A stretch of 64,000 nt of DNA from a bacterium (GTDB lineage: Bacteria; Patescibacteriota; Minisyncoccia; 2-02-FULL-40-12; IGHO2-01-FULL-4-A), in NCBI GenBank assembly GCA_030698885.1, contig JAUYLN010000020.1, positions 7,346 through 71,345 on the forward strand, written 5' to 3'. This document shows, one piece after another, positions 1-64,000 of this stretch. The position numbers were made by a program, and so were the translations under genes. Each line of letters starts with the position of its first letter. The first letter of the stretch is position 1. A model generated the notes under the pieces. It did not search any database and was not told the origin of the DNA. It saw only the letters and a program-made list of their open reading frames with translations.

Positions 1-984
1 TCTTTTAATTTATCGCAGACATTTTTGGCGTAGCCCATTTGTTCTTCGCCGATGTTCGCCACCTGAACCTGAACGGGGGAAAGCCATAGCGGAAGCCTGC
101 CTTCGGTGTGCTCAAGCAGGACGCCTATAAATCTTTCAAACGAACCGAACACGGCACGGTGAATAACCCAAGGCATTTTTTTATTGCCGTTTTCATCGGT
201 GTAAAAAGTTTCAAATTGTTTGGGTAACATTACTAAATCTAGCTGGGCCGTACCCATTTGCCAGTCGCGGTCCTGGGAATCCTTGAGGTGCGCTTCTATT
301 TTGGGTCCATAAAATGCTCCTTCGCCTTCCTGGACTTCATATTTTACTCCGGAGGCATCCATGGCTTTTTTTAATGCTTCTTCAGCCATATCCCATTCTT
401 CTTTTGTGCCGAGAGCTTTTTTGGGTCTGGTTGCAAGCACATAGCTGGTTTTAAAACTGAACATGTCGTAAAAGCTATCAATGGTTTTTACTATTTTTGA
501 CACTTCATTCTCAACTTGTTCGGGTGCAAGATAAATATGAGCATCATCCATGGTAATTTGCCGGACTCTGAATAATCCGCCAAGCGTGCCAGAAAGTTCA
601 TTTCGGTTCAGCCGGCCAATTTCAGCCAGGCGCAGAGGGAGCTCCCGGTAACTGCGGACTGTTGAATTAAAAACATAAGTGGATTCCGGGCAGTTCATCG
701 GCTTAATGACCAGATGCTCATTCTCATCTCTTGAATTGTCAAAATAGAACATATTTTCGCGGTAATGCTGCCAGTGTCCGGATTTTTCAAAAACCTCTCG
801 CTTAACAATAATTGGAGTTGAAATTTCGTGGTAGTTTTCGCGTTCATTTATTTCTCTGGCTACTCTCTCCAATTCTTTGAAAATTATCATTCCTTTCGGA
901 TGCCAAAAAGGAGCGCCGGGCGCTATTTCGTGAAAGCTAAACAAATCTAATTCGGTTCCTAAGTCTCTGTGGTCTTTTGCCATA
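1..984 (-). CDS. thrS: Threonyl-tRNA synthetase, partial (3' end lies beyond the window). The start maps directly into the catalytic core, so the N-terminal TGS/editing domains are absent.
   Basis: The minus-strand translation from the ATG at 984 reads MAKDHRDLGTELDLFSFHEIAPGAPFWHPKGMIIF...NCPESTYVF...RVRQITMDDAHIY..., which are class II ThrRS core motifs. The ORF runs off the window edge. Confidence 0.8.
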
Positions 985-1149
985 CCCGGTAGTGAAACTC
1001 CCAGTTGCCTTTTAGTTTTTTTTAACCATAAGGCGTTGAAAGTTTGTCTATGTTTATGTGTTGTTTAATTTAACTAGTATTCCCGGCCGGAAAACTTTTG
1101 TAAGTTCTACTACCGGGCATATCTAGATATTAGCAGAATACTCAGTATT

Positions 1150-1177
1150 AAAACAACCGCCTAGAGGCGGTTGTTTT
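1150..1177 (-). terminator. GC hairpin (aaaacaaccgcc-taga-ggcggttgtttt) downstream of dnaE
   Basis: A 12-bp perfect stem with flanking A/T runs lies between the dnaE 3' end and the thrS 5' region. Confidence 0.4.
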
Positions 1178-1212
1178 ATGCTTACTACTCACTACCAACT
1201 ACTTGCTACTAG

Positions 1213-4200
1213 CTAGGCTACCATCGCAATCGGTCTGACTTTGTCGCAGAGCAGTTTGGGCACCCCATCTCTTTCGTTAAGTTTGCCGCTGATAATTAAA
1301 ACGCTGTTCTCCTGAAAGACATCAGGGTGTCTTTCAAGCACATCCGGAAATACCACAACTTCAATTCTGGATGTCAGGTCTTCAAGCCACGAGAACATCA
1401 TGGGCTTGCCGGTTTTAGTTATTATTTTCTGTATTTTGGTTACCATTCCGCCTATTTTTACTGAGCCGCGATGAGAGGGTAGGTCTTTTATGTTTATCAA
1501 ATCTTTTTCAAAACTTAATTTCATCTGATAATCCTTAAGCGGATGGTCGGAGATAAACAACCCAAGCAGTTCTTTTTCCCACATTAATTTTTCAGCTCTG
1601 TTGACCGGCTGGGCATCGGCTAAACGGATTGGCGGCATTTTTGATTCAACACCGGGTGCGTCAAATAGGCTTGTTTGTTTTGAGGCGTGGGCTTTATGGC
1701 TGTCGCGGGCATAATTTAGCAGGTGGTCAAGGTTGGCCAATAATCTTCCTCTTTCTTCAAAAATATCCAAAGCCCCACAGCGGATTAAACTTTCAAGCGA
1801 TTTTTTATTAAAATCTTTATCATTAACTCTGATAAGCAAATCGTCTATGGTTTTGTACGGGCCATTATTCTTTCTTTCCTGAATTATGGCATCAACTATA
1901 TGCACCCCGATATTCTTAACCGCTGCCAGACCGAAACGAATGCGGGGCGTGATGTTTTCTCCCGGTACAACCGTAAATTTTCTTGAACTCTCATTTATTT
2001 GCGGCGGTAGAACTTGCATGTCCATGGCTTGGCATTCTTCTATAAGCATCGCAGTCCGTTCTATGTCTCCCGAGGCAGAATTCATCAGCGCGGCCATAAA
2101 TTCAACCGGATAGCTTGCTTTAAGATATGCGGTTTGATAGGCGATAGTGGCGTAACAGGCGGCATGTGATTTATTGAAGCCGTATCTGGCGAAGGGCTCT
2201 ATGAAGTTCCATATCTTTTCGGCGATTTGCTGGTCCAGGCCGTTGCCCATCGCACCGCTTATAAATTTTTCTTTTTGCTGGTCCAGGAGAGTTTTTATTT
2301 TTTTACCCACGGCCTTGATAAGAACATATCCTTGACCAAGGCTGAATCCCGCAACATTGTTGGCTATCTGCATAAGCTGTTCCTGGTAGACGATTATACC
2401 GTAAGTATTTTTTAGTATCGGTTCAAGGGTTGGATGTACATACTCTATCGGCTCTTTGCCGTGTTTGCGTGCCATATAGCGGGGGACCATGCCGGCATCC
2501 AGCGTGCCTGGACGATATAGCGATATCATGGCGATAATGTCTTCAATGCCGTCAGGCTTAAGCTCCTTCAGGTATCGTTTCATGCCCGAACTTTCTACCT
2601 GGAACACGCCGGTGGTTTTTCCTTGGCGCAGTAGTTTAAAAGTATTTTTGTCATCAAGCGGTATTTTATCTATGTCTATTTCTATGTTGTGATTTTCTTT
2701 TATCAGCTGAAGGGTGTCGTGAATAATGGTCAGGTTTGAAAGCCCCAGAAAGTCCATTTTCAAAAGTCCAAGGTCGGCAACAGCATTCATTTCGTATTGG
2801 GTGATAATATCACCTTCGTTGGTGCCTCGTTGAAGCGGAAGATAGTCTGTGAGTGGTCCCGGTGCTATCACGACGGCACAGGCATGAGTTGAGGAATGCC
2901 TGACTGTGCCTTCAAGACGTGAAGCCGAGTCTATGAGTTTTTTAACATCAGGATTAGTTGAATAATGCTGTCTTATTTCATCAACCTCTTCAATGCATTT
3001 TTTTAGGAAGCCGGATTTTTGGCCTTGATTAGGGGCAAGCGGTATAAGTTTGGCTATTTTATCGCAAAATTCATAAGAAAAACCAAGTGCTCTTCCGGCA
3101 TCACGGATGCTTCCTCTGGCCGCCATAGTACCGAAGGTTATGACCTGGGCAAAGTGGTCTTTGCCATATTTGTTGCGCACATATTCAAAAACCTCATCCC
3201 GCCTCATATCATCAAAATCAATATCAATATCGGGCATGCTGACCCTCTCTGGATTTAAGAACCTTTCAAAAAGGAGATTATAGTGTATAGGATCAATGTT
3301 TGTAATATTTAAGGCATAGGCGATTATACTGCCGGCGGCCGAACCTCTTCCGGGGCCGACGATTATGCCTTGGCCTTTGGCCCAGTTAACAAAATCCTGA
3401 ACGATAAGAAAATAACTTGCGAATCCTGTTTTCTGGATAACATCAAGCTCATACTCCAGTCTTTTTATTATTTCCGGTCCGGGTTCCGTGCCGTATCTTT
3501 TGATGAGGCCGGCAAAAGATAGTTCTCTTAAATACTGCTCGGCTGTTTTATTTTCCGGCAAAGGAAAGTTAGGCAACTTGTTGTTGCCTAACTCTATTTC
3601 AACATTGCACATGTCGGCAATCTTAGCCGTGTTCTCAAGAGCTTCTGGAATATCGGCAAATTTTTCCAGCATTTTTTCGGGCGGTAATATTGAGAAGTCA
3701 TCGTTTCTCAATGTAAGCCTGTCTTTGTCACTGACCTGGGTTCCGGTTTGTACGGCCAAGAGGACGTCATGGGCTTCGGCATCCTCGCTTTTGCAGTAAT
3801 GAGAATCTTGGGTAGCCGCCATAGGTATGCCTGTTTCTTTTGATAATCTGATTATTTCCGGGGTGGTAAAATTCTGGTCTTCAATAAAAGGATGTTGCTG
3901 GACCTCCAGATAAAAATTGCCGGAACCAAAAATTTCCTGATACTCCAGGGCTATTTTTTTAGCTTTGTCGTATTGTCTTGAGAGGATAGCGGTTGAAATT
4001 TCTCCGCCAAGGCAAGCCGAAAGACAGACTAGGCCCTCTGAGTGCTCTCGGAGTAGTTTTCTGTCTATTCTGGGTTTGTAGTAAAAGCCTTCCAGGTGAG
4101 ATGCCGTAACCAGCTTGATGAGGTTTTGATAGCCGGTATTATTTTTGGCAAGAAGAATAAGATGGTAATAATTTTTTACTCCTCGGCCGGGAGTTTTGTC

Positions 4201-4422
4201 ATACATGTCCCCGGTGATATACATCTCGCAGCCGATTATCGGTTTGATGCCAGCCTTTTTGGCTTTTTGATAAAACTCTATAGCTCCGTACATTACACCA
4301 TGGTCTGTGATTGCGGCCGCATCCATGCCAAGTTCCTTGACTCTTGCAACCAGCTCGTCAACCTTGGTCAGGCCGTCTAGCAAGGAGTAGTGAGTGTGGG
4401 TGTGGAGGTGAGCGAAGCGCAT
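1213..4422 (-). CDS. dnaE: DNA polymerase III alpha subunit
   Basis: The N-terminal PHP-domain motif MRFAHLHTHTHYSLLDG and full-length DnaE homology are present. The track ORF starts further upstream; the start was chosen at the Met preceding the PHP motif (alternative 4437). Confidence 0.85.
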   Translation of the reverse strand: MRFAHLHTHTHYSLLDGLTKVDELVARVKELGMDAAAITDHGVMYGAIEFYQKAKKAGIKPIIGCEMYITGDMYDKTPGRGVKNYYHLILLAKNNTGYQNLIKLVTASHLEGFYYKPRIDRKLLREHSEGLVCLSACLGGEISTAILSRQYDKAKKIALEYQEIFGSGNFYLEVQQHPFIEDQNFTTPEIIRLSKETGIPMAATQDSHYCKSEDAEAHDVLLAVQTGTQVSDKDRLTLRNDDFSILPPEKMLEKFADIPEALENTAKIADMCNVEIELGNNKLPNFPLPENKTAEQYLRELSFAGLIKRYGTEPGPEIIKRLEYELDVIQKTGFASYFLIVQDFVNWAKGQGIIVGPGRGSAAGSIIAYALNITNIDPIHYNLLFERFLNPERVSMPDIDIDFDDMRRDEVFEYVRNKYGKDHFAQVITFGTMAARGSIRDAGRALGFSYEFCDKIAKLIPLAPNQGQKSGFLKKCIEEVDEIRQHYSTNPDVKKLIDSASRLEGTVRHSSTHACAVVIAPGPLTDYLPLQRGTNEGDIITQYEMNAVADLGLLKMDFLGLSNLTIIHDTLQLIKENHNIEIDIDKIPLDDKNTFKLLRQGKTTGVFQVESSGMKRYLKELKPDGIEDIIAMISLYRPGTLDAGMVPRYMARKHGKEPIEYVHPTLEPILKNTYGIIVYQEQLMQIANNVAGFSLGQGYVLIKAVGKKIKTLLDQQKEKFISGAMGNGLDQQIAEKIWNFIEPFARYGFNKSHAACYATIAYQTAYLKASYPVEFMAALMNSASGDIERTAMLIEECQAMDMQVLPPQINESSRKFTVVPGENITPRIRFGLAAVKNIGVHIVDAIIQERKNNGPYKTIDDLLIRVNDKDFNKKSLESLIRCGALDIFEERGRLLANLDHLLNYARDSHKAHASKQTSLFDAPGVESKMPPIRLADAQPVNRAEKLMWEKELLGLFISDHPLKDYQMKLSFEKDLINIKDLPSHRGSVKIGGMVTKIQKIITKTGKPMMFSWLEDLTSRIEVVVFPDVLERHPDVFQENSVLIISGKLNERDGVPKLLCDKVRPIAMVA

Positions 4423-4546
4423 ACTTAATTTTACCATGAGTAAAAAATAACCAACAATTTTTGGGTTTTGTGGACAACGCCTATCAAAAACAGCAGATAT
4501 CAAACATCAAACATCATAACGACAAATCAAAAGTAAAAATTGTAAA

Positions 4547-4573
4547 CCCCCACACCCATGTATGGGTGTGGGG
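4547..4573. repeat. Perfect palindrome ccccacacccat-gt-atgggtgtgggg in the dnaE/ORF4661 divergent region
   Basis: Seen directly; a 12-bp perfect inverted repeat with a 2-nt loop. Confidence 0.6.
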
Positions 4574-4598
4574 TAAAGGAGAGCGCCCGCTATTAAGA

Positions 4599-4626
4599 TT
4601 GACAACTATCATTCTTTATGATAATG
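4599..4626 (+). promoter_or_regulatory. Sigma70-like promoter candidate (TTGACA ... gATAAT) for ORF 4661
   Basis: TTGACA at 4599-4604 is followed 15-16 nt later by GATAAT/ATAATG. AAGGAG lies 7 nt before the ATG at 4661. Confidence 0.4.
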
Positions 4627-4660
4627 TTTTGATAGCTCTTAAAAGACAAGGAGATTAAGC

Positions 4661-5101
4661 ATGAGATTATCGAGATATTATATCTTGACAGCTATTGTCG
4701 TAGCTTTATTTATTGCATTCGCGGGTTACTGCCACTCACGAGTGTACGTTTCGGCGGCGACAGTAGATGGTGCCGAGATAAAGATCAGGATAGATTACGT
4801 GAGCTTTTTTTCTTCTGATTTTTATGACATTGTTTATCACAGGAAGACAAAACTTGTTGTAGCGAAAATGGGCGTGGCATATATTTATGAAAATGAGCAA
4901 TTACTAAAGCCGGCTATCATTGGCGAAGGAGCCCCGGGTTTTATTATCGATGTTGAGGTTCAATATCCGGAATACTTTCTGGAGTTGATTAAGGAGCTAG
5001 ACCGAGCAAAGACCGAAGTTTTATTGAGAGTGAGGGCAGTTGAGGTTGAAAAGGCAATAATGGCCATTAAAAAGTTTAAGAAAAATAAGAGCAGTCATTA
5101 A
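4661..5101 (+). CDS. Hypothetical protein with an N-terminal TM anchor
   Basis: The ORF has a good SD (AAGGAG) and an N-terminal hydrophobic helix. No recognisable family. Confidence 0.4.
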   Translation: MRLSRYYILTAIVVALFIAFAGYCHSRVYVSAATVDGAEIKIRIDYVSFFSSDFYDIVYHRKTKLVVAKMGVAYIYENEQLLKPAIIGEGAPGFIIDVEVQYPEYFLELIKELDRAKTEVLLRVRAVEVEKAIMAIKKFKKNKSSH

Positions 5102-5202
5102 GAAAACAAAAAAGTAAAAAGAATTTAATTTGCCGAGAGTAATATAGGCCAGATTTATTTTTTTACATAATTCTCTTTCGTAACCGGCATCCTTTAATGC
5201 GT

Positions 5203-5235
5203 CGGGACCCCGTTTATACGGGGTCTTTTTGTTTC
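5203..5235 (+). terminator. Rho-independent terminator (gggaccccg-tttata-cggggtc + T-run)
   Basis: Stem-loop followed by tttttgttt downstream of ORF 4661. Confidence 0.6.
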
Positions 5236-5357
5236 GGAGTACTATAGTTGACAAATATTAAAAAGGTTGCTATAAACCCAATGATGCCTATTTATATGAT
5301 TCTACTGAATTTTTTAAAAAATAGGCGTCGTAGCTGTTTAAAAAAAGGAGTATCAAT

Positions 5358-5624
5358 GTGGAAGAGGCCTTAGCCGTCAACAAAGAGTTTATAAGTTTGT
5401 TTATTTCCTTGATAGGATGGGGAGGGTTTATTATTGTTTGCTTGATTTTCAGGGATTTTATTGTGGCCGCTCTTTCTAATGCGGCGGCATGGTTTTTACT
5501 CCAAGCAGATAAAAAAACCCAAGAAAGGCTGATTGTACATCTTGTAAATAAGAAAATGACATTGCGAGAACTATACAGAGAGCTCAAAAATGATTTTGAA
5601 GAAAAAGAGGAGGTAGCTAAATGA
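5358..5624 (+). CDS. Small membrane protein (hypothetical)
   Basis: GTG start 7 nt after AAGGAG. Two hydrophobic segments. Its stop overlaps the next start (ATGA). Confidence 0.35.
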   Translation: MEEALAVNKEFISLFISLIGWGGFIIVCLIFRDFIVAALSNAAAWFLLQADKKTQERLIVHLVNKKMTLRELYRELKNDFEEKEEVAK

Positions 5625-5872
5625 CCTTTCTAAGAATAATTCAGCTTTTGGTTTTTGTCACGTTTATTTATTCCATGGTTACTCAAGTCGTGGTTCCTCT
5701 TTGGAATGGAACAAAGCTGTTTCCGACTTTAAGAACCAAGGAAGGAAGACTAAAATCAGAGTTGACTGACCTAAGGCAGAAAGAAGCCGAGGCCTTACTG
5801 GCTAGACGGGTTAGTGAAGAAAAAGAGAGACTTTCCAAACTTCAGAATGATAATACGGTTAACCAGGGATAG
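5621..5872 (+). CDS. Small membrane/coiled-coil protein (hypothetical)
   Basis: Translationally coupled to the ORF upstream; N-terminal TM segment plus a charged C-terminus. Confidence 0.35.
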   Translation: MTFLRIIQLLVFVTFIYSMVTQVVVPLWNGTKLFPTLRTKEGRLKSELTDLRQKEAEALLARRVSEEKERLSKLQNDNTVNQG

Positions 5873-5897
5873 ATAAAAGAAAAAAGGAGGAAAAACG

Positions 5898-7175
5898 ATG
5901 GAAACGAAAAAAGTAATATCACTGATTGTGGCAGGCATTCTAATAGTCATCGGATTATCCATGCTAGGCAAATTAGTAGAAAACGTTGATGCCGAAGAAA
6001 TTTTGGTAATTCAGGATCCTGTTGATGGCGAACTGCATTGGCATGTAACTCCGGGACTTAAGGCTCAATGGTTTGGGAAGACAACTAAGTATCCAAAAAG
6101 AGGAACTTATAGGTTTGAATGCGAAGAATTCGTAACCAAGCAAGTCACTGACGAAGAAGGTAGCATGAGAGACGAGCAAGTATGTAATCCCGATAAGGAC
6201 CGCAGAATTAGGGTTAGATTCAATGATGGCGGTCATGCCACTATGACCGGCTCTATGCAGTTTGATATGCCCCTGGACGAACTTAATCTTACCAGGGCTC
6301 ACACCAAATTTGCCACTCCGGAGGCCATACAAAAGCAATTGATTGAGACCGTTATGAATAAGTCTATGTACATGACGGGCCCATTAATGAGCTCTAAAGA
6401 ATCTTATGCCGAGAAAAGAAACGCACTTATCAGTTTTGTGGAAGACCAAGTAGAGGGTGGTATATACAGAACGATTCAAAAAGAAATTAGAGTTCCCGAC
6501 CCAATTACAGGAGCTGACAAGACCATAACGGTGGTTGAGATAATGACAGGTGCTGATGGGTTACCTCAGAGACAGGAGTCGGCTCAGCTAACGGCATTTG
6601 GCATCAAGCCTTTCAACTTTACCATTACGGAAGTGGATTACGATGAAGAAGTAGAGGCACAGATTAAGCAACAGCAACAGCTTATTATGGATGTTCAGAC
6701 ATCCGTAGCTCAAGCAAAGAAGTCAGAGCAGAATGCTATAACTGTAGCTGAGCAAGGAAAAGCAGATGCAGCAGAATCTAAATGGAAGCAGGAAGTAATA
6801 AAGGCGCAGGCAGTAACAGAGGCCGAACAGGAGCTGGCAGTTGCGAAGCTACAAAGGGAAGCAGCCGAACAGACCAAGCAGAAAGAAATTTTGCTTGGTC
6901 AGGGCGAAGCTGAAAGAAAGCGTTTAGTTATGAATGCCGATGGGCAGTTGACCCAGAAGTTGGAGGTCTACTATAAAGTTCAGGAGCGCTGGGCCACGGC
7001 TTTTGAAAAACACCAAGGACCTCTGGTACCGAGTGTTGTTATGGGTGGAGGGCAGGATAGTTCAAGGAATGCCTCAAATACTACTTCCGATCTTGTTAAT
7101 TTACTTACTATCAAGACGGCTAAAGATTTGAGTCTTGATCTGAGTGTTCCAAAGGGAAATCAGGGAGCTCAATAA
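5898..7175 (+). CDS. SPFH/band-7 (flotillin-like) membrane protein, tentative
   Basis: Strong SD (AAAGGAGG), an N-terminal TM segment and a long Ala/Glu/Gln/Lys-rich coiled-coil (…ILLGQGEAERKR…) resemble flotillin/SPFH proteins. Confidence 0.5.
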   Translation: METKKVISLIVAGILIVIGLSMLGKLVENVDAEEILVIQDPVDGELHWHVTPGLKAQWFGKTTKYPKRGTYRFECEEFVTKQVTDEEGSMRDEQVCNPDKDRRIRVRFNDGGHATMTGSMQFDMPLDELNLTRAHTKFATPEAIQKQLIETVMNKSMYMTGPLMSSKESYAEKRNALISFVEDQVEGGIYRTIQKEIRVPDPITGADKTITVVEIMTGADGLPQRQESAQLTAFGIKPFNFTITEVDYDEEVEAQIKQQQQLIMDVQTSVAQAKKSEQNAITVAEQGKADAAESKWKQEVIKAQAVTEAEQELAVAKLQREAAEQTKQKEILLGQGEAERKRLVMNADGQLTQKLEVYYKVQERWATAFEKHQGPLVPSVVMGGGQDSSRNASNTTSDLVNLLTIKTAKDLSLDLSVPKGNQGAQ

Positions 7176-7273
7176 TTATTTTTTCATGCGACCAGATAGT
7201 GGTCGCTTTTTATTTTTATACTATTGCATTCGTATTTTGAAAGTGATAGTATTTTTTTATTCGCTAATCTTAC

Positions 7274-7657
7274 ATGAGCATTCAAGAGCTGAAAAAAATT
7301 GCAGAATCCGTTGGAGGGGTAGTTGTATTTGACGGTGATAAACCTTCTCTTATTATTTTGCCTTTTGATAAATATCAGGAGCAGTTAAGCGGTACTAAAG
7401 CCGTTGCCTCGTCTGAAGAGGCTGTTGCTAATGATATTAACGAGACGGAGAGAGACGAGCTGAAGCCCTCGTTAGCCAGTTATCAAAGCGAGCAATTAGC
7501 CCAAGGTAATGGCCAGAATTTTTATTCGGAAGCTGAAGAGGGTCCTTCTCGGGATAATCATGAGAATACAGACCAAGACTTAGTAGAGCAGTTAAATAGG
7601 GAGATAGAGGCCTTAAAAGACGAAGTTAGAATGAGGGAGGCCGAAGAGCTTGACTAA
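7274..7657 (+). CDS. Hypothetical acidic protein
   Basis: ORF with an acidic, low-complexity C-terminal half. No family recognised. Confidence 0.3.
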   Translation: MSIQELKKIAESVGGVVVFDGDKPSLIILPFDKYQEQLSGTKAVASSEEAVANDINETERDELKPSLASYQSEQLAQGNGQNFYSEAEEGPSRDNHENTDQDLVEQLNREIEALKDEVRMREAEELD

Positions 7658-7805
7658 CCATGGGCGTTCGGTTACAATTAAAAAACCCTAAATTTATTAA
7701 TAATTCGGGATTAATTTTCAGGATTACCATGCTAAATCTACAGCGGAGTCTCGTTTGACGGGACGGAGGGCGGTAGCTTTTGCTAGATAATCGTACTAAT
7801 AGAAA

Positions 7806-9008
7806 ATGGCAGATAAATTTGACAGGAGTAAGCCGCACTTAAATGTCGGCACAATAGGTCACGTTGACCATGGTAAAACCACCTTAACGGCGGCTATTTT
7901 GCATACCGCTAATTTGTTCAATGAGGAAGGCTATAAAGCCAGAAACGAAGGTGTTGACCAAATTGACAATGCGCCCGAGGAAAGAGCTCGTGGTATAACC
8001 ATAGCTTTGCATCATTCTGAATATGAAACTCCAAAGAGGCACTATGCTCACGTAGATGCTCCCGGGCACGCTGACTATATTAAAAATATGATAACCGGTG
8101 CTGCCCAGATGGACGGCGCAGTTTTGGTTGTTGCCGCCACCGATGGTCCGATGCCTCAAACCAGAGAGCACATACTTTTAGCCAGACAGGTGGGCGTACC
8201 TTCAATAATCGTTTTCATGAATAAGGTTGACCAGGTTGAAGACCCGGAATTGCTTGATTTGGTTGAAGCAGAAATCAGGGAGCTTTTGAACAAGTATCAG
8301 TTCCCCGGCGACACTACTCCTATAATAAGAGGTTCAGGCCTCAAAGCTTTAGAAGCTAAATCAAAAGATGATCCTGCCGCCAAGCCACTAAAGGAACTTT
8401 TGGACACATTAGATTCCTTTATTCCGGAACCGGTTCGTGAGAATGATAAGCCTTTCCTTATGCCTGTTGAGGATGTCTTCTCTATTGAGGGCCGAGGTAC
8501 TGTTGTTACCGGTAGAATTGAAAGGGGTCAAGTTGGTATTAACGAAGAAATAGAAGTAGTCGGTCTTAAAGATACTCAAAAGACTGTTGTCACAGGTATT
8601 GAAATGTTCAATAAGCAATTGGATAAAGGTATGGCCGGTGATAATGCCGGACTCCTATTGAGGGGCCTTAAGAAAGAAGATGTATCCCGCGGCCAAGTAT
8701 TGGCCAAGCCGGGTAGTATAACTCCTCATACCGATTTTGATGCTGAAGTTTATATATTATCCAAGGAAGAAGGAGGCCGACATACGCCATTCTTTAAAGG
8801 TTATAAACCGCAATTTTACTTTAGAACTACAGATGTTACAGGTGAGGTAACCTTGCCAGAGGGTACAGAAATGGTTATGCCCGGAGACACAATTACATTT
8901 AAAGTTAAGCTTATTGCCCCGATAGCCATGGAAGAAAAACAGAGGTTCGCTATCAGAGAAGGGGGTAAAACAGTGGGGGCCGGAGTCGTAACTAAAGTCG
9001 TAGCTTAA
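7806..9008 (+). CDS. tuf: Elongation factor Tu
   Basis: [26 protein letters not shown] and full-length EF-Tu homology. Confidence 0.95.
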
Positions 9009-9021
9009 TGAATTAAAGCAA

Positions 9022-9053
9022 GAACCCCCTTATCCTTAAGGATAAGGGGGTTC
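9022..9053 (+). promoter_or_regulatory. Perfect intercistronic stem-loop (gaacccccttatcc-ttaag-ggataagggggttc) between tuf and rpsJ. It has no U-tract and is probably a processing/stability hairpin rather than a terminator.
   Basis: 14-bp perfect inverted repeat seen directly; no T-run follows. Confidence 0.45.
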
Positions 9054-9074
9054 TCCAGCTAAAGCACTTAAAAA

Positions 9075-9416
9075 ATGCCGACACAAACGAAAAAAAAATC
9101 AGAGAGCCATGAACAGCAGAAAATCAGAATAAAGCTGAAGGCTTATGATAATAAGGTAATTGATAAATCTGCCAAACAGATTGTTGATACTATTGAAAGA
9201 AACGGGGGTAAAGTTGTTGGCCCGGTACCTTTGCCGACGGAGATCCATAAGTATACTGTTAACCGTTCAACCTTTATTGATAAGAATTCAAGAGAGCAGT
9301 TTGAAATGAGAGTTCACAAGAGATTAGTTGAGATACCGAACTATACGCCAAAGATAATTGATTCTTTGCAGAATCTTAGTTTGCCCGCAGGAGTTGATAT
9401 TGAAATTAAAATGTAA
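9075..9416 (+). CDS. rpsJ: 30S ribosomal protein S10
   Basis: Full-length S10 homology. Confidence 0.9.
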
Positions 9417-9639
9417 GTAGATATCCTGAGCTGAGCTCGGTATCCTTAGCGAATGGTTCGGGAATACTCACCACAAGTAGGGCATCCGAATAAAGTCATA
9501 AATAATAGAATGTAGGCATTGGCCGTTTTTATTTTAAAACGACTGTTGCGTGCATTTTATGCATAAGAAACCAATAATTTAGAAGTTAGATAGCAGAGTT
9601 TAGCTGATTTTTAATTACCCCAGCTAAATCTGGGATTTT

Positions 9640-10266
9640 ATGTTTTTACTAGGCAGAAAAATTGGTATGAGTCAGGTTTTTTCTGAAGATGGAAAAGTTA
9701 CGCCGGTAACTATTGTTGAAGCCGGACCGATTATTATAGTCCAAGTAAAAACCAAAGATAAAGATGGTTATAACGCAGTCCAGTTTGGATACGGAGAGAA
9801 TAAAAAAATAAAGAAACCTCAGTCCGGACATTCGGGAAAACTGGGTAATTTCAGGGTATTTAAAGAACTCAAAACTGATGATGTTAAAATTGGTACCGGT
9901 GAACAGGAAAAAGAAATAAAAAAAGGCGAAGTTATTGATACCGGAATATTTAATATAGGAGATGCCATTAAGGTCAGAGGACTAAGTAAGGCTAAGGGGT
10001 TTCAAGGTGTTGTTAAAAGGCATGGGTTCCATGGTGCTCCCGCAAGTCATGGTCACAAAAGCATGTTACGCCGTCCGGGATCAATCGGTCAGAGATTTCC
10101 TCAACATACGCTTCCCGGCATGAGAATGGCCGGCAGAATGGGAGGAGTGAACATTACAGTCCGAGGCCTTAAAGTTATGGCGATAGACAAAGCTAAAAAT
10201 TTAATGGCGATAAAGGGCGCAGTGCCGGGCAGAAGAGGAACATTATTAGAAATATCAAAAATGTAA
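9640..10266 (+). CDS. rplC: 50S ribosomal protein L3
   Basis: LLGRKIGMSQVF... and the L3 core motif; follows S10 after an unusual 223-bp spacer. Confidence 0.9.
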   Translation: MFLLGRKIGMSQVFSEDGKVTPVTIVEAGPIIIVQVKTKDKDGYNAVQFGYGENKKIKKPQSGHSGKLGNFRVFKELKTDDVKIGTGEQEKEIKKGEVIDTGIFNIGDAIKVRGLSKAKGFQGVVKRHGFHGAPASHGHKSMLRRPGSIGQRFPQHTLPGMRMAGRMGGVNITVRGLKVMAIDKAKNLMAIKGAVPGRRGTLLEISKM

Positions 10267-10336
10267 TCTACTGATTACTAATAAAATCACTAATATACTA
10301 ATTAGTACATTTGTATCCAATTCGTAATTAGTAGAT
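10267..10336 (+). repeat. Intergenic nested-palindrome element, copy A (rplC->rplD)
   Basis: TCTACTGATTACTAATAAAATCACTAATATAC...ATTCGTAATTAGTAGAT. It begins right after the TAA stop and ends 3 nt before the ATG. Confidence 0.85.
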
Positions 10337-10339
10337 GAA

Positions 10340-10996
10340 ATGAAGACAGATTTATACAATCAATCAGGAGAGGTGATAGGCGATGTCGAATTGCCCGACA
10401 AATTTTTTGGCGTTAAAGTTAATAACAACTTGGTGCATGAGGCTGTTGTAGCTCAGATGGCAAACAGGAGACAGGTTCTTGCCCACACTAAAGACAGAGG
10501 AGAGGTCAGGGGCGGAGGTATTAAACCTTGGAGACAAAAAGGTACAGGCAGGGCCAGGCACGGCTCCATCAGATCCCCAATCTGGGCTCATGGCGGAGTA
10601 GCTTTTGGACCGACCAAGAACAGGAATTTTTCCAAAAAAATAAATAAAAGGGCAAGGCAGGCTGCTGTGTTTATGGTGCTTTCTTCAAAATTGAAAAGTG
10701 AACACTTTATGGTTGTTGACCAGATAAAGCTAAACGAGGTTAAAACTAAGGAAGCAAATAACGTTTTATCTGTAATATCTGATAAATTTAAAAATTATAA
10801 AAAATCAAAAATTAAAAAGGACCCGGTGTTGATAGTGATGGCCGCCAAGAATCCGGAACTGCAGAGAACGTTTAGGAATCTGCCTTTTGTGGATGTTATG
10901 GGCGTTGATAGCTTGAATGTGGTAGATTTGCTAAAAAATAAGTATTTGTTAATGATGAAAGATTCAATTCAGGTGATGGAGAAACATTACAAGTAA
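10340..10996 (+). CDS. rplD: 50S ribosomal protein L4
   Basis: L4 homology (…GGGIKPWRQKGTGRARHGSIRSP…). Confidence 0.9.
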   Translation: MKTDLYNQSGEVIGDVELPDKFFGVKVNNNLVHEAVVAQMANRRQVLAHTKDRGEVRGGGIKPWRQKGTGRARHGSIRSPIWAHGGVAFGPTKNRNFSKKINKRARQAAVFMVLSSKLKSEHFMVVDQIKLNEVKTKEANNVLSVISDKFKNYKKSKIKKDPVLIVMAAKNPELQRTFRNLPFVDVMGVDSLNVVDLLKNKYLLMMKDSIQVMEKHYK

Positions 10997-11077
10997 TCTA
11001 CCAATTACTAATAAAATCACTAATATACTAACAGGAAATAGATTGGTAAATTCGTATCCAATTCGTAATTAGTAGAT
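10997..11077 (+). repeat. Intergenic nested-palindrome element, copy B (rplD->rplW)
   Basis: TCTACCAATTACTAATAAAATCACTAATATAC...ATTCGTAATTAGTAGAT, stop-to-start. Confidence 0.85.
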
Positions 11078-11080
11078 AAT

Positions 11081-11485
11081 ATGGGATTATTCAATAAAAA
11101 ATCTAAAAAAGAGGAAGAAGAAAAGCCGGAAAAAGCTACTGAAGTTATGCCGGAAGAAAAACAAGCCGAGCCCGGGGATGTGAAAGTGGTACTGCCGAAA
11201 GGCAAGAGTGCCAGCTCTTATAGTGTAATTTCAAACCCCTATGTTACGGAGAAATCTAGCATGCTTGCGCAGTTTAATCAGTACGTTTTTAAAGTTTCAA
11301 AAAATTCAAACAAAAAGGGAATCAAAGATTCAGTAGAAAAGCTTTATAACGTTAAAGTAGAAGATGTCAGAGTTGTTAATTTGCCCTCCAAGACAAGAAG
11401 AATAGGCAGGACGTTGGGCGTTAAAGCCGGTTATAAAAAGGCTATAGTTAGCCTAAGAGAGGGTGATAAAATTGAAGTCGTATAA
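11081..11485 (+). CDS. rplW: 50S ribosomal protein L23, with a ~45-aa Lys/Glu-rich N-terminal extension
   Basis: The C-terminal 90 aa match L23; the N-terminal extension is low-complexity. Confidence 0.85.
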   Translation: MGLFNKKSKKEEEEKPEKATEVMPEEKQAEPGDVKVVLPKGKSASSYSVISNPYVTEKSSMLAQFNQYVFKVSKNSNKKGIKDSVEKLYNVKVEDVRVVNLPSKTRRIGRTLGVKAGYKKAIVSLREGDKIEVV

Positions 11486-11601
11486 ATCTACCAATTACTA
11501 ATTTTATACTAATATACCAATAGAATTTATTAGTATATTAGTGATTTAATTCGTAATTCGTAGATTAAGTATATTAGTGACTTTATTAGTAATTAGTAGA
11601 T
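11486..11601 (+). repeat. Intergenic nested-palindrome element, copy C (rplW->rplB). A 1.5-unit copy with the 3' arm duplicated.
   Basis: It contains ...ATTCGTAATTCGTAGAT and a second ...ATTAGTAATTAGTAGAT. Confidence 0.85.
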
Positions 11602-11604
11602 AAC

Positions 11605-12444
11605 ATGGCAAAACATTACAAACCATATACAGCATCAAGAAGGCACATGACGGGTTATGATTTTTCAGGCCTGTCAAAAGTAGAGCCGTTAAAAAAATTA
11701 ACAGCCGGTTTTAAGCGTTCAGTAGGCAGGAACAATCAGGGTAGAATTACTACCAGGCATAAGGGTGGAGGAGTAAAAAGACTTTATAGGGCAGTAGACT
11801 TTAATCAAAACAAACTAAATATTTTGGCAAAAGTTGCGACCATTGAGTATGACCCGAATCGTTCAGCCCGTATCGCCAGACTTCATTATGCTGATGGAGA
11901 AAAAAGATATATTCTTGCACCGGATAATTTGAAAGTAGGAGATGCCGTTGTTGTAGGCGAGAAGACTGCTATAAAAATAGGTAACAGGATGAAGCTGAAG
12001 AATATTCTCCAGGGAACGATGGTCCATAATATTGAGATAAGTCCCGGCAGGGGCGGGCAACTGGCCAAATCAGCCGGAGCCGGTGCTATGGTTATGGCCA
12101 AAGAAGGCAATCATGTTCAAATACAATTACCGTCAGGAGAATTAAGAATGTTTAATGGTGAAGCGATGGCTTCCGTGGGTCAGTTATCAAATATTGAGCA
12201 CAATACGATTGTTATAGGAAAGGCAGGGCGTTCCAGGTGGATGGGCAGAAGGCCGGCGGTCCGTGGCAGTGCCATGAATCCGGTGGACCATCCACATGGT
12301 GGAGGAGAGGGCAGACAGGGCATCGGACTTAAGTATCCGAAGACGCCGTGGGGCAAGCATGCATTGGGAGTTAAGACCAGAGATAAAAAGAAGAAGAGCA
12401 GTAAATTTATAATAAGAAGAAGAAAGAAGAAGGCGAGGAAATAA
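11605..12444 (+). CDS. rplB: 50S ribosomal protein L2
   Basis: L2 homology (…HPHGGGEGR…). Confidence 0.95.
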
Positions 12445-12474
12445 TAAGTATTATCAGGCAGTAAGCTTTTTTCG

Positions 12475-12537
12475 GGTACGACATATTCGCCTGCTGGCGA
12501 ATTGTCTGGATCTCGCACCGTCGTGCTGCGATACACC
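12475..12537. repeat. Repeat GGTACGACAtATTCGCCTGCTGGCGAATTGTC...CGTCGTGCTGCG. A second copy at 41816-41878 lies downstream of fusA.
   Basis: The two copies lie downstream of rplB and fusA respectively. Confidence 0.6.
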
Positions 12538-12649
12538 CTAAAAAAGCCTACTGCCTGATGGAAGTTTAACAATTTACTTAAGAGGAAAGAGTGGTAATGG
12601 AATAAGGTAGATGTAATTGTAAATACAATTACATCCCGCTATTATTCGT

Positions 12650-12690
12650 AGATTCCTGCCTGCCGGCAGGCAGGCGAATGCCATTTGTAT
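12650..12690. repeat. GC-rich palindrome CCTGCCTGCCGGCAGGCAGG, a REP-like family member
   Basis: Perfect 20-bp palindrome. The same motif occurs at 35958-35980 and variants at 31067-31086 and 28165-28200. Confidence 0.6.
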
Positions 12691-12727
12691 ATTGGCATCG
12701 CGTAGCGAGCAAAGCGAGCGAAAAAAA

Positions 12728-12970
12728 TCAGACCCGTGGGGCCTGATTACAGTAAGCTTTAAAAATTTTGATCAAAGATAAGACAATGACGATTCCTAAA
12801 AACATCTTAATGGCGCCGAGATTGAACCAAAATAGATCCACGTCGCAATACCATACTTTGGCCAGCCCATTATCGGTTTGGCATATGTTTTCCATAATAG
12901 TACGGAAGAGATTTTCAAATTTAAAATATAAAAATATACATACAGCAAAGATTATCAATGGTAGTCTCAT
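12728..12970 (-). CDS. Small two-TM hydrophobic protein encoded antisense inside the r-protein operon (cassette 1)
   Basis: Minus strand: SD GGGAGA then ATG. The product has two hydrophobic helices. Its ends are conserved with the cassette at 15304-15799. Confidence 0.4.
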   Translation of the reverse strand: MRLPLIIFAVCIFLYFKFENLFRTIMENICQTDNGLAKVWYCDVDLFWFNLGAIKMFLGIVIVLSLIKIFKAYCNQAPRV

Positions 12971-13050
12971 TATCATTCTCCCAGTTGTCAAAAATCAAAA
13001 CTGATGATATTCTATCACGACTAAGCTATGTGTCAAATTAGTGTTTTGGT

Positions 13051-13115
13051 CATTGGGATTTGGAGCTTATTTAGGAATTAGAAATTAGGATTTAGAAATT
13101 AGAAATTCAAAGTTT
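13051..13115. repeat. AT-rich tandem repeat (GGAATTAGAAATTAGGATTTAGAAATTAGAAATT) upstream of rpsS. A related block lies at 45947-46062.
   Basis: Direct repeats of (a)gaaattag/ggatttag are seen in the sequence. Confidence 0.5.
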
Positions 13116-13168
13116 TATTAAATAAGAATTGATAAATATATAAAAAACAGATATTAAACTAAACTAAC

Positions 13169-13513
13169 ATGAGCAGATCACTAAAGAAGGGTCCTTTCGT
13201 GGATCCGAAATTACTGAAAAAAATAGGCAAGTTAAGAGCCGGCGACAAGACGGTTATTAAAACGTGGTCGCGTGCGTCAACGATAACGCCTGAAATGGTG
13301 GGCTTTACCTTTGGCGTGCACAACGGCAGAATACATTTACCGGTATTTGTGACCGAAGATATGGTCGGCCATAAGCTTGGCGAATTTTCTTTAACAAGAA
13401 AATTCGTAAGGCATGGTGGCAAGATGCAGAAAGAAATAGAAATCGCAGCCAAGCAGAAAGAGATAGATGCCGCCAAAGCTGCCAAAGTTGAGCCGGAGGC
13501 ACCTAAGAAGTAA
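13169..13513 (+). CDS. rpsS: 30S ribosomal protein S19, with a Lys/Ala/Glu-rich C-terminal extension
   Basis: S19 core homology. Confidence 0.9.
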
Positions 13514-13594
13514 TCTACCAATTACGAATTACATAACTAATATACGAATAATAAATAGATTAGTATATTAGTGATTTTATTCGTAATTAGTAGA
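13514..13594 (+). repeat. Intergenic nested-palindrome element, copy D (rpsS->rplV)
   Basis: TCTACCAATTACGAATT...GATTAGTATATTAGTGATTTTATTCGTAATTAGTAGA. Confidence 0.85.
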
Positions 13595-13599
13595 AATTT

Positions 13600-14118
13600 A
13601 TGGAAGTCAAAGCAAGCTTAAACAATTTAAGAATAAATCCCAGAAAAGTAAGATTGGTGGCTAACCTCATAAGAGGGTTAGATTTTGAGCAGGCAAAAAA
13701 CCAGCTTAACTTTATGATAAAAAGATCATCAAGTCCTATCTCTAAACTTCTTGATTCCGCGGCCGCTAATGCTGAAAATAATTTTAATTTAATCAGGAGT
13801 AATCTTTATATAAAGGAAATAACCGTTAATGAGGGCCGTAAGCTTAAAAGATTTAAAGCTAAGGGATTCGGACGGGCAATGCCAATACAGAAAAAAACTT
13901 CGCATATAAATGTTGTATTTGATGAAAGGGTGCCCGGACTTAAGCAGGAAGTAAGAAGCAAAAAAGAGGAGCAAAAGAGCGAAGAAGCCATGGACCACAA
14001 TCATGAGCACAAAGAAGAACCGAAATTCAAGAAAGAGATTAAAACTGAATCAAGGCAAAAGCAGAGCGATTTATTCGGAGGATTAAAGAAGAGAATGTTT
14101 AGAAGAAAAAGCATTTAA
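13600..14118 (+). CDS. rplV: 50S ribosomal protein L22, with a ~60-aa charged C-terminal extension
   Basis: The N-terminal 110 aa match L22. Confidence 0.9.
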   Translation: MEVKASLNNLRINPRKVRLVANLIRGLDFEQAKNQLNFMIKRSSSPISKLLDSAAANAENNFNLIRSNLYIKEITVNEGRKLKRFKAKGFGRAMPIQKKTSHINVVFDERVPGLKQEVRSKKEEQKSEEAMDHNHEHKEEPKFKKEIKTESRQKQSDLFGGLKKRMFRRKSI

Positions 14119-14200
14119 TCTACCAATTACTAATTTTATACGAATATACCTATGAAAGGCTTGATTAGTATATTAGTGATTTAATTCGTAATTAGTAGAT
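14119..14200 (+). repeat. Intergenic nested-palindrome element, copy E (rplV->rpsC)
   Basis: TCTACCAATTACTAATTTTATACGAATATACC...GTATATTAGTGATTTAATTCGTAATTAGTAGAT. Confidence 0.85.
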
Positions 14201-14203
14201 AAC

Positions 14204-14830
14204 ATGGGACAAAAAATATCACCAACATCATTAAGGATAGGAATTAGCAAGGACTGGTTGTCCAAGTGGTTTGGCGGCCGCAGATATAAGGAGTTGCTTG
14301 CCGAAGATTTTAAAGTCAGAACGATGTTGGCTAAAAAATTAAAGAGCATGAGTGTTGACAGGGTAGAGATAGAAAGAAGCCCCGATACGTATGCTGTCAC
14401 AGTCTATACTGCCAGGCCGGGACTTATTATAGGAAGAAGCGGAACAGGCGTGGAAGATGTAAAAGAGCAGATTAAAAAGATACTTAGCCGTAAAACTAAC
14501 GTAAGATTAGATATCCAAGAATATAAAAACCCTGAAACCTCTGCCAAAATAATGGCAGAATCAATGTCGGAACAGATTGAAAGAAGACTTCCATTCAGAA
14601 GAATTATGAAGCAAACTTTAATAAAAATAGTAGCGAGCAGAGACGTTAAGGGAGCAAAGATACAGATGTCGGGAAGATTGAATGGCGCCGAAATTGCAAG
14701 AACGGAACATTTGGAGCAGGGTAGTTTGCCTTTACAGACTTTGCGGGCAGATGTTGATTATGCCAGGGTAACGGCTCACACCACTTATGGAACGATAGGC
14801 ATAAAAGTCTGGATATACCGGGTCTACTAA
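14204..14830 (+). CDS. rpsC: 30S ribosomal protein S3
   Basis: S3 KH-domain homology. Confidence 0.9.
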   Translation: MGQKISPTSLRIGISKDWLSKWFGGRRYKELLAEDFKVRTMLAKKLKSMSVDRVEIERSPDTYAVTVYTARPGLIIGRSGTGVEDVKEQIKKILSRKTNVRLDIQEYKNPETSAKIMAESMSEQIERRLPFRRIMKQTLIKIVASRDVKGAKIQMSGRLNGAEIARTEHLEQGSLPLQTLRADVDYARVTAHTTYGTIGIKVWIYRVY

Positions 14831-14897
14831 TTACTAATTTGATACGAATATACTAATCTATTTTTTTATTAGTATATTAGTGATTTTATTCGTAGAT
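14823..14897 (+). repeat. Intergenic nested-palindrome element, copy F (rpsC->rplP). Its 5' arm overlaps the last codons and stop of rpsC, and its 3' arm is shortened.
   Basis: ...GTCTACTAATTACTAAT... runs through the rpsC stop; it ends ...TTCGTAGAT-TATG. Confidence 0.7.
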
Positions 14898-14898
14898 T

Positions 14899-15303
14899 AT
14901 GTTACAACCGAAAAGAATAAAACATAGAAAAGTACACAAGAGAAGGATGCATACCGTCGCGAGAAGGGGCAGTTATTTGAGCTTTGGCAATTTCGGGTTA
15001 AAGGCTACTGAGCCGGCTTATATAAAATCATCCCAGATAGAGTCAGCAAGAAGAGCCATAGCCAAATCAATAAAACGCGGAGGTAAGGTATGGATAAGAA
15101 TATTTCCGGATAAACCGTTTACGGCCAAGGGCGCGGAAGTAGGCATGGGTGCCGGAGCCGGAAGTTTATCTCATTTCGTTGCGCCGATAGAAGCCGGAAG
15201 AATAGTATTTGAAATGGCCGGTGTTACGGAAGATGTTGCCAAGGAGGCATTGAGGTTGGCAGGACATAAACTGCCGGTGAAGACGAGGTTTATTAAAAAA
15301 TAG
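14899..15303 (+). CDS. rplP: 50S ribosomal protein L16
   Basis: L16 homology. Confidence 0.9.
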
Positions 15304-15424
15304 TCGCTCCGACCTATCTGGCTTTTGTTTGGGTCATGCGAATCAGGAAAAATAAGAAGAAGGTAATAAAAATCAGGCCGGTGGGGCCTGATTATAACAA
15401 GCTAGTTAGTTATGAATTTTCGGA

Positions 15425-15655
15425 TTATAGCTTTTTTCTCACGAATAAATATAGGAGGGTCATTATCACCATAGTTGAAAGATCAATAGCTAATACTTCA
15501 TTTGTATTTAGGTCACCATGGCCTATCCCATATCCGAATAGGCTGAAAACATCGAAATTATTTAAATTGGAATTAAATATATAGCAGTTTATGGTATGAA
15601 ATAATAAAAGTGTGGCCACTAAAAGAAATGATGTATCAAGATGTATCTTGGCCAT
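15425..15655 (-). CDS. Small two-TM hydrophobic protein encoded antisense inside the r-protein operon (cassette 2)
   Basis: Minus strand: ...TTGACAACTGGGGAGGTTTGT-ATG, with SD GGAGG 5 nt before the ATG. It lies downstream of a conserved promoter-like block and is followed by the aatcaggccggtggggcctgatt hairpin. Confidence 0.4.
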   Translation of the reverse strand: MAKIHLDTSFLLVATLLLFHTINCYIFNSNLNNFDVFSLFGYGIGHGDLNTNEVLAIDLSTMVIMTLLYLFVRKKL

Positions 15656-15720
15656 ACAAACCTCCCCAGTTGTCAAAAATTAAAACTAATGCTATAGTAT
15701 CACAACTATGAAAAGTCATA

Positions 15721-15795
15721 AAGCTCTAAGGCCGTATAGCTATAAAGCTTAAAAAAGCTCTATGGCTCTACAGCTTTATGGCTTTAAGACCATAA
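15721..15795. repeat. Short tandem-repeat block (AAGCTCTAAGGCCGTATAGC...AAGCTCTATGGCTCTACAGCTTTATGGC) immediately upstream of rpmC
   Basis: The motif family (GCCGTAAAGC / AAGCTCTATGGC) is shared with 16237-16305 and 24551-24622. Confidence 0.6.
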
Positions 15796-15799
15796 AAAT

Positions 15800-15985
15800 A
15801 TGAAGTACAGTGAATTACAAAATAAGGGTGCAGAAGAGTTAAATAAAATGCTGGAAGAGCTGAAGATTAAGCTTGGAGAAATGAAGTTTCAGGTTGCCAG
15901 CAATGCCCTCAAAAATACCAACGAAATGGGCGCTGTAAAAAAAGATATTGCCCGAATTTTAACTATAATGCAGCAAACCGAATAA
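15800..15985 (+). CDS. rpmC: 50S ribosomal protein L29
   Basis: 61-aa L29-like protein positioned between rplP and rpsQ. Confidence 0.8.
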
Positions 15986-15986
15986 T

Positions 15987-16235
15987 ATGGAAAATCAAAA
16001 TAAAAAAAATAGGGTTTTGAAGGGTGTAGTAGTATCGGATAAGATGCAGAAGACTGCCGTTGTTGAGGTCTCAAGACTTATTAAGCATCCGAAATACAAA
16101 AAATATCATAAGGTCAGTAAAAGATTTAAGGCTCAAAATGATGACAATAAATATAAGACGGGAGAGAGGGTGTTAATTCAGGAAACAAGACCGATATCTA
16201 AAGATAAAAGATGGATTGTTATTGCTAAGCAATAA
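15987..16235 (+). CDS. rpsQ: 30S ribosomal protein S17
   Basis: S17 OB-fold homology; the ATG overlaps the rpmC stop. Confidence 0.9.
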
Positions 16236-16236
16236 A

Positions 16237-16305
16237 GCGGTAGCCCTAAAGCCGTAAGCCGTAAAGCTTTAAAGCTCTATGGCCATATGGCTCTATGGCT
16301 TTATA
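16237..16305. repeat. Short tandem-repeat block (GCCGTAAAGC / AAGCTCTATGGC family) upstream of rplN
   Basis: agccctaaagccgtaagccgtaaagctttaaagctctatggccatatggctctatggc. Confidence 0.6.
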
Positions 16306-16307
16306 TC

Positions 16308-16673
16308 TTGATTCAGTTAAGAAGTATAGTAAATGTAGCTGATAATAGCGGAGCCAAAAGAGTTGGCGTTTTTAAGGTTTTAGGAGGTTCCAGAAAAAGA
16401 TATGCCAGAATAGGTGATATTGTGGTTGTGTCAGTAAAAGAAGCTGAGCCAGGAAAACAGGTTAAGAAAAAAGAAGTGGTTAAGGCCGTGGTTGTCAGAC
16501 AGAGAAGTAATTTCAGGAGAAAAGACGGAAGCTATATCAGATTTGATGAGAATGCGGTTGTTATATTGGACGGAATGAATCCCAAGGGTGGACGTGTTTT
16601 CGGTCCGATACCAAGAGAAATAAAAGAGAAAGGTTTTGATCAGATTGCAAGCTTAGCCCAGGAAATAATATAA
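16308..16673 (+). CDS. rplN: 50S ribosomal protein L14. A TTG start is inferred from the conserved M-I-Q N-terminus; the track ORF begins at 16287 inside the tandem repeat.
   Basis: ...[16 protein letters not shown]... L14 motif. Confidence 0.8.
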
Positions 16674-16763
16674 ATCTACCAATTACGAATTAGATACTAA
16701 TATACAAACAAGAAATAAAGAAATAGATTGGTATATTGGTGACCTGATTAGTAATTAGTAGGT
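16674..16763 (+). repeat. Intergenic nested-palindrome element, copy G (rplN->rplX)
   Basis: ATCTACCAATTACGAATTAGATACTAATATAC...GGTATATTGGTGACCTGATTAGTAATTAGTAGGT. Confidence 0.85.
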
Positions 16764-16766
16764 AAT

Positions 16767-17072
16767 ATGAATATAAGAAAAGGCGACAATGTAATAATGA
16801 GAGGCGGAAAAGACCGAAGAAAGACCGGAAAAGTTTTGGCTGTACTGACAAAAGAAAACAGGGTAGTTATAGAAGGGCTTAATACTGTAAAGAGACATCT
16901 TAAAGCAAGGAAGCAAGGCCAGAAGGGGCAGGTAATAAATAAAGAGAGAGCGGTACCTCTATCTACGGTGCAGCTTGTTTGCAGTAAATGCGGTAAGCGG
17001 ACAAGGGTGGGGATTCAAGTAAGCGGGGACAAGAAGATAAGAGTTTGTAAAAAATGCGGAGGAGAAATTTAG
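16767..17072 (+). CDS. rplX: 50S ribosomal protein L24, with a C-terminal Cys4 zinc ribbon (CSKC...CKKC)
   Basis: An N-terminal KOW domain typical of L24. The C-terminus carries CxxC-x14-CxxC in place of the usual tail. Confidence 0.85.
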   Translation: MNIRKGDNVIMRGGKDRRKTGKVLAVLTKENRVVIEGLNTVKRHLKARKQGQKGQVINKERAVPLSTVQLVCSKCGKRTRVGIQVSGDKKIRVCKKCGGEI

Positions 17073-17153
17073 GTTTACCAATTACGAATTAGATACTAAT
17101 ATACGAATCGGAGTTCATTGGTATATTGGTGACCTGATTAGTAATTAGTAGAT
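17073..17153 (+). repeat. Intergenic nested-palindrome element, copy H (rplX->rplE)
   Basis: GTTTACCAATTACGAATTAGATACTAATATACG...GTATATTGGTGACCTGATTAGTAATTAGTAGAT. Confidence 0.85.
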
Positions 17154-17157
17154 GACC

Positions 17158-17709
17158 ATGAAAGAACCAAGATTACTAACTAAATATAGAAAAGAAGTAG
17201 CCCCTGCAATGCAGGCTAAGTTTAGCTATAAAAGTGTTATGGCCATACCAAAGATAGAAAAAATAATCCTTAATGTAGGTACGGGCAAGGCTGCAGTCGC
17301 AAAAGAGCAAAAACTTATGGATAAGATTGAGCAAGATTTGACCAAGATAACCGGTCAGAAGCCCTCAGTTAGAAAATCCAAAAAATCTATTTCCGGATTC
17401 AAGGTTCGTGAAGGAATGGATGTCGGCAAGATGGTTACCTTGCGTGGCAGAAGAATGTATGATTTTATGGACAGGTTGATATCTGTAGCCCTTCCAAGGT
17501 CAAGGGATTTTCACGGCCTGGATGCAAAGTCTTTTGATAAAAGTGGTAATTTTAATATGGGCATAAAAGAACAAAATATTTTTCCGGAAGTTGCCTATGA
17601 ATCATTGAAGGATATATTTGGTTTGCAGATAACAGTTACAACTACAGCAAAGAATAAAGAAGAAGGCAGGGAGCTGTTGAGCCTAATAGGTTTTCCAATA
17701 AAAAACTAA
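17158..17709 (+). CDS. rplE: 50S ribosomal protein L5. An alternative start at 17152 is formed by the last bases of the repeat.
   Basis: L5 homology. Spacing after the element matches other copies if the start is 17158. Confidence 0.85.
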   Translation: MKEPRLLTKYRKEVAPAMQAKFSYKSVMAIPKIEKIILNVGTGKAAVAKEQKLMDKIEQDLTKITGQKPSVRKSKKSISGFKVREGMDVGKMVTLRGRRMYDFMDRLISVALPRSRDFHGLDAKSFDKSGNFNMGIKEQNIFPEVAYESLKDIFGLQITVTTTAKNKEEGRELLSLIGFPIKN

Positions 17710-17795
17710 TCTACTAATTACTAATAAAATCACTAATATACGAAATACGAATAAAAATCATTAGTATATTAGTATCTAATTCGTAATTGGTAGAT
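17710..17795 (+). repeat. Intergenic nested-palindrome element, copy I (rplE->rpsZ)
   Basis: TCTACTAATTACTAATAAAATCACTAATATACG...TTAGTATATTAGTATCTAATTCGTAATTGGTAGAT. Confidence 0.85.
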
Positions 17796-17798
17796 GAT

Positions 17799-17984
17799 AT
17801 GCCGAAAAAATCAACAATTGCAAGGTCAAACAAGAAGCCAAAGTTTTCCAGCCGAACTGTTCTCAGGTGTTTTATATGCGGGCGTAAGCATGGCTTTATG
17901 AGAAAGTTTGGATTGTGCAGGATACATTTTAGAGAATTGGCCGGTGAGGGGTTACTTCCCGGAGTAAAGAAGTCGTCATGGTAA
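17799..17984 (+). CDS. rpsZ: 30S ribosomal protein S14, type Z (zinc-binding, 61 aa)
   Basis: MPKKS...[25 protein letters not shown], a CxxC...C zinc motif. Start taken at the conserved MPKK. Confidence 0.85.
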
Positions 17985-18055
17985 TCTACCAATTACCAAT
18001 AAAATCACTAATATACTAAATTAGTAAATTCGTACCAAATTCGTAATTAGTAGAT
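17985..18055 (+). repeat. Intergenic nested-palindrome element, copy J (rpsZ->rpsH)
   Basis: TCTACCAATTACCAATAAAATCACTAATATAC...AAATTCGTAATTAGTAGAT. Confidence 0.85.
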
Positions 18056-18061
18056 GATAAT

Positions 18062-18457
18062 ATGTATACATTAGGTAATATGCTAATACAATTAAAAAAT
18101 GCTCAATCCGTAGGACACGGGAGAGTTTTGGTGCCATTCTCCAAAATGAATTTGGCAGTGATAACCCTGCTTAAAGACGGCGGATTCATAGATGGTTTTG
18201 AAAAGAAAAAAAGAAAATTGAAAAAAAGCGAAGTTAATTTTATTGATGTTAAGCTAAATAGTGATGACGGTAAAAAAATAAATAATATAAAACTGGTATC
18301 AAAGCCTTCAAGAAGAATGTATATAGGTAAAAAAGAAATAAGACCCGTTATGGAAGGACATGGTATGCTTGTGGTTACTACGCCAAGAGGAGTTATTTCT
18401 GGAGAGGAAGCAAAAAAACAGGGAGTAGGCGGAGAGGCATTGTTTGAGGTCTGGTAA
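18062..18457 (+). CDS. rpsH: 30S ribosomal protein S8
   Basis: S8 homology. Confidence 0.9.
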   Translation: MYTLGNMLIQLKNAQSVGHGRVLVPFSKMNLAVITLLKDGGFIDGFEKKKRKLKKSEVNFIDVKLNSDDGKKINNIKLVSKPSRRMYIGKKEIRPVMEGHGMLVVTTPRGVISGEEAKKQGVGGEALFEVW

Positions 18458-18527
18458 TCTACCAATTACCAATAAAATCACTAATATACTAATTAGTAAA
18501 TTCGTACCAAATTCGTAATTAGTAGAT
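18458..18527 (+). repeat. Intergenic nested-palindrome element, copy K (rpsH->rplF), near-identical to copy J
   Basis: TCTACCAATTACCAATAAAATCACTAATATACTAATTAGTAAATTCGTACCAAATTCGTAATTAGTAGAT. Confidence 0.85.
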
Positions 18528-18532
18528 GATAC

Positions 18533-19078
18533 ATGAGCAGAATAGGTAAACAACCAATAAATATATCACAGGGAACAGAAGTCTTTATCGACGGCAGTTT
18601 GGTTCGGATAAAAGGACCCAAGGGAGAGCTTAGCATCAGTATCCCGCGACAGGCTACTGTTGAGAAAGATGATTCTGCCATTACCGTCAAAGTTAAGAAT
18701 AAAGAAGATAAAAAGCAAAGAGCAATTTGGGGACTGGTGCGTGCTCTACTGGCCAATATGGTTAAGGGAGTTAATGAGGGATTTGAAAAACAGCTGGAGT
18801 TTAGCGGAGTTGGCTTCAGGGCCGGCTTAAAAGGTCAAGACCTTGAGCTAAGCTTGGGGTTTTCTCATCCGGTTTTAATTAAGGCTCCGGCCGGCGTTGT
18901 TTTTAAAGTAGAGAAAAATACGATTACGGTTAGCGGTATAGATAAGCAGTTGGTTGGCCACGCCGCTGCCTTTATAAGGTCTAAGAAGCCGGTGGAACCA
19001 TATAAAGGAAAGGGCATTAAATATATCGGCGAGTATGTAAAAAGAAAAGCCGGCAAGAAAGCTGTAGCATCAGCATAA
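18533..19078 (+). CDS. rplF: 50S ribosomal protein L6
   Basis: L6 homology. Confidence 0.9.
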   Translation: MSRIGKQPINISQGTEVFIDGSLVRIKGPKGELSISIPRQATVEKDDSAITVKVKNKEDKKQRAIWGLVRALLANMVKGVNEGFEKQLEFSGVGFRAGLKGQDLELSLGFSHPVLIKAPAGVVFKVEKNTITVSGIDKQLVGHAAAFIRSKKPVEPYKGKGIKYIGEYVKRKAGKKAVASA

Positions 19079-19093
19079 ACTAAAAATAATATT

Positions 19094-19441
19094 ATGAAAC
19101 CATCAAAGCAAAAAAATAGAGAAAGACGCCATACTCGAATCAGAGCTAAGATTAAGGGTACTTTAGAGATACCGAGGGTTTCAGTTTTTAGAAGCAATAA
19201 AAATATTTTTGTTCAGTTTATTGATGATAAGTCCGGTAAAACACTGGTAAGTAATATTGTTAAGTCTTCAGAAGGAAAGGGTACTAAAACAGAGAAAGCC
19301 GCTACAATAGGCGAAACATTAGCCCAAAAAGCAATTCAGGCCGGAATAAGCAAGGTCGTATTTGATAGGGGCGGGTTTAATTATCACGGCAGAGTGAGGG
19401 CACTGGCGGAGGGCTTAAGAAAGGGAGGGCTGAAATTCTAG
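19094..19441 (+). CDS. rplR: 50S ribosomal protein L18
   Basis: L18 homology. Confidence 0.9.
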   Translation: MKPSKQKNRERRHTRIRAKIKGTLEIPRVSVFRSNKNIFVQFIDDKSGKTLVSNIVKSSEGKGTKTEKAATIGETLAQKAIQAGISKVVFDRGGFNYHGRVRALAEGLRKGGLKF

Positions 19442-19475
19442 AACTAAGCCATAGGCAATAAGTTGTACGATTTTC

Positions 19476-19508
19476 TTACAGCTTACAGCTTACAGCTTAC
19501 AGCTTTAG
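19476..19508. repeat. Heptamer tandem repeat (CAGCTTA) x ~4.5 between rplR and rpsE
   Basis: cttacagcttacagcttacagcttacagcttta, seen directly. Confidence 0.7.
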
Positions 19509-20101
19509 TGGAAAACAACAATCAACAACTAAATAGTGGGAGGCCCAGTAGGGGTGGAGGCAGGGGTGGAGGTGATCGTAGGCAAGGCAAGCGTCCCCCA
19601 AGAGAAAAGTCGGAATTTGATTCCAAGGTTTTAGATTTGGCCCGCGTAACCAGGGTTACCAAGGGCGGCAAGAGGTTCAGCTTCAGGGCCACGGTTGTTA
19701 TTGGCGACAGAAAGGGCAGTGTCGGTCTTGGTGTTGCTCAGGGCAGTGATGTTGCTCAGTCAGTACAAAAAGCCACTAACCAGGCCAAAAGATTTTTAAT
19801 GTATGTTCCAAAATTGGGCAGTTCTATACCACACAAAGTTGAAAATAAATATAGTTCTGCTTCGGTTTTACTAAAACCGGCTGTTAAGGGCAACGGCCTA
19901 AAGGCCGGTGGTCCGGTCAGGGCGGTTATAAGTCTTGCCGGCATAGAGGATTTGACTGCCAAGTTGCTTAACAGAACCAGAAATAAAATAAATATAGCAA
20001 GGGCAACCATGGGAGCGCTGGCAAAACTAAAAGTTTCAGCCAAGGATAAGCCCCTGCCTGTCGTGCAGGTAGGTGAATCTGCTCAAGAAAATAAAGCTTA
20101 A
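19508..20101 (+). CDS. rpsE: 30S ribosomal protein S5 with an Arg/Gly-rich N-terminal extension. The start is uncertain: GTG at 19508 just after the heptamer repeat is preferred, with TTG at 19463 as the alternative.
   Basis: S5 core ...RVTKGGKRFSFRATVVIGD... preceded by GRPSRGGGRGGGDRRQGKRPP. Confidence 0.75.
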   Translation: MENNNQQLNSGRPSRGGGRGGGDRRQGKRPPREKSEFDSKVLDLARVTRVTKGGKRFSFRATVVIGDRKGSVGLGVAQGSDVAQSVQKATNQAKRFLMYVPKLGSSIPHKVENKYSSASVLLKPAVKGNGLKAGGPVRAVISLAGIEDLTAKLLNRTRNKINIARATMGALAKLKVSAKDKPLPVVQVGESAQENKA

Positions 20102-20105
20102 AATT

Positions 20106-20567
20106 ATGCAGTTACATCAATTAAAACCATCAGGAAGCAATAAAAAGCGCAAACGAGTGGGCCGAGGCGGAAGCCGCGGTACTTATTCTGGCCGTGGCCA
20201 GAAAGGACAGAAATCAAGAGCCAGCACTTCAATAAGGCCTGATTTTAGGGGTGGAAGCGTACCACTTTGGAAAATATTTGGTAAAAAAAGAGGCTCAAGC
20301 AAAAAGGTTGATATAAAACACAGAGCGTTTAGAATAAGGAATAAGAAGCCTATCGTTGTTAAGCTGTCCCAGCTGAATCACTTTTTTAAAGATGGCGATA
20401 CGGTTACATTAAAAAATGTTATAAAGGCCGGACTGGCCGATAAATCCGGGGCCGGTATTAAAATTTTAAGCAACGGCGAGATAACAAAGAAGTTAAATTT
20501 TGTCAGATTGCCTATGTCGGCATCAGCAAAAAATAAAGTTACAGCTGCCGGAGGCACCGTCAAATAG
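20106..20567 (+). CDS. rplO: 50S ribosomal protein L15. There is no L30 gene between S5 and L15.
   Basis: MQLHQLKPSGSNKKRKRVGRGGSRG..., the L15 N-terminus. Only 4 nt separate it from the rpsE stop. Confidence 0.85.
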   Translation: MQLHQLKPSGSNKKRKRVGRGGSRGTYSGRGQKGQKSRASTSIRPDFRGGSVPLWKIFGKKRGSSKKVDIKHRAFRIRNKKPIVVKLSQLNHFFKDGDTVTLKNVIKAGLADKSGAGIKILSNGEITKKLNFVRLPMSASAKNKVTAAGGTVK

Positions 20568-20649
20568 ATTTACCAATTACCAATAAAATCACTAATATAC
20601 AAATAAGAAATGGATTCGTATATTAGTACCAGATTAGTAATTAGTAGAT
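20568..20649 (+). repeat. Intergenic nested-palindrome element, copy L (rplO->secY)
   Basis: ATTTACCAATTACCAATAAAATCACTAATATAC...GTATATTAGTACCAGATTAGTAATTAGTAGAT. Confidence 0.85.
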
Positions 20650-20653
20650 AATC

Positions 20654-21913
20654 ATGAATCGTTTTATAAAAATACTGAAGACTCCTGATATCAGAAACAA
20701 ACTGTTATTCATCATGGGCCTTTTGGTTGTATTCAGGGTCTTTGCTGCAGTTCCCATCCCAGGCATTGACACTTCAAGACTAAAAGAATTCTTTGATGAT
20801 AATCAGCTGTTCAGTCTCGTTAACACTTTTACCGGAGGTGGCCTGGACAGTCTCTCTATCGTCATGCTAGGCGTGGGTCCTTATATAACGGGCTCTATCG
20901 TTATGCAGCTTCTAACCTTTATATTTCCTCAACTGGAGCAAATGTATAAGTATGAAGGAGAAGCAGGCAGACAGAGATTTAATCAGTATTCAAGGTTGCT
21001 CACTGTTCCGCTAGCCGTTTTACAGGGCTATGGATTTATGGTGCTCCTCACCAGGCAAGGTGTTATAGACCCCCTGTCTTCTTTTCAGTGGATGACGGCG
21101 CTGTCTGTCGTTACTGCGGGAACTATTTTTCTGATGTGGCTAGGTGAGTTAATGTCAGAGAAAAATATCGGTAACGGTATTTCTATCATGATTTTTGCCG
21201 GTATTTTGTCCGGCTTTCCTAATGCTATCCGGCAGTCATTGTTCGTTTATGATTCTAGTCAGCTCACGACCTATGTAGGATTTGTTGTCATAGCTATAAT
21301 TGTCGTAGCCGGAGTTGTATATATTACAGAAGCCCAGCGCAATATTCCTATCAATTATGCTAAAAGGGTAAGGGGTTCCAAAGTCTTTGGCGGAGTATCT
21401 ACGTATCTGCCGATGCGCGTTAACAGCGCCGGAGTTATGCCTATAATATTTGCTTTATCCATTTTGCTTTTTCCGGGCATGATAGCTAACTTTTTTGCTA
21501 ATTCAAATGTGGCGGTCATATCAAGAGTCGCTAATTTTATTAATGATTTTTTGCAAAATCAAACTGTTTATGGCGTGCTTTATTTCCTGCTCGTAGTTTT
21601 GTTCACTTATTTCTATACCGCCGTTACGTTTGATCCGAAGTCAATTTCTGAAAATATTCAGAAGCAGGGGGGATATATTCCGGGAATACGTCCGGGTCAG
21701 CCGACTGCCCAATTTATGACCCATTTGTTAAACAGGGTTACACTGGTGGGTGCGGCATTTTTGGGTATTATTGCTGTTCTGCCTCAAATCGTAAGAGGCT
21801 TTACAGGAATAACCACATTTACAGTTGGCGGAACTTCCATTTTGATTGTTGTTTCGGTTGCTCTTGAAATAATGAAATCTATTGATGCCCAGCTAAGTAT
21901 GTATGAGTATTAA
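20654..21913 (+). CDS. secY: Preprotein translocase subunit SecY
   Basis: 10-TM SecY homology. Confidence 0.95.
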   Translation: MNRFIKILKTPDIRNKLLFIMGLLVVFRVFAAVPIPGIDTSRLKEFFDDNQLFSLVNTFTGGGLDSLSIVMLGVGPYITGSIVMQLLTFIFPQLEQMYKYEGEAGRQRFNQYSRLLTVPLAVLQGYGFMVLLTRQGVIDPLSSFQWMTALSVVTAGTIFLMWLGELMSEKNIGNGISIMIFAGILSGFPNAIRQSLFVYDSSQLTTYVGFVVIAIIVVAGVVYITEAQRNIPINYAKRVRGSKVFGGVSTYLPMRVNSAGVMPIIFALSILLFPGMIANFFANSNVAVISRVANFINDFLQNQTVYGVLYFLLVVLFTYFYTAVTFDPKSISENIQKQGGYIPGIRPGQPTAQFMTHLLNRVTLVGAAFLGIIAVLPQIVRGFTGITTFTVGGTSILIVVSVALEIMKSIDAQLSMYEY

Positions 21914-21966
21914 TAAAATTTAAAACATAAAGCGAAAAGCGTAAAACAAAAACACAAAGTCTAAAA

Positions 21967-21996
21967 TCAAAAACCGCTCCAAGGCGGTTTTTGATT
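21967..21996 (+). terminator. Rho-independent terminator after secY (aaaaaccgc-tccaa-ggcggttttt)
   Basis: Stem plus T-run. Confidence 0.65.
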
Positions 21997-22018
21997 TAAT
22001 AAATTTAGAGGTATAATG
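21991..22018 (+). promoter_or_regulatory. Promoter TTGATT-16 nt-TATAAT immediately upstream of adk. The predicted TSS is at or within a few nt of the ATG, i.e. a leaderless or near-leaderless mRNA.
   Basis: TATAAT at 22013-22018; ATG at 22026; no SD. Confidence 0.5.
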
Positions 22019-22025
22019 TGTGAGT

Positions 22026-22712
22026 ATGGCACAATACTCGGGTAAAAAAATAATTTCATTAATCGGGCCCATTGGTTCAGGTAAAGGAACGCAAGCTGAC
22101 AAATTAGCGGAAGAACTTAATATGCATCATTTTGATACCAGCCGTGTTTTGCGTAAGTTCTTGGCAGCTGCCTTGCCTGATGATCAAGAAGCCCGGAAAG
22201 AGAAAGAGCTTTATCAGGCCGGCGAACTTTTATCGCCACCTTTTGTGTGCAGGGTTCTTTTGGGTGAGATTAGGGTATTGCTGGCGGATATTAATGGAGT
22301 TGTTTTTAGCGGTTCACCAAGGACCGTATATGAATTTGAATGCGAGCTTCCGGCTTTTGATGAACTTGTCGGAGCGGAAAATGTTCACCTTTTTTATATT
22401 GAACTTAGCAAAGAGGAAGCCATAAAACGTAATAGCGCCAGATTGGTATGCGAGAAAAATAGGCATCCTATACCAAATTTACCCGGATACGAAGAGGCAA
22501 GAAAGCTTATGGTTTGCCCGAAGGATGGAAGCAGGCTTATTAAAAGAAGTCTTGATTCAGCAGAAATGATAGCAAAAAGATATGATGTTTATCTCCGCGA
22601 TACCAAGCCCATCCTTGATAAAGCTAAAGAATTAGGATATAAGTTTATAGAAATAAATGGTGACCAGACAATAGAGAAAGTCCATGAAGATATAAGGATG
22701 CACTTAAGTTAA
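22026..22712 (+). CDS. adk: Adenylate kinase (alternative start GTG 22020)
   Basis: P-loop GPIGSGKGTQA and NMP-kinase architecture; canonical position after secY. Confidence 0.8.
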   Translation: MAQYSGKKIISLIGPIGSGKGTQADKLAEELNMHHFDTSRVLRKFLAAALPDDQEARKEKELYQAGELLSPPFVCRVLLGEIRVLLADINGVVFSGSPRTVYEFECELPAFDELVGAENVHLFYIELSKEEAIKRNSARLVCEKNRHPIPNLPGYEEARKLMVCPKDGSRLIKRSLDSAEMIAKRYDVYLRDTKPILDKAKELGYKFIEINGDQTIEKVHEDIRMHLS

Positions 22713-22798
22713 AAGTTCACAAAGTTCGTAAGGTTAATAAAGTAAAGTCAAACAAAACTTTAAAAACTTTAAACTTTAAAACTTTATAAACTAGATTC

Positions 22799-23575
22799 TT
22801 GATTAACATAAAAACAGAAGAAGAAATAAAAATAATGAGAGAGGGCGGAAGAATATTGGCGAAGATACTTAAAGAGCTTGCCAATTTCGTGAAGCCCGGA
22901 ATATCCACGGAAGATATTGAAAAGCTCGCCGACGAGCTCATTTCTTTTTATAAGGTCAAACCGGCCTTTTTGGGTTTTAATGACTATCCGGCTTCAACCT
23001 GTATTTCTATAAACGAAGAAGTTGTTCATTGCGTACCTTCAGATAGAGTAATAAAAAGTGGTGATCTAGTCAGTATTGATATGGGCATAATTTTTAAAGG
23101 CTTTAATCTTGATTCTGCCATAACTGTTCCGGCTTTGGACAAAAAAGAGAATTATTCAGAGTGGTCATCTAAAAATCCTAAAAAAAGCAAGCTTCTTGAA
23201 GTGACAAAAAAATCCTTAAGCTTAGCATTGTCTAAAATGAAAGACGGAGCTAGTATAGGCGATATCGGCTACACCATTCAAAGTTTTGTTGAAAAAAACG
23301 GGTTGGTCATAGTAAAGGAGCTAACCGGACACGGTATAGGCAAGTCTTTGCATGAAGAACCCCAGATATTAAATTTCGGCCGCCCCAAAGAAGGCATTAA
23401 GCTCAAGGAAGGGATGACGGTTGCGATTGAACCGATAGTCAGCGTCGGTGAGTGGAGGTTGAAAAATAGTGCCGATGGTTTCGGCTATGAGACGAAAGAT
23501 GGGTCTTTATCGGCCCACTTTGAGCATACTGTGGCGATAACAAAGAATGGAGTAACAATACTGACGGAGGAATAG
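22799..23575 (+). CDS. map: Methionine aminopeptidase type I (TTG start)
   Basis: MAP pita-bread fold motifs (…GHGIGKSLHEEP…); canonical position after adk. Confidence 0.85.
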   Translation: MINIKTEEEIKIMREGGRILAKILKELANFVKPGISTEDIEKLADELISFYKVKPAFLGFNDYPASTCISINEEVVHCVPSDRVIKSGDLVSIDMGIIFKGFNLDSAITVPALDKKENYSEWSSKNPKKSKLLEVTKKSLSLALSKMKDGASIGDIGYTIQSFVEKNGLVIVKELTGHGIGKSLHEEPQILNFGRPKEGIKLKEGMTVAIEPIVSVGEWRLKNSADGFGYETKDGSLSAHFEHTVAITKNGVTILTEE

Positions 23576-23607
23576 GTGAATGACAAAAATGAACAAAAAT
23601 TAAAAAA

Positions 23608-24570
23608 ATGAGCAAAAATATGAAAAAGCAAATATTTCATCTTTATTTCAATGATGATTTTGACGGTGTAAGTTCGGCGGCCTTGTTTTCTTATTTTGTG
23701 AACAAAAAATGGCCCGGAAAATATAAGTTCAAGTATAATTTGGCGGTTTTTAAGCCGGGATATCAGAAGGAGTGGATTGGTAAAAAACTACCGGAGCCTT
23801 CAGCTGTTTTTGATTTTCGTTATCATCCGGATGCGGGGTGGTGGTTTGATCATCATGAGTCGAGTTTTATTTACGAATCACAAAAGAAAAATTTTAAAAA
23901 TACTGCCCAAAAAGCTTGGGACAAAAACCGTAAATCATGTTGTAGCTTAATTTTAAATCATCTGTCGGGCTATTTTAATTTTGAGTTTCCGGGTTATTTA
24001 AAAGAGCTTGCCAAAGAAGCAGATATTATTGATTCTGCCGGTTATAAATCTGCTAAGGAAGCCCTGGAGCCCAAAGAATCGGCTATAAAATTGAGCAACA
24101 TACTTCCGCTGGGCTTCAGCACTAAAGATGCAAAGGCGTGGATTGAAAGCTTAGCCTCTGGTCCGATGTCTGAAGTGATGAAATTAGATTTAACGAAGAA
24201 GAGAATGTTAAAAGCTGAAAGAATCATAAGTAAGGCCATTGAAGAAGCAAAAAATTTTTCAAAAGTCATCGGCGACACAGTCTTTTTGCCCGGGGGCAGG
24301 ATATTCAGCAGATTTGCCGTTTATTTAGTATATCCAAAAGCATATTATGCAGTGATAGTAAGCGATGTGGGGGAGTATTACCACATCGGGGCAGGCAAGA
24401 ATCCTTGGCTTGAAGTCAGGGACCAGAAAGATATTTCTGAAGTAATGAAAAAATTCGGCGGAGGAGGCCATGTCAATGTCGGTGCGACAGAAGTTAAGAC
24501 AAAGAAAGAAGCTTTACAAATTGCAGAAAAAGTGGTAGAAATATTGAACAGTAAAGCCGTAAAGCTGTAA
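23608..24570 (+). CDS. DHH/DHHA1-family phosphoesterase (NrnA-like)
   Basis: DGVSSAAL..., FDHHES (the DHH motif) and GGGGH (the DHHA1 GGGH motif). Confidence 0.55.
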   Translation: MSKNMKKQIFHLYFNDDFDGVSSAALFSYFVNKKWPGKYKFKYNLAVFKPGYQKEWIGKKLPEPSAVFDFRYHPDAGWWFDHHESSFIYESQKKNFKNTAQKAWDKNRKSCCSLILNHLSGYFNFEFPGYLKELAKEADIIDSAGYKSAKEALEPKESAIKLSNILPLGFSTKDAKAWIESLASGPMSEVMKLDLTKKRMLKAERIISKAIEEAKNFSKVIGDTVFLPGGRIFSRFAVYLVYPKAYYAVIVSDVGEYYHIGAGKNPWLEVRDQKDISEVMKKFGGGGHVNVGATEVKTKKEALQIAEKVVEILNSKAVKL

Positions 24571-24622
24571 GCCGTAAAGCCGTAAAGCTCTATGGCCGTA
24601 AAGCTCTATGGTCTCATAGCTT
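24551..24622. repeat. Short tandem-repeat block (GCCGTAAAGC / AAGCTCTATGGC family) upstream of the sugar-transferase gene
   Basis: gtaaagccgtaaagctgtaagccgtaaagccgtaaagctctatggccgtaaagctctatggtctcatagc. Confidence 0.6.
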
Positions 24623-26006
24623 GAGGCGTTCTGATTTAATCTTCAACGTAATATTGGTCCCGGTTGATTTTGCTATGCTGGCTCTTGCCGGCATAACTAC
24701 CTATCTTCTGCGCACAGAGATACTGACGGCTTTCAGGCCGGTTCTTTTTGAATTTAACCTGCCCTTTGAAAAGTATATTTTCCTGGCGCTTGGCGTGGCG
24801 GGTTTTTTTGTGGTTGTTTATGCTATATCCGGGCTGTATAACATCGGAGGCCCCAGGAATATTCTGGAAGAGTTTTTCAAGGTAGTTATTGCCTCGTCTG
24901 CGAGCATAATGACTATAATCGTTTATATATTCTTAAGGCAGGAACTTTTTGATTCCAGATTTCTAGTTCTTGGCGCATGGTTTTTTTCTATCATTTTTGT
25001 TTCACTGGGAAGGCTTATCGTGAGGCAGGTTCAGAAGAGTCTCGTTTCTAAACTTGATTACGGAATTCATAAAGTGCTTGTCATTGGCAATGACGATATA
25101 TCTTTCAAAATAATTAACGGCATGAATGACAACCACTCTCTGGGCTATAGGGTGGTTAAACAGCTTGTGAATCCGGAAGTGTCAGAAGTTAAGCTGGCTA
25201 TAGGCAATCCGGGCATAGACGAAGTGATTCTGGCTAATCCTAACTATCCTCAAGATAAAGTAGTTGAGATTGTAGATTTTTGCCATGAGAACCATCTTGT
25301 TTTCAAATTTGTTCCTAATATTTATCAGACTTTAACCGCAAATGCTTCAGCCGAAGCATTTGCCGGGGTGCCCTTAATTGAGCTTAGGAGGACTGCTCTA
25401 GACGGCTGGGGAAGCGTAGTTAAAAGACTGGTAGATGTTTTTGCTTCTGCGCTGGGCTTGATAATTCTATCGCCTTTGTTTTTGATTATAGCTTTTGCCA
25501 TTAAGTGGGAAACAGCCGGTCCGGTTTTTGTAAGACTTGAAAGAGTCAGCAGGAACAAAAGGTTTCAGTTGCTAAAGTTCAGGTCAATGATAAATAATGC
25601 GGATAAGTATAAGGAGATGCTCAAAGAAATGAATGAGCGTTCAGACGGCCCGCTTTTCAAAATGCGTTTTGATCCGCGCGTGACAAGAATTGGAAGATTC
25701 ATAAGGCGCACCAGAATAGATGAACTGCCTCAACTTTGGAATGTTTTGAGGGGGGAGATATCATTGGTTGGGCCAAGACCTCATGAGCCGTCAGAAATAG
25801 ATAAATACCAGAAGCATCACCGGAAAGTTCTGGCCTTAAAAGCCGGGGCTACGGGACTGGCCCAGATATCGGGCAGTTCTGATTTACCATTTGAAAAAGA
25901 AGTTGCCTTGGACACTCTTTATATTGAAAAATGGTCTCTATCTCAAGATATTAAAATTATCATTAGAACTGCCATCAAAATGTTCCGTGACCACTCGGCG
26001 GTTTGA
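24621..26006 (+). CDS. Polyprenyl-phosphate sugar phosphotransferase (WbaP/WcaJ 'bacterial sugar transferase' family). The start is uncertain.
   Basis: The C-terminal domain ...ISLVGPRPHEP...DTLYIEKWSLSQDIKII... with N-terminal TM helices. Confidence 0.75.
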   Translation: MRRSDLIFNVILVPVDFAMLALAGITTYLLRTEILTAFRPVLFEFNLPFEKYIFLALGVAGFFVVVYAISGLYNIGGPRNILEEFFKVVIASSASIMTIIVYIFLRQELFDSRFLVLGAWFFSIIFVSLGRLIVRQVQKSLVSKLDYGIHKVLVIGNDDISFKIINGMNDNHSLGYRVVKQLVNPEVSEVKLAIGNPGIDEVILANPNYPQDKVVEIVDFCHENHLVFKFVPNIYQTLTANASAEAFAGVPLIELRRTALDGWGSVVKRLVDVFASALGLIILSPLFLIIAFAIKWETAGPVFVRLERVSRNKRFQLLKFRSMINNADKYKEMLKEMNERSDGPLFKMRFDPRVTRIGRFIRRTRIDELPQLWNVLRGEISLVGPRPHEPSEIDKYQKHHRKVLALKAGATGLAQISGSSDLPFEKEVALDTLYIEKWSLSQDIKIIIRTAIKMFRDHSAV

Positions 26007-26108
26007 GATTACCTCTTGAGGTAAATTAAGCGTTTTTTAAAACGGCTCAACGATAACTATCGTTGAGCCGTTTTGATTTTTAATGTAAGTATATGCTAGT
26101 CTAACGAA

Positions 26109-27209
26109 ATGCGAGTAGCGCTAGTCCATGAATATCTAAACCAGTACGGCGGGGCAGAGAGGGTGCTTGAGATTTTGTGTGAAATTTTTCCTGATGCGCC
26201 GATATATACCCTGGTTTATGATGAAAAAGCCACGGGGGGAGTATTCAAAGATAAAGAGATACATACTTCTTTTATCCAGAAAATTCCTTTCAGCCGGAAG
26301 CATCATCGTGCATTCCCGCTTTTGATGCCCTTAGCTGTTGAGCAGTTTGATTTGTCATATTTTGATGTTGTTATTTCAAATGCTCACTCATTTGCGAAGG
26401 GTATTATCACAAAACCTCATACCCGCCACATTAGCTACTGCATGACTCCGACAAGATTTTTGTGGGATGACAGCCACAGGTATGTGGGCGAGTTCAGATA
26501 TTCCTGGCCTGTCAGAAAACTTTTGCCTTTATTCCTTAACTATCTCCGCATTTGGGATAAAGAGGCGGCGCTAAGAGTGGATGAATTCATCGCTAATTCT
26601 AATTTCGTTAAAACCAGAATAAAAAAGTATTATAACCGCGATGCTACTGTAATCCATCCTCCGGTTGAAGCGGATAAATACAAAATATCAAATAAGCAGG
26701 ATGATTACTTTTTGATGGTGGGGCGTATGGTGCCTTACAAAAAATTTGATTTGGCAGTTAAGGTTTTTAATGCGATTGAAAAACCGTTAAAAATCGTAGG
26801 TGACGGGCCGGAGAGAAAAAAACTTGAAAAAATTGCCCGTTCAACAAGCTCAGGGCAAGCCGGACAGAATATAGAATTTCTTGGGTTAGTCTCGGACTAC
26901 AAGATGCCGGAAATTTACTCAAAGGCACAGGCGTTAATATTTCCCCAAGAAGAAGATTTCGGACTTGTTCCTCTTGAGGCCATGGCCTCAGGCCGTCCTG
27001 TTATAGCTTACCGTGGCGGGGGAGCGCTTGAAACTATCGTTGAAGGTAAAACAGGAGTGTTCTTTGACGAACAGACAGAAATTGATATGGTTCAGGCTAT
27101 TGGTAAATTTAACTATACTGAATGGGACCCGGTTCAAATTCGCGAGCACGCCAAAAAATTTGATAAGTTAGTTTTTAAGCAGAAAATGGTAGAGCTATTG
27201 ACGAAATAA
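26109..27209 (+). CDS. Glycosyltransferase, GT4 family
   Basis: ...EDFGLVPLEAMASGRPVIA..., a GT-B C-terminal motif. Confidence 0.7.
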   Translation: MRVALVHEYLNQYGGAERVLEILCEIFPDAPIYTLVYDEKATGGVFKDKEIHTSFIQKIPFSRKHHRAFPLLMPLAVEQFDLSYFDVVISNAHSFAKGIITKPHTRHISYCMTPTRFLWDDSHRYVGEFRYSWPVRKLLPLFLNYLRIWDKEAALRVDEFIANSNFVKTRIKKYYNRDATVIHPPVEADKYKISNKQDDYFLMVGRMVPYKKFDLAVKVFNAIEKPLKIVGDGPERKKLEKIARSTSSGQAGQNIEFLGLVSDYKMPEIYSKAQALIFPQEEDFGLVPLEAMASGRPVIAYRGGGALETIVEGKTGVFFDEQTEIDMVQAIGKFNYTEWDPVQIREHAKKFDKLVFKQKMVELLTK

Positions 27210-27266
27210 TTTAATCCTGGTATATTATAAATAAGTTTATAGGTCTTTTAAAAAAGAGGGCACGGA

Positions 27267-28001
27267 ATGGAACTACTAAAATCTAGACTTGAAATAAATG
27301 CTCTTTTAGAGAATCTAACATTTTGCTGGGACAAGGAAATAGCGGCGGAGATTGTAAGGATTTTTCATAGACTGCCTTTTTCTGGCAAAGTACAGCTATC
27401 ATTTGGACATAAAAAACCAAGCAGACCGTTCAGCGGTTTCACTCAGGAGCATGGGGATGTGACAATAAAAGATAATGATAAGCTTAAGGTAAAAACTTTT
27501 GGAGAAAATGAAGAAGATTTTGAGCGTGTTGGTAATTTTAAAATCAAGAAGAAGAGAAGGGGTAGGGTCGCTTCCGGTATTCTTTTTTTTCCATTTGCAC
27601 AATCAGATATTGCTACCCAATCCTTTAATGAATCCAGGATTGAGTATGAGATTGATTTTATCAATAGCACCCTAGAACCATTTGCTTTTTTTAAAATTTA
27701 TTATGAACCAAAGGAGAGAGCCTTGTTCGGTGGACTTTCGGTTATTACTTTTAGTCGGCAAATAGAAAGAATTTTTTACGAGAAACCAATATATTTTATT
27801 GAAGAAAAAAATTGGGCTGGACCCGGTTTTTCTTTAAGAAAAATTATCTTAGATGCAATTGTCGGAATATTTTTTGTTTTTTTGATCGGACCTTTTCTAG
27901 GACTTGCATTCTGGCCTCGTTATCCGTTCTTTATTCTTTGGATGTTGATGTGCCTTGCCGTAAGGCTGTATTTCAAGAAAAATAAACCACCCACTAGCTA
28001 A
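27267..28001 (+). CDS. Hypothetical protein with C-terminal TM segments
   Basis: ORF with a plausible RBS and a C-terminal hydrophobic region. Confidence 0.35.
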   Translation: MELLKSRLEINALLENLTFCWDKEIAAEIVRIFHRLPFSGKVQLSFGHKKPSRPFSGFTQEHGDVTIKDNDKLKVKTFGENEEDFERVGNFKIKKKRRGRVASGILFFPFAQSDIATQSFNESRIEYEIDFINSTLEPFAFFKIYYEPKERALFGGLSVITFSRQIERIFYEKPIYFIEEKNWAGPGFSLRKIILDAIVGIFFVFLIGPFLGLAFWPRYPFFILWMLMCLAVRLYFKKNKPPTS

Positions 28002-28275
28002 CGCAGTCGGTGGTTTTAAATTTGATAAGCTGGCTCTAGATAGAAGATATTGGCTAGAGAGCGGAGATTCATCCCGTACGAAGTAGCTTGAATACAACCT
28101 TAAACAAAACTGTTTGTACTGCAAAGCTAAGTATTAACTTGTTGTCAGGGCTTTGAAATCTAACCTGGCAGGCAGGGATACTTCGTCCGGGATTCATCCA
28201 CAACTCTGCCGGCACAATTAAGAGTATAATTAAAGAGTGCCCGCAAAAAATAATATTTGGAGGGCTGTGTTTGAT

Positions 28276-30933
28276 GTGAGGCCGGTGATTAAGCCGGATG
28301 GTTTTGATTTTCAAAACTTGCCCCAAACTCTTGACCTGAAGAACGGAACGACGTTGATGACGGTATCGGCTGAAAATAAAAATGACGAAACTGTGATATT
28401 GGCCGATAAGGCACTTCCGAAAAAGCCGGGTTTGTTCTGGCACCGGCGTCCCAGGATAGTCAGCAAAAGAGACTTGTTCTTAAATCAGCTTGAAAGGGCC
28501 TCCGAGGTTCCGGTGGATATTAAATTAGAGCTAACCAAAGTTGGTGGAATTTTGCACGAACCGACTGCCGGAACTTTTTTGAGTTTTCAAAAAAGAAAAT
28601 CAGTTTTAGCAAGCCGTATCTTCCGCGATTATCCGGGCATGATTAGCATTGATGATATTGCAGCTGAGATAAGTCCCGAGCCACCGCCTCACTCCCAAGA
28701 GTTAGCCGGACTTAAGGTTAATCAGATAGCTTCCCTGACTGCTCTTTCAGGTGAGAACTTGCCCATGCATTCACCTGCCGGCAGTGAACTTGATTATTGG
28801 CTTCGGAGGTTCAAAGAAGATGGCCTAGTGACGGACAATAGGCCAGAAAAATTAAAGCATCCCAGCGACTATGTGGTTCCCGATAGTTTTGTACGGTCAA
28901 AAGCGGTAATGAGCGAAGTAGAAGCTGATTATGTCCAGGCGTCCAGGAAGTCCGGTAAATCCAAAAAAATAATTACTGTCATAGCTATAATAGCCGGCAT
29001 ACTCTCGGTATTATTTATTTTAAATTTTTTAGCTAACGATGGTCTGGGGGCAAAATCCAATGTTTTGCAAAACGGCAGTAATGCTATTGCGAATATCAAA
29101 GAGGCCCAGAAGAATCTTGAGAATTTTGATTTTGATAAAGCTGCCGATAATTTTGCTTTGGCTAATGACGATTTTTTAAAAGCTTCGCGCAAACTAAACG
29201 ACATAGGTTTTTCTCTGGTCTCTTTTTTTGTTAAATTACCCGGCCTGAGCATGCTCGGCGGAGAATCTTTTGATAAAATTACAGCGGCTAGCGATCTCCT
29301 GGGTGCCGGCCGGAATTTAACCAAGGCCGGGGAGGAGCTTTCCCTGGCATTCAGCGGACTTTATAAAACGGCGGTGCCGCTTTTTTTAGGCGGATACACG
29401 GCTGATGAGAATTCTGACGGCATTTACATCACGCTTAACCGGTTTAAAGAGGTTCTGGATTCCGCCAACTCTAAGATAGAGAGTTCGCGCCGGCTTTTGG
29501 CCAATATCAACCCTGACGTATTGCCGGAAGACAACAGGGAGTCCTTTTTTGATTTCAGAGAAAAGATGCCTTTGCTTGAAAAAGCTATTGACGATGCCGC
29601 CGGGTATTCTGATTTCTTACTTAATGTCGTCGGCAAGGATGGGACAAAAATATATCTGGTGTTATTCCAGAACAATAGTGAACTAAGAGCTACGGGGGGT
29701 TTTCCGGGTTCATATGCCCTTCTTACGTTCAAAGATGGCCGGCTTAACAAAATATTCGTAGATGATATTTATAATCCCGACGGCCAGATAAAAGATAAAA
29801 TAATCCCGCCCCTTCCGCTGGCTCACATAGTTTATAATTGGGAAACCAGAGATGCTAACTGGTTTGCGGACTTTCCGGCCTCGGCCCGAAAGGTGGCGGA
29901 TTTTTTTAAGAAAGGAAGCGGAGGCATTCAGGTTGATGGTGTTTTTACATTCACGCCGGATATTCTGGTGGAAATGCTGAAAGTTACCGGTCCTGTCGTT
30001 ATGCCTGATTATGGCCTAAATCTTGGCACTGATAATTTTCTCCAAGAAATACAGCTTGAAGTGGAGTCAAAAAACAATCCTACCCAGCCTAAAACGGTAC
30101 TAGTTGATTTCCAGCCCTTATTCCTTGAAAAATTAAAAAATCAGCCTAATGAGAAATGGGTTGAAATATTTAAGATAATGGCCAAAGCCACGGAAGAGAA
30201 AAAGATACTGACTTATTTTAAAGATGAAAACCTTGAAAATTTTGCCAAGAAAAAAGATATAGCGGGGGACTTAAAAAATGTGAACGGAGATTTTTTATCC
30301 GTAGTTTTTTCTAATATTAAAGGCTCTAAGACGGATGTCGTTACAGATAATTTTATTGACCTGTCAACTGTAATTGATGGCAGCAAAATACAGCATGAAC
30401 TAATCATAAACAGGATACATAGCGGTGGCGACAGCCCCTTTAGATTTTATAATCTGCAGAATCCGGCATATGTCAGGGTCTATGTGCCAAGGGGAGCGGT
30501 TCTTGAAGATATATCAGGAAATGCTATCGTTGATTATCATCCGCTGGTTAATTATGGTTTAGAAGGTTATGTTCCGGACCCTGATTTGGCTAAGATAGAA
30601 AATAGTACATATCACCCCTTTAATGGCGTAGATGTATTTGAAGAATCAGGCAAAACCGTGTTTGGTTTCTGGATGCTGACAAATCCTAAATCAAGCTCTA
30701 AGGCTATAATAAAGTATTCACTAAAAAATTCCTCATCGGATAAATATTCTCTTTATTGGCAAAAGCAAAGCGGTACCATCGGAGATAAAAATAAGATAAA
30801 TGCCAGTTTCAGATTAATCGGGGATGGGATTGTAGCTGATGCCGTTCCGGAGCTGAAAGCTGCGGGATATTATCTGGTGTTTAATTCAGATTTGGCCGTA
30901 GATAGGGAGATTAAATTTAATATCAAGTATTAG
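28276..30933 (+). CDS. Large membrane-anchored protein, DUF4012-like (tentative). GTG start chosen 9 nt after TGGAGGG; the track ORF begins at 28237.
   Basis: An internal TM segment plus the motif LVLFQNNSELRATGGFPGSYALL typical of DUF4012 proteins (recalled from memory). Confidence 0.5.
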   Translation: MRPVIKPDGFDFQNLPQTLDLKNGTTLMTVSAENKNDETVILADKALPKKPGLFWHRRPRIVSKRDLFLNQLERASEVPVDIKLELTKVGGILHEPTAGTFLSFQKRKSVLASRIFRDYPGMISIDDIAAEISPEPPPHSQELAGLKVNQIASLTALSGENLPMHSPAGSELDYWLRRFKEDGLVTDNRPEKLKHPSDYVVPDSFVRSKAVMSEVEADYVQASRKSGKSKKIITVIAIIAGILSVLFILNFLANDGLGAKSNVLQNGSNAIANIKEAQKNLENFDFDKAADNFALANDDFLKASRKLNDIGFSLVSFFVKLPGLSMLGGESFDKITAASDLLGAGRNLTKAGEELSLAFSGLYKTAVPLFLGGYTADENSDGIYITLNRFKEVLDSANSKIESSRRLLANINPDVLPEDNRESFFDFREKMPLLEKAIDDAAGYSDFLLNVVGKDGTKIYLVLFQNNSELRATGGFPGSYALLTFKDGRLNKIFVDDIYNPDGQIKDKIIPPLPLAHIVYNWETRDANWFADFPASARKVADFFKKGSGGIQVDGVFTFTPDILVEMLKVTGPVVMPDYGLNLGTDNFLQEIQLEVESKNNPTQPKTVLVDFQPLFLEKLKNQPNEKWVEIFKIMAKATEEKKILTYFKDENLENFAKKKDIAGDLKNVNGDFLSVVFSNIKGSKTDVVTDNFIDLSTVIDGSKIQHELIINRIHSGGDSPFRFYNLQNPAYVRVYVPRGAVLEDISGNAIVDYHPLVNYGLEGYVPDPDLAKIENSTYHPFNGVDVFEESGKTVFGFWMLTNPKSSSKAIIKYSLKNSSSDKYSLYWQKQSGTIGDKNKINASFRLIGDGIVADAVPELKAAGYYLVFNSDLAVDREIKFNIKY

Positions 30934-31166
30934 AGGCCATACGCTAAATTCCGGAGCCACAAAGATAAAGTGGCTTTCCGTAATTTAGCCACAGCGATTC
31001 CTCCGCCATGTGGCTTCGCTAAAGCGTAGCTGGCGGATGAACCTTCGACGAGAGGGTTTGCCCAATTTCCCTGCCTGTGGCAGGCAGGTTCGTTATCCCG
31101 CCATGGCGGGATGCCTCGAACTTGGCCAAACGTAAGGCCTCTATACAAAACAACTTTAATAAGTAG
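30934..31166. repeat. GC-rich structured intergenic island with several hairpins and a CCTGCCTGtGGCAGGCAGG palindrome
   Basis: GC content is much higher than the surroundings. Stems include ccgccatggcggg, tccgcca/tggcgga and AGGCC...GGCCT ends. Confidence 0.5.
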
Positions 31167-32783
31167 ATGGACATATCATCTTCAAAAATTTCATCTGGAA
31201 TTTTTCGCGGCAGCATAACGCTGGCCGTTTTTTCTTTGGTGTCGCGCCTGACCGGTCTTCTGCGGGACCGTATTCTGGCCGGGCGTTTTGGCGCCGGGGA
31301 AACTCTGGATATTTATTATGCCGCATTCAAAATTCCTGATTTCATATTCCACCTGGTGATTATCGGTGCTGTTTCCGCGGCCTTTATTCCTACATTTATA
31401 AATTATTATGAACGGGACAAAAATGAAGGCTGGAGGCTGGCGAGTAATTTTTTAAATACCGCTCTTTTCTTTGTGATAACCGCTTCGCTTATTTTAATAA
31501 TTTTTATCCCGGATTTAATGCCTCTGGTAGCGCCGGGATTTGGACCTTTGCAAACAGCTTATGCCGTAGACCTGACGAGGATTATGTTTTTGAGTCCGGT
31601 TATTTTTGCCATTTCAACTGTTTTGGGTTCCATTCTTCAGTCTTTAAGAAGATTTCTGGCTTTTGCCATTGCCCCTTCTTTCTATAATTTTGGAATTATT
31701 TTCGGAGCTTTATATCTTGAGCCCAGTCTTGGCCTCTCCGGTCTTGGCTGGGGAGTTATCATCGGAGCATTGCTCCATCTTCTGATACAGCTTCCGGCGG
31801 TATTTAGGGCGGGATTCAGGTGGTTTGCTGTTTTTGATTTTGCCGACTCCGGTTTAAGAAAGGTTTTTAAGTTAATGATGCCAAGAACTTTAGGCCTTGC
31901 TGTAACTCATATAAATCTGATAATTATTACGGCTATAGCATCAACCATAACAGTTGGCAGCATATCTATTTTTAATTTCGCCAATAATCTCCAGTTCCTG
32001 CCCATTTCAATGATAGGCGTTTCAATATCTATTGCTATTTTTCCGACGCTGTCCTCTTTATCGGGTCGGGATAATGAAGCTTTTATCAATGATTACTTGA
32101 GCGCTATGAAGCAAATAATATTTTTTGGCGTGCCTGTATCTTTTGCCATGTTTATTTTTAGAGAACCGATAGTGGCTCTTTTGCTTGGGGTTGGCAGGTT
32201 CGGCCCCGAAGATATAGGGCTGACTGCTGCCGCGGTAGGTATTTTCGCATTCAGTGCGTTAGCCATATCTCTCGTATCTCTGATTAATAGAGCATTTTAT
32301 GCTTTTCATAATACGGTTATCCCCTTAGTTGTCGGTGCTATTTCTGTTTCCCTTAATATAGTCTTATCATTTTTGCTTGTGGGCTGGTTTAAGATTGAAG
32401 AATTTTCTTTGTTCTGGCAAAAAATTCTTGGAGTTAGCGATGGTCCTGCATTTTCCATAATAGGCTTGGCGCTTGCCTGGAGCCTTTCTCATGTTCTGTA
32501 TTCTGTTTTAATCCACCTAAAATTTATAAAATTTGCCGGTATTAAAAAATCCGGTATCTGGCAATATATGAGCAAAACGATAGGCGCCTCCCTATTGTCT
32601 TGTGGTATATTAATTTTTGCCCTCCCGTATATTCCAAAAATATCTGTTTTATCCGGTTTTGTTTCTCAGTTTCTTTCGCTTTCATTGGATGTATTGATTT
32701 TCGGAATTATGGCCTTTGTTTTTTGCAGGATATTCGGAATTAAGGAAGCAGTTATTCCCTCGCGATTTCTTAGGAGGGTTTAG
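31167..32783 (+). CDS. murJ: Lipid II flippase MurJ (MviN)
   Basis: 14-TM protein with an N-terminal ...LTGLLRDRILAGRFGAGETLDIYYAAFKIPDF... MurJ signature. Confidence 0.75.
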   Translation: MDISSSKISSGIFRGSITLAVFSLVSRLTGLLRDRILAGRFGAGETLDIYYAAFKIPDFIFHLVIIGAVSAAFIPTFINYYERDKNEGWRLASNFLNTALFFVITASLILIIFIPDLMPLVAPGFGPLQTAYAVDLTRIMFLSPVIFAISTVLGSILQSLRRFLAFAIAPSFYNFGIIFGALYLEPSLGLSGLGWGVIIGALLHLLIQLPAVFRAGFRWFAVFDFADSGLRKVFKLMMPRTLGLAVTHINLIIITAIASTITVGSISIFNFANNLQFLPISMIGVSISIAIFPTLSSLSGRDNEAFINDYLSAMKQIIFFGVPVSFAMFIFREPIVALLLGVGRFGPEDIGLTAAAVGIFAFSALAISLVSLINRAFYAFHNTVIPLVVGAISVSLNIVLSFLLVGWFKIEEFSLFWQKILGVSDGPAFSIIGLALAWSLSHVLYSVLIHLKFIKFAGIKKSGIWQYMSKTIGASLLSCGILIFALPYIPKISVLSGFVSQFLSLSLDVLIFGIMAFVFCRIFGIKEAVIPSRFLRRV

Positions 32784-32912
32784 ACAGGGCCTTTTTTTGT
32801 TTTACGGCAGATGTTATGGTTATCGGATTATTGGTTCAAATAAGTCAATAATGATTAACGCGTTTGGCCCTCCATGAGCGGAGGAGCTCTACGGCGAAAG
32901 CATATAAGCCAC

Positions 32913-34706
32913 ATGGAAAATATAAGAAATTTCGTAATTATAGCTCATATAGACCACGGCAAATCCACTTTAGCGGACAGGTTTTTAGAGTTGACCGGAA
33001 CTGTGGAGAAAAGGCAGATGCAAGAACAATATCTGGACCAGATGGAGCTTGAGCGCGAGCGGGGAATAACCATCAAGCTACAGCCTGTACGAATGAGCTA
33101 CTCACTACACACTACCAACTACCAACTAAATCTGATTGATACTCCAGGTCACGTTGATTTTTCATACGAAGTCTCGCGCTCCTTAGCCGCAGTTGAAGGA
33201 GCAGTTTTACTCGTCGATGCCACTAAAGGTATTCAGGCCCAGACTCTTGCTAATTTTAATTTTGCCCGAGAACAGGGGCTGGTTATAATTCCGGTCATTA
33301 ATAAGGTTGATTTGCCCAATGCCAGAGTTTCCGAAGTTGAGGAAGAAATAAAAAACCTTTTAAATTCAGAAGCTAAAATTTTTAAAATATCGGCAAAGAC
33401 AGGCGAGGGTGTGGCGGATATTTTAGAAGAAGTGATAAGACTGGTTCCGCCTCCATCCGGTAATAAATATCAGGAAGATACCGGCGACAGATTCAGGGCT
33501 GTAATTTTTGATTCTGATTTTGACAGCTACAAGGGAGTTATCGCTTTTGTGAGGGTTTTTGGAGGCAGACTGAAAGCCGGCCAGCAAATATCTTTTTCGG
33601 CGGCAAAAGCCAGAAGTTCGGTAGTTGAGGTGGGTTACTTTATGCCTCTCTTAACCAAGGCAGATTCCATAGAAGCAGGTCAGATAGGATATATAGCCAC
33701 GGGCCTTAAAGATCCGGCTACGGTCAGGGTGGGCGATACTGTGGGCATATGGAATGAACCGGTTGAGGCTTTGCCGGGATACAAAGAGCCCCGGCCGATG
33801 GTATTTGCAAGTTTTTATCCGGAAGCCGGAGATGACTATGACTCGCTCAAAGATGCATTGTCCAAAGTTAAATTAACGGATGCTTCGTTAAGTTATGAAC
33901 CTGAATCTTCTCCAGGCCTTGGCAGGGGATTTCGGCTTGGGTTTTTAGGTATGCTTCATATTGAAATAGTGAGCGAAAGGCTTCATCGCGAGCATAAGCT
34001 GGGGCTTATCATAAGTACGCCATCGGTGGAATATCATGTTGTACAAAAAAACGGAAAGGTGGCAGTAATAAGGTCCGCTTCTGCCATGCCTGACCCGAGT
34101 TATATAGAAAAAATAGAAGAACCGATGGTTTTGCTTGAAATTTTAAGTCCGGCTTCTTATCTTGGTTCTCTGATGAATCTGTTGGCGGAATTAAGAAGCC
34201 AATATTTGGATACGGATTATATCGGCAAAGAGATAGTGGTGCTTAAATATAAAGTTCCGTTGGCGGAAATTGTAACTGATTTTTATGACAAACTAAAAAG
34301 CATCAGTTCGGGCTATGCCTCAATGAGCTACGAACCCTCTGAATATCAGCATTCAGATTTGGTTCGGTTGGATATTTTAGTTGCCGGCGACCCGGTTGAG
34401 CCGTTTGCCAAAATTGTGCCTAGAGAGAAGGCGCATAACGAAGGCAAGAACATTGTGGAGCGGCTTAAAAAGGTCATTCCGCCTCAGCTGTTCGTGGTTG
34501 CCTTGCAGGCGGCCATAGGGGGCAAGATTATTGCCCGTGAATCAATAAGCGCGAAGCGCAAGGACGTTACCGGGTATTTATACGGTGGAGATATTACCAG
34601 AAAGAAGAAGTTATTGGAAAAGCAAAAACGGGGCAAAAAGAAGATGAAAGAAATCGGCAAAGTTAATATTCCACAAAAAGTGTTTTTGGAGATGTTGAAG
34701 AGATAG
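32913..34706 (+). CDS. lepA: Elongation factor 4 (LepA)
   Basis: MENIRNFVIIAHIDHGKSTLADR... and a LepA C-terminal domain. Start set at the conserved Met (the track ORF starts at 32874). Confidence 0.9.
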   Translation: MENIRNFVIIAHIDHGKSTLADRFLELTGTVEKRQMQEQYLDQMELERERGITIKLQPVRMSYSLHTTNYQLNLIDTPGHVDFSYEVSRSLAAVEGAVLLVDATKGIQAQTLANFNFAREQGLVIIPVINKVDLPNARVSEVEEEIKNLLNSEAKIFKISAKTGEGVADILEEVIRLVPPPSGNKYQEDTGDRFRAVIFDSDFDSYKGVIAFVRVFGGRLKAGQQISFSAAKARSSVVEVGYFMPLLTKADSIEAGQIGYIATGLKDPATVRVGDTVGIWNEPVEALPGYKEPRPMVFASFYPEAGDDYDSLKDALSKVKLTDASLSYEPESSPGLGRGFRLGFLGMLHIEIVSERLHREHKLGLIISTPSVEYHVVQKNGKVAVIRSASAMPDPSYIEKIEEPMVLLEILSPASYLGSLMNLLAELRSQYLDTDYIGKEIVVLKYKVPLAEIVTDFYDKLKSISSGYASMSYEPSEYQHSDLVRLDILVAGDPVEPFAKIVPREKAHNEGKNIVERLKKVIPPQLFVVALQAAIGGKIIARESISAKRKDVTGYLYGGDITRKKKLLEKQKRGKKKMKEIGKVNIPQKVFLEMLKR

Positions 34707-34893
34707 TACTCGGCCAGCCATAGTTTTTAATTTTCGTTTCACTCGCGGGTAAATAATATTGTAATTTTCTCATTTTCCTAGATAAAAAACTGGTTCCCGT
34801 TCCGACCAGTTTTTTATTACGTAAAATCTCAAAAATTACAATTTATTTACGGCCACTCGCTCAAATAAATTAAAAACTTTGGCTGGCCTCGTT
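34707..34893. mobile_element. MITE-like element: ~60-bp terminal inverted repeats (34710-34768 / 34833-34891) flanking a terminator-like core hairpin (34784-34816)
   Basis: TIR-R is the reverse complement of TIR-L with few mismatches. A solo TIR copy lies at 41921-41980. Confidence 0.6.
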
Positions 34894-35251
34894 CTAGTTT
34901 TACGGCTATATAATTGCCTCAGTTATTTTTTTGCCGATTTCCGAAGGTGGTGAGGTGGGGGGATAGGATAGCCCCCGCCGTTTTTAGCGGGAGCCACTAT
35001 ACAAACGGCTCAACGATAATTATCGTTGAGCCGTTTGTGGTTAACCGAGGGCCGCTCTCGTTAATTTTTACGTATAGTCTACAGCTTACTGTTTATAGCT
35101 GTTATACTATTAATAAAAGGCGGGCCTGCCTACCGAAGTTTTATACGAAGGCGGGGAGAATTAGAAGTAGAACAAAAGAAACTATCGTCAAGACAGCGAT
35201 AATTATTCCGAACCAGCGCACGAATTTTTTATTGCCGATAACCATAGATGA

Positions 35252-35332
35252 TCTACTAATTACTAATTTCATACTAATATACTAATCTATTTCTTATTCG
35301 TATATTAGTGATTTTATTAGTAATTGGTAGAT
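35252..35332 (+). repeat. Intergenic nested-palindrome element, copy M (upstream of the ftsB-like gene)
   Basis: TCTACTAATTACTAATTTCATACTAATATAC...GTATATTAGTGATTTTATTAGTAATTGGTAGAT. Confidence 0.8.
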
Positions 35333-35357
35333 AAACGATAAGTTTCATTATATCCTT

Positions 35358-35720
35358 ATGAACAAACTTTTTCAATCACCGCTCCTGACTGTGCCCCTGA
35401 TTTTAATCATGGGATTTTTGCTTTTGCAGATAATAAAAATAAATCCCGAAAAATCCGACCTGGACAAAAAAGTAGCTAATCTTGAGGGACAGATAAGTAA
35501 ACAGGAGCAGTTGCTGCAAGAACTTGAGAAAGAAGCTGACTATTACCAAAGTGATAGCTATAAAGAAAGACAGGCCCGTATCAGATTGAACTATAAAAAG
35601 CCCGGCGAAAAAGTGATACTAGTTTATGACAGTCCGGTTGATGTGGAGAAGCAGGCTTCAAAATCCGAAGAGGCATTGCCATTTTGGAGAAATTGGCTAG
35701 AATATTTATTCGGAGAATAA
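35358..35720 (+). CDS. Septum-formation initiator FtsB/DivIC-like protein
   Basis: N-terminal TM segment, a coiled coil, and ...KERQARIRLNYKKPGEKVI..., which resembles the FtsB/DivIC C-terminal motif. Confidence 0.5.
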   Translation: MNKLFQSPLLTVPLILIMGFLLLQIIKINPEKSDLDKKVANLEGQISKQEQLLQELEKEADYYQSDSYKERQARIRLNYKKPGEKVILVYDSPVDVEKQASKSEEALPFWRNWLEYLFGE

Positions 35721-35763
35721 TCTTATATATTGCGAGAAGCAGGCCGTAGCTCGCAGAGCGTAG

Positions 35764-35834
35764 GCGGGTGTGGTTCAATGGTAGAATGCGACCTTCCCAA
35801 GGTTGAGACGAGGGTTCGATTCCCTTCACCCGCT
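35764..35834 (+). tRNA. tRNA-Gly (anticodon CCC)
   Basis: Cloverleaf with GCGGGTG acceptor, D-arm GTTCAATGGTAGAAT, anticodon loop TT-CCC-AA, T-arm GGGTTCGATTCCC, and discriminator T. No CCA is encoded. Confidence 0.8.
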
Positions 35835-35837
35835 CAT

Positions 35838-35873
35838 AAACTAAAAAGTGCCCAAAGGGGCACTTTTTAGTTT
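35838..35873 (+). terminator. Hairpin terminator after tRNA-Gly (aaactaaaaagtgccc-aaa-gggcactttttagttt)
   Basis: 16-bp stem followed by a T-rich tail. Confidence 0.6.
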
Positions 35874-35876
35874 ATA

Positions 35877-36085
35877 GGGGGAAGCAAGCAAGTGGTCCTG
35901 CTTGTGTAGGGTATCGAACGCCGGAGCGATGTTGTGAGCGAATTGGGCGCGAATAACCCTGCCTGCCGGCAGGCAGGCGTGAGGCGGTGCCCAGACCGAG
36001 GTGAGCGACCGGCGAGCCGAGAGTCGAGGGAGATTCCCTTCGCTCGCTCCAAATAAAAACCCCGCGAAAGCGGGATTTATTATGG
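35877..36085. repeat. GC-rich island containing CCTGCCTGCCGGCAGGCAGG. It is either a candidate structured ncRNA or a REP-cluster; it ends at a small GC hairpin (cccgc-gaaa-gcggg) with flanking A/T runs.
   Basis: A ~200-nt GC-rich segment in an AT-rich genome immediately after a tRNA and its terminator. The ORF-track minus-strand ORFs here look spurious. Confidence 0.4.
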
Positions 36086-36094
36086 CAAGGAAGA

Positions 36095-36319
36095 CTAAGC
36101 TTTTGGCTTCCATACAGGACAGCGGGTTATTGTCATTGCAATATTCTCTTTTACACAAATTTGATAGAGCTGGTTCGCTATGTAGCAGTGGTCGGGTTTG
36201 CCAGGTTTCATGTTTCCGCAATTTAAACATAGGCATTCTTTTTTCCGCAGGGATTCAGTTGTTGGGTTAACCCAGACAGTTTCATGGTGGTGAGATTCTT
36301 GCCTTGGCTCTTGTGTCAT
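36095..36319 (-). CDS. Small Cys-rich hypothetical protein (CLCLNCGN...C...C)
   Basis: ORF translationally coupled (ATGA overlap) with ORF 36316-36600. Four Cys residues suggest a metal-binding role. Confidence 0.35.
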   Translation of the reverse strand: MTQEPRQESHHHETVWVNPTTESLRKKECLCLNCGNMKPGKPDHCYIANQLYQICVKENIAMTITRCPVWKPKA

Positions 36320-36600
36320 TTTGCCTCCTGGTCCTTGAATCTTCTGAGGAATTTTTCGCCATCATGCAGAATGTTGGGAAAAATAAGAAACCTTAATGGT
36401 TTATCGTGTTTGCACTCGTAGCTTTGTCCGTTATGAATGGCCCGAGTTATAAATGCCTGGTCGAGTAAAGCGGGACCGTAAATAACATCCGCGCCATCTT
36501 TTATCATAGCTTCAAGCTCTTCCTGGTTTACAGATTGGTATTCTTCCTTGGCTTGTCCGGCTTCTGCTTCAAGCAATGTATTAATCGTCTCTCCTAACAT
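36316..36600 (-). CDS. Hypothetical protein
   Basis: 94-aa ORF, first gene of a two-gene minus-strand unit. Confidence 0.35.
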   Translation of the reverse strand: MLGETINTLLEAEAGQAKEEYQSVNQEELEAMIKDGADVIYGPALLDQAFITRAIHNGQSYECKHDKPLRFLIFPNILHDGEKFLRRFKDQEAK

Positions 36601-36675
36601 TTGTTTGGATTCTCCCGCTATTGAATTTTCAAGCTTTCTGGCTTAATATTAACATTAGTTTTGACGTTCGTCAAA

Positions 36676-36748
36676 GCCGCCTTAGCTCAGCTGGTAGAGC
36701 AGCACTTTCGTAAAGTGAAGGTCCCCAGTTCGAATCTGGGAGGCGGCT
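36676..36748 (+). tRNA. tRNA-Thr (anticodon CGT)
   Basis: Acceptor GCCGCCT/AGGCGGC, D-arm GCTCAGCTGGTAGAGC, anticodon loop TT-CGT-AA, T-arm CCCAGTTCGAATCTGGG. Confidence 0.8.
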
Positions 36749-36755
36749 CAAAGCA

Positions 36756-37809
36756 TATGAAATATAAAAACCTTTTTGTTACCGGTGGAGCGGGTTTTAT
36801 AGGCAATCATTTTATAAGGTATTTTTTAAAAAAATACCCGGATTTTGAGATTATTAATCTTGATAAGCTCACTTACTCCGGCAACTTAGCAAATCTTAGC
36901 GACGTTAAAAAAGATAAAGAGCTATTGAAGAGATATAAATTTGTCAGAGGCGATATTGCCGACCAAAAAAGAGTTGAAAGCGTTTTTAAGAAATATAAAC
37001 CTGATTACATGGTTAATTTTGCAGCTGAAACCCACGTTGATAGGAGTATCCATGTTGGCGCAAAGGAGTTCATAGACACAAATGTGTATGGGGTGTTCGT
37101 ACTGCTGGAAGCGATTAAAAAGTTCGGGATTCAAAGGGCCGTGTTTGTATCCACGGATGAGGTATACGGCAGTCTTTCAATAGGGTCTAAAAATAAATTT
37201 ACCGAGAATACTCAATTCCAGCCTAATGTACCATACTCAGCAACAAAAGCCGGAGGCGATTTATTATGCCGGGCCTATCATTTTACTTGGAAGTTGCCCC
37301 TGGTGGTAACTCATTGTTCTAATAACTATGGCGAATATCAATATCCGGAAAAGCTAATTCCATTTTTTACCTTACGAGCCAGCGAGAATAAAAACCTTCC
37401 TTTGTATGGAGATGGAAAGAATGTCCGAGACTGGATTTATGTGCTTGATCATGTGAGGGGTGTTGAGCTGGCCCTCCTTAAAGGAAAGCCGGGCGAGGTG
37501 TATAATTTTGGCGCGGATAACGAGGTACAAAATATTGAAATAGCAAGGCTGATTTTAAATATGTTGGGTAAATCAGAGAACCTTCTGACTTTTGTCGCTG
37601 ATCGCCCCGGCCATGACCGAAGATATGCGGTAGATTCCCGAAAGGCCAGACAAGAGCTTGGCTGGAAACCCAAATATAGTTTTAAAAAAATGTTGCCAAA
37701 AACCGTAAAATGGTATTTGGATAATAAAAAATGGGTTCGGGATGTCCAGAAAAAGACGGGCGTTATTAACGCCCATATCGATTTATGGAAACCCCATAAT
37801 CTTAAGTAG
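36756..37809 (+). CDS. rfbB: dTDP-glucose 4,6-dehydratase
   Basis: MKYKNLFVTGGAGFIGNHF..., the Rossmann motif, and RmlB homology. The track ORF is extended upstream across the tRNA. Confidence 0.85.
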
Positions 37810-37811
37810 GT

Positions 37812-38546
37812 ATGAAAGGAATAATACTTGCCGGAGGTCACGGTACCCGCCTATATCCGTTAACTCGTATCACATCAAAGCAGTTATTGCCGATATATGA
37901 CAGGCCGATGATATTTTATCCGCTACAGGTTCTGTTAATGGCGGGTATAAAGGAAATTTTGATTATCGTGGCCCCGGAAAGAGCCGGTGATTTTTTGAAT
38001 TTATTGGGTTCCGGTAAGAATTTTGGAGCTAAGTTTACTTATGAGATTCAGGATAAACCTGAAGGAATAGCGCAGGCCTTTATAATCGGCGCTGATTTTA
38101 TTGGAGACGATAGCGTGGCCCTAATCTTAGGAGATAATATTTTTGAAGATGACCTCTCGGAAACTATCAGGAATTTTAAAAAGGGCGGCAAAATTTTTAT
38201 TAGAGAAGTTAGTGATCCTGAGAGATTCGGAGTGGTTAAACTTGATAAGCTCGGGAAGCCTCAGAGGATTATTGAAAAACCTAAAAAATTTATTTCTAGC
38301 TATGCGATTACCGGTCTTTATGTTTTTGATAATAGGGTTGTGAAGATTGCGGAAAACCTGAAACCATCTAAGAGGGGCGAACTGGAGATAACAGATATAC
38401 AAGCGCGGTATCTGAAGATGGGTGAGTTAACGGTCCATACCATCAGAGGAGAGTGGATTGATACGGGCACATTTGACTCTTTGCTGAAGGCTTCAAATTG
38501 GGCCCGGCGACAAGCTAAAAGCAAAGCATCCGGCAGGCCTATATAG
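37812..38546 (+). CDS. Sugar-phosphate nucleotidyltransferase, RmlA-like (glucose-1-phosphate thymidylyltransferase family), short form
   Basis: MKGIILAGGHGTRLYPLT...KQLLPIYDRPMIFYPL... Confidence 0.7.
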   Translation: MKGIILAGGHGTRLYPLTRITSKQLLPIYDRPMIFYPLQVLLMAGIKEILIIVAPERAGDFLNLLGSGKNFGAKFTYEIQDKPEGIAQAFIIGADFIGDDSVALILGDNIFEDDLSETIRNFKKGGKIFIREVSDPERFGVVKLDKLGKPQRIIEKPKKFISSYAITGLYVFDNRVVKIAENLKPSKRGELEITDIQARYLKMGELTVHTIRGEWIDTGTFDSLLKASNWARRQAKSKASGRPI

Positions 38547-38625
38547 GCCCAAAATAGATCATTTGACCCGCTTCCCGCCTTCTGCTATTATGTAGACAGG
38601 CTTAGGGCCTTTATTTTATTCTTAG

Positions 38626-38706
38626 TCTACCAATTACGAATTTTGTACTAATATACTAATAGAATTTAAATTCGTATATTAGTGATTTAATTAGTAATTA
38701 GTAGAT
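38626..38706 (+). repeat. Intergenic nested-palindrome element, copy N (upstream of rpsL)
   Basis: TCTACCAATTACGAATTTTGTACTAATATAC...GTATATTAGTGATTTAATTAGTAATTAGTAGAT. Confidence 0.85.
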
Positions 38707-38709
38707 AAT

Positions 38710-39120
38710 ATGCCGACTTTTAACCAATTAATGAAACACCCAAGAAGGGTAGCAAAAGCGAAGGATACTTCGCCTGCTTTGTCATTTAGCTTCAACACCA
38801 TACACAACAGACCGACATACAGTCCGGCTCCGTTTAAAAGAGGAGTCGTAACTCAGGTTAGAACTGTAACTCCGAAAAAGCCTAACTCCGCCTTGAGAAA
38901 AGTTGCCCGTATAAGGCTGACAAACGGTATGGAAGTAACAGCGTATATTCCGGGCGAAGGCCACAATATTCAGGAACATGCTGTAGTGATGATAAGAGGC
39001 GGAAGAGTAAAGGATTTGCCGGGTGTCAGGTATCACATTGTCCGAGGCAGATTAGATGCTGCCGGAGTTGAGAAGCGAAGGCAACAGCGTTCTAAGTACG
39101 GCGCCAAGCGCCCCAAATAA
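38710..39120 (+). CDS. rpsL: 30S ribosomal protein S12
   Basis: S12 homology (...[11 protein letters not shown]...). Confidence 0.95.
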
Positions 39121-39201
39121 TCTACCAATTACTAATCGGGTACTAATGTACGAATAAAATCAGGATTAGTATATTAGTGATTTAATTAGTAATTAGTAGA
39201 T
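39121..39201 (+). repeat. Intergenic nested-palindrome element, copy O (rpsL->rpsG)
   Basis: TCTACCAATTACTAATCGGGTACTAATGTACG...GATTAGTATATTAGTGATTTAATTAGTAATTAGTAGAT. Confidence 0.85.
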
Positions 39202-39206
39202 AATAT

Positions 39207-39674
39207 ATGCGACGTCCAATCAAAAAAAGAGCAGAAGCAGAGCCGGATGCAAAATATTCATCACCATTGGTGGTGCGTCTTATCAACCAGGTAATGAAAA
39301 AAGGCAAAAAGTCTATTGCTCAAAAAATAGTTTATAGCGCCATGGAAAAACTTGAAAGGCAAAGTAAAAAACCTGCCCTTGAGGCGTTGGTAGAGGCGCT
39401 AGATAATGCCGGTCCCCAGGTTGAGCTAAGGTCGCGAAGAGTCGGCGGAGCCAATTATCAGGTTCCTCATGAGGTCCGAGGAGACAGAAAAGTTACTTTA
39501 GCTTTGCGCTGGATATTGATTGCAGCCAGAAGCCAGAAAGGCAAACCCATGGATGAAAGACTGGCTGAAGAGTTAAATAATGCCATAAACAATACCGGAC
39601 TAGCCATTAAGAAGAAATTAGATACACACAAGATGGCGGATGCTAATAAGGCATTTGCCCATTTCTCTTGGTAA
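39207..39674 (+). CDS. rpsG: 30S ribosomal protein S7
   Basis: S7 homology. Confidence 0.95.
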
Positions 39675-39675
39675 T

Positions 39676-41787
39676 ATGGAACGAGATTATCCGATTGAAA
39701 AAATTAGGAACATAGGAATTATCGCCCACATAGACGCCGGAAAGACTACGGTTTCCGAGCGTGTTTTATTTTACACAGGCCTTTCTTACAAAATAGGAGA
39801 GGTGCATGAGGGCGCGGCCGTAATGGACTGGATGGAACAGGAAAGAGAGCGCGGTATTACCATTACCTCTGCCGCCGTTACTACTTACTGGATACCGACC
39901 TATGCGAATCATAATAAAGAATTTGAACGCAGGATAAATATCATTGATACTCCCGGCCACGTGGATTTTACGGTTGAAGTAGAGCGCTCGCTTCGTGTTC
40001 TGGATGGTGGAGTAGTTGTGTTTGACGGAGTCGCCGGCGTTGAGCCCCAATCCGAGACTGTTTGGCGTCAGGCCGAAAAATATCATGTACCAAGAATGTG
40101 TTTTATAAATAAGCTTGACCGCATGGGAGCTTCCTTTGAGCGTTCTTACCGTTCAATACTTGAAAGACTCACGCCGAATGCCATTCGCATGCAGATACCG
40201 GACGGCGAGGAAGATAAGTTTATGGGAGTAGTTAATCTGCTTGAAATGAAATATTTTAAATTTGAAGGCGCTCACGGAGAAAGTGTTGTTGAGGCGGATA
40301 TTCCATCCGAGGAACTTAAAACAAGAGCCCAGGAGTTAAGGGCCGAGCTTATTGAAAAAATAGTTGAGAATGATGATAAGGCTATGGCTGATTATCTTGA
40401 AGGCAGGGAAGTCCCGGTTGACGAGCTTAAAAAAATACTTCGCAAAGCAGTTCTGGGCAACAAACTAGTACCGGTTTTTGCCGGCTCTGCCTTAAAAAAT
40501 AGAGGGGTTCAATTCATGCTGGATGGCGTGGTTGATTATCTCCCGTCGCCCTTGGATGTGCCTGCTGTAACCGGCACCGATCCGAAAACTGATGAGAAAA
40601 TAACAAGAGAAGCCAAAGACGAAGAGCCATTTGCCGCACTGGCTTTCAAGATTGCCACAGATCCATTCGTCGGTCAGCTGACATTCTTCAGGGTATACTC
40701 AGGCCAGCTGTCGGCGGGTTCTTACGCCTTAAACAGTACATCGCGAAATCAGGAAAGAATCGGCAGAATAGTCAGAATGAAATCTAATGACAGGGAAGAA
40801 ATAAAAGAAGTATTTGCCGGAGGCATTGCTGCCGCGGTGGGCCTTAAAGGCACCAAAACTGGCGATACATTATGTGATCCGGAGCATCCTATAATTCTTG
40901 AAAATATTGTTTTTCCGGAGCCTGTCATATCTCTTCGTATTGAGCCAAAAAGTAAAGCTGACCAGGAAAAAATGGGCATGGCTTTAAGCAAGCTTGTAAT
41001 GGAAGACCCAACTTTTAGGGTTAAGGGCGACATAGAAACAGGAGAAACTATAATCAGCGGAATGGGCGAGCTTCATTTGGATATTTTGGTGGACAGAATG
41101 AAAAGGGAGTTTAAGGTGGAAGCTAATATCGGCAGGCCACAAGTCGCGTATAAAGAAACTATCAAAAGCAATGCCGAAGCCGAAGGTAAATATATTAAAC
41201 AATCCGGCGGACGCGGTCAGTATGGACATGTCAGGATGAGAATTGAACCGCTTGAGCGTGGCAAGGGATTTGAGTTTGTAAATGCTATAAAAGGAGGCGC
41301 GATTCCGCAAGAATTTATCCCGGCTGTTGAAAAGGGTGCTCACGAAGCTGTGGATAAGGGCGTTATCGCGGGATTTCCGCTGGTTGACGTGAAAGCCACG
41401 GTTTATGACGGTTCCTATCACGAAGTTGATTCATCTGAAGTAGCTTTCAAGATTGCAGCTTCAATGGCTCTGCAGGAAGCCGCAAAGCGTGCCAAGCCTA
41501 TTTTGCTTGAGCCTGTTATGAAGGTAGAAGTAATCATGCCTGATGAATTCATGGGCGAAATAACCGGTGATTTAAGTTCCCGCAGAGGCAGGATAGAACA
41601 GATGGGCGACCGCTCGCCGCTTAATCTAAAAGTTATTGATGCTAAAGTTCCGCTTTCCGGCATGTTCGGTTATGCCACAACCTTGCGTTCACTCACTCAG
41701 GGCAGGGGAACATATACGATGGAGTTTGATAATTATGAAGAAGTTCCCGCTAATGTTGCTGCTCAAGTAACAGAAGGAAAGAAATAG
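39676..41787 (+). CDS. fusA: Elongation factor G
   Basis: [25 protein letters not shown]... Start set at the conserved Met 2 nt after the rpsG stop (the track ORF starts at 39640). Confidence 0.95.
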
Positions 41788-41815
41788 TCGCTCGTGCATA
41801 CTATCAACTTTTAAA

Positions 41816-41878
41816 GGTACGACACATCCGCCTGCTGGCGGATTGTCTTTTGTTCGCGCCGTCGCGCTCCACAGAACC
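41816..41878. repeat. Second copy of the GGTACGACA...CGCCTGCTGGCG... repeat (first copy at 12475-12537)
   Basis: Near-identical to the copy downstream of rplB. Confidence 0.6.
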
Positions 41879-41920
41879 TTTAAAAATTAATAGTATGCCA
41901 CTCGCTTGGGGTGGAGGGAT

Positions 41921-41980
41921 AAAATTACAATTTATTTACAACCGCTCGCTCAAATAAATTAAAAACTATGGCTGGCCTCG
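41921..41980. repeat. Solo copy of the MITE terminal repeat (AAAATTACAATTTATTTACAACCGCTCGCTCAAATAAATTAAAAACTATGGCTGGCCTCG)
   Basis: ~90% identical to TIR-R at 34833-34891. Confidence 0.6.
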
Positions 41981-42018
41981 CTTGGGCTGGGTAAGGCCTT
42001 ATACTGATTTTGCTATTT

Positions 42019-42066
42019 GCCCGCCTAAATTTTCACAAGGAAAGTTTGGCGGGCCTTTTGTTTTTT
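42019..42066 (+). terminator. Rho-independent terminator after fusA (gcccgcc...ggcgggc + T-run)
   Basis: 7-bp GC stem with a long loop and ccttttgtttttt tail. Confidence 0.6.
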
Positions 42067-42165
42067 ATAACTAGTTTATACAAAGGGCATCTTTGTAATT
42101 ACAAAGATGCCCTTTGTTGTGCCTGATACTGGATACTTAATACTTAATACGATATAATAATTTTA

Positions 42166-42882
42166 ATGAGACTATCCATAATAATTCCCGCTTACAATGA
42201 ATCAAAAAGAATTGAGAAGACGCTTCTTAGCGTCCATGAGTATTTATCCAAGCAAGATTATGAGTACGAGATATTAGTAGTGAATGATGGCTCAAAAGAT
42301 AATACAGCTGAGGTAGTTAAAAATCTTGAATCGCAGGTCAGGGGTTTAAAACTTATAGATAATAAAGAAAATCACGGCAAGGGCTGGGCGGTAAAACAGG
42401 GGATGCTTCAAGCAAAAGGCGAGGCGAGATTATTTATGGATGCTGATAACTCTACAACCGTTGACCAGGTTGCCGGTTTTTTGCCGTTTTTCGGGGAAGG
42501 ATTTGATATTGTTATCGGTTCCCGCCGGATTAAGGGCTCTGATATTGCGGTGCATCAGCCGTGGTTCAGGGATTTTCTCGGCGGAGCATTCAGACTTATA
42601 GTCCACATTTTGGTTCCGCTGGGAGTTACTGACTCTCAGGCGGGATTTAAAGTATTTTCGGCCAAAGCTACGGAGGCGATATTTCCAAGGCAGACAATAT
42701 TTCGCTGGGCGTTTGATGTTGAAATTTTGGCAATTGCCCGTAAAATGAAGTTTAAGATAAAAGAAGCACCGATAAAGTGGGTTAATGACACTGAAAGTAA
42801 GGTTAAACTGTCGGGCATGATAAAAATGTTGTTTGAAGTTATTCAGGTAAGATTGAATTTGTGGGGCGGGAAATATAAGTAA
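42166..42882 (+). CDS. Glycosyltransferase family 2 (polyprenyl-phosphate glycosyltransferase-like)
   Basis: MRLSIIIPAYNESKRI...VNDGSKD... Confidence 0.75.
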   Translation: MRLSIIIPAYNESKRIEKTLLSVHEYLSKQDYEYEILVVNDGSKDNTAEVVKNLESQVRGLKLIDNKENHGKGWAVKQGMLQAKGEARLFMDADNSTTVDQVAGFLPFFGEGFDIVIGSRRIKGSDIAVHQPWFRDFLGGAFRLIVHILVPLGVTDSQAGFKVFSAKATEAIFPRQTIFRWAFDVEILAIARKMKFKIKEAPIKWVNDTESKVKLSGMIKMLFEVIQVRLNLWGGKYK

Positions 42883-42964
42883 TCTACTAATTACTAATAA
42901 AATCACTAATATACGAATAAGATTAAAATTTAGTATATTCGTATCAGATTAGTAATTGGTAGAT
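42883..42964 (+). repeat. Intergenic nested-palindrome element, copy P (GT2->galT-like)
   Basis: TCTACTAATTACTAATAAAATCACTAATATACG...GTATATTCGTATCAGATTAGTAATTGGTAGAT. Confidence 0.85.
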
Positions 42965-42969
42965 GATTC

Positions 42970-43971
42970 ATGAATGAATTCCGACAAGATATAGTTTCCG
43001 GGGAGTGGGTGCTTTTTGCGCCTGATCGTGCTAAGCGTGGCATCAGGGTTTTGCAATGCGAAGAATTGAACAGAGATAAAGAAAAATGCCCCTTTGAAGA
43101 TTTAGAAGGTAACGGCAATACGGTTCTTAAAACATACGACTGGGACGGTTGGGACGGTTGGTTTGCAAAGGTTATAAATAATAAATATCCCGCTGTTGCG
43201 AGAAACTGTATTGACGAAGAGGCGGAAATTAAAAAAATTGGCCCCTTCAGAAGCACCGAGGCCCGGGGTGCGCACGAGGTAATAGTTTACGGCAATCACG
43301 ACAAACTGATGATGGAGTTTGATGAGAAAGAAATGGCCCAAGTATTCAGGATATATAAAGACCGTTATGAAGTTATAACCAAAGAATGTGCCAGTGAATT
43401 TATTCTGATATTTAATAATCACGGTTCAAAAGCCGGAGGCTCCCTATATCATCCCCATTCACAGATAATATCAACCCCCGTTATGCCACCGGATGTTGAA
43501 GCGAGCGTTAAGGGTTCGGAAAGATATTATATGGAATATAAGGAGAAGGTTTATGATGCCATGATTAGGTACGAGATGCAGGAGGGTAAGAGAATAATAG
43601 CGGAAAATGATGATTTTGTGGCATTCTGTCCTTTTGCTTCCAAGACTCCTTACGAGATGAGGGTTTTTCCAAAAGAGGATGGCGCGCACTTCAATGATAT
43701 ATCTGAAAATAATATCATTAATCTGGGCGATATAGTCAGTAAGATACTAAAAAAAATGGATAAAGTTTTAAAGAGGCCGGACTATAATTTTTTCATTCAC
43801 ACTTCGCCCTTGCATCGCCGCTGGGAAAAGCCCGAATATTTTTATACATGGCATATAGAGATATTGCCCAAGATATCTTTAGTCGGCGGTTTTGAAATAG
43901 GTAGTGGCATTTATGTGAATGTCATTGATCCGGATGATGCCGCAAGGCAGATGCGAGACGCTGAAATATAA
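42970..43971 (+). CDS. Galactose-1-phosphate uridylyltransferase-like (GalT/HIT superfamily)
   Basis: An N-terminal Cys/His cluster and ...GSLYHPHSQI..., an HxHxQ nucleotidyl-transfer motif. Confidence 0.6.
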   Translation: MNEFRQDIVSGEWVLFAPDRAKRGIRVLQCEELNRDKEKCPFEDLEGNGNTVLKTYDWDGWDGWFAKVINNKYPAVARNCIDEEAEIKKIGPFRSTEARGAHEVIVYGNHDKLMMEFDEKEMAQVFRIYKDRYEVITKECASEFILIFNNHGSKAGGSLYHPHSQIISTPVMPPDVEASVKGSERYYMEYKEKVYDAMIRYEMQEGKRIIAENDDFVAFCPFASKTPYEMRVFPKEDGAHFNDISENNIINLGDIVSKILKKMDKVLKRPDYNFFIHTSPLHRRWEKPEYFYTWHIEILPKISLVGGFEIGSGIYVNVIDPDDAARQMRDAEI

Positions 43972-44033
43972 TCTACTAATTACTCGTATGTTCCTTATTA
44001 GTATATTGGTGATTTTATTGGTAATTAGTAGAT
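43972..44033 (+). repeat. Intergenic nested-palindrome element, copy Q (galT-like->tpiA), short form
   Basis: TCTACTAATTACTCGTATG...TTAGTATATTGGTGATTTTATTGGTAATTAGTAGAT. Confidence 0.8.
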
Positions 44034-44037
44034 TTAC

Positions 44038-44799
44038 ATGAAAAAACTAATCATCGCAAACTGGAAAGATAACCCTGCAACCGCCAAAGAGGCGGAAGAG
44101 CTTTTTTATTTTTACTATGATGCCTATTCGGAATTAAGAGATAAGATAGACCTAGTCGTTTGCCCGCCAGCAGTCTATATTCAGGAGTTGGCTGCAATAT
44201 CAAAGAGCATGCCTCTGGGCGCCCAGGATGTGTCCTGGGAGAGTTCGGTGGGTCCTCATACCGGAGAAATTACTGCTGATGTTTTGAAAAATTTAGGCGT
44301 GGAGTACGTTTTGGTCGGACATTCAGAGCGCAGATACGGCATAGGCGAGAGCGATGAGGTTATAAGCAAAAAACTAAAGGCAGCCCTTTCTGCCGGATTA
44401 ACCCCGGTGCTTATCGTAGGAGAAAGGAATAATCAGGATGACCGTAAAAAAATAATTGAAGAGCAGTTAGCGATTGACCTGGATGCCCTGGATCCGGAAA
44501 GCGTATCAAAGATTATTCTGGCTTATGAGCCGGTGTGGGCTATCAGTACAAGCCAAGATGGTCATCCGGACACACCCCAAAACGCATTTGATGCACTTGG
44601 CGAAATTAAGAATTTCGTCTTTGAAACTTACCGGGTCAGGCCGGATGCGTATAGGTCCGTTTATGGCGGAAGCATTACCGAAGGCAATGTAGCTGCTTTT
44701 CTGGGTCATGATGAAATAAATGGCGCCCTGATAGGAGGAGCAAGCCTTCGCAAAGAAGAGTTCTCCAGTATTTTAAAGATAGTCAGCGAGCTTAAATGA
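44038..44799 (+). CDS. tpiA: Triosephosphate isomerase
   Basis: ...VLVGHSERR... and the TIM barrel motifs. Confidence 0.9.
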   Translation: MKKLIIANWKDNPATAKEAEELFYFYYDAYSELRDKIDLVVCPPAVYIQELAAISKSMPLGAQDVSWESSVGPHTGEITADVLKNLGVEYVLVGHSERRYGIGESDEVISKKLKAALSAGLTPVLIVGERNNQDDRKKIIEEQLAIDLDALDPESVSKIILAYEPVWAISTSQDGHPDTPQNAFDALGEIKNFVFETYRVRPDAYRSVYGGSITEGNVAAFLGHDEINGALIGGASLRKEEFSSILKIVSELK

Positions 44800-45923
44800 T
44801 AAAATACATTGATGAATTAAGGGAGGACGAGCTAAAAGATAAAAAAGTTCTGTTGCGGACGGATTTTGATGTCCCTTTCGTGAATGGCCGGATTCAGGAA
44901 GATTTCCGCATTAAAGCCCAAAAAGAAACCATTGATTATCTTATCGGTCTGGGAGCAAAAGTGGTTATGGTTGCTCATATTTCTGCCATCGATTCTTTTG
45001 AAGAGCTTGTTCCCCAGCTTCGTATAATACTAGGTCGCGAATTTGGATTTATAAAAAAGTTAGAGCAATTAGGTCAATTAGAGCAATTAGGTCAATTGAT
45101 TTTGTTAGATAACATCCGCCAGGATTCCCGCGAAGAGAAAAATAACGAGGGGTTTGCCCAAGAGCTATCTGAGGGTTTTGATATTTATGTAAATAATGCT
45201 TTTGCCGTTTCTCATCGTAACCATGCTTCGGTTTCGGCCGTTACCAAAAAACTGCCAGCATATGGCGGATTATTGATAAAAAAAGAGATAGCAGGCTTAT
45301 CCCGTGCCATTGATTGTCCGGCCGAAGGCAAGATATTAGTTCTAGGCGGAGCCAAGATATCTACCAAAATGCCCGTCATTGCCAATTTTTTTGATAAAGC
45401 CGAGAAGATATTGGTCGGAGGGGCAATAGCAAACAATTTTTTTAAAGTTCTGGGAATTGATGTAGGCTCTTCATTAGTTGATAATAATGTTTCTGTAAAT
45501 ATTAAAAGCGAAAAGGTAATCTTGCCGGAAGATATATTGATAGCTGACAAAAAAACCAACGAGATGGAGGATGGCGCCAGTTCGCTCAAGAATGTTAAGG
45601 AGGGCTATTTCATAGCTGACATTGGGCCTAAAAGCGTTCAAAAATTTTGCGAGATAATAAAAGGGGCTAAGATGGTCATCTGGAATGGCCCGATGGGATA
45701 TGCTGAAATAGAAAAGTTTTCACACGCTACCCATATGATAGCCAAGGCTGTTGCTGATTCCGAAGCGGAAAGCATTGTCGGGGGAGGCGATACAGTGGCA
45801 TTAGTCAGAGAATTGAATATAATGGATAAGTTCAGCTATGTTTCAACCGGTGGCGGGGCGATGCTGGAGTTTCTGACTGGAAACAAACTGCCGGGACTTG
45901 AAGTGTTGGGATACTATAATTAA
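44796..45923 (+). CDS. pgk: Phosphoglycerate kinase, containing an in-frame 18-bp tandem duplication that encodes LEQLGQ-LEQLGQ
   Basis: PGK N- and C-domain motifs. Its ATG overlaps the tpiA stop. Confidence 0.9.
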   Translation: MIKYIDELREDELKDKKVLLRTDFDVPFVNGRIQEDFRIKAQKETIDYLIGLGAKVVMVAHISAIDSFEELVPQLRIILGREFGFIKKLEQLGQLEQLGQLILLDNIRQDSREEKNNEGFAQELSEGFDIYVNNAFAVSHRNHASVSAVTKKLPAYGGLLIKKEIAGLSRAIDCPAEGKILVLGGAKISTKMPVIANFFDKAEKILVGGAIANNFFKVLGIDVGSSLVDNNVSVNIKSEKVILPEDILIADKKTNEMEDGASSLKNVKEGYFIADIGPKSVQKFCEIIKGAKMVIWNGPMGYAEIEKFSHATHMIAKAVADSEAESIVGGGDTVALVRELNIMDKFSYVSTGGGAMLEFLTGNKLPGLEVLGYYN

Positions 45924-46062
45924 TTGACATTGTGTCAATTAATTAAAATCCTAAGTCCAAAATCCTAAATTCTAAATAAAATTGAAATTATAAATGGTTT
46001 GAAAATTGGGATTTTAGATATTGGGATTTGTTTAGAAATTAGATATTAGGATTTAGAAATTT
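45919..46062. repeat. Palindrome TAATTAATTGACA-TTG-TGTCAATTAATTA at the pgk stop, followed by a long imperfect inverted repeat of the AGGATTTAGAAATT family
   Basis: Left arm aatcctaagtccaaaatcctaaattctaaat; right arm atttagaaattagatattaggatttagaaattt. Confidence 0.55.
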
Positions 46063-46094
46063 GGGGGCAGTATAAATATAAATTATTTTTAAAT

Positions 46095-46553
46095 ATGGTT
46101 AAGGCCGATATAAATAACAAGGAATTATATATAATCCACACTGATGGCGGTTCGCGGGGCAATCCCGGCCCGTCTGCTATTGGCGTGGTCATAGCCGATT
46201 ACGACGGTTCGCTTAAGAAAGAATATTCGGAGTACATAGGCGAAACAACGAATAACGAAGCCGAATACCAGGCCATAATTTTTGCTTTGAAAAAATTAAA
46301 ACAGCTTATCGGTAAGGAAAAAGCTTCAAATGCGAAGCTGGAATTTCATGTGGACAGCGAGCTTGCAGTTAAACAGCTAAACGGTGAATATAAACTGAAT
46401 GATAAAAATATTCAGAGATTTTTTATTGAGATTTGGAATAATAAATTAGATTACGGTGAGGTAACTTTTAAGCATGTGCCCAGAGAAGACAATAAAGAAG
46501 CCGACAAATTGGTAAATGCGGCCTTAGATAAAGAATTAAACAAATTATTTTAA
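46095..46553 (+). CDS. rnhA: Ribonuclease H (RNase HI-like)
   Basis: ...IIHTDGGSRGNPGPSAIGVV...NNEAEYQAII...HVPREDNKEADKL..., the DEDD catalytic residues. Confidence 0.75.
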   Translation: MVKADINNKELYIIHTDGGSRGNPGPSAIGVVIADYDGSLKKEYSEYIGETTNNEAEYQAIIFALKKLKQLIGKEKASNAKLEFHVDSELAVKQLNGEYKLNDKNIQRFFIEIWNNKLDYGEVTFKHVPREDNKEADKLVNAALDKELNKLF

Positions 46554-46557
46554 ATAA

Positions 46558-46639
46558 TCTACCAATTACGAATTAAATCACTAATATACGAATGAGAAGT
46601 CTTGATTAGTATATTGGTATAAAATTAGTAATTAGTAGG
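46558..46639 (+). repeat. Intergenic nested-palindrome element, copy R (rnhA->DoxX)
   Basis: TCTACCAATTACGAATTAAATCACTAATATACG...GATTAGTATATTGGTATAAAATTAGTAATTAGTAGG. Confidence 0.85.
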
Positions 46640-46648
46640 CATTGCACT

Positions 46649-47041
46649 ATGTTTAAAAAAGTATTCAGTTGCTCTGATTATAATCTGGCCATGCTTTTGG
46701 GCCGTATCGGAGCGGGCTCGGTTTTTCTAGCCCATGGCTTGCAGAAGTTGGGGAACCTGGACGGCACTTCAATGTTCATGGCCAGTCTTGGTCTGCCTTC
46801 ATTTTTCGGCCCATTTATTATGGCTGTTGAAGTTTTGGGCGGACTTGCCCTTATAGTCGGGGCATTTTCAAGAATCGCCGGCCTTGTTTTGGCCGTGGAT
46901 ATGGCTTTTGCCATTTGCCTGGTCAAATTCTCAAAGGGTTTTATCGGCGGTTATGAGTTTGAGTTGTTGTTATTGCTTGTCGCGCTCGGTATTCATCTGG
47001 CCGGTCCCGGAAAGTATGCTGTCGGTAAAGATTGGTGGTAG
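46649..47041 (+). CDS. DoxX-family membrane protein
   Basis: Four TM segments; ...MLLGRIGAGSVFLAHGLQKL... is DoxX-like. Confidence 0.55.
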   Translation: MFKKVFSCSDYNLAMLLGRIGAGSVFLAHGLQKLGNLDGTSMFMASLGLPSFFGPFIMAVEVLGGLALIVGAFSRIAGLVLAVDMAFAICLVKFSKGFIGGYEFELLLLLVALGIHLAGPGKYAVGKDWW

Positions 47042-47055
47042 ATGTTAATATAGTT

Positions 47056-47087
47056 AAAAACCGTCCCGTCAAACGGGACGGTTTTTT
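47056..47087 (+). terminator. Rho-independent terminator (aaaaaccgtcccg-tcaaa-cgggacggtttttt)
   Basis: Perfect 13-bp stem plus T-run. Confidence 0.7.
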
Positions 47088-47105
47088 AGTTCGGGCAGAT
47101 TGCTG

Positions 47106-47135
47106 TTGACAAATATCCGATAGTCCTGCTATATT
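47106..47135 (+). promoter_or_regulatory. Sigma70-type promoter TTGACA-18 nt-TATATT (with TGn) for ORF 47173
   Basis: Consensus -35, extended -10, and SD AAGGAG 7 nt before the ATG. Confidence 0.55.
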
Positions 47136-47172
47136 ATTGGTGCTTAGAAAGTTACCTTAACAAGGAGTTGCC

Positions 47173-47577
47173 ATGGGCATGACTAGAAAAACCTTTTTAG
47201 TGGCGATAATTTCAGCTCCGGTCATTGCTATTAAGTCTTTAATGGCACAGCCGTTCTCAATAAATAACTCAAGGAAAATTGGTTCGGTATCCTATATTTC
47301 TAATGAAGATTTTATTGGAAAATATTACAAAGAGCTTGGGTATCCGCCCAAAGGCATGCTCAGGATTATTTGCGGAGATATGGTTAGCTGGCTTATGGTA
47401 TGGGTAAAGGGTGATTATGGAAATCTTGAAAATGCCAAAAAAGCTGCCGACGAATGCTGTTGTTTTGATACTAGCGGCAGCATGTACTGGGCCAGTGTGT
47501 ATGATCACAAGGGTCGTAGAATATATCAAGGGGCAAACAGAAGAAAGGCAAACAGAAGAAATACTAGTTTGGCCTGA
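47173..47577 (+). CDS. Hypothetical secreted protein (signal peptide, CCC motif)
   Basis: Monocistronic unit with its own promoter, SD and terminator. Confidence 0.4.
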   Translation: MGMTRKTFLVAIISAPVIAIKSLMAQPFSINNSRKIGSVSYISNEDFIGKYYKELGYPPKGMLRIICGDMVSWLMVWVKGDYGNLENAKKAADECCCFDTSGSMYWASVYDHKGRRIYQGANRRKANRRNTSLA

Positions 47578-47589
47578 TTAATTTCAAAT

Positions 47590-47616
47590 CCCCGCACCTT
47601 TCAACGGCGCGGGTTT
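47590..47616 (+). terminator. Terminator hairpin (cccgcacc-tttcaac-ggcgcggg + T-run)
   Basis: Stem-loop followed by tttttaatt. Confidence 0.5.
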
Positions 47617-47636
47617 TTAATTGCCGTGAGATAACA

Positions 47637-47662
47637 TTCTCACATTCTTAAGAATGTGAGAA
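47637..47662. promoter_or_regulatory. Perfect 26-bp palindrome TTCTCACATTCTTAAGAATGTGAGAA, a candidate dimeric transcription-factor operator
   Basis: Seen directly; it lies in the convergent gap between ORF 47173 and the sortase gene. Confidence 0.45.
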
Positions 47663-47821
47663 CGAAAGATTCTTTTATCTTTAATTTGCGTGTCTGCCCG
47701 CCTCTGGAGGGAATAGGCGAATAAAGTAAGTTGTGGCTAGGGATAGCCTATAACTAACTTGTTTAGTTAAATTCGAGGTTCCGATAAATCATATAAAATA
47801 ATTCTAACTATATAACATAAC

Positions 47822-47879
47822 AACACAGCAAAAGACATCCTTAAAAACTTGAGAATTTAAGGATGTCTTTTGCTGTGTT
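47822..47879. terminator. Long perfect inverted repeat (24-bp stem) acting as a bidirectional terminator downstream of the sortase
   Basis: aacacagcaaaagacatccttaaa ... tttaaggatgtcttttgctgtgtt. Confidence 0.6.
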
Positions 47880-47937
47880 TAGGGGCGCTAGGGACGAGAG
47901 ACCTTGGATAAGTATATAATTTAGCAAGTAAATTATA

Positions 47938-48588
47938 TTAGATGCGTTCGGCGATTATGATGAGACGCTGTTTAGATGTGAAAAGAGGGGAGCAGGTGAT
48001 TAAGGTGAGCCGGGGTGAGTCGGTGGGATTTAGAACGGAAAGGTCGGTAGGTTCAACGACTTTGCTTTCTATGACCCGGTATCGGTAAGTTGCTCCCTGC
48101 CATGAAAGCTCAAACTCTTCGCCCACCGTCAGTTTGTCCAGATTATAAAAAGTATTGCCGATTGGGGGTAGGAATTTAAAGCGATGGCCGAAAATGACAG
48201 TATTGCCTCCCTTGTCGGGAGTTGAAGTATGCGGGAACATCCATCCGCCCTTGGCGAGGGTTCTGACGCTATCGCTTAAGAATATGGGCATATTAATTCC
48301 AATTTGAGGTATAGAGAGGCGATTATTAATATTCTTAAGTTCATAGTCCGGCACTGGAGTGGCCGTGTTTGACGCGGGAGTCGGAGCTATTTCTTGGCCG
48401 GGTACTACGAACTGGTCGTTTATGGTTATGGCAGAGTTTATCTCCTGTTCTGAAAGCGTATCCAAAAAAGCATAGTCATCCAAAAAGCCAAACGAAAGCA
48501 GGGGAATACCGATTCCAAGCAGAGACAAGGTTATTAGCACGAACCCCAGTTTTTTATATATTTTATGTTGGTCTGTATTTTTAGGCAC
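47938..48588 (-). CDS. Sortase-family transpeptidase (GTG start)
   Basis: An N-terminal TM anchor and ...RLTLITCSP..., the TLxTC active-site motif with the catalytic Cys. Confidence 0.75.
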   Translation of the reverse strand: MPKNTDQHKIYKKLGFVLITLSLLGIGIPLLSFGFLDDYAFLDTLSEQEINSAITINDQFVVPGQEIAPTPASNTATPVPDYELKNINNRLSIPQIGINMPIFLSDSVRTLAKGGWMFPHTSTPDKGGNTVIFGHRFKFLPPIGNTFYNLDKLTVGEEFELSWQGATYRYRVIESKVVEPTDLSVLNPTDSPRLTLITCSPLFTSKQRLIIIAERI

Positions 48589-48595
48589 TTATTAG

Positions 48596-48624
48596 AGTAT
48601 TAAGTAGTAAGTATAAAGTATAAG
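48596..48624. repeat. Variant of the pilin-associated repeat (AGTATTAAGTAGTAAGTATAAAGTATAAG) directly upstream of the sortase start
   Basis: It shares AGTATTAAG...GTAGTAAGTAT with the repeats at 54428, 55990, 56487, 58163 and 58664. Confidence 0.55.
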
Positions 48625-48650
48625 AACGTAAAAACTAAATCTATTATAAC

Positions 48651-48679
48651 AAATAAAGAGCGCATTGCGCTCTTTATTT
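48651..48679 (-). terminator. Terminator hairpin aaataaagagcgc-attg-gcgctctttattt after the surface-protein gene (minus strand)
   Basis: Perfect stem with flanking T/A runs. Confidence 0.6.
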
Positions 48680-48691
48680 GTTGAACCTGTT

Positions 48692-48718
48692 CCTTAATAC
48701 TTAACCCTTACTACTTAT
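48692..48718. repeat. Inverted variant of the pilin-associated repeat (CCTTAATACTTAACCCTTACTACTTAT) overlapping the surface-protein stop codon
   Basis: Reverse complement: ATAAGTAGTAAGGGTTAAGTATTAAGG. Confidence 0.55.
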
Positions 48719-49962
48719 TTATTCAGCCACACATTTGCCTTCTTTGGCATAAGCTCGTAGCCGAACATTAATGAGAGCAAGCCGGTCATAAAGAATGAAA
48801 TCATAAGCGATAAGAATATTCTGTCAAAACCGGTTAATGATACATCCGGAAGCTGGTCCATCTCGCCAAGTACAGCCGGGGTCGGAGTTGCTGGCGGGGT
48901 TGCTGTTGGGGTGGGAGATACGGTTTCAGCTCCAAGGACTGCCGAAGAGTTGGTTGTCGGGAAGAATCCGCCTCCACCTCCACCGCCTCCACCACCTCCA
49001 TTGGGCGTCGGGGTTGGGGTAGGAGTTGCAGATGGGGTAGGGGTTGGAGTGGGAGATGTCTGTGTGTTATTTAAACCAAAGTGTGCATTTATGGTTTGAT
49101 GGCTTGTTACGGTAAAAGTACAAACCGGATTTGTAGGATCGCTGACGCAGGGGCCAGAAGTCCAAGAGCCATCAAAGTTGGATCCTTCGTCAGGAGTGGC
49201 GTTCAAAGTAACTTCTGTTCCTTCTTCATATGTCTCTGAACAGTCGCTTTCCTCTGAATTGCTGTCGCAATTTATTAATTCATCTTCGTCATTAATAACG
49301 CCATCACCATCTCCGCTAGTTGTAATATCTACTGTGTAAGTTGGCGTCGGGGTTGGGGTAGGGGTATCACTTGGAGTTGGTGATGGAGTCGGAGTGTCAG
49401 AAGGAGTAGGGCTTGGGGTCGGTGTGTCTGAGGGGCTGGGGGTAGGAGTCGGTGTATTACTTGGGGCTGGCGTCGGGGTTGGTGTCGGGTCTACATCAAC
49501 GCAGATAGTTACAGAAGAAACTGCGTCTGCCTGATTGTCCTGTCCTGGTACTGTTTGATGATAAATACGAGCTGTAATAGTAAAAGGACCATCCGTAAGA
49601 TAGGTGTGAGTTGCACCGAAAGAACGTGTTTCTGTTCCGTGGTCTGGGTTTTGATTTAAACTAAATGTACTTGCCTCAGTTTGGTCATTAGTATTGCCAT
49701 CTCCCCAATCTATTTGTACGTGATATTGGCCAAGTTGACCCTGGGGGGCTGTTGCAGTTGCCGTTCCCGAGACTGTTACTTCACCACCGATGTTGCAATC
49801 GTCACCGCTAATAGGACTAGTGATATTAACTGAAGTTGCCGCAAATACACTAAACGGTATGGCCTGCAATGTCATGGACATTACGAATGTTAATATGAAA
49901 AAACTGGCCAAAAACTTTGGCCTACGACCTGTTGAGAAAAATCCTATATTGCTATTTTTCAT
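48715..49962 (-). CDS. Secreted cell-surface protein with Pro/Thr linker repeats, a Gly11 run and a C-terminal hydrophobic anchor plus KK tail. It is a candidate sortase substrate.
   Basis: Signal peptide; (TPTPSPSDTP)n; GGGGGGGGGGG; C-terminus ...LPDVSLTG...hydrophobic...PKK. Confidence 0.6.
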   Translation of the reverse strand: MKNSNIGFFSTGRRPKFLASFFILTFVMSMTLQAIPFSVFAATSVNITSPISGDDCNIGGEVTVSGTATATAPQGQLGQYHVQIDWGDGNTNDQTEASTFSLNQNPDHGTETRSFGATHTYLTDGPFTITARIYHQTVPGQDNQADAVSSVTICVDVDPTPTPTPAPSNTPTPTPSPSDTPTPSPTPSDTPTPSPTPSDTPTPTPTPTYTVDITTSGDGDGVINDEDELINCDSNSEESDCSETYEEGTEVTLNATPDEGSNFDGSWTSGPCVSDPTNPVCTFTVTSHQTINAHFGLNNTQTSPTPTPTPSATPTPTPTPNGGGGGGGGGGGFFPTTNSSAVLGAETVSPTPTATPPATPTPAVLGEMDQLPDVSLTGFDRIFLSLMISFFMTGLLSLMFGYELMPKKANVWLNK

Positions 49963-50348
49963 GAATTTTCGCCCTTTTCTTGCCTTTTTGGCCCGAAACA
50001 GGGGAAGTTATTTAAAGTTATTATTATTTTAACAGAATATAATCATATTGTCAAATTAATGCGCCCGGATACGTATTTGACAGTTTCTTCATTAAATCAT
50101 CACGGTGACGGTATCATATAACGCCTATATACTTTGGTTTAGTATAAAACCACTTTATTCCATCATGATGACTAATCATTAATAATAGATGAAGATTATC
50201 CACGGAGCAACAAGGTTTATCAAGGTTTGACTTTCTTCATGAAGAGTGTATATTTCTATGATTCCCTCAACTTTTAAAAACCAATATTAATTGGCTCATT
50301 TAGCAACAAAGAGTTAGCTGAAGGGCATTATGTTGGAGAAAAATACAA

Positions 50349-52799
50349 ATGAATAAGTACATTGCGGTTTGTCTGCTTGCGGGCGTGTTGGTTTTGGGTG
50401 GTATAAGTTTGGCTTATGGCGAGTCTTCACCAACCTTAACTACAGATAAAGATGATTATTTGATAGGAGAGACTGCCACTATCTCCGGCCTGTCATTTAA
50501 CCCATCAGAGAATTTTAATATTAAAGTATATGGGGGAAGCGATGCTGATGGAACTTACACCGAAACAAATGATGTCGTTGCAAGCGATGAAAATGGCAAA
50601 TTTATTTATTCATATACTCTTGATTTAGTTTACAGGCCCTTATATGTGGTTGCGGTCAGTGATTTAAATGGTGTTGAATTGGCAAGAACCACATTCACTG
50701 ATGCACCACCCGCAGTAAGCCTTGAACAATGTAGAAATGGAGCGGTGGGGACACCTAATAATTGTGAAGATCTAGGCGGTGGAAGCGGCTGGGTTTCCGG
50801 TAATGTTGGAGCCTCGCAGGGGCATTACTTAGAAGGACACTCCATTCCATATAGGGCAGTTTTAACAAACCTTCCGGTTAATACGCCAATAACTCTAACT
50901 CTGGGATATGATATAAAACATAGCGGTGCTCATGCTATAGACTATTTGACTCATTTTGATCGTCTTGATCCACATACCCAGTTCAGTCATTCTGCCGAAA
51001 GTGTAAATCCGACTGATGGTGTTTCGGGATTTTCTGCAACCACAACGACCTTTACTGTTCTGGCGCCTGATACTATAAATTCTCCGGTTTTTGGGCAACC
51101 AGCTACAAGCTTCAATGCATTACTTGCTGGCGAGAGGGTTATGACATTATTTGGAGGAACTATTTCTGGCATCTCGTATGATACTGATGGTGATTTAACT
51201 GCTGCACAATCTGAAACTAGGATTACCGTTACATTTAGTGTTGATGATTCTACTGCAGTTCTCGCATGGGGTGGCCATATAGCTACCCAAGAAGATTGGG
51301 GCGTTGGTCAATCTGCAGGAGGAATTAGCGGTTCTCCTTACCATATGCGTTTAATTGACTGGAATTTAAATAATCTCGGCAACACAGATCGCTCTCTTTC
51401 TGCGGCAGTAATTCTTGTTCCCCAACAGGCCACACTTACTCTTTTGAAGGATGTAGTTAATGACAATGGCGGAACAGCTTTGGATACTGCCTGGACTCTT
51501 TCCGCAAACGGTCCTACTCCGGTTTCCGGAGTTGAAGGCGATGTAGCAGTTACAGATGCTTTAGTTGATGCCGGAGAATATACTCTTTCAGAATCAAGCG
51601 GCCCTTCAGGTTATACTGCTTCTTCATATAGTTGTGTTGTGAATGGCGAAAATCCCGTTGTCGGTAATTCATTAACTCTTGCTCCTGAAGATGTCGCAGT
51701 TTGTACTATCACCAATGATGACGATGCCCCTTCCCTTACTTTGGTAAAGGAAGTTGTTAATGATAACGGTGGAACCGCAGTGGCAGGCGACTGGACACTT
51801 ACTGCGACCGGCTACGATTCAGTTTCTCCTGATGCAGGCACTTATGACCTTTCAGAATCAGGCCCTGACAATTACACTCAGACCTCTTTGACCTGCGATA
51901 ATGCCGAAGGACAGGTTACTTCAGTAACTCTCGGTCTTGGTGAGGATGTCACCTGCACATTTGTAAATGATGATCAGCCTGCTAAGTTGACTATAATAAA
52001 AGATTCAGATCCGAATGATACCCAGGATTTCAATTTCTCGGGTACATTAGGCGCATTCGTATTGGATAATGATGAAGGAGTGCAGGATGTAGAGGATAGT
52101 GCCACTCCAGACAGAAAGACATTTGATGACTTATCAGCAAACCAAGTTTATACCGTAACCGAAGGACCGCAGCCAAGCACATATTGGACATTTGTCGGGG
52201 TTAGCTGTGTGGATACAAATACTCAAGAAGTATATCCGGCAACCGTTGATGGCCAGAGCATATCAGTTGAGCTTGTTTTAGATGGAGACGTTACCTGCAC
52301 ATTCGTAAATCATAAAGACAGCCCATCCAGAACTCTTGGTTTCTGGAAGACACATACTGAATATACGACCAGTATATTTGAGAATCAGCTGGGGAGCAGC
52401 ATAACCTTGGGTGATGGAGGAGAGCACCAGGATGTGATTGCTTCACCGTCCGCATTATTCGGTGCGTGGTATTCAAACGTTTCACAGAAATCAATTGGTA
52501 AAGGCAAGAATGCACGAAGATCCACGGTTGACCAGGCCAGAATGCAGTTGGCATGGCAGTGGTTGGCGGCAAAACTAAACTGTGCGGCATTCGGATGCCC
52601 AAGTGATGTGCAGACGTTGCTTAGTGATGCCAGCACGGTTTACGCAGTAGGTGATGTAGGCGCAATGCTTAACTATGCCGGTCAGCTTGATATCTTTAAT
52701 AATGCCAGCGACTCAATCGTTATAGATGGTGATGTTGGCAAGGCAACTCCGAAATTATCACAGACTCTCGCAGATCTTCTGTTCTGGGACACACCATAA
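50349..52799 (+). CDS. Large secreted protein with three tandem beta-sandwich-like repeats (LTL[V/L]K[E/D]VVNDNGGTA...)
   Basis: Signal peptide; repeated ~100-aa units seen in the translation; no obvious C-terminal sorting signal. Confidence 0.6.
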   Translation: MNKYIAVCLLAGVLVLGGISLAYGESSPTLTTDKDDYLIGETATISGLSFNPSENFNIKVYGGSDADGTYTETNDVVASDENGKFIYSYTLDLVYRPLYVVAVSDLNGVELARTTFTDAPPAVSLEQCRNGAVGTPNNCEDLGGGSGWVSGNVGASQGHYLEGHSIPYRAVLTNLPVNTPITLTLGYDIKHSGAHAIDYLTHFDRLDPHTQFSHSAESVNPTDGVSGFSATTTTFTVLAPDTINSPVFGQPATSFNALLAGERVMTLFGGTISGISYDTDGDLTAAQSETRITVTFSVDDSTAVLAWGGHIATQEDWGVGQSAGGISGSPYHMRLIDWNLNNLGNTDRSLSAAVILVPQQATLTLLKDVVNDNGGTALDTAWTLSANGPTPVSGVEGDVAVTDALVDAGEYTLSESSGPSGYTASSYSCVVNGENPVVGNSLTLAPEDVAVCTITNDDDAPSLTLVKEVVNDNGGTAVAGDWTLTATGYDSVSPDAGTYDLSESGPDNYTQTSLTCDNAEGQVTSVTLGLGEDVTCTFVNDDQPAKLTIIKDSDPNDTQDFNFSGTLGAFVLDNDEGVQDVEDSATPDRKTFDDLSANQVYTVTEGPQPSTYWTFVGVSCVDTNTQEVYPATVDGQSISVELVLDGDVTCTFVNHKDSPSRTLGFWKTHTEYTTSIFENQLGSSITLGDGGEHQDVIASPSALFGAWYSNVSQKSIGKGKNARRSTVDQARMQLAWQWLAAKLNCAAFGCPSDVQTLLSDASTVYAVGDVGAMLNYAGQLDIFNNASDSIVIDGDVGKATPKLSQTLADLLFWDTP

Positions 52800-52815
52800 T
52801 CTTGTTACTCTAGAT

Positions 52816-52851
52816 CACCAAAAACCGCCCCGAGACGGGCGGTTTTTGGTG
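52816..52851 (+). terminator. Rho-independent terminator (caccaaaaaccgcccg-agac-gggcggtttttggtg)
   Basis: 16-bp perfect stem plus T-run. Confidence 0.7.
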
Positions 52852-53034
52852 ATGAAACTCTTCATGAAGATTCCATAAACTTGAGATTAAATAAAGCTTA
52901 GCATATAATAACATAATTAATTTTGGCCCGCAAAACAGTGATAGGACAGCATACTTGCCAAAAATAACAAATTGTGATATTATATATACAGTAAAAAGGC
53001 TTAATGCCTTTTTGCGTTAAAAGCGCTATTATCA

Positions 53035-53197
53035 GAACTTGTCCAAAAACCCTCTTTCGTCGCGAAATTGCAGAATTTTGAGCGAGACACTCCGGCGGAA
53101 AACGAAGCATATCCTTTGATATGGTGAGTTTGAGCCGTTGGGTGTCGCAGCCGAAATTCTGCAATTGCAGCAGAATACGGGGTTTTTGGACAAGTTC
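53035..53197. promoter_or_regulatory. Nested long-range inverted repeats in the pilB leader: GAACTTGTCCAAAAACCC ... GGGTTTTTGGACAAGTTC (outer) and CGAAATTGCAGAATT ... AATTCTGCAATTGCAG (inner)
   Basis: Two perfect or near-perfect inverted-repeat pairs ~130 bp apart, ending 10 nt before the pilB ATG. Confidence 0.5.
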
Positions 53198-53207
53198 AAG
53201 GCCTTTT

Positions 53208-54425
53208 ATGACCAAAACTAAGTCAGAAAAAGAAATAAAAAAGGGGGCAGAAATATCAGTTATCACACTGGTGGACTCTTTGATTGAAGATGCCCACCAG
53301 GTAAATGCTTCCGATATTCATATTGATGCCGGCGAAAAATCGGCCAGGGTCAGGTTCAGGGTTGATGGCGTTTTACAGGATATGTTTGAATTGCCATTGG
53401 GCCTGATGCCTGAAATTATTTCCAGAATAAAAATATTGACCAACCTAAGAACTGATGAGCACAAGGTTCCGCAGGACGGTCGTTTCAGGCTAGTCATTGA
53501 AAAAATCGGACCGGTTGATGTCAGGGTGGCCATTACCCCGACTTATCACGGTGAAAGCGCCGTTTTGCGTTTATTGTCTTCCGACCAGTCCGGCCAATAT
53601 AGTCTTGAGTCTTTGGGTTTTGAAGAGCATGACAGAGAAAAAATATTGAAAGCCGTTCAGAATCCTTACGGAATGATTTTGGTTACCGGACCGACCGGCT
53701 CAGGTAAAACAACCACTCTTTATACGATATTAAAAATTTTAAATACAAATGATGTTTCAATCATTACGATTGAAGACCCGATTGAATATGCCATTGATAA
53801 TATAAAGCAGGTTCCGGTCAGTGCCAGAACCGGTCTAACCTTTGCCAGCGGTCTGCGCTCCATGTTGAGGCAGGACCCGGACATTATCATGGTGGGTGAG
53901 ATTAGGGATGAGGACACTGCCGGCCTTGCGGTCAATACCGCTTTGACCGGTCACCTTTTACTTTCAACATTGCATACAAATGATGCGGCTACGACTTTGC
54001 CCAGATTGTTAGACATGAAGATAGAGCCATATTTGGCTTCGTCCACTGTTAACGTTGCCATCGGCCAGAGATTGGTCAGAAGGATCTGCGAAGGCTGTAA
54101 GGTTCAGAAAAATATTACCGAAACTGAGTACGAGAGCCTTGTAGAGGTTTTGGGTAAAAACATAGTCGGATCAAGTAAAAAGTTTTATAAAGGTTCAGGT
54201 TGCGATAAATGCAATCTGACCGGTTATCGCGGAAGATTAGTAATAGACGAAGTTATGGTCATTGATGACGAGATAAGGGAGGCTATCTTAAAAAAAGGTT
54301 CTTCAAGCGATATAAAAAATATTGCAATAAAGAATGGCATGACCACGATGATAGAAGACGGAATTAGAAAAGCCGCGAAAGGAATGACGACGATACAGGA
54401 AGTGCTGAGAGTGATACATGAATAA
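53208..54425 (+). CDS. Type IV pilus/type II secretion assembly ATPase (PilB/GspE family, short N-terminus)
   Basis: Walker A GPTGSGKTTTLY, Asp/His boxes and a tetracysteine motif CEGC...CDKC. Start set at MTKTKSEK (the track ORF starts at 53121 inside the inverted repeats). Confidence 0.8.
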   Translation: MTKTKSEKEIKKGAEISVITLVDSLIEDAHQVNASDIHIDAGEKSARVRFRVDGVLQDMFELPLGLMPEIISRIKILTNLRTDEHKVPQDGRFRLVIEKIGPVDVRVAITPTYHGESAVLRLLSSDQSGQYSLESLGFEEHDREKILKAVQNPYGMILVTGPTGSGKTTTLYTILKILNTNDVSIITIEDPIEYAIDNIKQVPVSARTGLTFASGLRSMLRQDPDIIMVGEIRDEDTAGLAVNTALTGHLLLSTLHTNDAATTLPRLLDMKIEPYLASSTVNVAIGQRLVRRICEGCKVQKNITETEYESLVEVLGKNIVGSSKKFYKGSGCDKCNLTGYRGRLVIDEVMVIDDEIREAILKKGSSSDIKNIAIKNGMTTMIEDGIRKAAKGMTTIQEVLRVIHE

Positions 54426-54427
54426 TT

Positions 54428-54460
54428 CTAAGTATTAAGGAATAAGTAGTAAGTATTAAG
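54428..54460 (+). repeat. Pilin-associated repeat (CTAAGTATTAAGGAATAAGTAGTAAGTATTAAGC) directly upstream of the four-helix-bundle gene
   Basis: Same unit as upstream of each pilin gene. The first ~20 nt of the downstream CDS are also conserved. Confidence 0.8.
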
Positions 54461-54461
54461 C

Positions 54462-54842
54462 ATGGATACAAAAACAAAAATTGAAAGCTTTACCGATTTA
54501 AAGGCATGGAAAGAAGGGCATAGGCTTGTCCTGGACGTTTATAAGATTAGCAGGGAGTTTCCCAGAGAAGAGATGTTCGGCTTGGCCAATCAATTAAGGC
54601 GTGCAGTCGTATCAATCACATCAAACTTGGCCGAAGGATTTAGTAGAACATCCTATAAGGACAAGATAAAGTTTTATTCTATATCATTAGGGTCTTTAAC
54701 TGAAGTGCAAAACCAGTTATTGATATCCCGAGACATTAATTATTTGAACAAAGAAAAATTTGATATTTTAGCACAACAAACAATTTTGGTAAGTAAGTTG
54801 GTTAATGGTTTAATTAAAAAATTAAAAACCCTTAATACTTAA
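54462..54842 (+). CDS. Four-helix-bundle protein (TIGR02436 / 23S-rRNA-intervening-sequence-protein family)
   Basis: ...FTDLKAWKEGHRLVLDVYKISREFPREEMFGLANQLRRAVVSITSNLAEGFSR...ISLGSLTEVQNQL... matches the family signature. Confidence 0.6.
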   Translation: MDTKTKIESFTDLKAWKEGHRLVLDVYKISREFPREEMFGLANQLRRAVVSITSNLAEGFSRTSYKDKIKFYSISLGSLTEVQNQLLISRDINYLNKEKFDILAQQTILVSKLVNGLIKKLKTLNT

Positions 54843-54860
54843 TACTTGCTACTTAATACT
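54831..54860 (-). repeat. Inverted copy of the pilin-associated repeat (CTTAATACTTAATACTTGCTACTTAATACT) overlapping the 4HB stop codon
   Basis: Reverse complement AGTATTAAGTAGCAAGTATTAAGTATTAAG. Together with 54428-54460 it brackets the 4HB gene with inverted repeats. Confidence 0.7.
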
Positions 54861-54867
54861 ATTCGTC

Positions 54868-55989
54868 ATGAGCTTCATTAAATCAAACAACCCAACATTT
54901 AATAAGGAAATTTCATTTAGCTTGCCTAAGTGGATGCCTTTCGGCAGATTGTCGGTCAAAGACCAGGCGGTTTTTGCCAAGAGATTATCGTTTTTGATAA
55001 AGGCCGGCGTGCCGATATTGGACGGCATCAGGATGTTAAACAAGCAGACTAAGTCCGGTTCCAAAAAGAGGATATTGGAGCAGGTTTTAAGCGACGTTTC
55101 ACAGGGCCAGCTTTTGTCCGCCAGCTTTGCCAAATCCCAGAAAGTATTCGGCGAATTCGGCATTAGCATGATAAAAGTCGGTGAAGAGGGCGGTATTTTG
55201 GATGAAAACCTGAGCTATCTTGCCGAAGAGTTGAGAAAGAGCCATCGCTTGAGGAAAAAGATAAAAGGCGCGTTGGCCTATCCGGCTTTTGTTACTTTTG
55301 CTACTATCGGCATAACCGGTTTTATAACCGCTTTTATATTCCCTAAAATTTTGCCTATTTTTGCTAATTTTGGAGCCGAACTTCCGGTAACAACCAAGGC
55401 CCTCATAATTATAAGCACATTTCTTCTTCATTATGGCCTAGCGCTTTTAGCTGGCCTTTTTGTCTTATCTATTTTTCTATACGGAGTGTATCTTAAGGCG
55501 GGGCCATTCAGGATGACTGTGGACAGAGGCGTTCTCTCTTTGCCGATATTCGGCAAAATGATTAAAGATTACCAGATGGCAAGTTTTTGCCGAACTTTTG
55601 GGCTGCTTCTAAAGAGCCAGCTGGATGTTGTTAAGGCAACTCAGATTACAGCTCACACGCTTTCAAATCATGTTTATCAAAGAGAAATTAAGGCCCTCTC
55701 GGTTAACATTACAAAGGGTAAAAATATCGCTGAGTACATAAGCCAGAATCCTTATTTGTTTCCGGAAATGGTTTTACAGACCTTATCGGTCGGCGAATCA
55801 ACCGGTCATTTAAGCGACAGCTTGCTTTATCTTTCCGATTATTACGAGAACGAAGTTGAAGAAACAACCAGGAATTTATCAAGCACTCTTGAGCCGGCCC
55901 TGATGGTAGTCATGGGTGTCGTGGTTGGATTCGTGGCTTTAGCTGTTATCACTCCGATTTATCAGATAACTCAAAATATTCATCCGTAA
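54868..55989 (+). CDS. Type IV pilus/type II secretion platform protein (PilC/GspF family)
   Basis: Three TM segments with two GspF-like cytoplasmic domains. Confidence 0.8.
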   Translation: MSFIKSNNPTFNKEISFSLPKWMPFGRLSVKDQAVFAKRLSFLIKAGVPILDGIRMLNKQTKSGSKKRILEQVLSDVSQGQLLSASFAKSQKVFGEFGISMIKVGEEGGILDENLSYLAEELRKSHRLRKKIKGALAYPAFVTFATIGITGFITAFIFPKILPIFANFGAELPVTTKALIIISTFLLHYGLALLAGLFVLSIFLYGVYLKAGPFRMTVDRGVLSLPIFGKMIKDYQMASFCRTFGLLLKSQLDVVKATQITAHTLSNHVYQREIKALSVNITKGKNIAEYISQNPYLFPEMVLQTLSVGESTGHLSDSLLYLSDYYENEVEETTRNLSSTLEPALMVVMGVVVGFVALAVITPIYQITQNIHP

Positions 55990-56023
55990 CTAAGTATTAA
56001 GGGATAAATAGTAAGTATTAAGC
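55990..56023 (+). repeat. Pilin-associated repeat (CTAAGTATTAAGGGATAAATAGTAAGTATTAAGC)
   Basis: It starts right after the pilC stop and ends at the pilin ATG. Confidence 0.8.
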
Positions 56024-56485
56024 ATGAATACAAAAACAAAAAACAATCAGTGGGGGTTCACTGCCGTAGAGGTTTTAATGGTTATTGGAATTTTTTCGCT
56101 TCTGGCCGGCCTGGGTCTTTTTATCAGTATGGATTTCTACAGAAGTTATTCTTTCAGGTCTGACAGGGATATGACCATCAGTATTCTGGAAAGAGCCAGA
56201 GCTCAGTCTTTGGCCAATATTAATGAATCGGCCCACGGTGTTCGCTTTGATTCCGGTTCATCCAAGTTAATATTATTTCAGGGTAATTCATATGATGACA
56301 GAGACACCTCGCTTGACCAGGAAATATCTTTAAATTCAGGCATAGCAGTAACCGGCATAAATGAGGTTGTGTTTGAACAACTGACGGGTAATGCAGTATA
56401 TTCTGGAGCCGGAAATATGATTTTAAGCTACGGAGCCCAAACCGCGACGATATCATTTAATGGAGAGGGGAGGATAAATTACTAG
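56024..56485 (+). CDS. Type IV prepilin/pseudopilin (class III signal MNTKTKNNQWG|FTAVE)
   Basis: Leader ending in Gly, mature N-terminus F-x-x-x-E5 followed by a hydrophobic helix. Confidence 0.7.
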   Translation: MNTKTKNNQWGFTAVEVLMVIGIFSLLAGLGLFISMDFYRSYSFRSDRDMTISILERARAQSLANINESAHGVRFDSGSSKLILFQGNSYDDRDTSLDQEISLNSGIAVTGINEVVFEQLTGNAVYSGAGNMILSYGAQTATISFNGEGRINY

Positions 56486-56486
56486 C

Positions 56487-56518
56487 AAGTATTAAGGGAT
56501 AAGTAGTAAGTATTAAGC
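56487..56518 (+). repeat. Pilin-associated repeat (CAAGTATTAAGGGATAAGTAGTAAGTATTAAGC)
   Basis: Located between the stop of pilin 1 and the ATG of the next gene. Confidence 0.8.
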
Positions 56519-58171
56519 ATGAATACAAAAATAAAAAACAATCAGAGGGGGTTCATCCCGCACCTTTCTGGCAATTGCCTTCGGCATAACAGGCCTCTTT
56601 GCGGCGTTTGCCAAAAAGGTGCGGGATTCAGCACTATTGAGATAGTGCTGGCTTTTGCGATAATCATTGTCGTGCTGTCGGCTATAATTTTAGTTGTGTT
56701 CGGCAATCAGACTGTTGCCGTGGATAATGAGATAAATAACGAGGCATTGTACAAAGCGAAAGAAATTGTTGAGACGGCCCGTGCTGATGCCAAGGAGGAT
56801 TTTTATGGTTTAGCCGGGAGTACCTCTCTTGATGATATTTACACAAAAGTTCTAGGTATATCTGATATTAATCTTTGCAAAAAAAGCATTACCGGAACGG
56901 TTTCATGGCAGACTGAACCTGACAGGCCTCTTGAAATATCTATCAACAGCGAAGTCTCAAGTATTTTTGACGCCCTTGCCCTGGGTGGCGACTGCGGTTC
57001 TGATACCCCCCCGATAAGCGAGTGGTGGTTTCCGAGGACATTTAAGGATTATGACCTAAAGACAATAGAGCCTCCGGCAGAACAGTCGGGGAATGCTGGT
57101 GTTCCGGCAACAAGTATTGATGTCGTTAAGCAGGGGGGCAGTAAATACGCAGTCTTAAGTACCGCACATAATTCAGAAAATGATATCTGGATAATTAATG
57201 TTGACGATAGTTTAAATGCATTTATAGTGAGTTCGCTTGAAACAGAAAGCGTTGGTCTTAATACTGCGGATGTGGCAGGAGGCCTTGCTTATGCCTTAAG
57301 CGTAGGTTCACCCACGACACAACCTTCCGAATTACAAATTATAGATATAAGTACAGTTAGCGCGCCCGCACTCTTGGCTACCAAGTCTTTGGATATTTTC
57401 GGTGCAGATGCCGAGAATTCACCGAATGCAAATACTATTTATTACTTTGACGAAAAAATATATGTCGGTACGCATAAAACAGGAGGCAAAGAATTTCAGA
57501 TTTTTAGTGGTGTTGCACCATATGAGAAGGTTGCAGAGCTAGAGATAAACCACAACATTAATGACATAGTTGTCAGGGGTGATTATGCCTATTTGGCTAC
57601 ATCGGATGATGGCTATGCAATAAATGGTGGGGCAGGTGAGCTTATGGTTGTTAACATAAATCCGTTAAGCCCAGAAGAATATATGGTTCACCCTGATGTA
57701 ACTGGCATGTGGTACGATGCCACCAAGGGTTTTGACGCTATAAGTCTTTATTTGCTAGGCAATAAGATTTATTTAGGCAGGCAGGGCGGTAATTATGTTA
57801 AAACAGAAGCGTTCAATTTTATGATATTAGACATAACTGACCCGCATGCAATCACGGAGCTTGGTTCAAAATTTATTCCTACTAACGAATCACCAAATAA
57901 GGCCGCGGGGATTAAGGATTTTCAAATAGTGAGCGATTTTGCATTTATTGCAACAGATGTAGATAACTTGGACTTTCAGGTTTATAGAGTAAGCGATCCA
58001 ACTAATATTCTAAATTGCAGTGAGCTGACTCCTCCTCCTGCGTCTAACTGTGGTAAATATGATTTTCCGGCAAAAATGGTAGATCTCGAATTTAGCGATA
58101 ACCTCATTTATGCAGCCATTGAAAGTAATGCAACTTTCAGGATAATTTTTGATGATATAACCAAGTATTAA
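56519..58171 (+). CDS. Large (550-aa) pilin-like protein, a putative tip or minor pilin. It has an unusually long leader containing two G|F junctions and an in-frame 13-bp-stem hairpin.
   Basis: MNTKIKNNQRG-FIPHL...QKGAG|FSTIEIVLAF: the second junction has E5 and a hydrophobic helix. The C-terminal ~450 aa form a globular domain. Confidence 0.6.
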   Translation: MNTKIKNNQRGFIPHLSGNCLRHNRPLCGVCQKGAGFSTIEIVLAFAIIIVVLSAIILVVFGNQTVAVDNEINNEALYKAKEIVETARADAKEDFYGLAGSTSLDDIYTKVLGISDINLCKKSITGTVSWQTEPDRPLEISINSEVSSIFDALALGGDCGSDTPPISEWWFPRTFKDYDLKTIEPPAEQSGNAGVPATSIDVVKQGGSKYAVLSTAHNSENDIWIINVDDSLNAFIVSSLETESVGLNTADVAGGLAYALSVGSPTTQPSELQIIDISTVSAPALLATKSLDIFGADAENSPNANTIYYFDEKIYVGTHKTGGKEFQIFSGVAPYEKVAELEINHNINDIVVRGDYAYLATSDDGYAINGGAGELMVVNINPLSPEEYMVHPDVTGMWYDATKGFDAISLYLLGNKIYLGRQGGNYVKTEAFNFMILDITDPHAITELGSKFIPTNESPNKAAGIKDFQIVSDFAFIATDVDNLDFQVYRVSDPTNILNCSELTPPPASNCGKYDFPAKMVDLEFSDNLIYAAIESNATFRIIFDDITKY

Positions 58172-58194
58172 GGGATAAGTAGTAAGTATTAAGC
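58163..58194 (+). repeat. Pilin-associated repeat (CAAGTATTAAGGGATAAGTAGTAAGTATTAAGC)
   Basis: Immediately upstream of the pilin ATG at 58195. Confidence 0.8.
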
Positions 58195-58665
58195 ATGAAT
58201 ACAAAAAGAAAAAACAATCAGAGGGGATTCACTTTGGTGGAGGTGCTCATCTACACGGTTTTAATTATGTTTATACTTGGCGGAATGCTTTTGGCCGTCT
58301 ATAACATTGTTGAAGGAAGTACGGCCCTTGGCCAGGATGTGATTATTCAAGAAGAGGCAAATTTTCTGCTTCGTAAAATTGAGTGGGCATTGAGCGGGGC
58401 CAGCGATATCAATACTCCGAATTCAGGAAATAGCGGGAATGTGCTTTCGGTTGATAAAGATTTAAACACCATACAGTTTAATCTTGATTCAGGTAATTTA
58501 AGGATTGATAAGGGGAGCGGTCCGATAATACTAAACAGCGAGTATGTTACGGTTTCCAGTTTGAGCTTTGAGCATATTCCCGCAAGCGGAACCGGTCCAG
58601 CAGCGGTTCGTGCCGAATTTTATGTTGACGATAAATACTTCAATTTAACGAAGTACCTTCGTTAA
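58195..58665 (+). CDS. Type IV prepilin/pseudopilin (MNTKRKNNQRG|FTLVE)
   Basis: Class III signal with E5 and a hydrophobic N-terminal helix. Confidence 0.7.
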   Translation: MNTKRKNNQRGFTLVEVLIYTVLIMFILGGMLLAVYNIVEGSTALGQDVIIQEEANFLLRKIEWALSGASDINTPNSGNSGNVLSVDKDLNTIQFNLDSGNLRIDKGSGPIILNSEYVTVSSLSFEHIPASGTGPAAVRAEFYVDDKYFNLTKYLR

Positions 58666-58695
58666 GTATTAAGGGATAAGTAGCAAGTATTAAGC
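58664..58695 (+). repeat. Pilin-associated repeat (TAAGTATTAAGGGATAAGTAGCAAGTATTAAGC)
   Basis: Overlaps the stop of pilin 3 and ends at the ATG of pilin 4. Confidence 0.8.
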
Positions 58696-59100
58696 ATGAA
58701 TACAAAAATAAAAAACAATCAGGAGGGATTTATCGCGCTGGTGTCAGCAATCGTAATATCTCTTGTATTGATGGCGATAGTTTTCTCCCTAAGTTTTAGG
58801 GGATTTTTCGGGCGCTTCAATCTTCTGGACAGCGAATTTAAAGAAAGAAGCATCGCTGTCGCTGAAGCTTGCGGTGACAATGCATTGCTTCGCTTGGCCC
58901 AAGATATAAACTATGCAGGCAGTGAGAGCTTTGATATAGGAGATGATACTTGTAAAGTTTTGCCGATAAATAATATATTAAGTCCCAGGGTTATCTATGC
59001 TACGGCTAATGTATATTCAGCTGTTACAAATCTGAAGATAACGGTTGATGAAGCCACTCTCTCCGTCAGCTCTTGGCAAGAAATTCCGAAACGGCCCTAG
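58696..59100 (+). CDS. Minor pilin-like protein lacking Glu5 (MNTKIKNNQEG|FIALVS)
   Basis: Same conserved leader, but the mature +5 residue is Val rather than Glu; it could be a GspK/PilX-like minor pilin. Confidence 0.55.
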   Translation: MNTKIKNNQEGFIALVSAIVISLVLMAIVFSLSFRGFFGRFNLLDSEFKERSIAVAEACGDNALLRLAQDINYAGSESFDIGDDTCKVLPINNILSPRVIYATANVYSAVTNLKITVDEATLSVSSWQEIPKRP

Positions 59101-59191
59101 TTGACAATTAGGCATATTTTCTGTTATTATCACAACAGGTTTAAAGACCTCGTTTTTTTATAATAAAAAGAGAGAAAAGGAGTGAAAAATA

Positions 59192-60865
59192 ATGGTGAAA
59201 ACAATTTTAAGAAGCACCGCTCTTGCGCTTTTGTTCTCTGCTTTGGTTTTTTCGCAAAACTTTCCAAAGCCGGTCGGATATGTAAACGATTTTGCTGACA
59301 TTTTGCCTGCCGAGATTGAGACTCAACTTTCGGCAAAATTAAGCGACTATCAGCAAAAAACCTCCATAGAAATTGCTGTAGTTACCGTTCAGTCCCTGGA
59401 AGGCTATGAAGTTGATGATTATACCAACCGTTTGGCTAATGCATGGGGTGTTGGCGATAGGGCTAAAGATAACGGAATTGTTTTTCTCATAGCGCCCAAT
59501 GACAGAGATGTCAGAATTGAAGTCGGCTATGGCCTTGAGCCTGATTTGACGGATGGCGCATCCGGAAATATTCTTGACCAGTTCGTTGTCCCGTATTTTC
59601 GGGATAACAATATGGCCGGTGGAGTTGTGGCCGGAGTAGACGGCATTATTGCTCACCTTGGAGATACGCCTATTCAGGCACGCCTTGAAGAAAGAAAAAT
59701 AGCCGAAGAAAAAAATCGGTTGGCCCGTGAAGAAGCCAGTAGGAATTTCAAAAATATCATGACGATATTTGGTATTTTTCTGGCTATAGCCACACCCATT
59801 TTTGGCCTTTTGTGGTTAGGGATTAGGTATGCCAGGCGGGTAAAGTATTTAAAAAAGGTTGACCTGGAAAATAAAGCGAAACTAAAAGTGTTCAGCTCAC
59901 GGCTTAGTAGCGGGAATTCAAATTTTAGAGAAGCAATGGAATTATTAAAGGAGCTTAAGTCAGTCAGTCCGGAGACAGTTTGGTCCAATCTTAATAAAAG
60001 AGTAGAAAGCTTTGACGATGATTATGTCGTAGCCGATGAGGATCTTAACAGAATGGGGCTCGGTATAGTTGTCATAGCGGCTAGAGGGTGGAAGGCTTCT
60101 GAATTAGTGTCGGCCAGACTAGAAGAAATCGAGCCGAAAGTAGATAATATTTATTCCTTAAAGTCCGACATTGAGACAAAAATAAAAGAAGTTACAAGAG
60201 CAAAAAAGAAAAGTATGGAAATTCTAAAAACTTTGCCGGCTGCGTATATGGTAGCCAGCGAAAACTCTTTACATGATGATGTAACTACGGAAACCAAGAA
60301 TAGGCTAGAGGAGGTATCCTTAAAGCTTAAAGAAGCTTCGAGGGTGGCCACAGGTGTGGGTAATGAAAATAAGGTGGTTAATATAGAGGAGAGAAATCCG
60401 GATTGGATAAGTATTCTGGCGATTCTTGTCGGGATTGCGCTGTCCCTGAAGAGTATTAATAGTCAAATAACTACCGATAAAGAAAATGCCAATAAGGCCA
60501 GGACTGAAGGCCCGAAGCTTCTAAAAGAATTGCCCGAGCTTATCGCTTCTGTGGCGGAAAAAGTTTCCGGTTCGGATGTAGGTCAGGAAGCCAAAGATTT
60601 ACTGGGTAATGCCAGGAAGCAGTTTAAAAAAGCGGAAGAATCATTAAATCTGGGCTGGCTCGTTGTGTTTCCTTTTTTGGCCTCCGCTTCTTCCTTGCTG
60701 TCACAGGCAGAAGAAAAAGCTAAAAAAGATAACAAAAAAGCATATGACAGGCGCAATCCGAAGCTTTCCAGTGGCCCTACTTACCGACCTCCTAGCGGTG
60801 GAAGTGGATTTGGTGGTTTTAGCGGGGGTAGTTTTGGAGGTGCAGGGGCCAGTCGGAAGTGGTAG
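59192..60865 (+). CDS. TPM-domain (TLP18.3/Psb32/MOLO-1 phosphatase-like) membrane protein with a long coiled C-terminal region and a Gly-rich tail
   Basis: Signal peptide, then ...GYVNDFADILPAEIETQLSAKL...VVTVQSLEG...IEVGYGLE..., the TPM domain, followed by a TM segment. Confidence 0.65.
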   Translation: MVKTILRSTALALLFSALVFSQNFPKPVGYVNDFADILPAEIETQLSAKLSDYQQKTSIEIAVVTVQSLEGYEVDDYTNRLANAWGVGDRAKDNGIVFLIAPNDRDVRIEVGYGLEPDLTDGASGNILDQFVVPYFRDNNMAGGVVAGVDGIIAHLGDTPIQARLEERKIAEEKNRLAREEASRNFKNIMTIFGIFLAIATPIFGLLWLGIRYARRVKYLKKVDLENKAKLKVFSSRLSSGNSNFREAMELLKELKSVSPETVWSNLNKRVESFDDDYVVADEDLNRMGLGIVVIAARGWKASELVSARLEEIEPKVDNIYSLKSDIETKIKEVTRAKKKSMEILKTLPAAYMVASENSLHDDVTTETKNRLEEVSLKLKEASRVATGVGNENKVVNIEERNPDWISILAILVGIALSLKSINSQITTDKENANKARTEGPKLLKELPELIASVAEKVSGSDVGQEAKDLLGNARKQFKKAEESLNLGWLVVFPFLASASSLLSQAEEKAKKDNKKAYDRRNPKLSSGPTYRPPSGGSGFGGFSGGSFGGAGASRKW

Positions 60866-60980
60866 ATTAATGGGGAGGGAGCTCATATTGGGCTTTGACC
60901 ATTCGGTTTTAAAAACAATGGCGGTAGAAATACCGCCTTTTTATTTTGACTTTACGTGATTTATTTGTTATAATTAATTT

Positions 60981-61424
60981 GCTTTGGTGTGTTGGGTGGC
61001 TACTGTGGAGAGGCCCGCCTATGCCCTTTGGGCTTAGGCGAGGCGCTTCGCAGAGGAAAGTCCGGACACCATGCCGCCTCTTTTGGCGGCAAACGGTAGC
61101 AGGTAACGCCTGTCGCGGGTAACCGCCGAGATGCGAACAGTGACGCTTTAATCCGAAAGGATTAAGCATCCTGCTTTGGCAGGATGAATCCAGTTATAAA
61201 TTATTGTCATCTATCTTATCCCTAAAGGATGAGCAGTTGGCTTAAGACTGGAGTGAAACGGCTAAATTCTTACTGGGGTGCAAGGCCGAGCCTGGCTATT
61301 TTAAAAATAGTCGGGAGTGCCGCTATTGCCCTGAGTTTATCGAAGGGCTTGAGGCTGTCAGCGATGTCAGTCCCAGATAAATTGCCACACAAATACAGGA
61401 TCCGGCTTACAGACACACCAAAGC
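60981..61424 (+). ncRNA. rnpB: RNase P RNA (bacterial type)
   Basis: P1 pairing GCTTTGGTGTG...CACACCAAAGC; P4 GAGGAAAGTCCGGAC...; GCAGGTAACGCCTG; GAGTGAAACGGC...; 3' ACAGGATCCGGCTTACAG. Confidence 0.7.
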
Positions 61425-61534
61425 AAATCAAAATCCGTCTTATGGCGGATTTTGATTTGCTTTGTCAATATTACTAACATTGTATTCGGAGTTATTATTT
61501 ATCCAGTCAGAACCTTAACAAGGAGAATCATAGT

Positions 61535-62630
61535 GAGAGTTCTAATAGTTGGTACAGGAACTATCGCTAAGCCTTTAATAAGACTTTGTCTTATTAAAAG
61601 AAAGAAGTTGGGCATAACCGAACTTATTTTTAACAAGCATCAGCCTTTGCTTGAATCGCGGGGAACATTGAAAGATTTTCATGATATGGGAGCTAAGCTA
61701 TCTGTTTTCCCGGAAAAAATGGCGGAGTTTAGAGATATGCTTTTCGGTTATGGCTTTGGTCCTGATTATACTTTTAGTGAAGCCATTGATATCGCAGATG
61801 TCGTAATAGACTGCACCGATAAGGGCATTGCCAGAAAATTAAAGGAGGAATATTATTTCAAGCAAAAAGGTGGAAAACTGTTTATTGCTCAAGGTTCGGA
61901 AAAGGGCTTCGGTATTCCTTATGCCTTTGATATTAATGATGCAGTTTTAATGGAAGATGAGCCAAAGTATCTGCAAATCGTCAGCTGTAATACCCATCAA
62001 GTTCTGTGCCTGCTTAAGACTTTGGCCTTTGATCCGGAGAATGCCGGTCCCTGGAATTTTGATAATTTAGTCAGAGCGCGTTTTGACATTACAAGAAGGG
62101 CGGCCGATATTTCTCAGGAAGATTCAACGATTGGGATTAGGGTGGGCGAACCAAGTGACCTAGTTTTCGGAACCCATCAAGGCAAAGACGCTCATGATGT
62201 TTTAAACACGTTGACCGAAAAAACATTTGACATTCATACAACAGCCGATATATCAAATAATTGTTTTACACACGTTGTTAATTTTAGGGTTACTCTAAAA
62301 GAAAAAGTAAGCCGTGATGAAATTGAAAGAAGGTTCAGGATAAATCCTCTTACTGCCATTACGTATCTGATGGATAATAACAGGGTATTTTCTGAGGGCA
62401 GAGACAGGGGATTTTCCGGCCGGATATTGAACCAGACCGTTGTTTGTTTGCCTTCTCTTGAGGTAAGGGAGGATGGTCATAAAGTTATCGGTAGGTGCTT
62501 TACGCCACAAGATGGCAATCCTCTTTTATCATCTGTTGCTGCCTTGCTTTGGTCCCAGGAGCCGTTCAATTATAGGCAGAAGCTTAAAAATATATTTTTT
62601 AAACGGCCGTTTCTTTTTGACGAGGTGTGA
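61535..62630 (+). CDS. Glyceraldehyde-3-phosphate dehydrogenase, type II (archaeal-type), tentative
   Basis: GTG start 7 nt after AAGGAG; Rossmann motif VLIVGTGTIAKP; active site IVSCNTHQV (SCNT, as in archaeal GAPDH). The track ORF start at 61452 would overlap rnpB. Confidence 0.45.
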
Positions 62631-62631
62631 T

Positions 62632-63450
62632 ATGCACATAGGCGGAGACATCGTAAGAGAAGATATAAAAAATGGCGGTTCGGGAGGCGATGCTGAGGTT
62701 ATCGTCCAGGTCAGGAATTTTTTTCCGGGCATAGGTGGATGCATCAAAACAAAACAGACTACATATGTTGCCTTAAGAAAAGAGCAAAAATCAGGACGTG
62801 TGACCGGTTCCGGGCATAAAACATTTTTACGCCACCTGCTTATTAAAAAACTGGATGACTTTTTCTGTCGAAACCGTGTTTATTTAGGCCCGCACGTTAC
62901 CCGCCCCTTCGGTTCAGCTTCTATTTCCGATACAGGCCGGAATGCGGAAAAAATTGAAGCGTCTATTTATGAATGGGTTTGGGGCCAGGATAGTTTCCCG
63001 TGGAGAATACAGGACAGCAAGGGCAACTCATTTCCCGTGGTACTAAAGGAATGGGATTTATTCAAGTCCGTTTTTTCCGGCATTGGTATTATTCTGGATG
63101 ATGATATTGTTAACGTAGATAACGGCAATATCTCACAGAATATTGTCCATCAGCTTTGTTCTTTTAATGACATAAATTCAGGTGAGCTTAACTTATGTTG
63201 GCACAGGATAGACTTTGGTGCTGATTCTCTGTTTATTGATTATGATAAGCTTGGCGGGTTTTTTAAAAAAGAATCCGATAAATTGAAAAATTTGCTGGGC
63301 ATACATCGCTATGAACTTATTTGGCTGGCATATAGAACCTTATCTCCGGATATCATAGTGAGTGAAAGGGAGGCGGGGAGGCTCGAGATGCTGGTCCGCG
63401 AATTCCGTAAATCTTCTCTCCGCCATCTTGATGCAGAGATTGTATTATAA
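62632..63450 (+). CDS. Hypothetical protein (272 aa)
   Basis: The ATG lies 2 nt after the GAPDH stop; the upstream part of the track ORF (62473) overlaps the GAPDH gene. Confidence 0.35.
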   Translation: MHIGGDIVREDIKNGGSGGDAEVIVQVRNFFPGIGGCIKTKQTTYVALRKEQKSGRVTGSGHKTFLRHLLIKKLDDFFCRNRVYLGPHVTRPFGSASISDTGRNAEKIEASIYEWVWGQDSFPWRIQDSKGNSFPVVLKEWDLFKSVFSGIGIILDDDIVNVDNGNISQNIVHQLCSFNDINSGELNLCWHRIDFGADSLFIDYDKLGGFFKKESDKLKNLLGIHRYELIWLAYRTLSPDIIVSEREAGRLEMLVREFRKSSLRHLDAEIVL

Positions 63451-63454
63451 AAAT

Positions 63455-63486
63455 CAAAAACCACGAATCAGGCGTGGTTTTTTTGT
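63455..63486. terminator. Bidirectional terminator hairpin (aaaaaccacg-aatcag-gcgtggttttttt) between convergent genes
   Basis: Stem with A-run upstream and T-run downstream. Confidence 0.6.
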
Positions 63487-63491
63487 TTGTT

Positions 63492-64000
63492 CTAAAATGC
63501 CACTCCGATGAATGAGTGGCCGGCCATGATGTAGTATAATAGCCGGGCGATTGGCGGTACTACCATTATCGCGACGAGAAGTGCAAAAAAAGTTCCGAAC
63601 ATTGAGAACTGCATCATCATGAAGCGGCTTCGCGGGAAAAAGTCCATCAATAATTTAGAGCCGTCCAACGGCGGTATCGGTATTAAATTAAATAATGCTA
63701 AAAATATATTTATGTACACTACCCAGCTGATAGCGATATAAAACGGTCCGGCAACCGGAATAAAACGGATAAGAATACCGAACATGATGGCGATTATGAA
63801 GTTAGCGGCCGGGCCGGCAAAGCCAACCTTAGCTGAACCATATTTTTTGTCACTCAAAAGTAATGGGTTATAGGGAACCGGTTTGGCCCAGCCGATAAAT
63901 GCACCCAATTTACCAGCAAATAAATATGGTCCAAACAGCAAAAGAAGCGGTATTATAACCGTTCCCCATTTGTCTATGTGTTTGAGCGGATTCAGGGTGA
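63492..64000 (-). CDS. Site-2 protease (M50 family) membrane metalloprotease, partial (5' end lies beyond the window)
   Basis: ...NLIPIPPLDGSKL... matches the M50 LDG motif region within a multi-TM protein. The ORF is open to the window edge. Confidence 0.6.
   Translation of the reverse strand, partial: TLNPLKHIDKWGTVIIPLLLLFGPYLFAGKLGAFIGWAKPVPYNPLLLSDKKYGSAKVGFAGPAANFIIAIMFGILIRFIPVAGPFYIAISWVVYINIFLALFNLIPIPPLDGSKLLMDFFPRSRFMMMQFSMFGTFFALLVAIMVVPPIARLLYYIMAGHSFIGVAF

Follow-up and report, generated by a model that had tools for sequence, protein, structure and literature searches.

A non-coding palindromic repeat of apparently nested build directly 3' of lepA in an uncultured Patescibacteria genome

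The lepA gene of an uncultured member of the Patescibacteria (CPR) is directly followed at its 3' end by a non-coding palindromic element of about 193 nt. The element looks nested, with one palindromic module lying inside the loop of another, and a left-truncated half copy is found after fusA. We read it, with moderate confidence, as a nested palindromic repeat that is non-coding, specific to its lineage and of the MITE/REPIN/ERIC kind; it occupies the terminator position of lepA and would have been copied at least once. Between the convergent genes, it likely serves today to terminate transcription and to protect 3' ends. It was filed among the small palindromic intergenic repeats, an ordinary class, as a member of no named family and of unproven mobility. 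All positions refer to the window, i.e. the whole 64-kb stretch of DNA that was analysed (Table 1).

Table 1. Positions of genes, repeat modules and direct repeats in the window.
Feature	Position	Strand	Basis or remark
rplB	11605-12444		Pfam
D14 partner after rplB	12453..12559	+	same core as the fusA-side copy, different outer stem
murJ	31167-32783		Pfam
lepA (elongation factor 4)	32874..34706	+	Pfam LepA_C, GTP_EFTU; 100% match to an NCBI MAG EF4
Whole imperfect palindrome	34704..34896	.	73 base pairs in minimum-energy fold
Outer stem, left half, GGCCAGCCATAGTTTTTAATTT	34712..34733	.	21/22 complementary to 34867-34888
CACTCGC, left copy of 7-nt direct repeat	34740..34746	+	unpaired in hairpin; flanks inner palindrome
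Inner palindromic module, stems GTAAATAATATTGTAATTTT / AAAATTACAATTTATTTAC and apex	34749..34850	.	inverted-repeat search, fold
Apex hairpin AAAAAACTGGT-loop-ACCAGTTTTTT	34785..34816	.	shape of a bidirectional intrinsic terminator; sequence, fold
CACTCGC, right copy of 7-nt direct repeat	34854..34860	+	flanks inner palindrome
Outer stem, right half	34867..34888	.	pairs with 34712-34733
Small hydrophobic ORF, 33-34 aa	35141..35245	-	conserved in L008, L010, L011; convergent with lepA
divIC	35358-35720		Pfam
D14, fusA-side copy	41796..41898	+	three-way-junction hairpin directly upstream of fusA half copy
CTCGCTTGGGGTGG, left copy of 14-nt direct repeat	41901..41914	+	flanks fusA half copy
Half copy after fusA	41915..41980	+	inner right stem, CGCTCGC, outer right stem, CTCG; without left arm and apex
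CTCGCTTGGGCTGG, right copy of 14-nt direct repeat (13/14)	41977..41990	+	flanks fusA half copy
AT-rich palindromic family	10263-20653, 35244-35339, 38618-39206, 42872-44041, 46554-46629		

The TAG stop codon of lepA (34704-34706) forms the first three bases of the palindrome. An inverted-repeat search returned outer arms at 34704-34733/34867-34896 (30 nt, 87%) and inner arms at 34749-34794/34805-34850 (46 nt, 72%). The 201-nt lepA stretch folded as RNA into one long hairpin of -66.5 kcal/mol, compared with -29.7 +/- 4.1 kcal/mol for dinucleotide shuffles (z -8.9; 0 of 200 shuffles equally stable). The 22-mer GGCCAGCCAWAGTTTTTAATTT has exactly three occurrences in the window (34712 on the + strand, 34867 and 41956 on the - strand), none being expected from shuffles. 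The first-pass annotation had described terminal inverted repeats of about 60 bp that were near-perfect reverse complements. An inverted repeat was recovered, but it is not near-perfect, 34710-34768 and 34833-34891 being complementary at only 47 of 63 positions (75%). The arms are composite and consist of an outer block (21/22 complementary), an inner block (19/20) and a fully non-complementary island of about 15 nt between them. The longest ORF touching the element measures 43 aa and runs mostly antisense to lepA, so that its description as small and non-coding holds.

Within the non-complementary island, both arms carry CACTCGC on the + strand. Placed opposite each other in hairpin register, the two copies share 0/7 complementary bases; they are a true direct repeat located 2-3 nt outside the inner stems. 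In the whole 64 kb, CACTCGC has only three occurrences. All are on the + strand and confined to the lepA and fusA loci, the third one adjoining the fusA half copy. In-silico deletion of 34747-34853 together with one 7-mer left a hairpin of 63 nt that pairs almost perfectly (z -8.1, with -20 kcal/mol as a DNA fold), and the excised inner unit folded alone as a hairpin (z -6.2). The 7-mers of the island and the clean hairpin obtained after deletion lead to the nested reading, i.e. a palindromic module in the loop of another. Accordingly worded as a history, the outer module would be a 63-nt hairpin with a 21-bp stem, and the inner palindromic module of 107 nt, tipped by an A6-stem-T6 terminator-like hairpin, would sit in its loop. 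The inner module would have inserted into this loop and duplicated loop sequence, giving the CACTCGC bracket. The nested composite, or part of it, would then have been copied at least once, giving the left-truncated copy at fusA.

The 7-nt direct repeat could alternatively come from a local rearrangement within the palindrome. A flip of the hairpin loop was considered as the source of the same-strand 7-mer; only the 7-mer matches between the loops, while the rest of the loop differs, and nested insertion therefore fits better. REP-like, self-folding arms were ruled out, since single arms folded no better than shuffles (z -1.9, -0.8 and +2.0, the value of -0.8 belonging to the fusA arm).

A single copy of the arm had been noted after fusA, and this was confirmed by 93% identity between 41921-41980 and 34832-34891, which are 7 kb apart. 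The copy retains the junction of inner stem, 7-mer and outer stem of the lepA element, with CGCTCGC as a variant of the 7-mer at the homologous place, and is truncated on the left. Both loci have a common right end, TGGCTGGC followed by CTCG. Because the junction between inner and outer stem is kept, the fusA copy would be derived from, or co-ancestral with, an already nested composite. The 14-mer flanking it has one other match in the window when up to two mismatches are allowed, against 0.4 expected from shuffles.

A second repeat after fusA, with a partner after rplB, was likewise recovered (12468-12545 versus 41809-41886, 73% identical over 78 nt). Its conserved core GGTACGACAYATYCGCCTGCTGGCGRATTGTCT...GCRCCGTCGYGC folds as a three-way junction. 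Between the two copies of this repeat, here called D14, compensatory double changes were found in 7 of 27 predicted pairs; the outermost stems are unrelated in sequence, yet paired in both. The fusA-side hairpin is flanked by CGCTCG and CACTCG. No Rfam match was obtained for D14, which is a candidate structured RNA or a candidate hairpin-loop insert after rplB and fusA.

The window thus holds one full and one half copy of the lepA element; a profile search of the 64 kb with all three arms revealed no fourth, degenerate copy. Beyond the window, the exact outer-stem pattern (21/22-mer) gave one match in genome contigs, where a Falkowbacteria MAG has it within the gene for an ABC transporter, four matches in metagenome contigs, all unrelated, apparently coding and dissimilar past the 22-mer, and none in viral contigs. 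The genome and metagenome matches were rejected as relatives and regarded as chance matches. Nothing was returned by blastn of the 201-nt unit against phage and plasmid records, or by a protein-level search, for which the open frame of 47 aa running through the element served as query to catch mis-called ORFs over further copies. The literature searched contained nothing relevant on palindromic repeats or MITEs in Patescibacteria/CPR. The suggestion that such elements accumulate at the 3' ends of translation genes could not be upheld: it concerns three genes only and is not separable from chance. By an uncounted impression from ORF order and a few scans, translation genes make up about half of the genes of the window, so that a chance association is possible.

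The next-best matches of the LepA protein, in Yanofskybacteria and Paceibacterota MAGs, are at most 76% identical. The order murJ-lepA-[gap]-small ORF-divIC is kept in the relatives L008 (Yanofskybacteria CG10) and L010/L011. The small ORF has the protein pattern M.IGNKKfIRWFGIiVAVLTIxSfV..LPAF, and in the three genomes it is divergent from divIC and convergent with lepA (5256-5357 in L008, 3663-3767 in L010); it is missing from the called-gene tables of L008 and L010/L011. From its conservation in three relatives it follows that lepA and a real small gene are convergent, with a spacer of 434 nt between them, the far side of the lepA intergenic region being marked by this ORF. The predicted ORF 34914-35285 had been suspected of being spurious, and very probably is. 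It has no Pfam match, and relatives have only open stretches of 54-62 aa there; lack of a family and a frame closed in relatives, where the small ORF on the opposite strand is conserved instead, support this assignment. An ORF called opposite a conserved 34-aa gene is an example of a gene caller misled. A replication origin or terminus was rejected, GC skew being positive throughout and without a switch.

The site after lepA was compared among these relatives. L008 has a long hairpin of about 190 nt just 3' of lepA (z -4.8) and L010 a Y-shaped hairpin of about 127 nt (z -6.6) in the same place. In L014, a plain terminator begins in the TAG stop codon (TAGAAACCGGCG..CGCCGGTTTCTATTTTTT) and resembles the outermost pairs of the element (TAGTAC..GTTCTA, then GTTTTAC). 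No hairpin follows lepA in L012 and L013. Local alignment of the window element with the lepA hairpins of relatives gave z values below 1.2, the same as shuffles, and homology to the hairpins of L008 and L010 was rejected on these scores. Flanking blocks (34944-35040) and the small ORF still align in relatives, with covarying stems. Unrelated hairpins at a site with alignable neighbours argue for hotspot turnover and not for a conserved RNA; on this comparison of sequences, the site appears to behave as a place of repeated hairpin building or replacement.

Two further observations were made in this spacer. The block 34944-35040 corresponds to 3395-3480 of L010 (76% LepA identity) and is built as ATAGGATAGCCC-hairpin-GCCACTAT-AAACGGCTCA-hairpin-TGAGCCGTTT, the hairpin interiors covarying between the window and L010. 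A perfect TATAAT precedes it (34909-34914) and a terminator-like site follows (35046-35060); no Rfam match was obtained. A small RNA of about 150 nt may be encoded here on the + strand. In L010 (3141-3220), L011 (3146-3260) and also L008 (4813-4850), one to four tandem 39-nt units (CGTAAATCCTGA..GGGCTGAAGCGNTAG) stand after the lepA stop. Each unit ends in a copy of the last 11 nt of lepA, stop codon included, and the copy number differs between two contigs encoding identical LepA. The end of the gene seems to have been duplicated repeatedly.

A palindrome made in place without mobility is a rather unlikely alternative. The lepA terminator would have been enlarged locally, through inverted duplications and template switching (quasi-palindrome correction), and the fusA piece would be a one-off ectopic duplication or gene conversion. 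Such an origin suits a palindrome that is unbroken from stop codon to apex, outermost pairs and a T-rich run like those of the plain L014 terminator, and a total of only 1.5 known copies; a tandem duplication of 76 nt, present in 1.2 copies, is another possible reading of the 14-nt repeat at fusA. Simple inverted duplication, however, leaves unexplained why a 7-nt direct repeat lies symmetrically in both arms. The three arms are 93-95% identical in their stems whereas the bubble is wholly different, which also speaks against it, and unrelated long hairpins at the same site in relatives find no explanation.

Target-site duplications had been proposed as a check and were looked for around the whole unit. 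CTCG abuts GCCAGCC...GGCTGGC on both sides of the lepA element (34709, 34888) and on the right side at fusA. At lepA this pair amounts to a 2-nt TC/TC mismatch, beyond which the palindrome continues outward (TAGTAC/GTTCTA). As the CTCG flanks reduce to a mismatch inside a continuing palindrome, they are weak evidence for a target-site duplication, and the flanking repeat of the whole lepA unit was not significant. Counted on the + strand, the two 200-nt windows richest in CTCG in the 64 kb are the lepA element and the fusA spacer (4 each versus about 0.2 expected), figures that come from n = 2 loci and belong to motif evidence in which several coincidences were picked out post hoc. The strand-specific CTCG motif is treated as an unexplained feature of two loci and not as proof of a mechanism.

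These data bear on a classical MITE, i.e. a deletion derivative of an IS moved by a DDE transposase acting in trans on GCCAGCCAWAG... terminal inverted repeats, with CTCG as target-site duplication. A non-coding unit of about 180 bp with terminal inverted repeats is what such an element would look like, and the placement of CTCG against GCCAGCC...GGCTGGC, two-sided at lepA and right-sided at fusA, would agree with it, as would the CTCG-richness of the two loci. Nevertheless this origin is unlikely. Besides the mismatch nature of the CTCG pair, the same 4-mer at two loci would need target specificity, or else belongs to the element, and the flanking repeat at fusA is 14 nt and not 4 nt long. 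A cognate enzyme was sought by Pfam, and the 30 window ORFs scanned contained no transposase, RAYT or integrase. The terminal 22-mer outside the two loci was absent from the window and gave chance matches only in public collections.

Bacterial MITEs carry terminal inverted repeats, are shorter than 200 bp, form long RNA stem-loops and are possible terminators (Delihas 2011, PMC3184786). The lepA element has their size (193 nt, <400 bp), their terminal inverted repeats and their lack of a transposase gene; a partner IS with the same ends was found neither among the scanned window ORFs nor among the occurrences of the terminal 22-mer. It is similar to Correia elements (CREE, Neisseria) and ERIC (Enterobacteriaceae) in its length of 100-200 bp, non-coding nature, terminal inverted repeats and long RNA stem-loop, and in lying between genes, inside transcription units or at their ends, with the ability to carry terminators or promoters. 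It differs from them in having no sequence similarity, no TA duplication and only 1.5 copies in the window. With SPRITEs it has in common a repeat core that resembles an intrinsic terminator, but SPRITEs are a multi-copy family in one well-sampled species, whereas the lepA apex is present in a single copy and absent from the fusA half copy.

REPINs or REP-BIMEs are doublets of REPs that form hairpins and are mobilised by RAYT HUH transposases (PMC3116915, PMC3733652). In REPINs, inverted doublets fold as hairpins and singlets are remnants (Bertels & Rainey 2011, PMC3116915), and REP-type repeats are often placed within 20 bp of stop codons, which they may even supply (Di Nocera et al. 2013, PMC3733652). 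Several traits are alike in the lepA element, namely inverted related units with a spacer that fold as one hairpin, a single unit elsewhere (fusA) as a likely remnant, a position right after a stop codon between convergent or co-directional genes, and mosaic joining with other hairpin modules. REPs, on the other hand, are palindromes of 20-40 nt, whereas the lepA arms, with about 60 nt, are longer and show no folding of their own. The arm ends at lepA and fusA lack a GTAG or CGTC tag, the recurrent unpaired motif being CTCG/CACTCGC, and 1.5 copies in the window compare with tens to hundreds, with no RAYT among the scanned window ORFs.

Insertion into existing hairpins is familiar from IS1397 and ISKpn1, which insert in REP loops, and from IS621, which inserts in REPs. 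The lepA element resembles these cases by its apparently nested module in what would be a pre-existing hairpin loop and by an apparent short duplication of loop sequence. The inserted units there are full IS with transposase genes, whereas the proposed insert at lepA is a gene-less palindrome of 107 nt.

The direct repeats measure 7 nt (inner module), 14 nt (fusA) and 6 nt (around D14), and lengths so unequal are a poor fit to one transposase of fixed stagger. An IS91-type target (GTTC/CTTG by the fixed right end) was rejected; both tetramers occur, but their boundary is shifted by 1 nt from one locus to the other and a duplication of 14 nt is at odds with such a target, so that the match was treated as coincidence. 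We also regard it as decidedly doubtful that the lepA, fusA and possibly D14 modules represent undescribed hairpin-targeting mobile DNA of Patescibacteria. Insertion would then be strand-specific, at C(N)CTCG in hairpin loops or just past stop codons, and would leave direct repeats of 6, 7 and 14 nt, all with CTCG on the gene strand, as well as left-truncated copies with a fixed right end. Variable repeats and a fixed right end would be a better fit to a single-strand (HUH-type) or copy-and-prime mechanism than to a DDE transposase. If true, such elements might be a general means by which reduced CPR genomes build or renew terminators and intercistronic structures.

A functional structured RNA, as a 3'-UTR element of lepA or an sRNA derived from the 3' end, is improbable. 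Its symmetric CACUCGC internal loop would bind a dimeric protein or a processing enzyme, a proposal modelled on the very stable fold, on the same 7-mer being on the transcribed strand in both arms with the CGCUCGC variant in the fusA copy, and on 3 of 4 differences between right arm and fusA lying in the loop outside the motif. In the Rfam scan of the window, only two tRNAs reached the gathering threshold and no family was assigned to the lepA element. The matches obtained there were generic long-hairpin miRNA models far below threshold, the best being a plant miRNA-precursor model with 34 bits against a gathering score of 195. 6S RNA or another known RNA had no Rfam support and was rejected. 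Relatives provide neither sequence nor covariation support for this RNA; the fusA copy has no partner arm, its single arm folding at the shuffle level given above, and an efficient terminator at the apex would halt transcription before the right arm, so that the long RNA hairpin would seldom form.

A fold-back chimera from metagenome assembly is highly improbable: palindromes are a known assembly hazard and an independent Logan contig (SRR13727534) ends within the element at 34750, yet that same assembly reproduces the junction of lepA and left arm, the arms are imperfect and differ by the full 15-nt island whereas fold-back artefacts are exact reverse complements, a half copy that has diverged is present at fusA as well, and Logan contigs break in ordinary genes too (L007 ends inside tuf and dnaE). 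For the same reason, i.e. breaks of same-sample contigs in ordinary genes, the stop at 34750 was not taken as a sign of extra copies.

The nested repeat reading is accompanied by a likely function at the lepA terminator position. A terminator-like core hairpin had been pointed out in the element, and aaaaaactggt..accagtttttt was found at 34785-34816. Its stem CTGGT(T)..(G)ACCAG contains three G-C pairs, with A6 before and T6 after, and lies 79 nt past the stop codon. A simple consensus terminator scan did not call this apex hairpin, we think because its T-run pairs with the A-run. Transcripts of lepA would end at the apex hairpin. Transcripts reading through, or arriving from the convergent gene, would fold back over about 73 bp, and the resulting hairpin would block 3' exonucleases and insulate the two convergent units.

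Other families of intergenic repeats were observed in the window. In the ribosomal-protein and neighbouring operons, intercistronic spacers are taken up by AT-rich palindromes of one family, about 85-95 nt long (TCTACYRATTAC ... GTAATYRGTAGA). In 13 of 16 cases the left end begins 0-4 nt from a stop codon (one contains the stop), the ORF concerned being at least 80 aa long, and 12 of 15 right ends finish 3-8 nt ahead of the ATG of the next ORF. The layout of stop, hairpin and start is systematic, with CTAC/GTAG termini and no obvious Shine-Dalgarno sequence. The family could serve in translational coupling or processing, or as terminator/promoter units, and is potentially more interesting than the lepA element. 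Palindromic arrays with a period of 8 nt (AAAGCTCT / ATGGCCGT / AAAGCCGT) at 15712-15794, 16234-16319 and 24547-24632 occupy short gene spacers (e.g. 16235-16287, stop to start) and form a second, unrelated family of intercistronic hairpins.

A promoter-like block CCCAGTTGTCAAAAATNAAAACTRATGMTATNSTATCAC is repeated at 12980-13023, 15665-15708 and 52950-52993 and is found inside the ribosomal-protein cluster. This suggests internal promoters, and the ribosomal-protein 'operon' is possibly several transcription units. A 163-nt palindrome with 56-nt arms (75% complementary) at 53035-53197 overlaps the beginning of the gene for the T2SSE ATPase (53121-54425). Five ORFs at 54425-58745, in the type IV pilus region beside T2SSE and T2SSF, have an identical upstream and N-terminal block AAGTATTAAGGGATAAGTAGTAAGTATTAAGC-ATG-AATACAAAAA; these are probably paralogous pilin-like genes with a common leader and promoter.

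Taken alone, the lepA element adds one more lineage-specific case to the palindromic intergenic repeats, and its importance is modest. It is of more use as a marker: several families of long hairpins occupy the intergenic spacers of this small genome, and in at least one family there are signs of nested insertion and copying. Should the full genome contain multiple copies, the element would be a compact system for following the creation, extension and replacement of terminator hairpins in reduced genomes, and for finding the moving enzyme, if any.

Follow-up and report, generated by a model that had tools for sequence, protein, structure and literature searches.

When a sortase gene lies next to genes for two large secreted proteins and a perfect palindrome, the question arises whether all of these elements belong to one regulated surface-protein system, as a sequence-only reading of the DNA had implied. 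Within the window, by which we mean the whole 64-kb stretch of DNA analysed, we consider it fairly probable that two unrelated things stand side by side, namely a sortase cassette and an orphan copy of a palindrome (hereafter PAL) that is a putative site for a wHTH protein. In this uncultured bacterium of the candidate phyla radiation (CPR), an ordinary sortase/surface-protein gene pair would adjoin one stray instance of a 32-bp site recurring across phyla, and the palindrome is the unexpected result. Feature coordinates are collected in Table 1.

Table 1. Features of the sortase locus and its surroundings, in window coordinates.
Feature	Position	Strand	Basis
Intrinsic-terminator-like hairpin and T-run, directly past the 134-aa ORF at 47173-47577	47591..47618	+	Sequence and fold
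PAL, orphan copy of the conserved 32-bp palindrome; ACATTCT-C-ACATTCT NN AGAATGT-G-AGAATGT	47634..47665	.	
Perfect 24-bp-stem hairpin, 59 nt past the sortase stop codon	47822..47879	-	Sequence and fold
Sortase, 216 aa; N-terminal membrane anchor, H135, TLITC (C199), R208	47938..48588	-	Profile search and homologue alignment
Substrate/sortase intergenic element	48595..48716	-	Inverted heptad-word arms around hairpin; dG -43 kcal/mol, z -7.6
Probable sortase substrate, 415 aa	48715..49962	-	Sequence features and relatives' alignment
LPDVS codons, at the aligned position of LPxTG in orthologous substrates	48838..48852	-	
Sigma-70-like promoter TTGACA-17-TAAAAT with TG, 11/12 matches, upstream of the substrate gene	50026..50054	-	Consensus match alone
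Secreted multi-domain SpaA/Cna-B-like (prealbumin-fold) protein, 816 aa, with helical C-terminal domain	50349..52799	+	
GC-rich bidirectional terminator-like hairpin, past the 816-aa gene	52825..52847	.	

The sortase, proposed earlier from its TLxTC motif, is borne out by a Pfam Sortase score of 93.5 bits (cutoff 26.6) and the sequence TLITC, and the residues H135, C199 and R208, all present here and invariant among 22 sortase homologues, predict a catalytically intact enzyme. Its best PDB matches are class C sortases, and none of the NCBIfam class A-F sortase models reaches its cutoff, the best being class C at 84.5 vs 160. The nearest named homologues are from Candidatus Yanofskybacteria, and one relative locus, L002, has the gene order TIM-PGK-RNaseH...sortase...PilB/PilC in common with the window.

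The adjoining 415-aa protein, the sole one of its kind in the window, is composed of a lineage-specific signal peptide, an N-terminal domain that is PKD-like as judged by motif alone, and two PT linkers separated by an InlB B-repeat domain (residues 239-297), followed in order by poly-Gly with FFP, VLG, LPDVS, a transmembrane segment and a PKK tail (KK...K). Nine sortase-adjacent substrates were found in relatives (L002, L004, L005, L207, L209 and L211), eight of them directly upstream of a sortase encoded on the same strand, one downstream. Common to these are an N-terminal K.KF..GFF.L.F signal, PT linkers, poly-Gly, VLG, a sorting motif, a transmembrane segment and an LPK tail; the motifs read LPDTG, LPNTG (twice), LPETG, LPVTG, LPDTG, LPETS and LPDTD, with LPxTG in 6/9. 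Because LPDVS aligns with the LPxTG of these orthologous neighbours, the 415-aa protein is a probable substrate of the adjoining sortase, and the suspicion that it carries a non-canonical sorting motif is upheld, with hydrophobic anchor and basic tail both in place. The substrate would be exported through the conserved signal peptide, the hydrophobic segment and basic tail at its C-terminus would keep it in the membrane, and the sortase would then cut it at the LPxTG-equivalent LPDVS and join it to the envelope. Such a two-gene sortase cassette is typical of Paceibacteria/Yanofskybacteria-like CPR bacteria.

A possible, if somewhat unlikely, alternative is that the LPDVS protein is a decaying or re-purposed ex-substrate that its C-terminal helix keeps in the membrane and that the sortase has ceased to process. 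The P1 Thr and P1' Gly of the motif are both replaced, leaving the two residues that flank the scissile bond unlike the LPxTG of six of the nine relatives, and the spacer between the two genes is 126 bp long and bears a hairpin, compared with ~10-105 bp in relatives. However, the sortase has kept every invariant residue, conservation extends to the other parts of the sorting signal (D/E-R, the transmembrane segment, G-Y and L/M-P-K), and relatives pair the intermediates LPETS and LPDTD with intact sortases, which suggests that P1/P1' specificity is relaxed in the clade.

The 816-aa protein had been described as three tandem beta-sandwich-like repeats, in agreement with Pfam SpaA_2/SpaA_4 prealbumin-fold matches at residues 359-656 and with an AlphaFold model that predicts tandem beta-sandwiches at 360-458, 462-542 and 545-656, two N-terminal beta domains and a C-terminal helical domain. 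It has no sorting signal or anchor, and a syntenic relative carries LemA/TPM genes in its place, so that we regard it as a neighbour and not a client of the sortase; it is an independently secreted protein outside the conserved cassette. Among the non-coding elements, the hairpin past the sortase stop codon is the likely end of the sortase transcript, and the convergent gap as a whole folds with z = -9.6. The reported repeat bracketing of the sortase/substrate gap is real: inverted heptad-word arms (48595-48618 and 48693-48716) enclose a perfect 17-bp-stem hairpin (48648-48682), and the word AAGTAKT has 20 matches in the window against 0.83 expected.

The perfect 26-bp palindromic core TTCTCACATTCTTAAGAATGTGAGAA is present at 47637-47662 as first described, although the conserved unit is longer, at 32 bp (47634-47665). 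The core occurs once in the window and, at up to three mismatches, in none of 100 shuffles. The window copy departs from the consensus at two positions on its right edge (ACGA for ATGT), lies between two convergent 3' ends, and folds into an 11-13-bp stem within a gap filled with hairpins, followed on its 3' flank by CGAAAG and no T-run. Neither side has a -10 box, no homologue of the wHTH protein is encoded in the 64-kb window, and 10 other sortase loci (~100 kb in total) hold no copies at up to seven mismatches. With no promoter, adjacent gene start or regulator gene, the window copy is most naturally taken as an orphan within a convergent gap rich in hairpins, and the implied link between palindrome and sortase locus finds no support. 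That PAL is the operator of the sortase/surface-protein operon is highly improbable: in favour are only its proximity (276 bp past the sortase stop) and its dyad symmetry, whereas it lies downstream of the sortase, past the 24-bp-stem hairpin, and 2.4 kb from the operon's promoter-like site. Position and the 10 PAL-free orthologous or paralogous loci already contradict this reading, and the gene families recurrent beside PAL (~200 loci listed) never include a sortase. The window copy is thus best read as exerting no control over the sortase operon, and at most as contributing to local termination or insulation.

What PAL may be is suggested by its occurrence elsewhere. Its consensus is ACATTCTCACATTCT-NN-AGAATGTGAGAATGT, and public genome contigs contain at least 133 copies of the core TCTCACATTC-N4-GAATGTGAGA, spread over 120 stretches, where ~0.5-1 occurrences are expected (20 fixed bases, 596 Gb). 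The 32-bp site is almost identical in sequence in hundreds of uncultured microbes; among the matches listed most copies are in Patescibacteria, with some in Planctomycetota (including loci of 61-69% GC), Verrucomicrobiota and a DPANN archaeon. The sequence-only reading had named a lack of conservation in relatives as grounds against it; the palindrome is instead conserved far beyond relatives.

The sole strongly recurrent neighbour of PAL is a ~90-aa wHTH protein, found at 20 loci among the matches listed. When wHTH loci were ascertained by the protein alone (573 relatives) and PAL was called at up to five mismatches of 30, a copy overlapped the wHTH stop codon at 69/79 loci, covering the last five codons and the stop; a copy lay within 150 bp upstream of the gene at 51/75, and both were present at 47/74. 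A -10 box matching at least 5/6 positions stands within 12 nt of the 5' copy on its gene-facing side in 31/54 cases, against 3/54 on the far side and 7/48 at other PAL copies; no general -10 enrichment at a fixed spacing from PAL was detected. The AlphaFold model of the protein (pLDDT 90.6) has a TM score of 0.79 to CadC, SmtB and CzrA, the PDB entries nearest in sequence are HlyU, CadC, ArsR and CzrA, and the family comprises 6351 clusters. On the strength of this co-localisation, the most likely role of PAL is that of cognate DNA site for an uncharacterised but very widespread ArsR/SmtB-fold winged-helix (wHTH) protein. In other genomes PAL stands at the -35/spacer position of the gene's own promoter, where it would mediate autorepression, and further copies overlap the gene end and mark neighbouring intergenic gaps. 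The earlier suggestion of a binding site for a dimeric regulator is consistent with the 12-2-12 layout and the tight linkage to this protein. The window copy would then be a solitary, slightly eroded example, probably a regulator binding site, orphaned and not the operator of this locus.

Several properties of PAL do not sit easily with a pure operator. Most solo copies lie away from promoters (59 in tandem, 26 in convergent and 11 in divergent contexts and 23 inside long ORFs, among the matches listed), and a chromosomal operator would not usually be near-identical over 30 bp from phylum to phylum. Two copies from one locus have the same centre dinucleotide in 68% of pairs (27% for pairs from different loci) and mostly the same orientation (43/57 pairs), resembling copy-and-paste spread more than independent operator evolution. 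PAL might be a mobile or recombination element, either a REP-like multiplying palindrome or a target of site-specific recombination (13-6-13, centre CTNNAG) at the borders of single-gene cassettes, with the wHTH protein as accessory DNA-binding factor or selfish passenger and the window copy as a solo scar. Consecutive intergenic gaps near the wHTH gene carry PAL, giving PAL-gene-PAL units (five copies in 3.7 kb at L161, four each at L127 and L157); the flanked genes are small, heterogeneous and accessory (NUDIX 6, GNAT 5, YgjP 4, HhH-GPD 3, Vsr-like 3, GIY-YIG 2, Fic 2), a mix that resembles cassette cargo. Also in keeping with mobility are genome-specific variants and centre orientation, a near-identical site across phyla even in 69% GC genomes, many copies in convergent-gene gaps, and a 957-bp block, 91% identical between unrelated contexts, that terminates at a PAL. 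We nevertheless judge mobility unlikely: genes for transposases, integrases or other recombinases do not recur beside PAL among the matches listed, 2.9 million viral contigs, 72,556 plasmids and 50,697 phages hold no copies, density is low (one PAL in this 64-kb window), the site is symmetric, unlike attC or dif sites with their typical asymmetry, the 5' copy is placed relative to the -10 box as expected of an operator, and a single possible mobility footprint was found.

The arms of PAL are, additionally, complementary past the conserved letters: perfect extension by at least 6 nt beyond the 24-nt core pattern occurs in 60/131 copies against 13.6 expected, and the covariation score of 0.167 exceeds that of shuffles (0.130; 0/500 reach 0.167) and of slid partners (0.085-0.146). 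The site therefore appears also to be selected to form, or to be generated as, a hairpin or cruciform, and this symmetric covariation is unexplained by protein contacts alone and counts against a pure operator. A function mainly at the transcript level, as a bidirectional terminator or mRNA-stabilising 3' stem-loop that in the window would help to end both convergent transcripts, is nonetheless quite improbable. It is true that many copies have a stop codon within 30 nt, that convergent contexts are commoner than divergent ones, that outward flanks are T-rich past a conserved ATGT (60% T at +7, 46% at +8), and that the window copy has its stem in a gap full of hairpins. Yet a terminator requires no fixed sequence, and PAL hardly varies over ~30 nt between phyla; its stem is rich in A and T, and in the window no T-run follows it; copies also occur upstream of genes and in divergent gaps (e.g. 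L098), the 5' copy of the wHTH gene is within the promoter, 24-42% of sites leave the internal junction positions unpaired, and there is no Rfam match. A regulator site, orphaned in the window, remains our preferred reading.

Among known systems, the Gram-positive sortases of classes A-F share with the enzyme described here the fold signature, His-Cys-Arg triad, TLxTC motif and N-terminal anchor, although it passes no class model and the substrate motif is LPDVS. The substrate likewise resembles LPXTG sorting signals in its signal peptide, motif position, hydrophobic helix and basic tail, but has additional conserved, clade-specific positions (VLG ahead of the motif, D/E-R behind it and a closing GY..LPK). 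The 816-aa protein recalls SpaA/Cna-B isopeptide pilins and TIE-type adhesins in its three prealbumin-fold domains, and the structural neighbours of its model include the B. anthracis TIE protein and the Spy0128 and BcpA pilins; unlike these it lacks an LPXTG signal or pilin-specific sortase arrangement and carries an all-helical C-terminal domain of ~150 aa. For PAL, REP/RAYT elements, Xer sites (pdif) and integron attC cassettes are comparable as short extragenic palindromes, often past stop codons and between convergent genes, with an associated gene flanked by two copies and single accessory genes bracketed by sites. However, PAL is thinly spread over several phyla, unlike the abundant, species-specific REPs, genes for a Y1 transposase, IntI or Xer do not recur beside it among the matches listed, and attC and Xer sites have extrahelical bases or distinct XerC/XerD arms where PAL is symmetric. 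The classical operator layout of the ArsR/SmtB family is a 12-2-12 inverted repeat, and PAL resembles the sites of such repressors (SmtB, CzrA, CadC) in its 26-bp core and in the copy overlapping the wHTH gene's promoter, as does the protein in its predicted alpha1-alpha5 winged-helix fold. Unlike them, the wHTH protein shows no alpha3N or alpha5 metal-ligand motifs or conserved Cys pair in its alignment and scores under the NCBIfam HTH_metalloreg cutoff (38.6-49.1 vs 55), and PAL is near-invariant across phyla, with a second copy at the stop codon, more at gene 3' ends and, in the window, a site without its gene. Finally, the binding site of HlyU in Vibrio is a palindrome with inverted repeats on its flanks, and a DNA cruciform overlaps it (Getz et al. 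2023, PMC10325908). HlyU sites differ in being A/T-rich and species-specific and in activating virulence genes by relief of H-NS/cruciform repression, whereas a PAL cruciform is hypothetical and its stem essentially loopless; even so, HlyU is among the closest PDB sequence matches to the wHTH protein (3jth, 5znx, 4k2e), and PAL similarly pairs a fixed recognition core with arms complementary past that core.

The gene that the sequence-only reading had taken for a sortase does encode one, with its catalytic His, Cys and Arg intact. The product scores 93.5 bits against the Pfam Sortase HMM (PF04203, curated cutoff 26.6) and 78.4 against the generic NCBIfam model sortase_fam (cutoff 39.35), and H135, C199 (within TLITC) and R208 are unchanged in all 22 homologues and line up with the equivalent residues of class C sortases, which are also its best solved relatives. 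None of the NCBIfam class A-F models reaches its cutoff on this protein (class C 84.5 against 160, SrtD 70.3 against 140, class E 68 against 160, class D 64 against 165, class F 29 against 166), and because only the generic model does so, the GenBank name 'class D sortase' is unsupported. The nearest named homologues come from Candidatus Yanofskybacteria, and the gene order TIM-PGK-RNaseH ... sortase ... PilB-Avd-like-PilC is common to the window and to a syntenic relative, locus L002.

Nine proteins are encoded next to the sortase at six relative loci; eight of the genes directly precede the sortase gene and share its strand. Common to these proteins are a signal peptide specific to the family (K.KF..GFF.L.F), Pro/Thr linkers, a poly-Gly run that leads into F(F)P, and a VLG motif preceding the sorting signal; their motifs read LPDTG, LPNTG (twice), LPETG, LPVTG, LPDTG, LPETS and LPDTD, and after each come D/E-R, a hydrophobic helix, G-Y and finally an (L/I)PK tail. 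The 415-aa protein, the only one of such type within the window, has no canonical LPXTG pentapeptide and no NCBIfam LPXTG-anchor match; read from the sequence, it begins with a signal peptide (RRPKFLASFFILTFVMSMTLQA) and ends, after the motif, in a hydrophobic segment and a positively charged tail (...DRIFLSLMISFFMTGLLSLMFGYELMPKKANVWLNK). It can be aligned along its full length with the relatives' substrates, and the position of its LPDVS is LPxTG in six of the nine neighbouring substrates, LPETS in one and LPDTD in one. The earlier description of a non-canonical candidate sorting motif was correct, because the window protein aligns throughout with LPxTG substrates: LPDVS occupies the place of LPxTG in a conserved substrate/sortase cassette, both scissile-bond residues being replaced, and from its family the protein would be anchored by transpeptidation. 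The sortase/substrate reading is supported and sharpened, and the cassette is of a known kind. In the literature searched we found no description of a sortase/LPXTG sorting signal from candidate phyla radiation (CPR) bacteria, only passing mentions that CPR genomes encode sortase; the alignment offers the first comparative evidence on the signal of this clade of CPR sortases, namely LPxTG with tolerated P1/P1' variants and clade-specific flanking positions. Some relatives have a further surface-type protein downstream of the sortase, for example a VWA-domain protein with an LPDTG signal in L209 and, in L004, a protein of 477 aa that has VLGA motifs and a transmembrane segment and lacks LPxTG.

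The 816-aa protein is a neighbour outside this cassette, its place in L002 being occupied by LemA and TPM genes. The three tandem beta-sandwich repeats originally noticed are seen in its AlphaFold model (pLDDT 82), together with two N-terminal beta domains and a helical C-terminal domain. Structure comparison places the protein near the Bacillus anthracis TIE adhesin and Gram-positive major pilins, and its 1635 homologues are mostly larger multi-domain proteins. A signal peptide is present; a C-terminal LPXTG signal was sought and is absent, the protein ending in ...LADLLFWDTP without a hydrophobic tail.

The substrate stop is separated from the sortase start by 126 bp. As had been claimed, inverted arms of the pilin-associated AAGTAKT words bracket this gap, and they enclose a perfect hairpin; the predicted fold of the whole gap has an energy of -43 kcal/mol (z = -7.6). 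The same words precede the downstream pilin-like genes (20 matches against 0.83 expected), and the spacer is one case of a genome-wide habit in which intergenic gaps are built of inverted word repeats. Neither the palindrome nor the two intergenic gaps gave an Rfam match at gathering or E-value thresholds, apart from one weak, sub-threshold RmaA hit (32.8 against 57) on the hairpin spacer.

Several further arrangements in the window were observed. Between 10263 and 47000, the short gaps that separate co-directional genes are mostly long imperfect palindromes of repeated short words (AATCTACCAATTACTAAT ... ATTAGTAATTAGTAGAT; at least 10 copies per family), laid out as stop codon, arm, centre, inverted arm and start codon. 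A conserved leader of AAGTAKT heptads (AAGTATTAAGGGATAAGTAGTAAGTATTAAGC), about 37 nt long, lies directly 5' of the ATG of four pilin-like genes and an Avd-like gene, with the first ~15 codons also common to the pilin-like genes, and a third word set of period 8 (GCCGTAAAGC / GCTCTATGGC) recurs at three sites. The four-helix protein encoded between the PilB-like ATPase and PilC-like platform genes has a counterpart at the same position in L002, on which 23S-rRNA-IVP/bAvd Pfam matches were obtained. The 5' region of the PilB-like gene is spanned by an inverted repeat; the gene's listed start is probably over-extended, the true start likely lying further downstream. Two dispersed repeat pairs lie 3' of genes and may be terminator or small-RNA modules. 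The 134-aa ORF next to the palindrome has a signal-like N-terminus and an ECCCFD motif and matches no Pfam or NCBIfam family; other small genes stand at its place in the syntenic relative.

Coordinates of features in the window, counted from its start, and in named loci of other genomes
Feature	Position	Strand	Remark
Conserved palindrome, 32 bp	47634-47665		perfect 26-bp core 47637-47662
Sortase, 216 aa	47938-48588	-	downstream of 415-aa ORF, same strand
Sortase substrate, 415 aa	48715-49962	-	sorting motif LPDVS at 48838-48852
816-aa protein	50349-52799	+	SpaA_2 and SpaA_4 prealbumin-fold domains (Pfam), residues 359-656
Inverted heptad-word arms	48595-48618 / 48693-48716		substrate/sortase gap
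Hairpin within the arms	48648-48682		perfect 17-bp stem
134-aa ORF	47173-47577
126-aa four-helix protein	54462-54842
Palindromic word gaps, examples	10263-10338, 13506-13600, 14111-14205, 17709-17797, 35244-35337
Palindromic word gaps, further examples	38618-38711, 39113-39206, 43966-44041, 46554-46629
AAGTAKT leaders	54425-54461, 55987-56023, 56482-56518, 58158-58194, 58659-58695
Period-8 word sites	15712-15784, 16234-16319, 24547-24632
56-nt inverted repeat	53035-53090 / 53142-53197		75% complementary, 51 nt apart
PilB-like ORF, listed start	53121		true start likely near 53209
78-nt dispersed pair	12468-12545 / 41809-41886		73% identity
60-nt dispersed pair	34832-34891 / 41921-41980		93% identity
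VWA-domain protein	L209 5679-7397
477-aa protein	L004 8711-10144
Palindrome-encoded winged-helix ends, examples	L118 7591-7950, L161 2376-6063, L157 1390-3316
957-bp shared block	L063 1343-2299 / L109 3017-3925		91% identity

The palindrome beyond the sortase stop is, as had been read from the sequence, perfect over 26 bp; it is unique in the window (0 of 100 shuffles matched at up to 3 mismatches). It is laid out as a 12-2-12 inverted repeat (TTCTCACATTCT TA AGAATGTGAGAA) and belongs to a conserved 32-bp unit, here termed PAL, agreeing with the consensus at 30 of 32 positions (right edge ACGA, consensus ATGT). It lies 60 bp past the stop of the 134-aa ORF, from which that gene's own terminator-like hairpin separates it, and 276 bp from the sortase stop, with a perfect 24-bp-stem hairpin in between; the genes on both sides point towards it by their 3' ends. 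No -10 box (at least 5 of 6 matches) occurs within 12 nt on either side, the convergent gap holds no credible small ORF (those of 22-28 aa are without support), tblastn found no homologue in the 64-kb window of the winged-helix protein (wHTH) that is linked to PAL in other genomes, and ten other sortase loci (~100 kb in total) contain no PAL even at up to 7 mismatches. From the absence of PAL at other sortase loci and of a local promoter or regulator, its position beside the sortase is therefore a coincidental adjacency. The operator proposed earlier was right in kind, as a putative dyad site for a dimeric regulator, and wrong in its target, the sortase locus; the window copy, slightly eroded, belongs to the PAL family as an orphan. 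As an intrinsic terminator it was not called by a consensus terminator scan, and its stem of ~35% G+C is followed by CGAAAGATT, with no T-run.

Conservation of the palindrome, the lack of which in relatives would have counted against the sequence-only reading, extends far beyond them. A genome scan (one genome per species, pattern TCTCACATTC-N4-GAATGTGAGA) recovered at least 133 core copies in at least 120 stretches, where about one is expected at uniform composition. Among the matches listed, the majority are from Patescibacteria of many classes, and the other hosts are Planctomycetota, Verrucomicrobiota, Bacteroidales, Clostridia, Gammaproteobacteria and one Pacearchaeota MAG; a single 5.97-Mb Planctomycetota scaffold carries at least 4 copies, in loci of 69% GC. 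The conserved unit consists of four heptamers, ACATTCT-C-ACATTCT NN AGAATGT-G-AGAATGT, with TG/CA, TA, GC or CG at the centre, and its flanks are unrelated from locus to locus. An artefact or contamination can be rejected, because the flanks vary at every locus and the assemblies come from many studies, some of the scaffolds having 69% GC. An origin as phage or plasmid DNA is likewise rejected, with no copy in 2.9 million viral contigs, PLSDB plasmids and INPHARED phages. In the literature searched, the PAL 14-mers appear in no paper, the 11-mer matches are eukaryotic primers, and work on Patescibacteria with palindromic or ArsR themes holds no description of PAL.

When all ORFs within 3 kb of the PAL copies listed were clustered, the only strongly recurrent neighbour was wHTH, a protein of ~90 aa found at 20 loci, with Pfam matches to HTH_5, HTH_20 and MarR. 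Its gene is bracketed by PAL, one copy lying upstream and the other over the last codons, where ACA TTC TCA CAT TCT TAA/TGA reads T-F-S-H-S-stop. Because circularity was to be avoided, loci were also collected by the protein alone, taking the best 80 of 573 wHTH relatives in metagenomes and allowing PAL up to 5 mismatches in 30. In this protein-ascertained set PAL covers the wHTH stop codon at 69 of 79 loci, lies within 150 bp upstream of the gene at 51 of 75, and does both at 47 of 74. A -10 box (at least 5 of 6 matches) stands within 12 nt of the upstream PAL on its gene-facing side in 31 of 54 cases; on the side away from the gene the count is 3 of 54, and at PAL copies in other positions it is 7 of 48. 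PAL thus sits over the -35/spacer region of the promoter of the regulator gene itself, which is how an autorepressor's site would be placed. The family comprises 6351 clusters, with names no more specific than 'winged helix-turn-helix'. The AlphaFold model (pLDDT 90.6) has the alpha1-alpha2-alpha3-alphaR-beta-beta-alpha5 winged-helix fold, Foldseek places it with CadC, SmtB and CzrA at TM 0.77-0.81, and the nearest solved proteins by sequence are HlyU, CadC, ArsR and CzrA. Scores against NCBIfam HTH_metalloreg (38.6 and 49.1 bits) fall under the cutoff of 55, and the protein lacks the canonical metal sites, its alignments (A1, A5) revealing neither an alpha3N CxC nor an alpha5 D/H/H/E motif.

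In loci L127-L206 the left arm of PAL likewise encodes the wHTH C-terminus, mainly as TFSHS-stop, with the variants ACATTCTGA and ACATTCTAA, which give TF-stop, and ACATTCCAACATTCT, which gives TFQHS; TFQHS, again inside PAL, is also how one unrelated 80-aa gene in L157 ends. The T-F-S-H-S-stop reading is used only by wHTH. A general role of PAL in supplying its neighbours' start or stop codons was rejected, there being no frame preference (starts 53/48/40, ends 50/36/44).

A plain operator does not account for several features of PAL. Solo copies, among the matches listed, lie in 59 tandem, 26 convergent and 11 divergent gaps and 23 times inside long ORFs. They have no general association with a -10 box, and a fixed promoter, with -35 in PAL and -10 at 16-19 nt, was rejected at 31 of 268 sides against 39 of 480 in controls. 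The arms are complementary past the conserved letters: perfect extension by at least 6 nt beyond the 24-nt core pattern occurs in 60 of 131 copies listed, against 13.6 expected. In the protein-ascertained set arm covariation scores 0.167, a value that none of 500 shuffles attains (0.130 for shuffles) and that also exceeds the 0.085-0.146 obtained with slid partners; the two variable internal positions are, however, unpaired in 24-42% of sites. That this covariation reflects lineage-specific protein preference is rejected, because different symmetric PAL variants coexist on one contig (L008, L109).

The centre dinucleotide is identical in 68% of pairs of copies taken from one locus and in 27% of pairs from different loci, and most copies at one locus also have the same orientation. 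Around the wHTH gene PAL recurs in successive gaps, bracketing single small genes. The symmetry, arrays and sharing suggest hairpin or cruciform potential and, perhaps, copy-and-paste spread. Genes whose start faces PAL (97 in all) are of heterogeneous accessory and repair types (NUDIX 6, GNAT 5, YgjP 4, HhH-GPD 3, Vsr-like 3, and others). One 957-bp block, shared by L063 and L109 in otherwise unrelated contexts, has its left edge at PAL and is a possible trace of the transfer of a PAL-bounded segment; it is the only shared block with such an edge among the few closely related loci compared. In its fullest form, the mobile reading would make PAL and wHTH an undescribed superphylum-wide element, in which a cruciform-capable palindrome bounds spreading single-gene cassettes, wHTH is the dedicated site-recognition factor and the window copy is a solo footprint. 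Such an element would spread inside genomes as well as from one genome to another, with hosts ranging from CPR bacteria to Planctomycetota and DPANN archaea, in a REPtron- or pdif-like manner without a known recombinase. Taken as a whole, we consider this reading unlikely. No transposase or integrase is among the recurrent neighbours at ~200 PAL loci.

As far as the literature and databases searched show, the PAL/wHTH pair is undescribed, and it outweighs the sortase result. CPR bacteria make up a large share of bacterial diversity, and to our knowledge almost nothing is known of their gene regulation. Here a DNA site that is almost invariant in sequence across the CPR and beyond is paired with a family of more than 6000 clusters, and one protein with one 32-bp oligonucleotide provides a cheap and concrete experimental entry. 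If the two are a regulator and its operator, they would define a first regulon spanning the radiation, its neighbouring genes being small ones for repair and detoxification, and would give the genetics now emerging for Saccharibacteria a portable repressor-operator part; if they form a mobile palindrome system, PAL would be a new kind of gene-cassette boundary.

Among known systems, REP/RAYT, IS and integron-type elements carry a transposase or integrase, whereas PAL is without such a recurrent neighbour. The classical ArsR/SmtB operator is a 12-2-12 inverted repeat; the window copy resembles it in this layout and differs in having no adjacent cognate gene or promoter overlap, while PAL elsewhere resembles it also in the adjoining regulator gene and in promoter overlap at the 5' copy. 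The palindrome bound by HlyU overlaps a DNA cruciform, which the protein attenuates (PMC10325908), and this is a precedent that joins regulator binding with the type of symmetry seen in PAL. The PAL/wHTH pair is best classed as an ArsR/SmtB repressor-operator theme with unusual properties, namely cross-phylum near-identity, stop-codon overlap, cruciform-like symmetry and cassette-like arrays, which leaves room for a mobile reading.

Follow-up and report, generated by a model that had tools for sequence, protein, structure and literature searches.

Two described systems are among the closest to the locus reported here. In the intervening sequences of Leptospira, Coxiella and Xanthomonas, which sit in helix 25 or 45 of the 23S rRNA, an S23p ORF is enclosed by terminal inverted repeats that form a 28-bp stem cut by RNase III (PMC4990558). 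The TAACTGA heptamers of Beggiatoaceae, Cyanobacteria and Bacteroidetes are direct repeats, in one orientation, that abut start codons lacking a ribosome-binding site, also within operons such as those of ribosomal proteins, and a translational role has been proposed for them (MacGregor 2015, PMC4679880). Here we describe a repeated unit in a pilus operon within a 64,000-nucleotide stretch of a patescibacterial contig (JAUYLN010000020.1), called the window below. We consider it likely that this unit, with the first ~19 coding nucleotides behind it, represents the 5' end of an element of the intervening-sequence type and has been reused as the start of pilin genes. Table 1 lists the features.

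Table 1. Features of the pilus operon and same-family repeats in the window.
Feature	Position	Strand	Remarks
Isolated right-arm-type heptamers	42131..42150	+	CTTAATACTTAATAC; ~15-20 nt upstream of glycosyltransferase gene at 42166
Complete "empty" AAGTATT-family hairpin	48589..48714	-	fold -43.0 kcal/mol
pilB-type assembly ATPase	53208..54425	+	PF00437, 3e-124
Stop upstream of copy at 54430	54423-54425		pilB TAA
Left inverted-repeat arm, complete element	54428..54461	+	4.6 heptamers TAAGTAT, ending exactly at the four-helix-bundle ATG
Four-helix-bundle gene	54462..54842	+	PF05635, "23S rRNA intervening-sequence protein"; profile matches
Right inverted-repeat arm	54829..54863	+	CTTAATA x4.3 (TRF array 54831-54860); folds
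pilC-type platform protein	54868..55989	+	PF00482, 3.7e-53
Stop upstream of copy at 55992	55987-55989		pilC TAA
Solo cassette 1	55992..56059	+	left arm, ATG, chimeric 12-codon leader MNTKTKNNQWGF; pilin-like gene 1, 56024-56485
Stop upstream of copy at 56487	56483-56485		pilin1 TAG
Solo cassette 2	56487..56554	+	left arm, ATG, leader MNTKIKNNQRGF; pilin-like gene 2, 56519-58171
GC-rich palindrome, 75 nt	56556..56630	+	in frame, directly after cassette 2; -42.2 kcal/mol
Solo cassette 3	58163..58230	+	left arm, ATG, leader MNTKRKNNQRGF; pilin-like gene 3, 58195-58665
Stop of gene upstream of copy at 58163	58169-58171		pilin2 TAA, within first heptamer
Solo cassette 4	58664..58731	+	left arm, ATG, leader MNTKIKNNQEGF; pilin-like gene 4, 58696-59100
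Stop of gene upstream of copy at 58664	58663-58665		pilin3 TAA

By scanning for AAGTATTAAGGGATAAGTAGTAAGTATTAAGC with up to three mismatches permitted, we identified matches at 54430, 55992, 56487, 58163 and 58664. Each lies on the + strand and has 0-1 mismatch; 100 shuffles gave none (0 expected, 5 observed). The 10-mer AAGTATTAAG occurs 14 times against 0.28 expected. Alignment of the five copies delimits a common block of 51 columns (46 invariant) running from AAGTATTAAG to ...ACAAAAAnAAAAA, and in the four pilin copies near-identity extends ~18 nt further, through the Gly-Phe cleavage codons, to ~69 nt in total. The ATG is the exact 3' limit of the ~32-34-nt unit in 5/5 copies. Every copy has a sharp 5' edge, the sequence directly upstream being unrelated, and the 3' edge of the module fades into the conserved pilin region. 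Each copy overlaps the upstream stop codon or begins 0-4 nt after it. The sequence-only reading, which had placed a cassette with these limits in front of every pilin gene, is thus borne out for the window, where a motif scan found no further pilin-like gene. Its "34-bp repeat" is a real unit, although not a plain repeat but a degenerate tandem array of the heptamer TAAGTAT (54429-54460, period 7, 4.6 copies by TRF). An assembly artefact is unlikely to lie behind the five copies, since an independent Logan contig (L127) matches window positions 53870-54860 exactly and each copy has private substitutions.

The first copy opens a complete element between pilB (likely start ATG 53208, judging from sequence and relatives; mechanical ORF start 53121) and pilC. 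The four-helix-bundle protein encoded there scores 123.3 bits against PF05635 (cutoff 33.8) and 117.1 bits against TIGR02436 (cutoff 24), and the first 19 nt of its gene (ATGGATACAAAAACAAAAA) are common with the pilin cassettes. The inverted copy claimed at 54831-54860 is real. The last four codons of this gene and its stop codon lie in the right arm, which ends 5 nt upstream of the pilC ATG. When 54415-54875 is folded, the MFE and centroid structures alike pair the left arm with 54831-54860 through 11+6+9 bp (a ~26-bp stem) plus 8 outer pairs. The whole 461-nt element did not fold significantly more stably than its shuffles (z = -1.5); specificity resides only in the arm pairing. The folds gave no consistent sense-over-antisense stability that would prove selection at the RNA level.

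This anatomy matches that of the 23S rRNA intervening sequences in its PF05635-family ORF, its terminal inverted repeats with a long stem (~26-28 bp) and its arms, which abut the ORF start and overlap the ORF stop. Unlike them, it is located in a pilus operon, with a protein-coding gene on either side, its arms are tandem heptamers, solo left ends are fused to host genes, and RNase III excision is putative. In the operon transcript the arms would form the ~26-bp stem, which resembles those cut in 23S rRNA and by analogy may be an RNase III site. Avd of diversity-generating retroelements belongs to the same four-helix-bundle superfamily, but the bAvd and DivGenRetAVD matches were weak, far below cutoffs (21.5 vs 40 bits; 22.8 vs 80), and the window ORFs scanned gave no sign of a reverse transcriptase or a template/variable repeat pair.

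Comparison with relatives suggests which gene the shared codons came from. The pilC-type protein shares 69% identity with a protein of Candidatus Yanofskybacteria. In relative L121 (PilC 69% identical) a homologous element occupies a different operon slot, between pilC and pilin1; it has arms, a similar gene start (...GTAGTAAGC-ATGAATACAAGTACAAAAAT) and the right arm CCCTTAATACTTACTAC..., and encodes a protein to which that of the window is 67% identical. The four L121 pilin genes are packed or overlapping, lack the repeat and begin with the leaders MLHTTNYNSGF, MKFYTKYNSGL, MTYHNTKNSGF and MNINKNNSGF; the cassette is also absent from L124, L128 and L129. In L136, an unrelated element between the carbamoyl-phosphate synthase small-subunit gene and the next gene begins ATGGATATTCAAACAAAAATTCAA directly after its own, different arm, and "TKI[KE]SFTDL" recurs among several four-helix-bundle homologs. 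Judged by sequence, the shared first codons belong to the four-helix-bundle gene and not to the pilins, because the unrelated L136 element starts with ATGGATATTCAAACAAAAATT. The sequence-only reading, in which the cassette gives the four-helix-bundle gene a pilin-like N-terminus, therefore appears to have the direction reversed: from L121, L136 and the family N-termini, this is the gene's own 5' end, which the pilins would have acquired.

The opposite view is that the module is native to the pilins and kept uniform by gene conversion, the four-helix-bundle gene having acquired a pilin-type 5' end. Leaders within a relative are alike (NSGF in L121, Q[RK]G[FY] in L124), making concerted leader evolution plausible, and NTKN is native in L121 pilin3; part of the shared coding stretch could be pilin-native because the leader of that gene, ...AATACTAAAAAC (HNTKN), resembles AATACAAAAAC of the cassette. 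However, the upstream 32 nt are complementary to the arm beyond the four-helix-bundle gene, arm-ATG-AATACAA precedes that gene and not the pilins in L121, ATGGATAnnnAAACAAAAATT opens the unrelated element at the carbamoyl-phosphate synthase junction, and the TKI[EK]SF codons are part of the four-helix-bundle family core. We regard this view, already disfavoured, as very unlikely. Weighing against an origin in the element, its subfamily is carried by two lineages only, and closer four-helix-bundle homologs (74-76% identity) have different N-termini. The architecture itself recurs in Flavobacterium and other genomes: four-helix-bundle genes abut a gene on each side, and their complementary arms are specific to the element (own-arm duplexes -30 to -35 kcal/mol vs -5 to -13 for mismatched arms of other heptamer types).

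The four pilin copies are probably solo left ends of the element (heptamer left arm, start codon and first six four-helix-bundle codons), fused in frame to the leader-peptide regions of different pilin-like genes, where they would have replaced the tight or overlapping junctions of relatives. The genes are non-paralogous and have one-to-one orthologs in relatives without the module; for pilin-like gene 1, which gave weak ComGD and N_methyl matches, the orthologs lack cassette 1. The L121 ortholog of gene 3 starts at an ATG overlapping the end of gene 2, and in the window a stop codon follows the counterpart of that ATG (ATGATATAA): the ancestral start has been lost. Since one sharp-edged module fronts four non-paralogous genes whose orthologs lack it, copying or recombination placed it there, and "portable cassette" proves an apt description. 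All four junctions share the same 5' edge without upstream homology. The module may have fused once, where pilC meets pilin1, and then spread by gene conversion; alternatively, it may have inserted repeatedly, with deletions following.

Short repeats that colonise gene junctions and differ between close relatives also include REP/REPIN elements, mobilised by RAYT (Y1) transposases, and MITE-type hairpins (Correia, RPE); such repeats can insert in frame. The 75-nt palindrome in pilin2 is comparable; it has TTCA duplicated at both ends, lengthens the leader by 25 residues, is followed downstream by a second GF|STIE cleavage site and has no other copy in the window. In contrast to such repeats, the solo cassette forms no palindrome, and it carries a start codon together with codons of one particular gene. 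The solo cassettes are unstructured: their folds (-2.3 to -4.4 kcal/mol) do not surpass those of shuffles. Scanned window ORFs included no Y1 transposase; Y1_Tnp genes with flanking GC-rich palindromes adjoin the relatives' pilus loci.

Five direct repeats of 51-69 nt with ~95% identity within 4.3 kb could have been selected because they allow programmed recombination, by which pilin genes would be deleted, shuffled or antigenically varied; the sequence-only reading proposed shuffling or swapping of pilin genes by a cassette-exchange or antigenic-variation-like mechanism. The uniformity of the copies does imply past recombination or copying. Yet the order pilin1-4 is conserved in L121, L124, L128 and L129, and neither silent nor partial pilin copies occur in the window. 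What the repeats flank are whole, different genes (four minor-pilin-like proteins, each with its own orthologs), so the outcome of recombination would be gene loss and not variation of a single gene. Public data, which are too thin to say much, yielded no variant contigs. Neisseria pilE/pilS likewise has repeated sequences at pilin genes, but there silent donor copies exist and repeats flank the variable segments of one gene, whereas here they lie 5' of four different genes and the affected peptide is a cleaved leader, not surface exposed. We consider programmed recombination extremely unlikely.

A second proposal was that the cassette is a shared promoter, or an operator co-regulating the pilus and sortase-dependent surface genes. 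The arrangement AAGTATTAAG-N11-AAGTATTAAG, with a 21-bp period, does place two identical 10-mers two helical turns apart, and words of the same family recur both at the sortase junction and ahead of a glycosyltransferase gene. The sortase-region copies are real; together they make up one complete hairpin, in the interval bounded by the surface-protein stop and the GTG start of the sortase, that encloses a terminator-like GC stem, and the relatives' counterpart is the GC stem only. A hairpin is not a direct repeat, however, and the pilus units directly join stop to start codons within an operon that has its promoter-like sites upstream of pilB. None of 32 sigma-70-like matches in 52700-59400 falls inside a cassette, strong ones lying upstream of pilB and after pilin4. 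The same heptamer arrays turn up in >120 DNA stretches from across phyla, with unrelated surroundings, and ribosomal protein genes are preceded by equivalent arms that differ in sequence. A promoter or operator role is thus highly improbable. The sequence-only reading took a repeat before many unrelated genes as the mark of a generic promoter or ribosome-binding context; the exact AAGTATT family is confined in the window to three loci (pilus, sortase and one glycosyltransferase locus), while analogous arms precede 19 further unrelated genes, ribosomal protein genes among them, all without Shine-Dalgarno.

Repeat arms and missing Shine-Dalgarno sequences go together at gene starts in the window. 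An arm lies upstream of 26 of the 53 starts; a Shine-Dalgarno sequence is present at 0/26 of these and at 10/27 of the remainder (one-sided Fisher, ~4e-4). The arrays resemble the TAACTGA heptamers in several respects: a position within a few nt upstream of start codons, one orientation, no Shine-Dalgarno, occurrence inside operons including ribosomal protein operons, and differences between close relatives. The differences are that the heptamer here is AAGTATT, the array is a demonstrable arm of a gene-containing inverted-repeat element, and the copied unit includes a start codon and coding sequence.

The solo arms might instead act as RNA-level regulatory sites, either by pairing with the single right arm (54829-54863) in alternative long-range stems or processing, or by being bound by the four-helix-bundle protein or a different single-strand-binding protein, which would couple pilin translation to the element. 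Five near-identical left arms are complementary to that one right arm, and copy 5 (TAGCAAG) is a better match to its CTTGCTA than the element's own arm is. Proteins of the family are pentameric according to a passage of PMC4990558 citing Lin 2006; the DGR relative Avd is nucleic-acid associated, although the bAvd match here is weak; and protein binding to heptamer repeats was proposed in PMC4679880. Distances of 1.1-3.8 kb make cis pairing unlikely during coupled transcription and translation, however, and relatives manage without these sites. We regard such a role as unlikely.

Under the preferred reading, that of an element end reused by pilins, the cassette would now provide the only usable start codon of each pilin gene, the N-terminal half of the leader removed by prepilin peptidase, and an unstructured A/U-rich upstream region without Shine-Dalgarno. 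The chimeric N-terminus would be costless to the mature protein because the leader is cleaved off. The cassette may thus serve, as in the translational role proposed for TAACTGA heptamers, as a Shine-Dalgarno-independent translation-initiation region, at which initiation would proceed via direct binding or by re-initiation after the upstream stop 23-34 nt away.

The unit that recurs ahead of the pilin-like genes is real and sharply bounded. With at most one mismatch the 32-mer AAGTATTAAGGGATAAGTAGTAAGTATTAAGC occurs five times in the window (see table) and never in shuffled sequence, and each copy ends at the ATG, as the sequence-only reading had described. Alignment of the five copies gives a block of 51 columns, 46 of them invariant, that runs from AAGTATTAAG through ATG(A/G)ATACAAAAAnAAAAA; the four copies before pilin-like genes remain near-identical further, through AACAATCAGnnGGGnTT(C/T), the Gly-Phe codons of the prepilin cleavage site (~69 nt in total). 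There is no sequence in common upstream of the 5′ edge, and every copy begins within 0–4 nt of the upstream stop codon or overlaps it, in agreement with the earlier description. What had been called a 34-bp repeat does recur, but it is not a plain repeat: Tandem Repeats Finder resolves it into a degenerate heptamer array (period 7, 4.6 copies of TAAGTAT), and the inverted copy reported behind the four-helix-bundle gene into a complementary array (4.3 copies of CTTAATA). Look-up of the four-helix-bundle protein returned a single 991-nt Logan contig (L127, run SRR13727534), which is identical to the window and ends inside the right arm of the element. Since this contig is identical and each of the five copies carries private substitutions, an assembly artefact is unlikely. 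Scans of JGI metagenomes and IMG/VR for the cassette junction (left arm, ATG and first codons) gave no match, a relaxed form of the junction pattern matched the L121-type contig alone (L121 being a relative's pilus locus), and exact-protein look-ups with PilC, pilin2 and pilin3 of the window returned no record.

Profile searches define an operon with the order pilB (PF00437), a 126-aa four-helix-bundle gene, pilC (PF00482) and four pilin-like genes. Of the last four, genes 1 and 3 carry an N-methylation motif, and genes 1–3 give weak ComGD/E/F-type matches at best. A six-frame motif scan of the window found no further pilin-like gene, consistent with the claim that every pilin gene carries the cassette, and tblastn found no second four-helix-bundle gene there. 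The source is a single Patescibacteria MAG near Candidatus Yanofskybacteria that has no close relative; its PilC shares 69% identity with a protein from CG10 Yanofskybacteria, and its nearest pilin2 homologue is 64% identical. Upstream, in the leader between two promoter-like sites and the point where pilB probably starts, sits a long inverted repeat whose structure may have a regulatory role; the mechanical ORF start of pilB is probably wrong. We also considered the pilB start (MTKTK) as a relative of the cassette and set it aside, the likeness being at the protein level alone while the DNA differs.

The four-helix-bundle gene and its arms have the organisation of an intervening sequence. The protein matches PF05635 over the full length of the profile (123.3 bits, cutoff 33.8; positions 2–106 of 106) and TIGR02436 at 117.1 bits (cutoff 24). 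The motif of this family is GxxRxxxSxxxNxxE (PMC3936711); RRAVVSITSNLAE of the protein, read from the sequence, has RxxxSxxxNxxE, with the leading G off the stated spacing (GLANQLRR). When 54415–54875 is folded as RNA, the left and right arrays pair in both the MFE and centroid structures (11+6+9 bp). The gene's last four codons and its stop lie within the right arm, which itself ends 5 nt short of the pilC ATG. In the intervening sequences of 23S rRNA, terminal inverted repeats enclose an S23p-family ORF and form a stem of 28 bp that RNase III cuts (PMC4990558); the architecture here (S23p-family ORF, terminal inverted repeats, long stem) is the same. By this analogy the stem of the complete element would probably be cut by RNase III too. 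However, the known intervening sequences sit in helix 25 or 45 of the rRNA, whereas the present element lies in mRNA between pilB and pilC; Rfam found no rRNA in the window, two tRNAs being the only matches. Four-helix-bundle genes wedged inside operons have been noted before, for example between cmr3 and cmr2 (PMC3936711). A diversity-generating retroelement was considered and rejected, neither a reverse transcriptase among the window ORFs scanned nor a template/variable repeat pair being seen.

From Flavobacterium, among other genomes, the heptamer scan recovered the same flush order (upstream stop, arm, four-helix gene, inverted arm, downstream start). Flush elements also occur behind the gene for a carbamoyl-phosphate synthase small subunit (L136) and in another Yanofskybacteria genome (L133). 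Each of these four-helix elements has its specific heptamer, and duplexes between an element's own arms reach −30 to −35 kcal/mol (window, L136 and the heptamer-scan locus L016), compared with −5 to −13 when the two arms differ in heptamer type.

The sequence-only reading held that the cassette had given the four-helix-bundle gene a pilin-like N-terminus; comparison with other loci reverses this direction. Among relatives with a long contig, L121 is the closest; its homologous element occupies the pilC–pilin1 junction instead of the one between pilB and pilC. It encodes a 126-aa protein 67% identical to that of the window, and its arms and ORF can be aligned to the window element throughout. 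The L121 left arm ends ...GGTAGTAAGC immediately before ATGAATACAAGTACAAAAATAAAAAGTTTTACAGAT (MNTSTKIKSFTDL). The four-helix gene of L136, in an unrelated context, starts ATGGATATTCAAACAAAAATTCAATCTTTTACC straight after a different arm, and TKI[KE]SFTDL was found repeatedly among four-helix-bundle homologues. These gene starts and homologue N-termini thus argue that the arm, the ATG and the ACAAAAA stretch are the four-helix-bundle gene's own, and that the pilins acquired them. The pilin genes of L121 are 1 nt apart or overlapping and lack the repeat, and the cassette is absent from the pilus loci of three further relatives (L124, L128 and L129). In L121 the pilin1 leader (MLHTTNYNSGF) is encoded by the right arm of the element, and the leaders that follow are MKFYTKYNSGL, MTYHNTKNSGF and MNINKNNSGF. 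Set beside AAATACAATTCAGGT and AAAAATAATTCAGGA of L121, the leader tail AAAAACAAT...GGnTTy of the window reads as pilin-native. If everything from codon 6 of an L121-like element up to where the pilin1 leader ends were deleted, the 5′ end of window pilin1 would result almost exactly. A caveat is the native AATACTAAAAAC of L121 pilin3, through which both sides have short A-rich homology that may have guided recombination. We infer that each solo cassette is a left end of the element that became fused to its gene; it would supply the start codon, the leader N-terminus and an unstructured upstream region (−2 to −4 kcal/mol, the same as shuffles) that lacks a Shine-Dalgarno sequence.

The pilin genes appear to depend on these fusions for their starts. 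The pilin3 start of L121 overlaps the pilin2 end (ATGACTTATCACAATACTAA), which is the ancestral arrangement. In the window, the ATG matching that start runs into a stop (ATGATATAA), and pilin2 itself terminates inside the first heptamer of the cassette; neither pilin1 nor pilin3 has, ahead of its Gly-Phe site, an in-frame start other than the cassette ATG. With the ancestral start dead and no alternative in frame, the cassette ATG is the sole route to a prepilin with its leader. Because the leader of type IV pilins is removed after Gly−1, a chimeric one is tolerated. Pilin2 displays such tolerance too: directly after the cassette it has an in-frame insertion, a GC-rich palindrome of 75 nt (−42 kcal/mol) with TTCA duplicated at its two ends, and a second GF|STIEIV site lies 3′ of it. 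This palindrome is absent in the orthologues and has no second copy in the window. The relatives' leaders are likewise built of heptamers (L128, CTAAATA...; L129, ATGCTAC...; L124, AAAATTG...), and peptides that are cleaved off, whether signal or leader, appear to tolerate the landing of such elements. A comparable hairpin insertion was observed in the pilin1 leader of the relative's locus L123. Genes for Y1 transposases (PF01797) with GC-rich palindromes on their flanks are found in L129 (6933–7574), directly after the pilus operon, and in L132–L135 (for example L133, 6564–7271), near a four-helix-bundle gene in other Yanofskybacteria; these enzymes are candidate mobilisers of GC-rich palindromes. 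In the window, the 20 ORFs that were scanned against Pfam gave no PF01797 match.

Two other roles had been proposed for the cassette. One was a shared promoter or regulatory module, yet of 32 σ70-like sites in 52700–59400 (−35 and −10 hexamers with 16–18 nt spacing) none lies inside any cassette, and the good sites are elsewhere (see table). A leaderless-mRNA promoter composed from TATTAA-GC-ATG was also discarded: inspected by hand, it has a poor −35 region, a −10 without its final T and the wrong spacing, and the scan placed no site there. The other was pilin shuffling or antigenic variation through recombination between the near-identical copies. Low-level deletion between such direct repeats is physically possible, but gene order is conserved, with a one-to-one orthologue of each pilin-like gene in the same order in relatives, and the six-frame scan of the window found no silent or partial donor copies of the pilE/pilS type. 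Returning to the cassettes as fused element ends, initiation there would be either direct or by re-initiation 23–34 nt past the upstream stop. A role at the RNA level might instead exist, in which the five left arms compete for the one right arm or bind the four-helix-bundle protein. The module could have spread by gene conversion after one fusion, which would need upstream homology that is now absent, or by repeated insertion and deletion, which would need four similar deletions.

Arms of this kind extend well beyond the pilus operon, with 26 of the 53 gene starts in the window directly behind one. A Shine-Dalgarno core (GGAG, GAGG or AGGA at −20 to −4) is found at none of these 26 starts and at none of the seven AAGTATT-family starts, as against 10 of 27 others (typically AAGGAG). 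A family of 80–90-nt hairpins fills ~20 same-strand junctions, most of the ribosomal protein operon included, from the stop codon to 2–8 nt before the ATG, and the genes downstream of it have no Shine-Dalgarno sequence. The elements at a given junction differ in every relative: between pilB and pilC, where the window has the four-helix-bundle element, L123 has a different, empty hairpin, L124 a 124-nt hairpin and L128 an ATCATTT array, and L121 and L129 have almost no spacer. The variant copies noticed at the sortase junction hold up as a complete AAGTATT-type hairpin around a terminator-like stem, which relatives have without the arms. Sense and antisense folding of 36 junctions, compared for RNA-level selection via G-U pairs, showed no consistent asymmetry. 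Separately, we observed a second family of junction hairpins that reaches two gene starts, and two pairs of non-coding direct repeats that are GC-rich, structured and conserved and lie downstream of the genes for L2, a GTPase and elongation factor G.

Positions in the window of the arms, hairpins and associated features
Feature	Position	Detail
Second-family junction hairpins	15712-15784; 16234-16311; 24547-24632	GCCGTAAAG / GCTCTATGG words; reach L14 gene start (probable TTG 16308) and start of gene at 24621
80–90-nt hairpin family	10267-20653; 35244-35332; 38618-39206; 42883-42969; 43972-44037; 46554-46648	TAATCTACCAATTAC ... GTAATTAGTAGATAAyATG; longer form TAATCTACCAATTACGAATTAAATCACTAATATAC, loop, GTATATTAGTGATTTAATTCGTAATTAGTAGATAAyATG
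Direct repeat pair	12468-12545 / 41809-41886	73% identity
Direct repeat pair	34832-34891 / 41921-41980	93% identity
L2 gene	11605-12444	
GTPase gene	32874-34706	tentatively lepA
Elongation factor G gene	39640-41787	
Good σ70-like sites upstream of pilB	52881-52909; 52955-52983	
Inverted repeat ahead of pilB	53035-53090 / 53142-53197	56-nt arms, 75% complementary
pilB start, mechanical	53121	
pilB start, probable	53208	
Logan contig L127	53870-54860	
32-mer of the cassette	54430; 55992; 56487; 58163; 58664	
Left heptamer array	54429-54460	
Four-helix-bundle gene	54462-54842	
Right heptamer array	54831-54860	
Stem of complete element	54450-54460 with 54831-54841; 54443-54448 with 54843-54848; 54431-54439 with 54852-54860	plus eight outer pairs
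Pilin2 palindrome	56556-56630	
Further good σ70-like site	59101-59130	

The closest published description of the junction arms is that of MacGregor's TAACTGA direct repeats, which lie immediately upstream of start codons without a ribosome-binding site, occur in ribosomal protein operons and vary between strains; a translational role has been proposed for them, the mechanism of which is not known (PMC4679880). Both are tandem 7-nt units in forward orientation that end near a start codon, all five cassette arrays doing so at the ATG, but the unit here is TAAGTAT / AAGTATT, not TAACTGA. The unit of a REP/REPIN-RAYT system is a palindrome that goes with a Y1 (RAYT) transposase gene; the solo cassette is not palindromic. 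A scan of genome contigs with AAGTATTAAG-N9-13-AAGTATTAAG, a generic pattern that matches any (AAGTATT)n array, found arrays of this type in >120 stretches from Flavobacterium, other Bacteroidota, Ignavibacteriae, Patescibacteria, a Planctomycetia MAG and a Vibrio, some of which form short-loop hairpins (L023, L031 and L120). Among the matches listed, a four-helix-bundle ORF lies within 300 nt of the array in 9 of 120 loci, a roughly estimated ~17-fold enrichment over the rest of the same loci. Two 221-aa database proteins, P0200 and P0202, combine a complete four-helix-bundle domain with PF18895, and may have arisen by read-through from such an element into the gene downstream.

The protein family, the intervening-sequence architecture and start-proximal heptamer repeats are known already. 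As far as the searched literature shows, two things are new: the copying of an element's arm, start codon and first codons before four host genes, which by their sequence now seem to require them for expression, and the link between four-helix-bundle elements and heptamer arms that replace the Shine-Dalgarno sequence. A broader reading, which we advance as speculation and think improbable, is that four-helix-bundle elements are general colonisers of operon gene junctions whose heptamer arms, as complete hairpins or solo halves, serve as modules that start translation independently of a Shine-Dalgarno sequence and may be read by the pentameric four-helix-bundle protein itself. Such elements would then be the unrecognised source of start-proximal heptamer repeats in Cyanobacteria, Bacteroidetes, Beggiatoaceae and Patescibacteria, and the pilus operon, which holds one element with its gene and four solo left arms, would form a small regulon tied to that protein.

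To our knowledge, no function of their own has been found for such elements since the early 1990s. The pilus operon would be a concrete case of a host reusing the end of a selfish element, with four genes dependent on a copied start codon, leader segment and upstream region. For annotation, neither the pilin N-termini nor operon-internal four-helix-bundle genes (for example in cas loci, PMC3936711) should be taken as functional partners of their neighbours. The fusion also joins two unexplained phenomena: inverted repeats on either side of four-helix-bundle genes, and tandem heptamer arrays that adjoin start codons where a ribosome-binding site would otherwise be. Such arms stand ahead of roughly half of the window's gene starts, those of ribosomal protein genes included, and if the arms are functional in initiation or processing, this would bear on how translation starts in Shine-Dalgarno-poor lineages.
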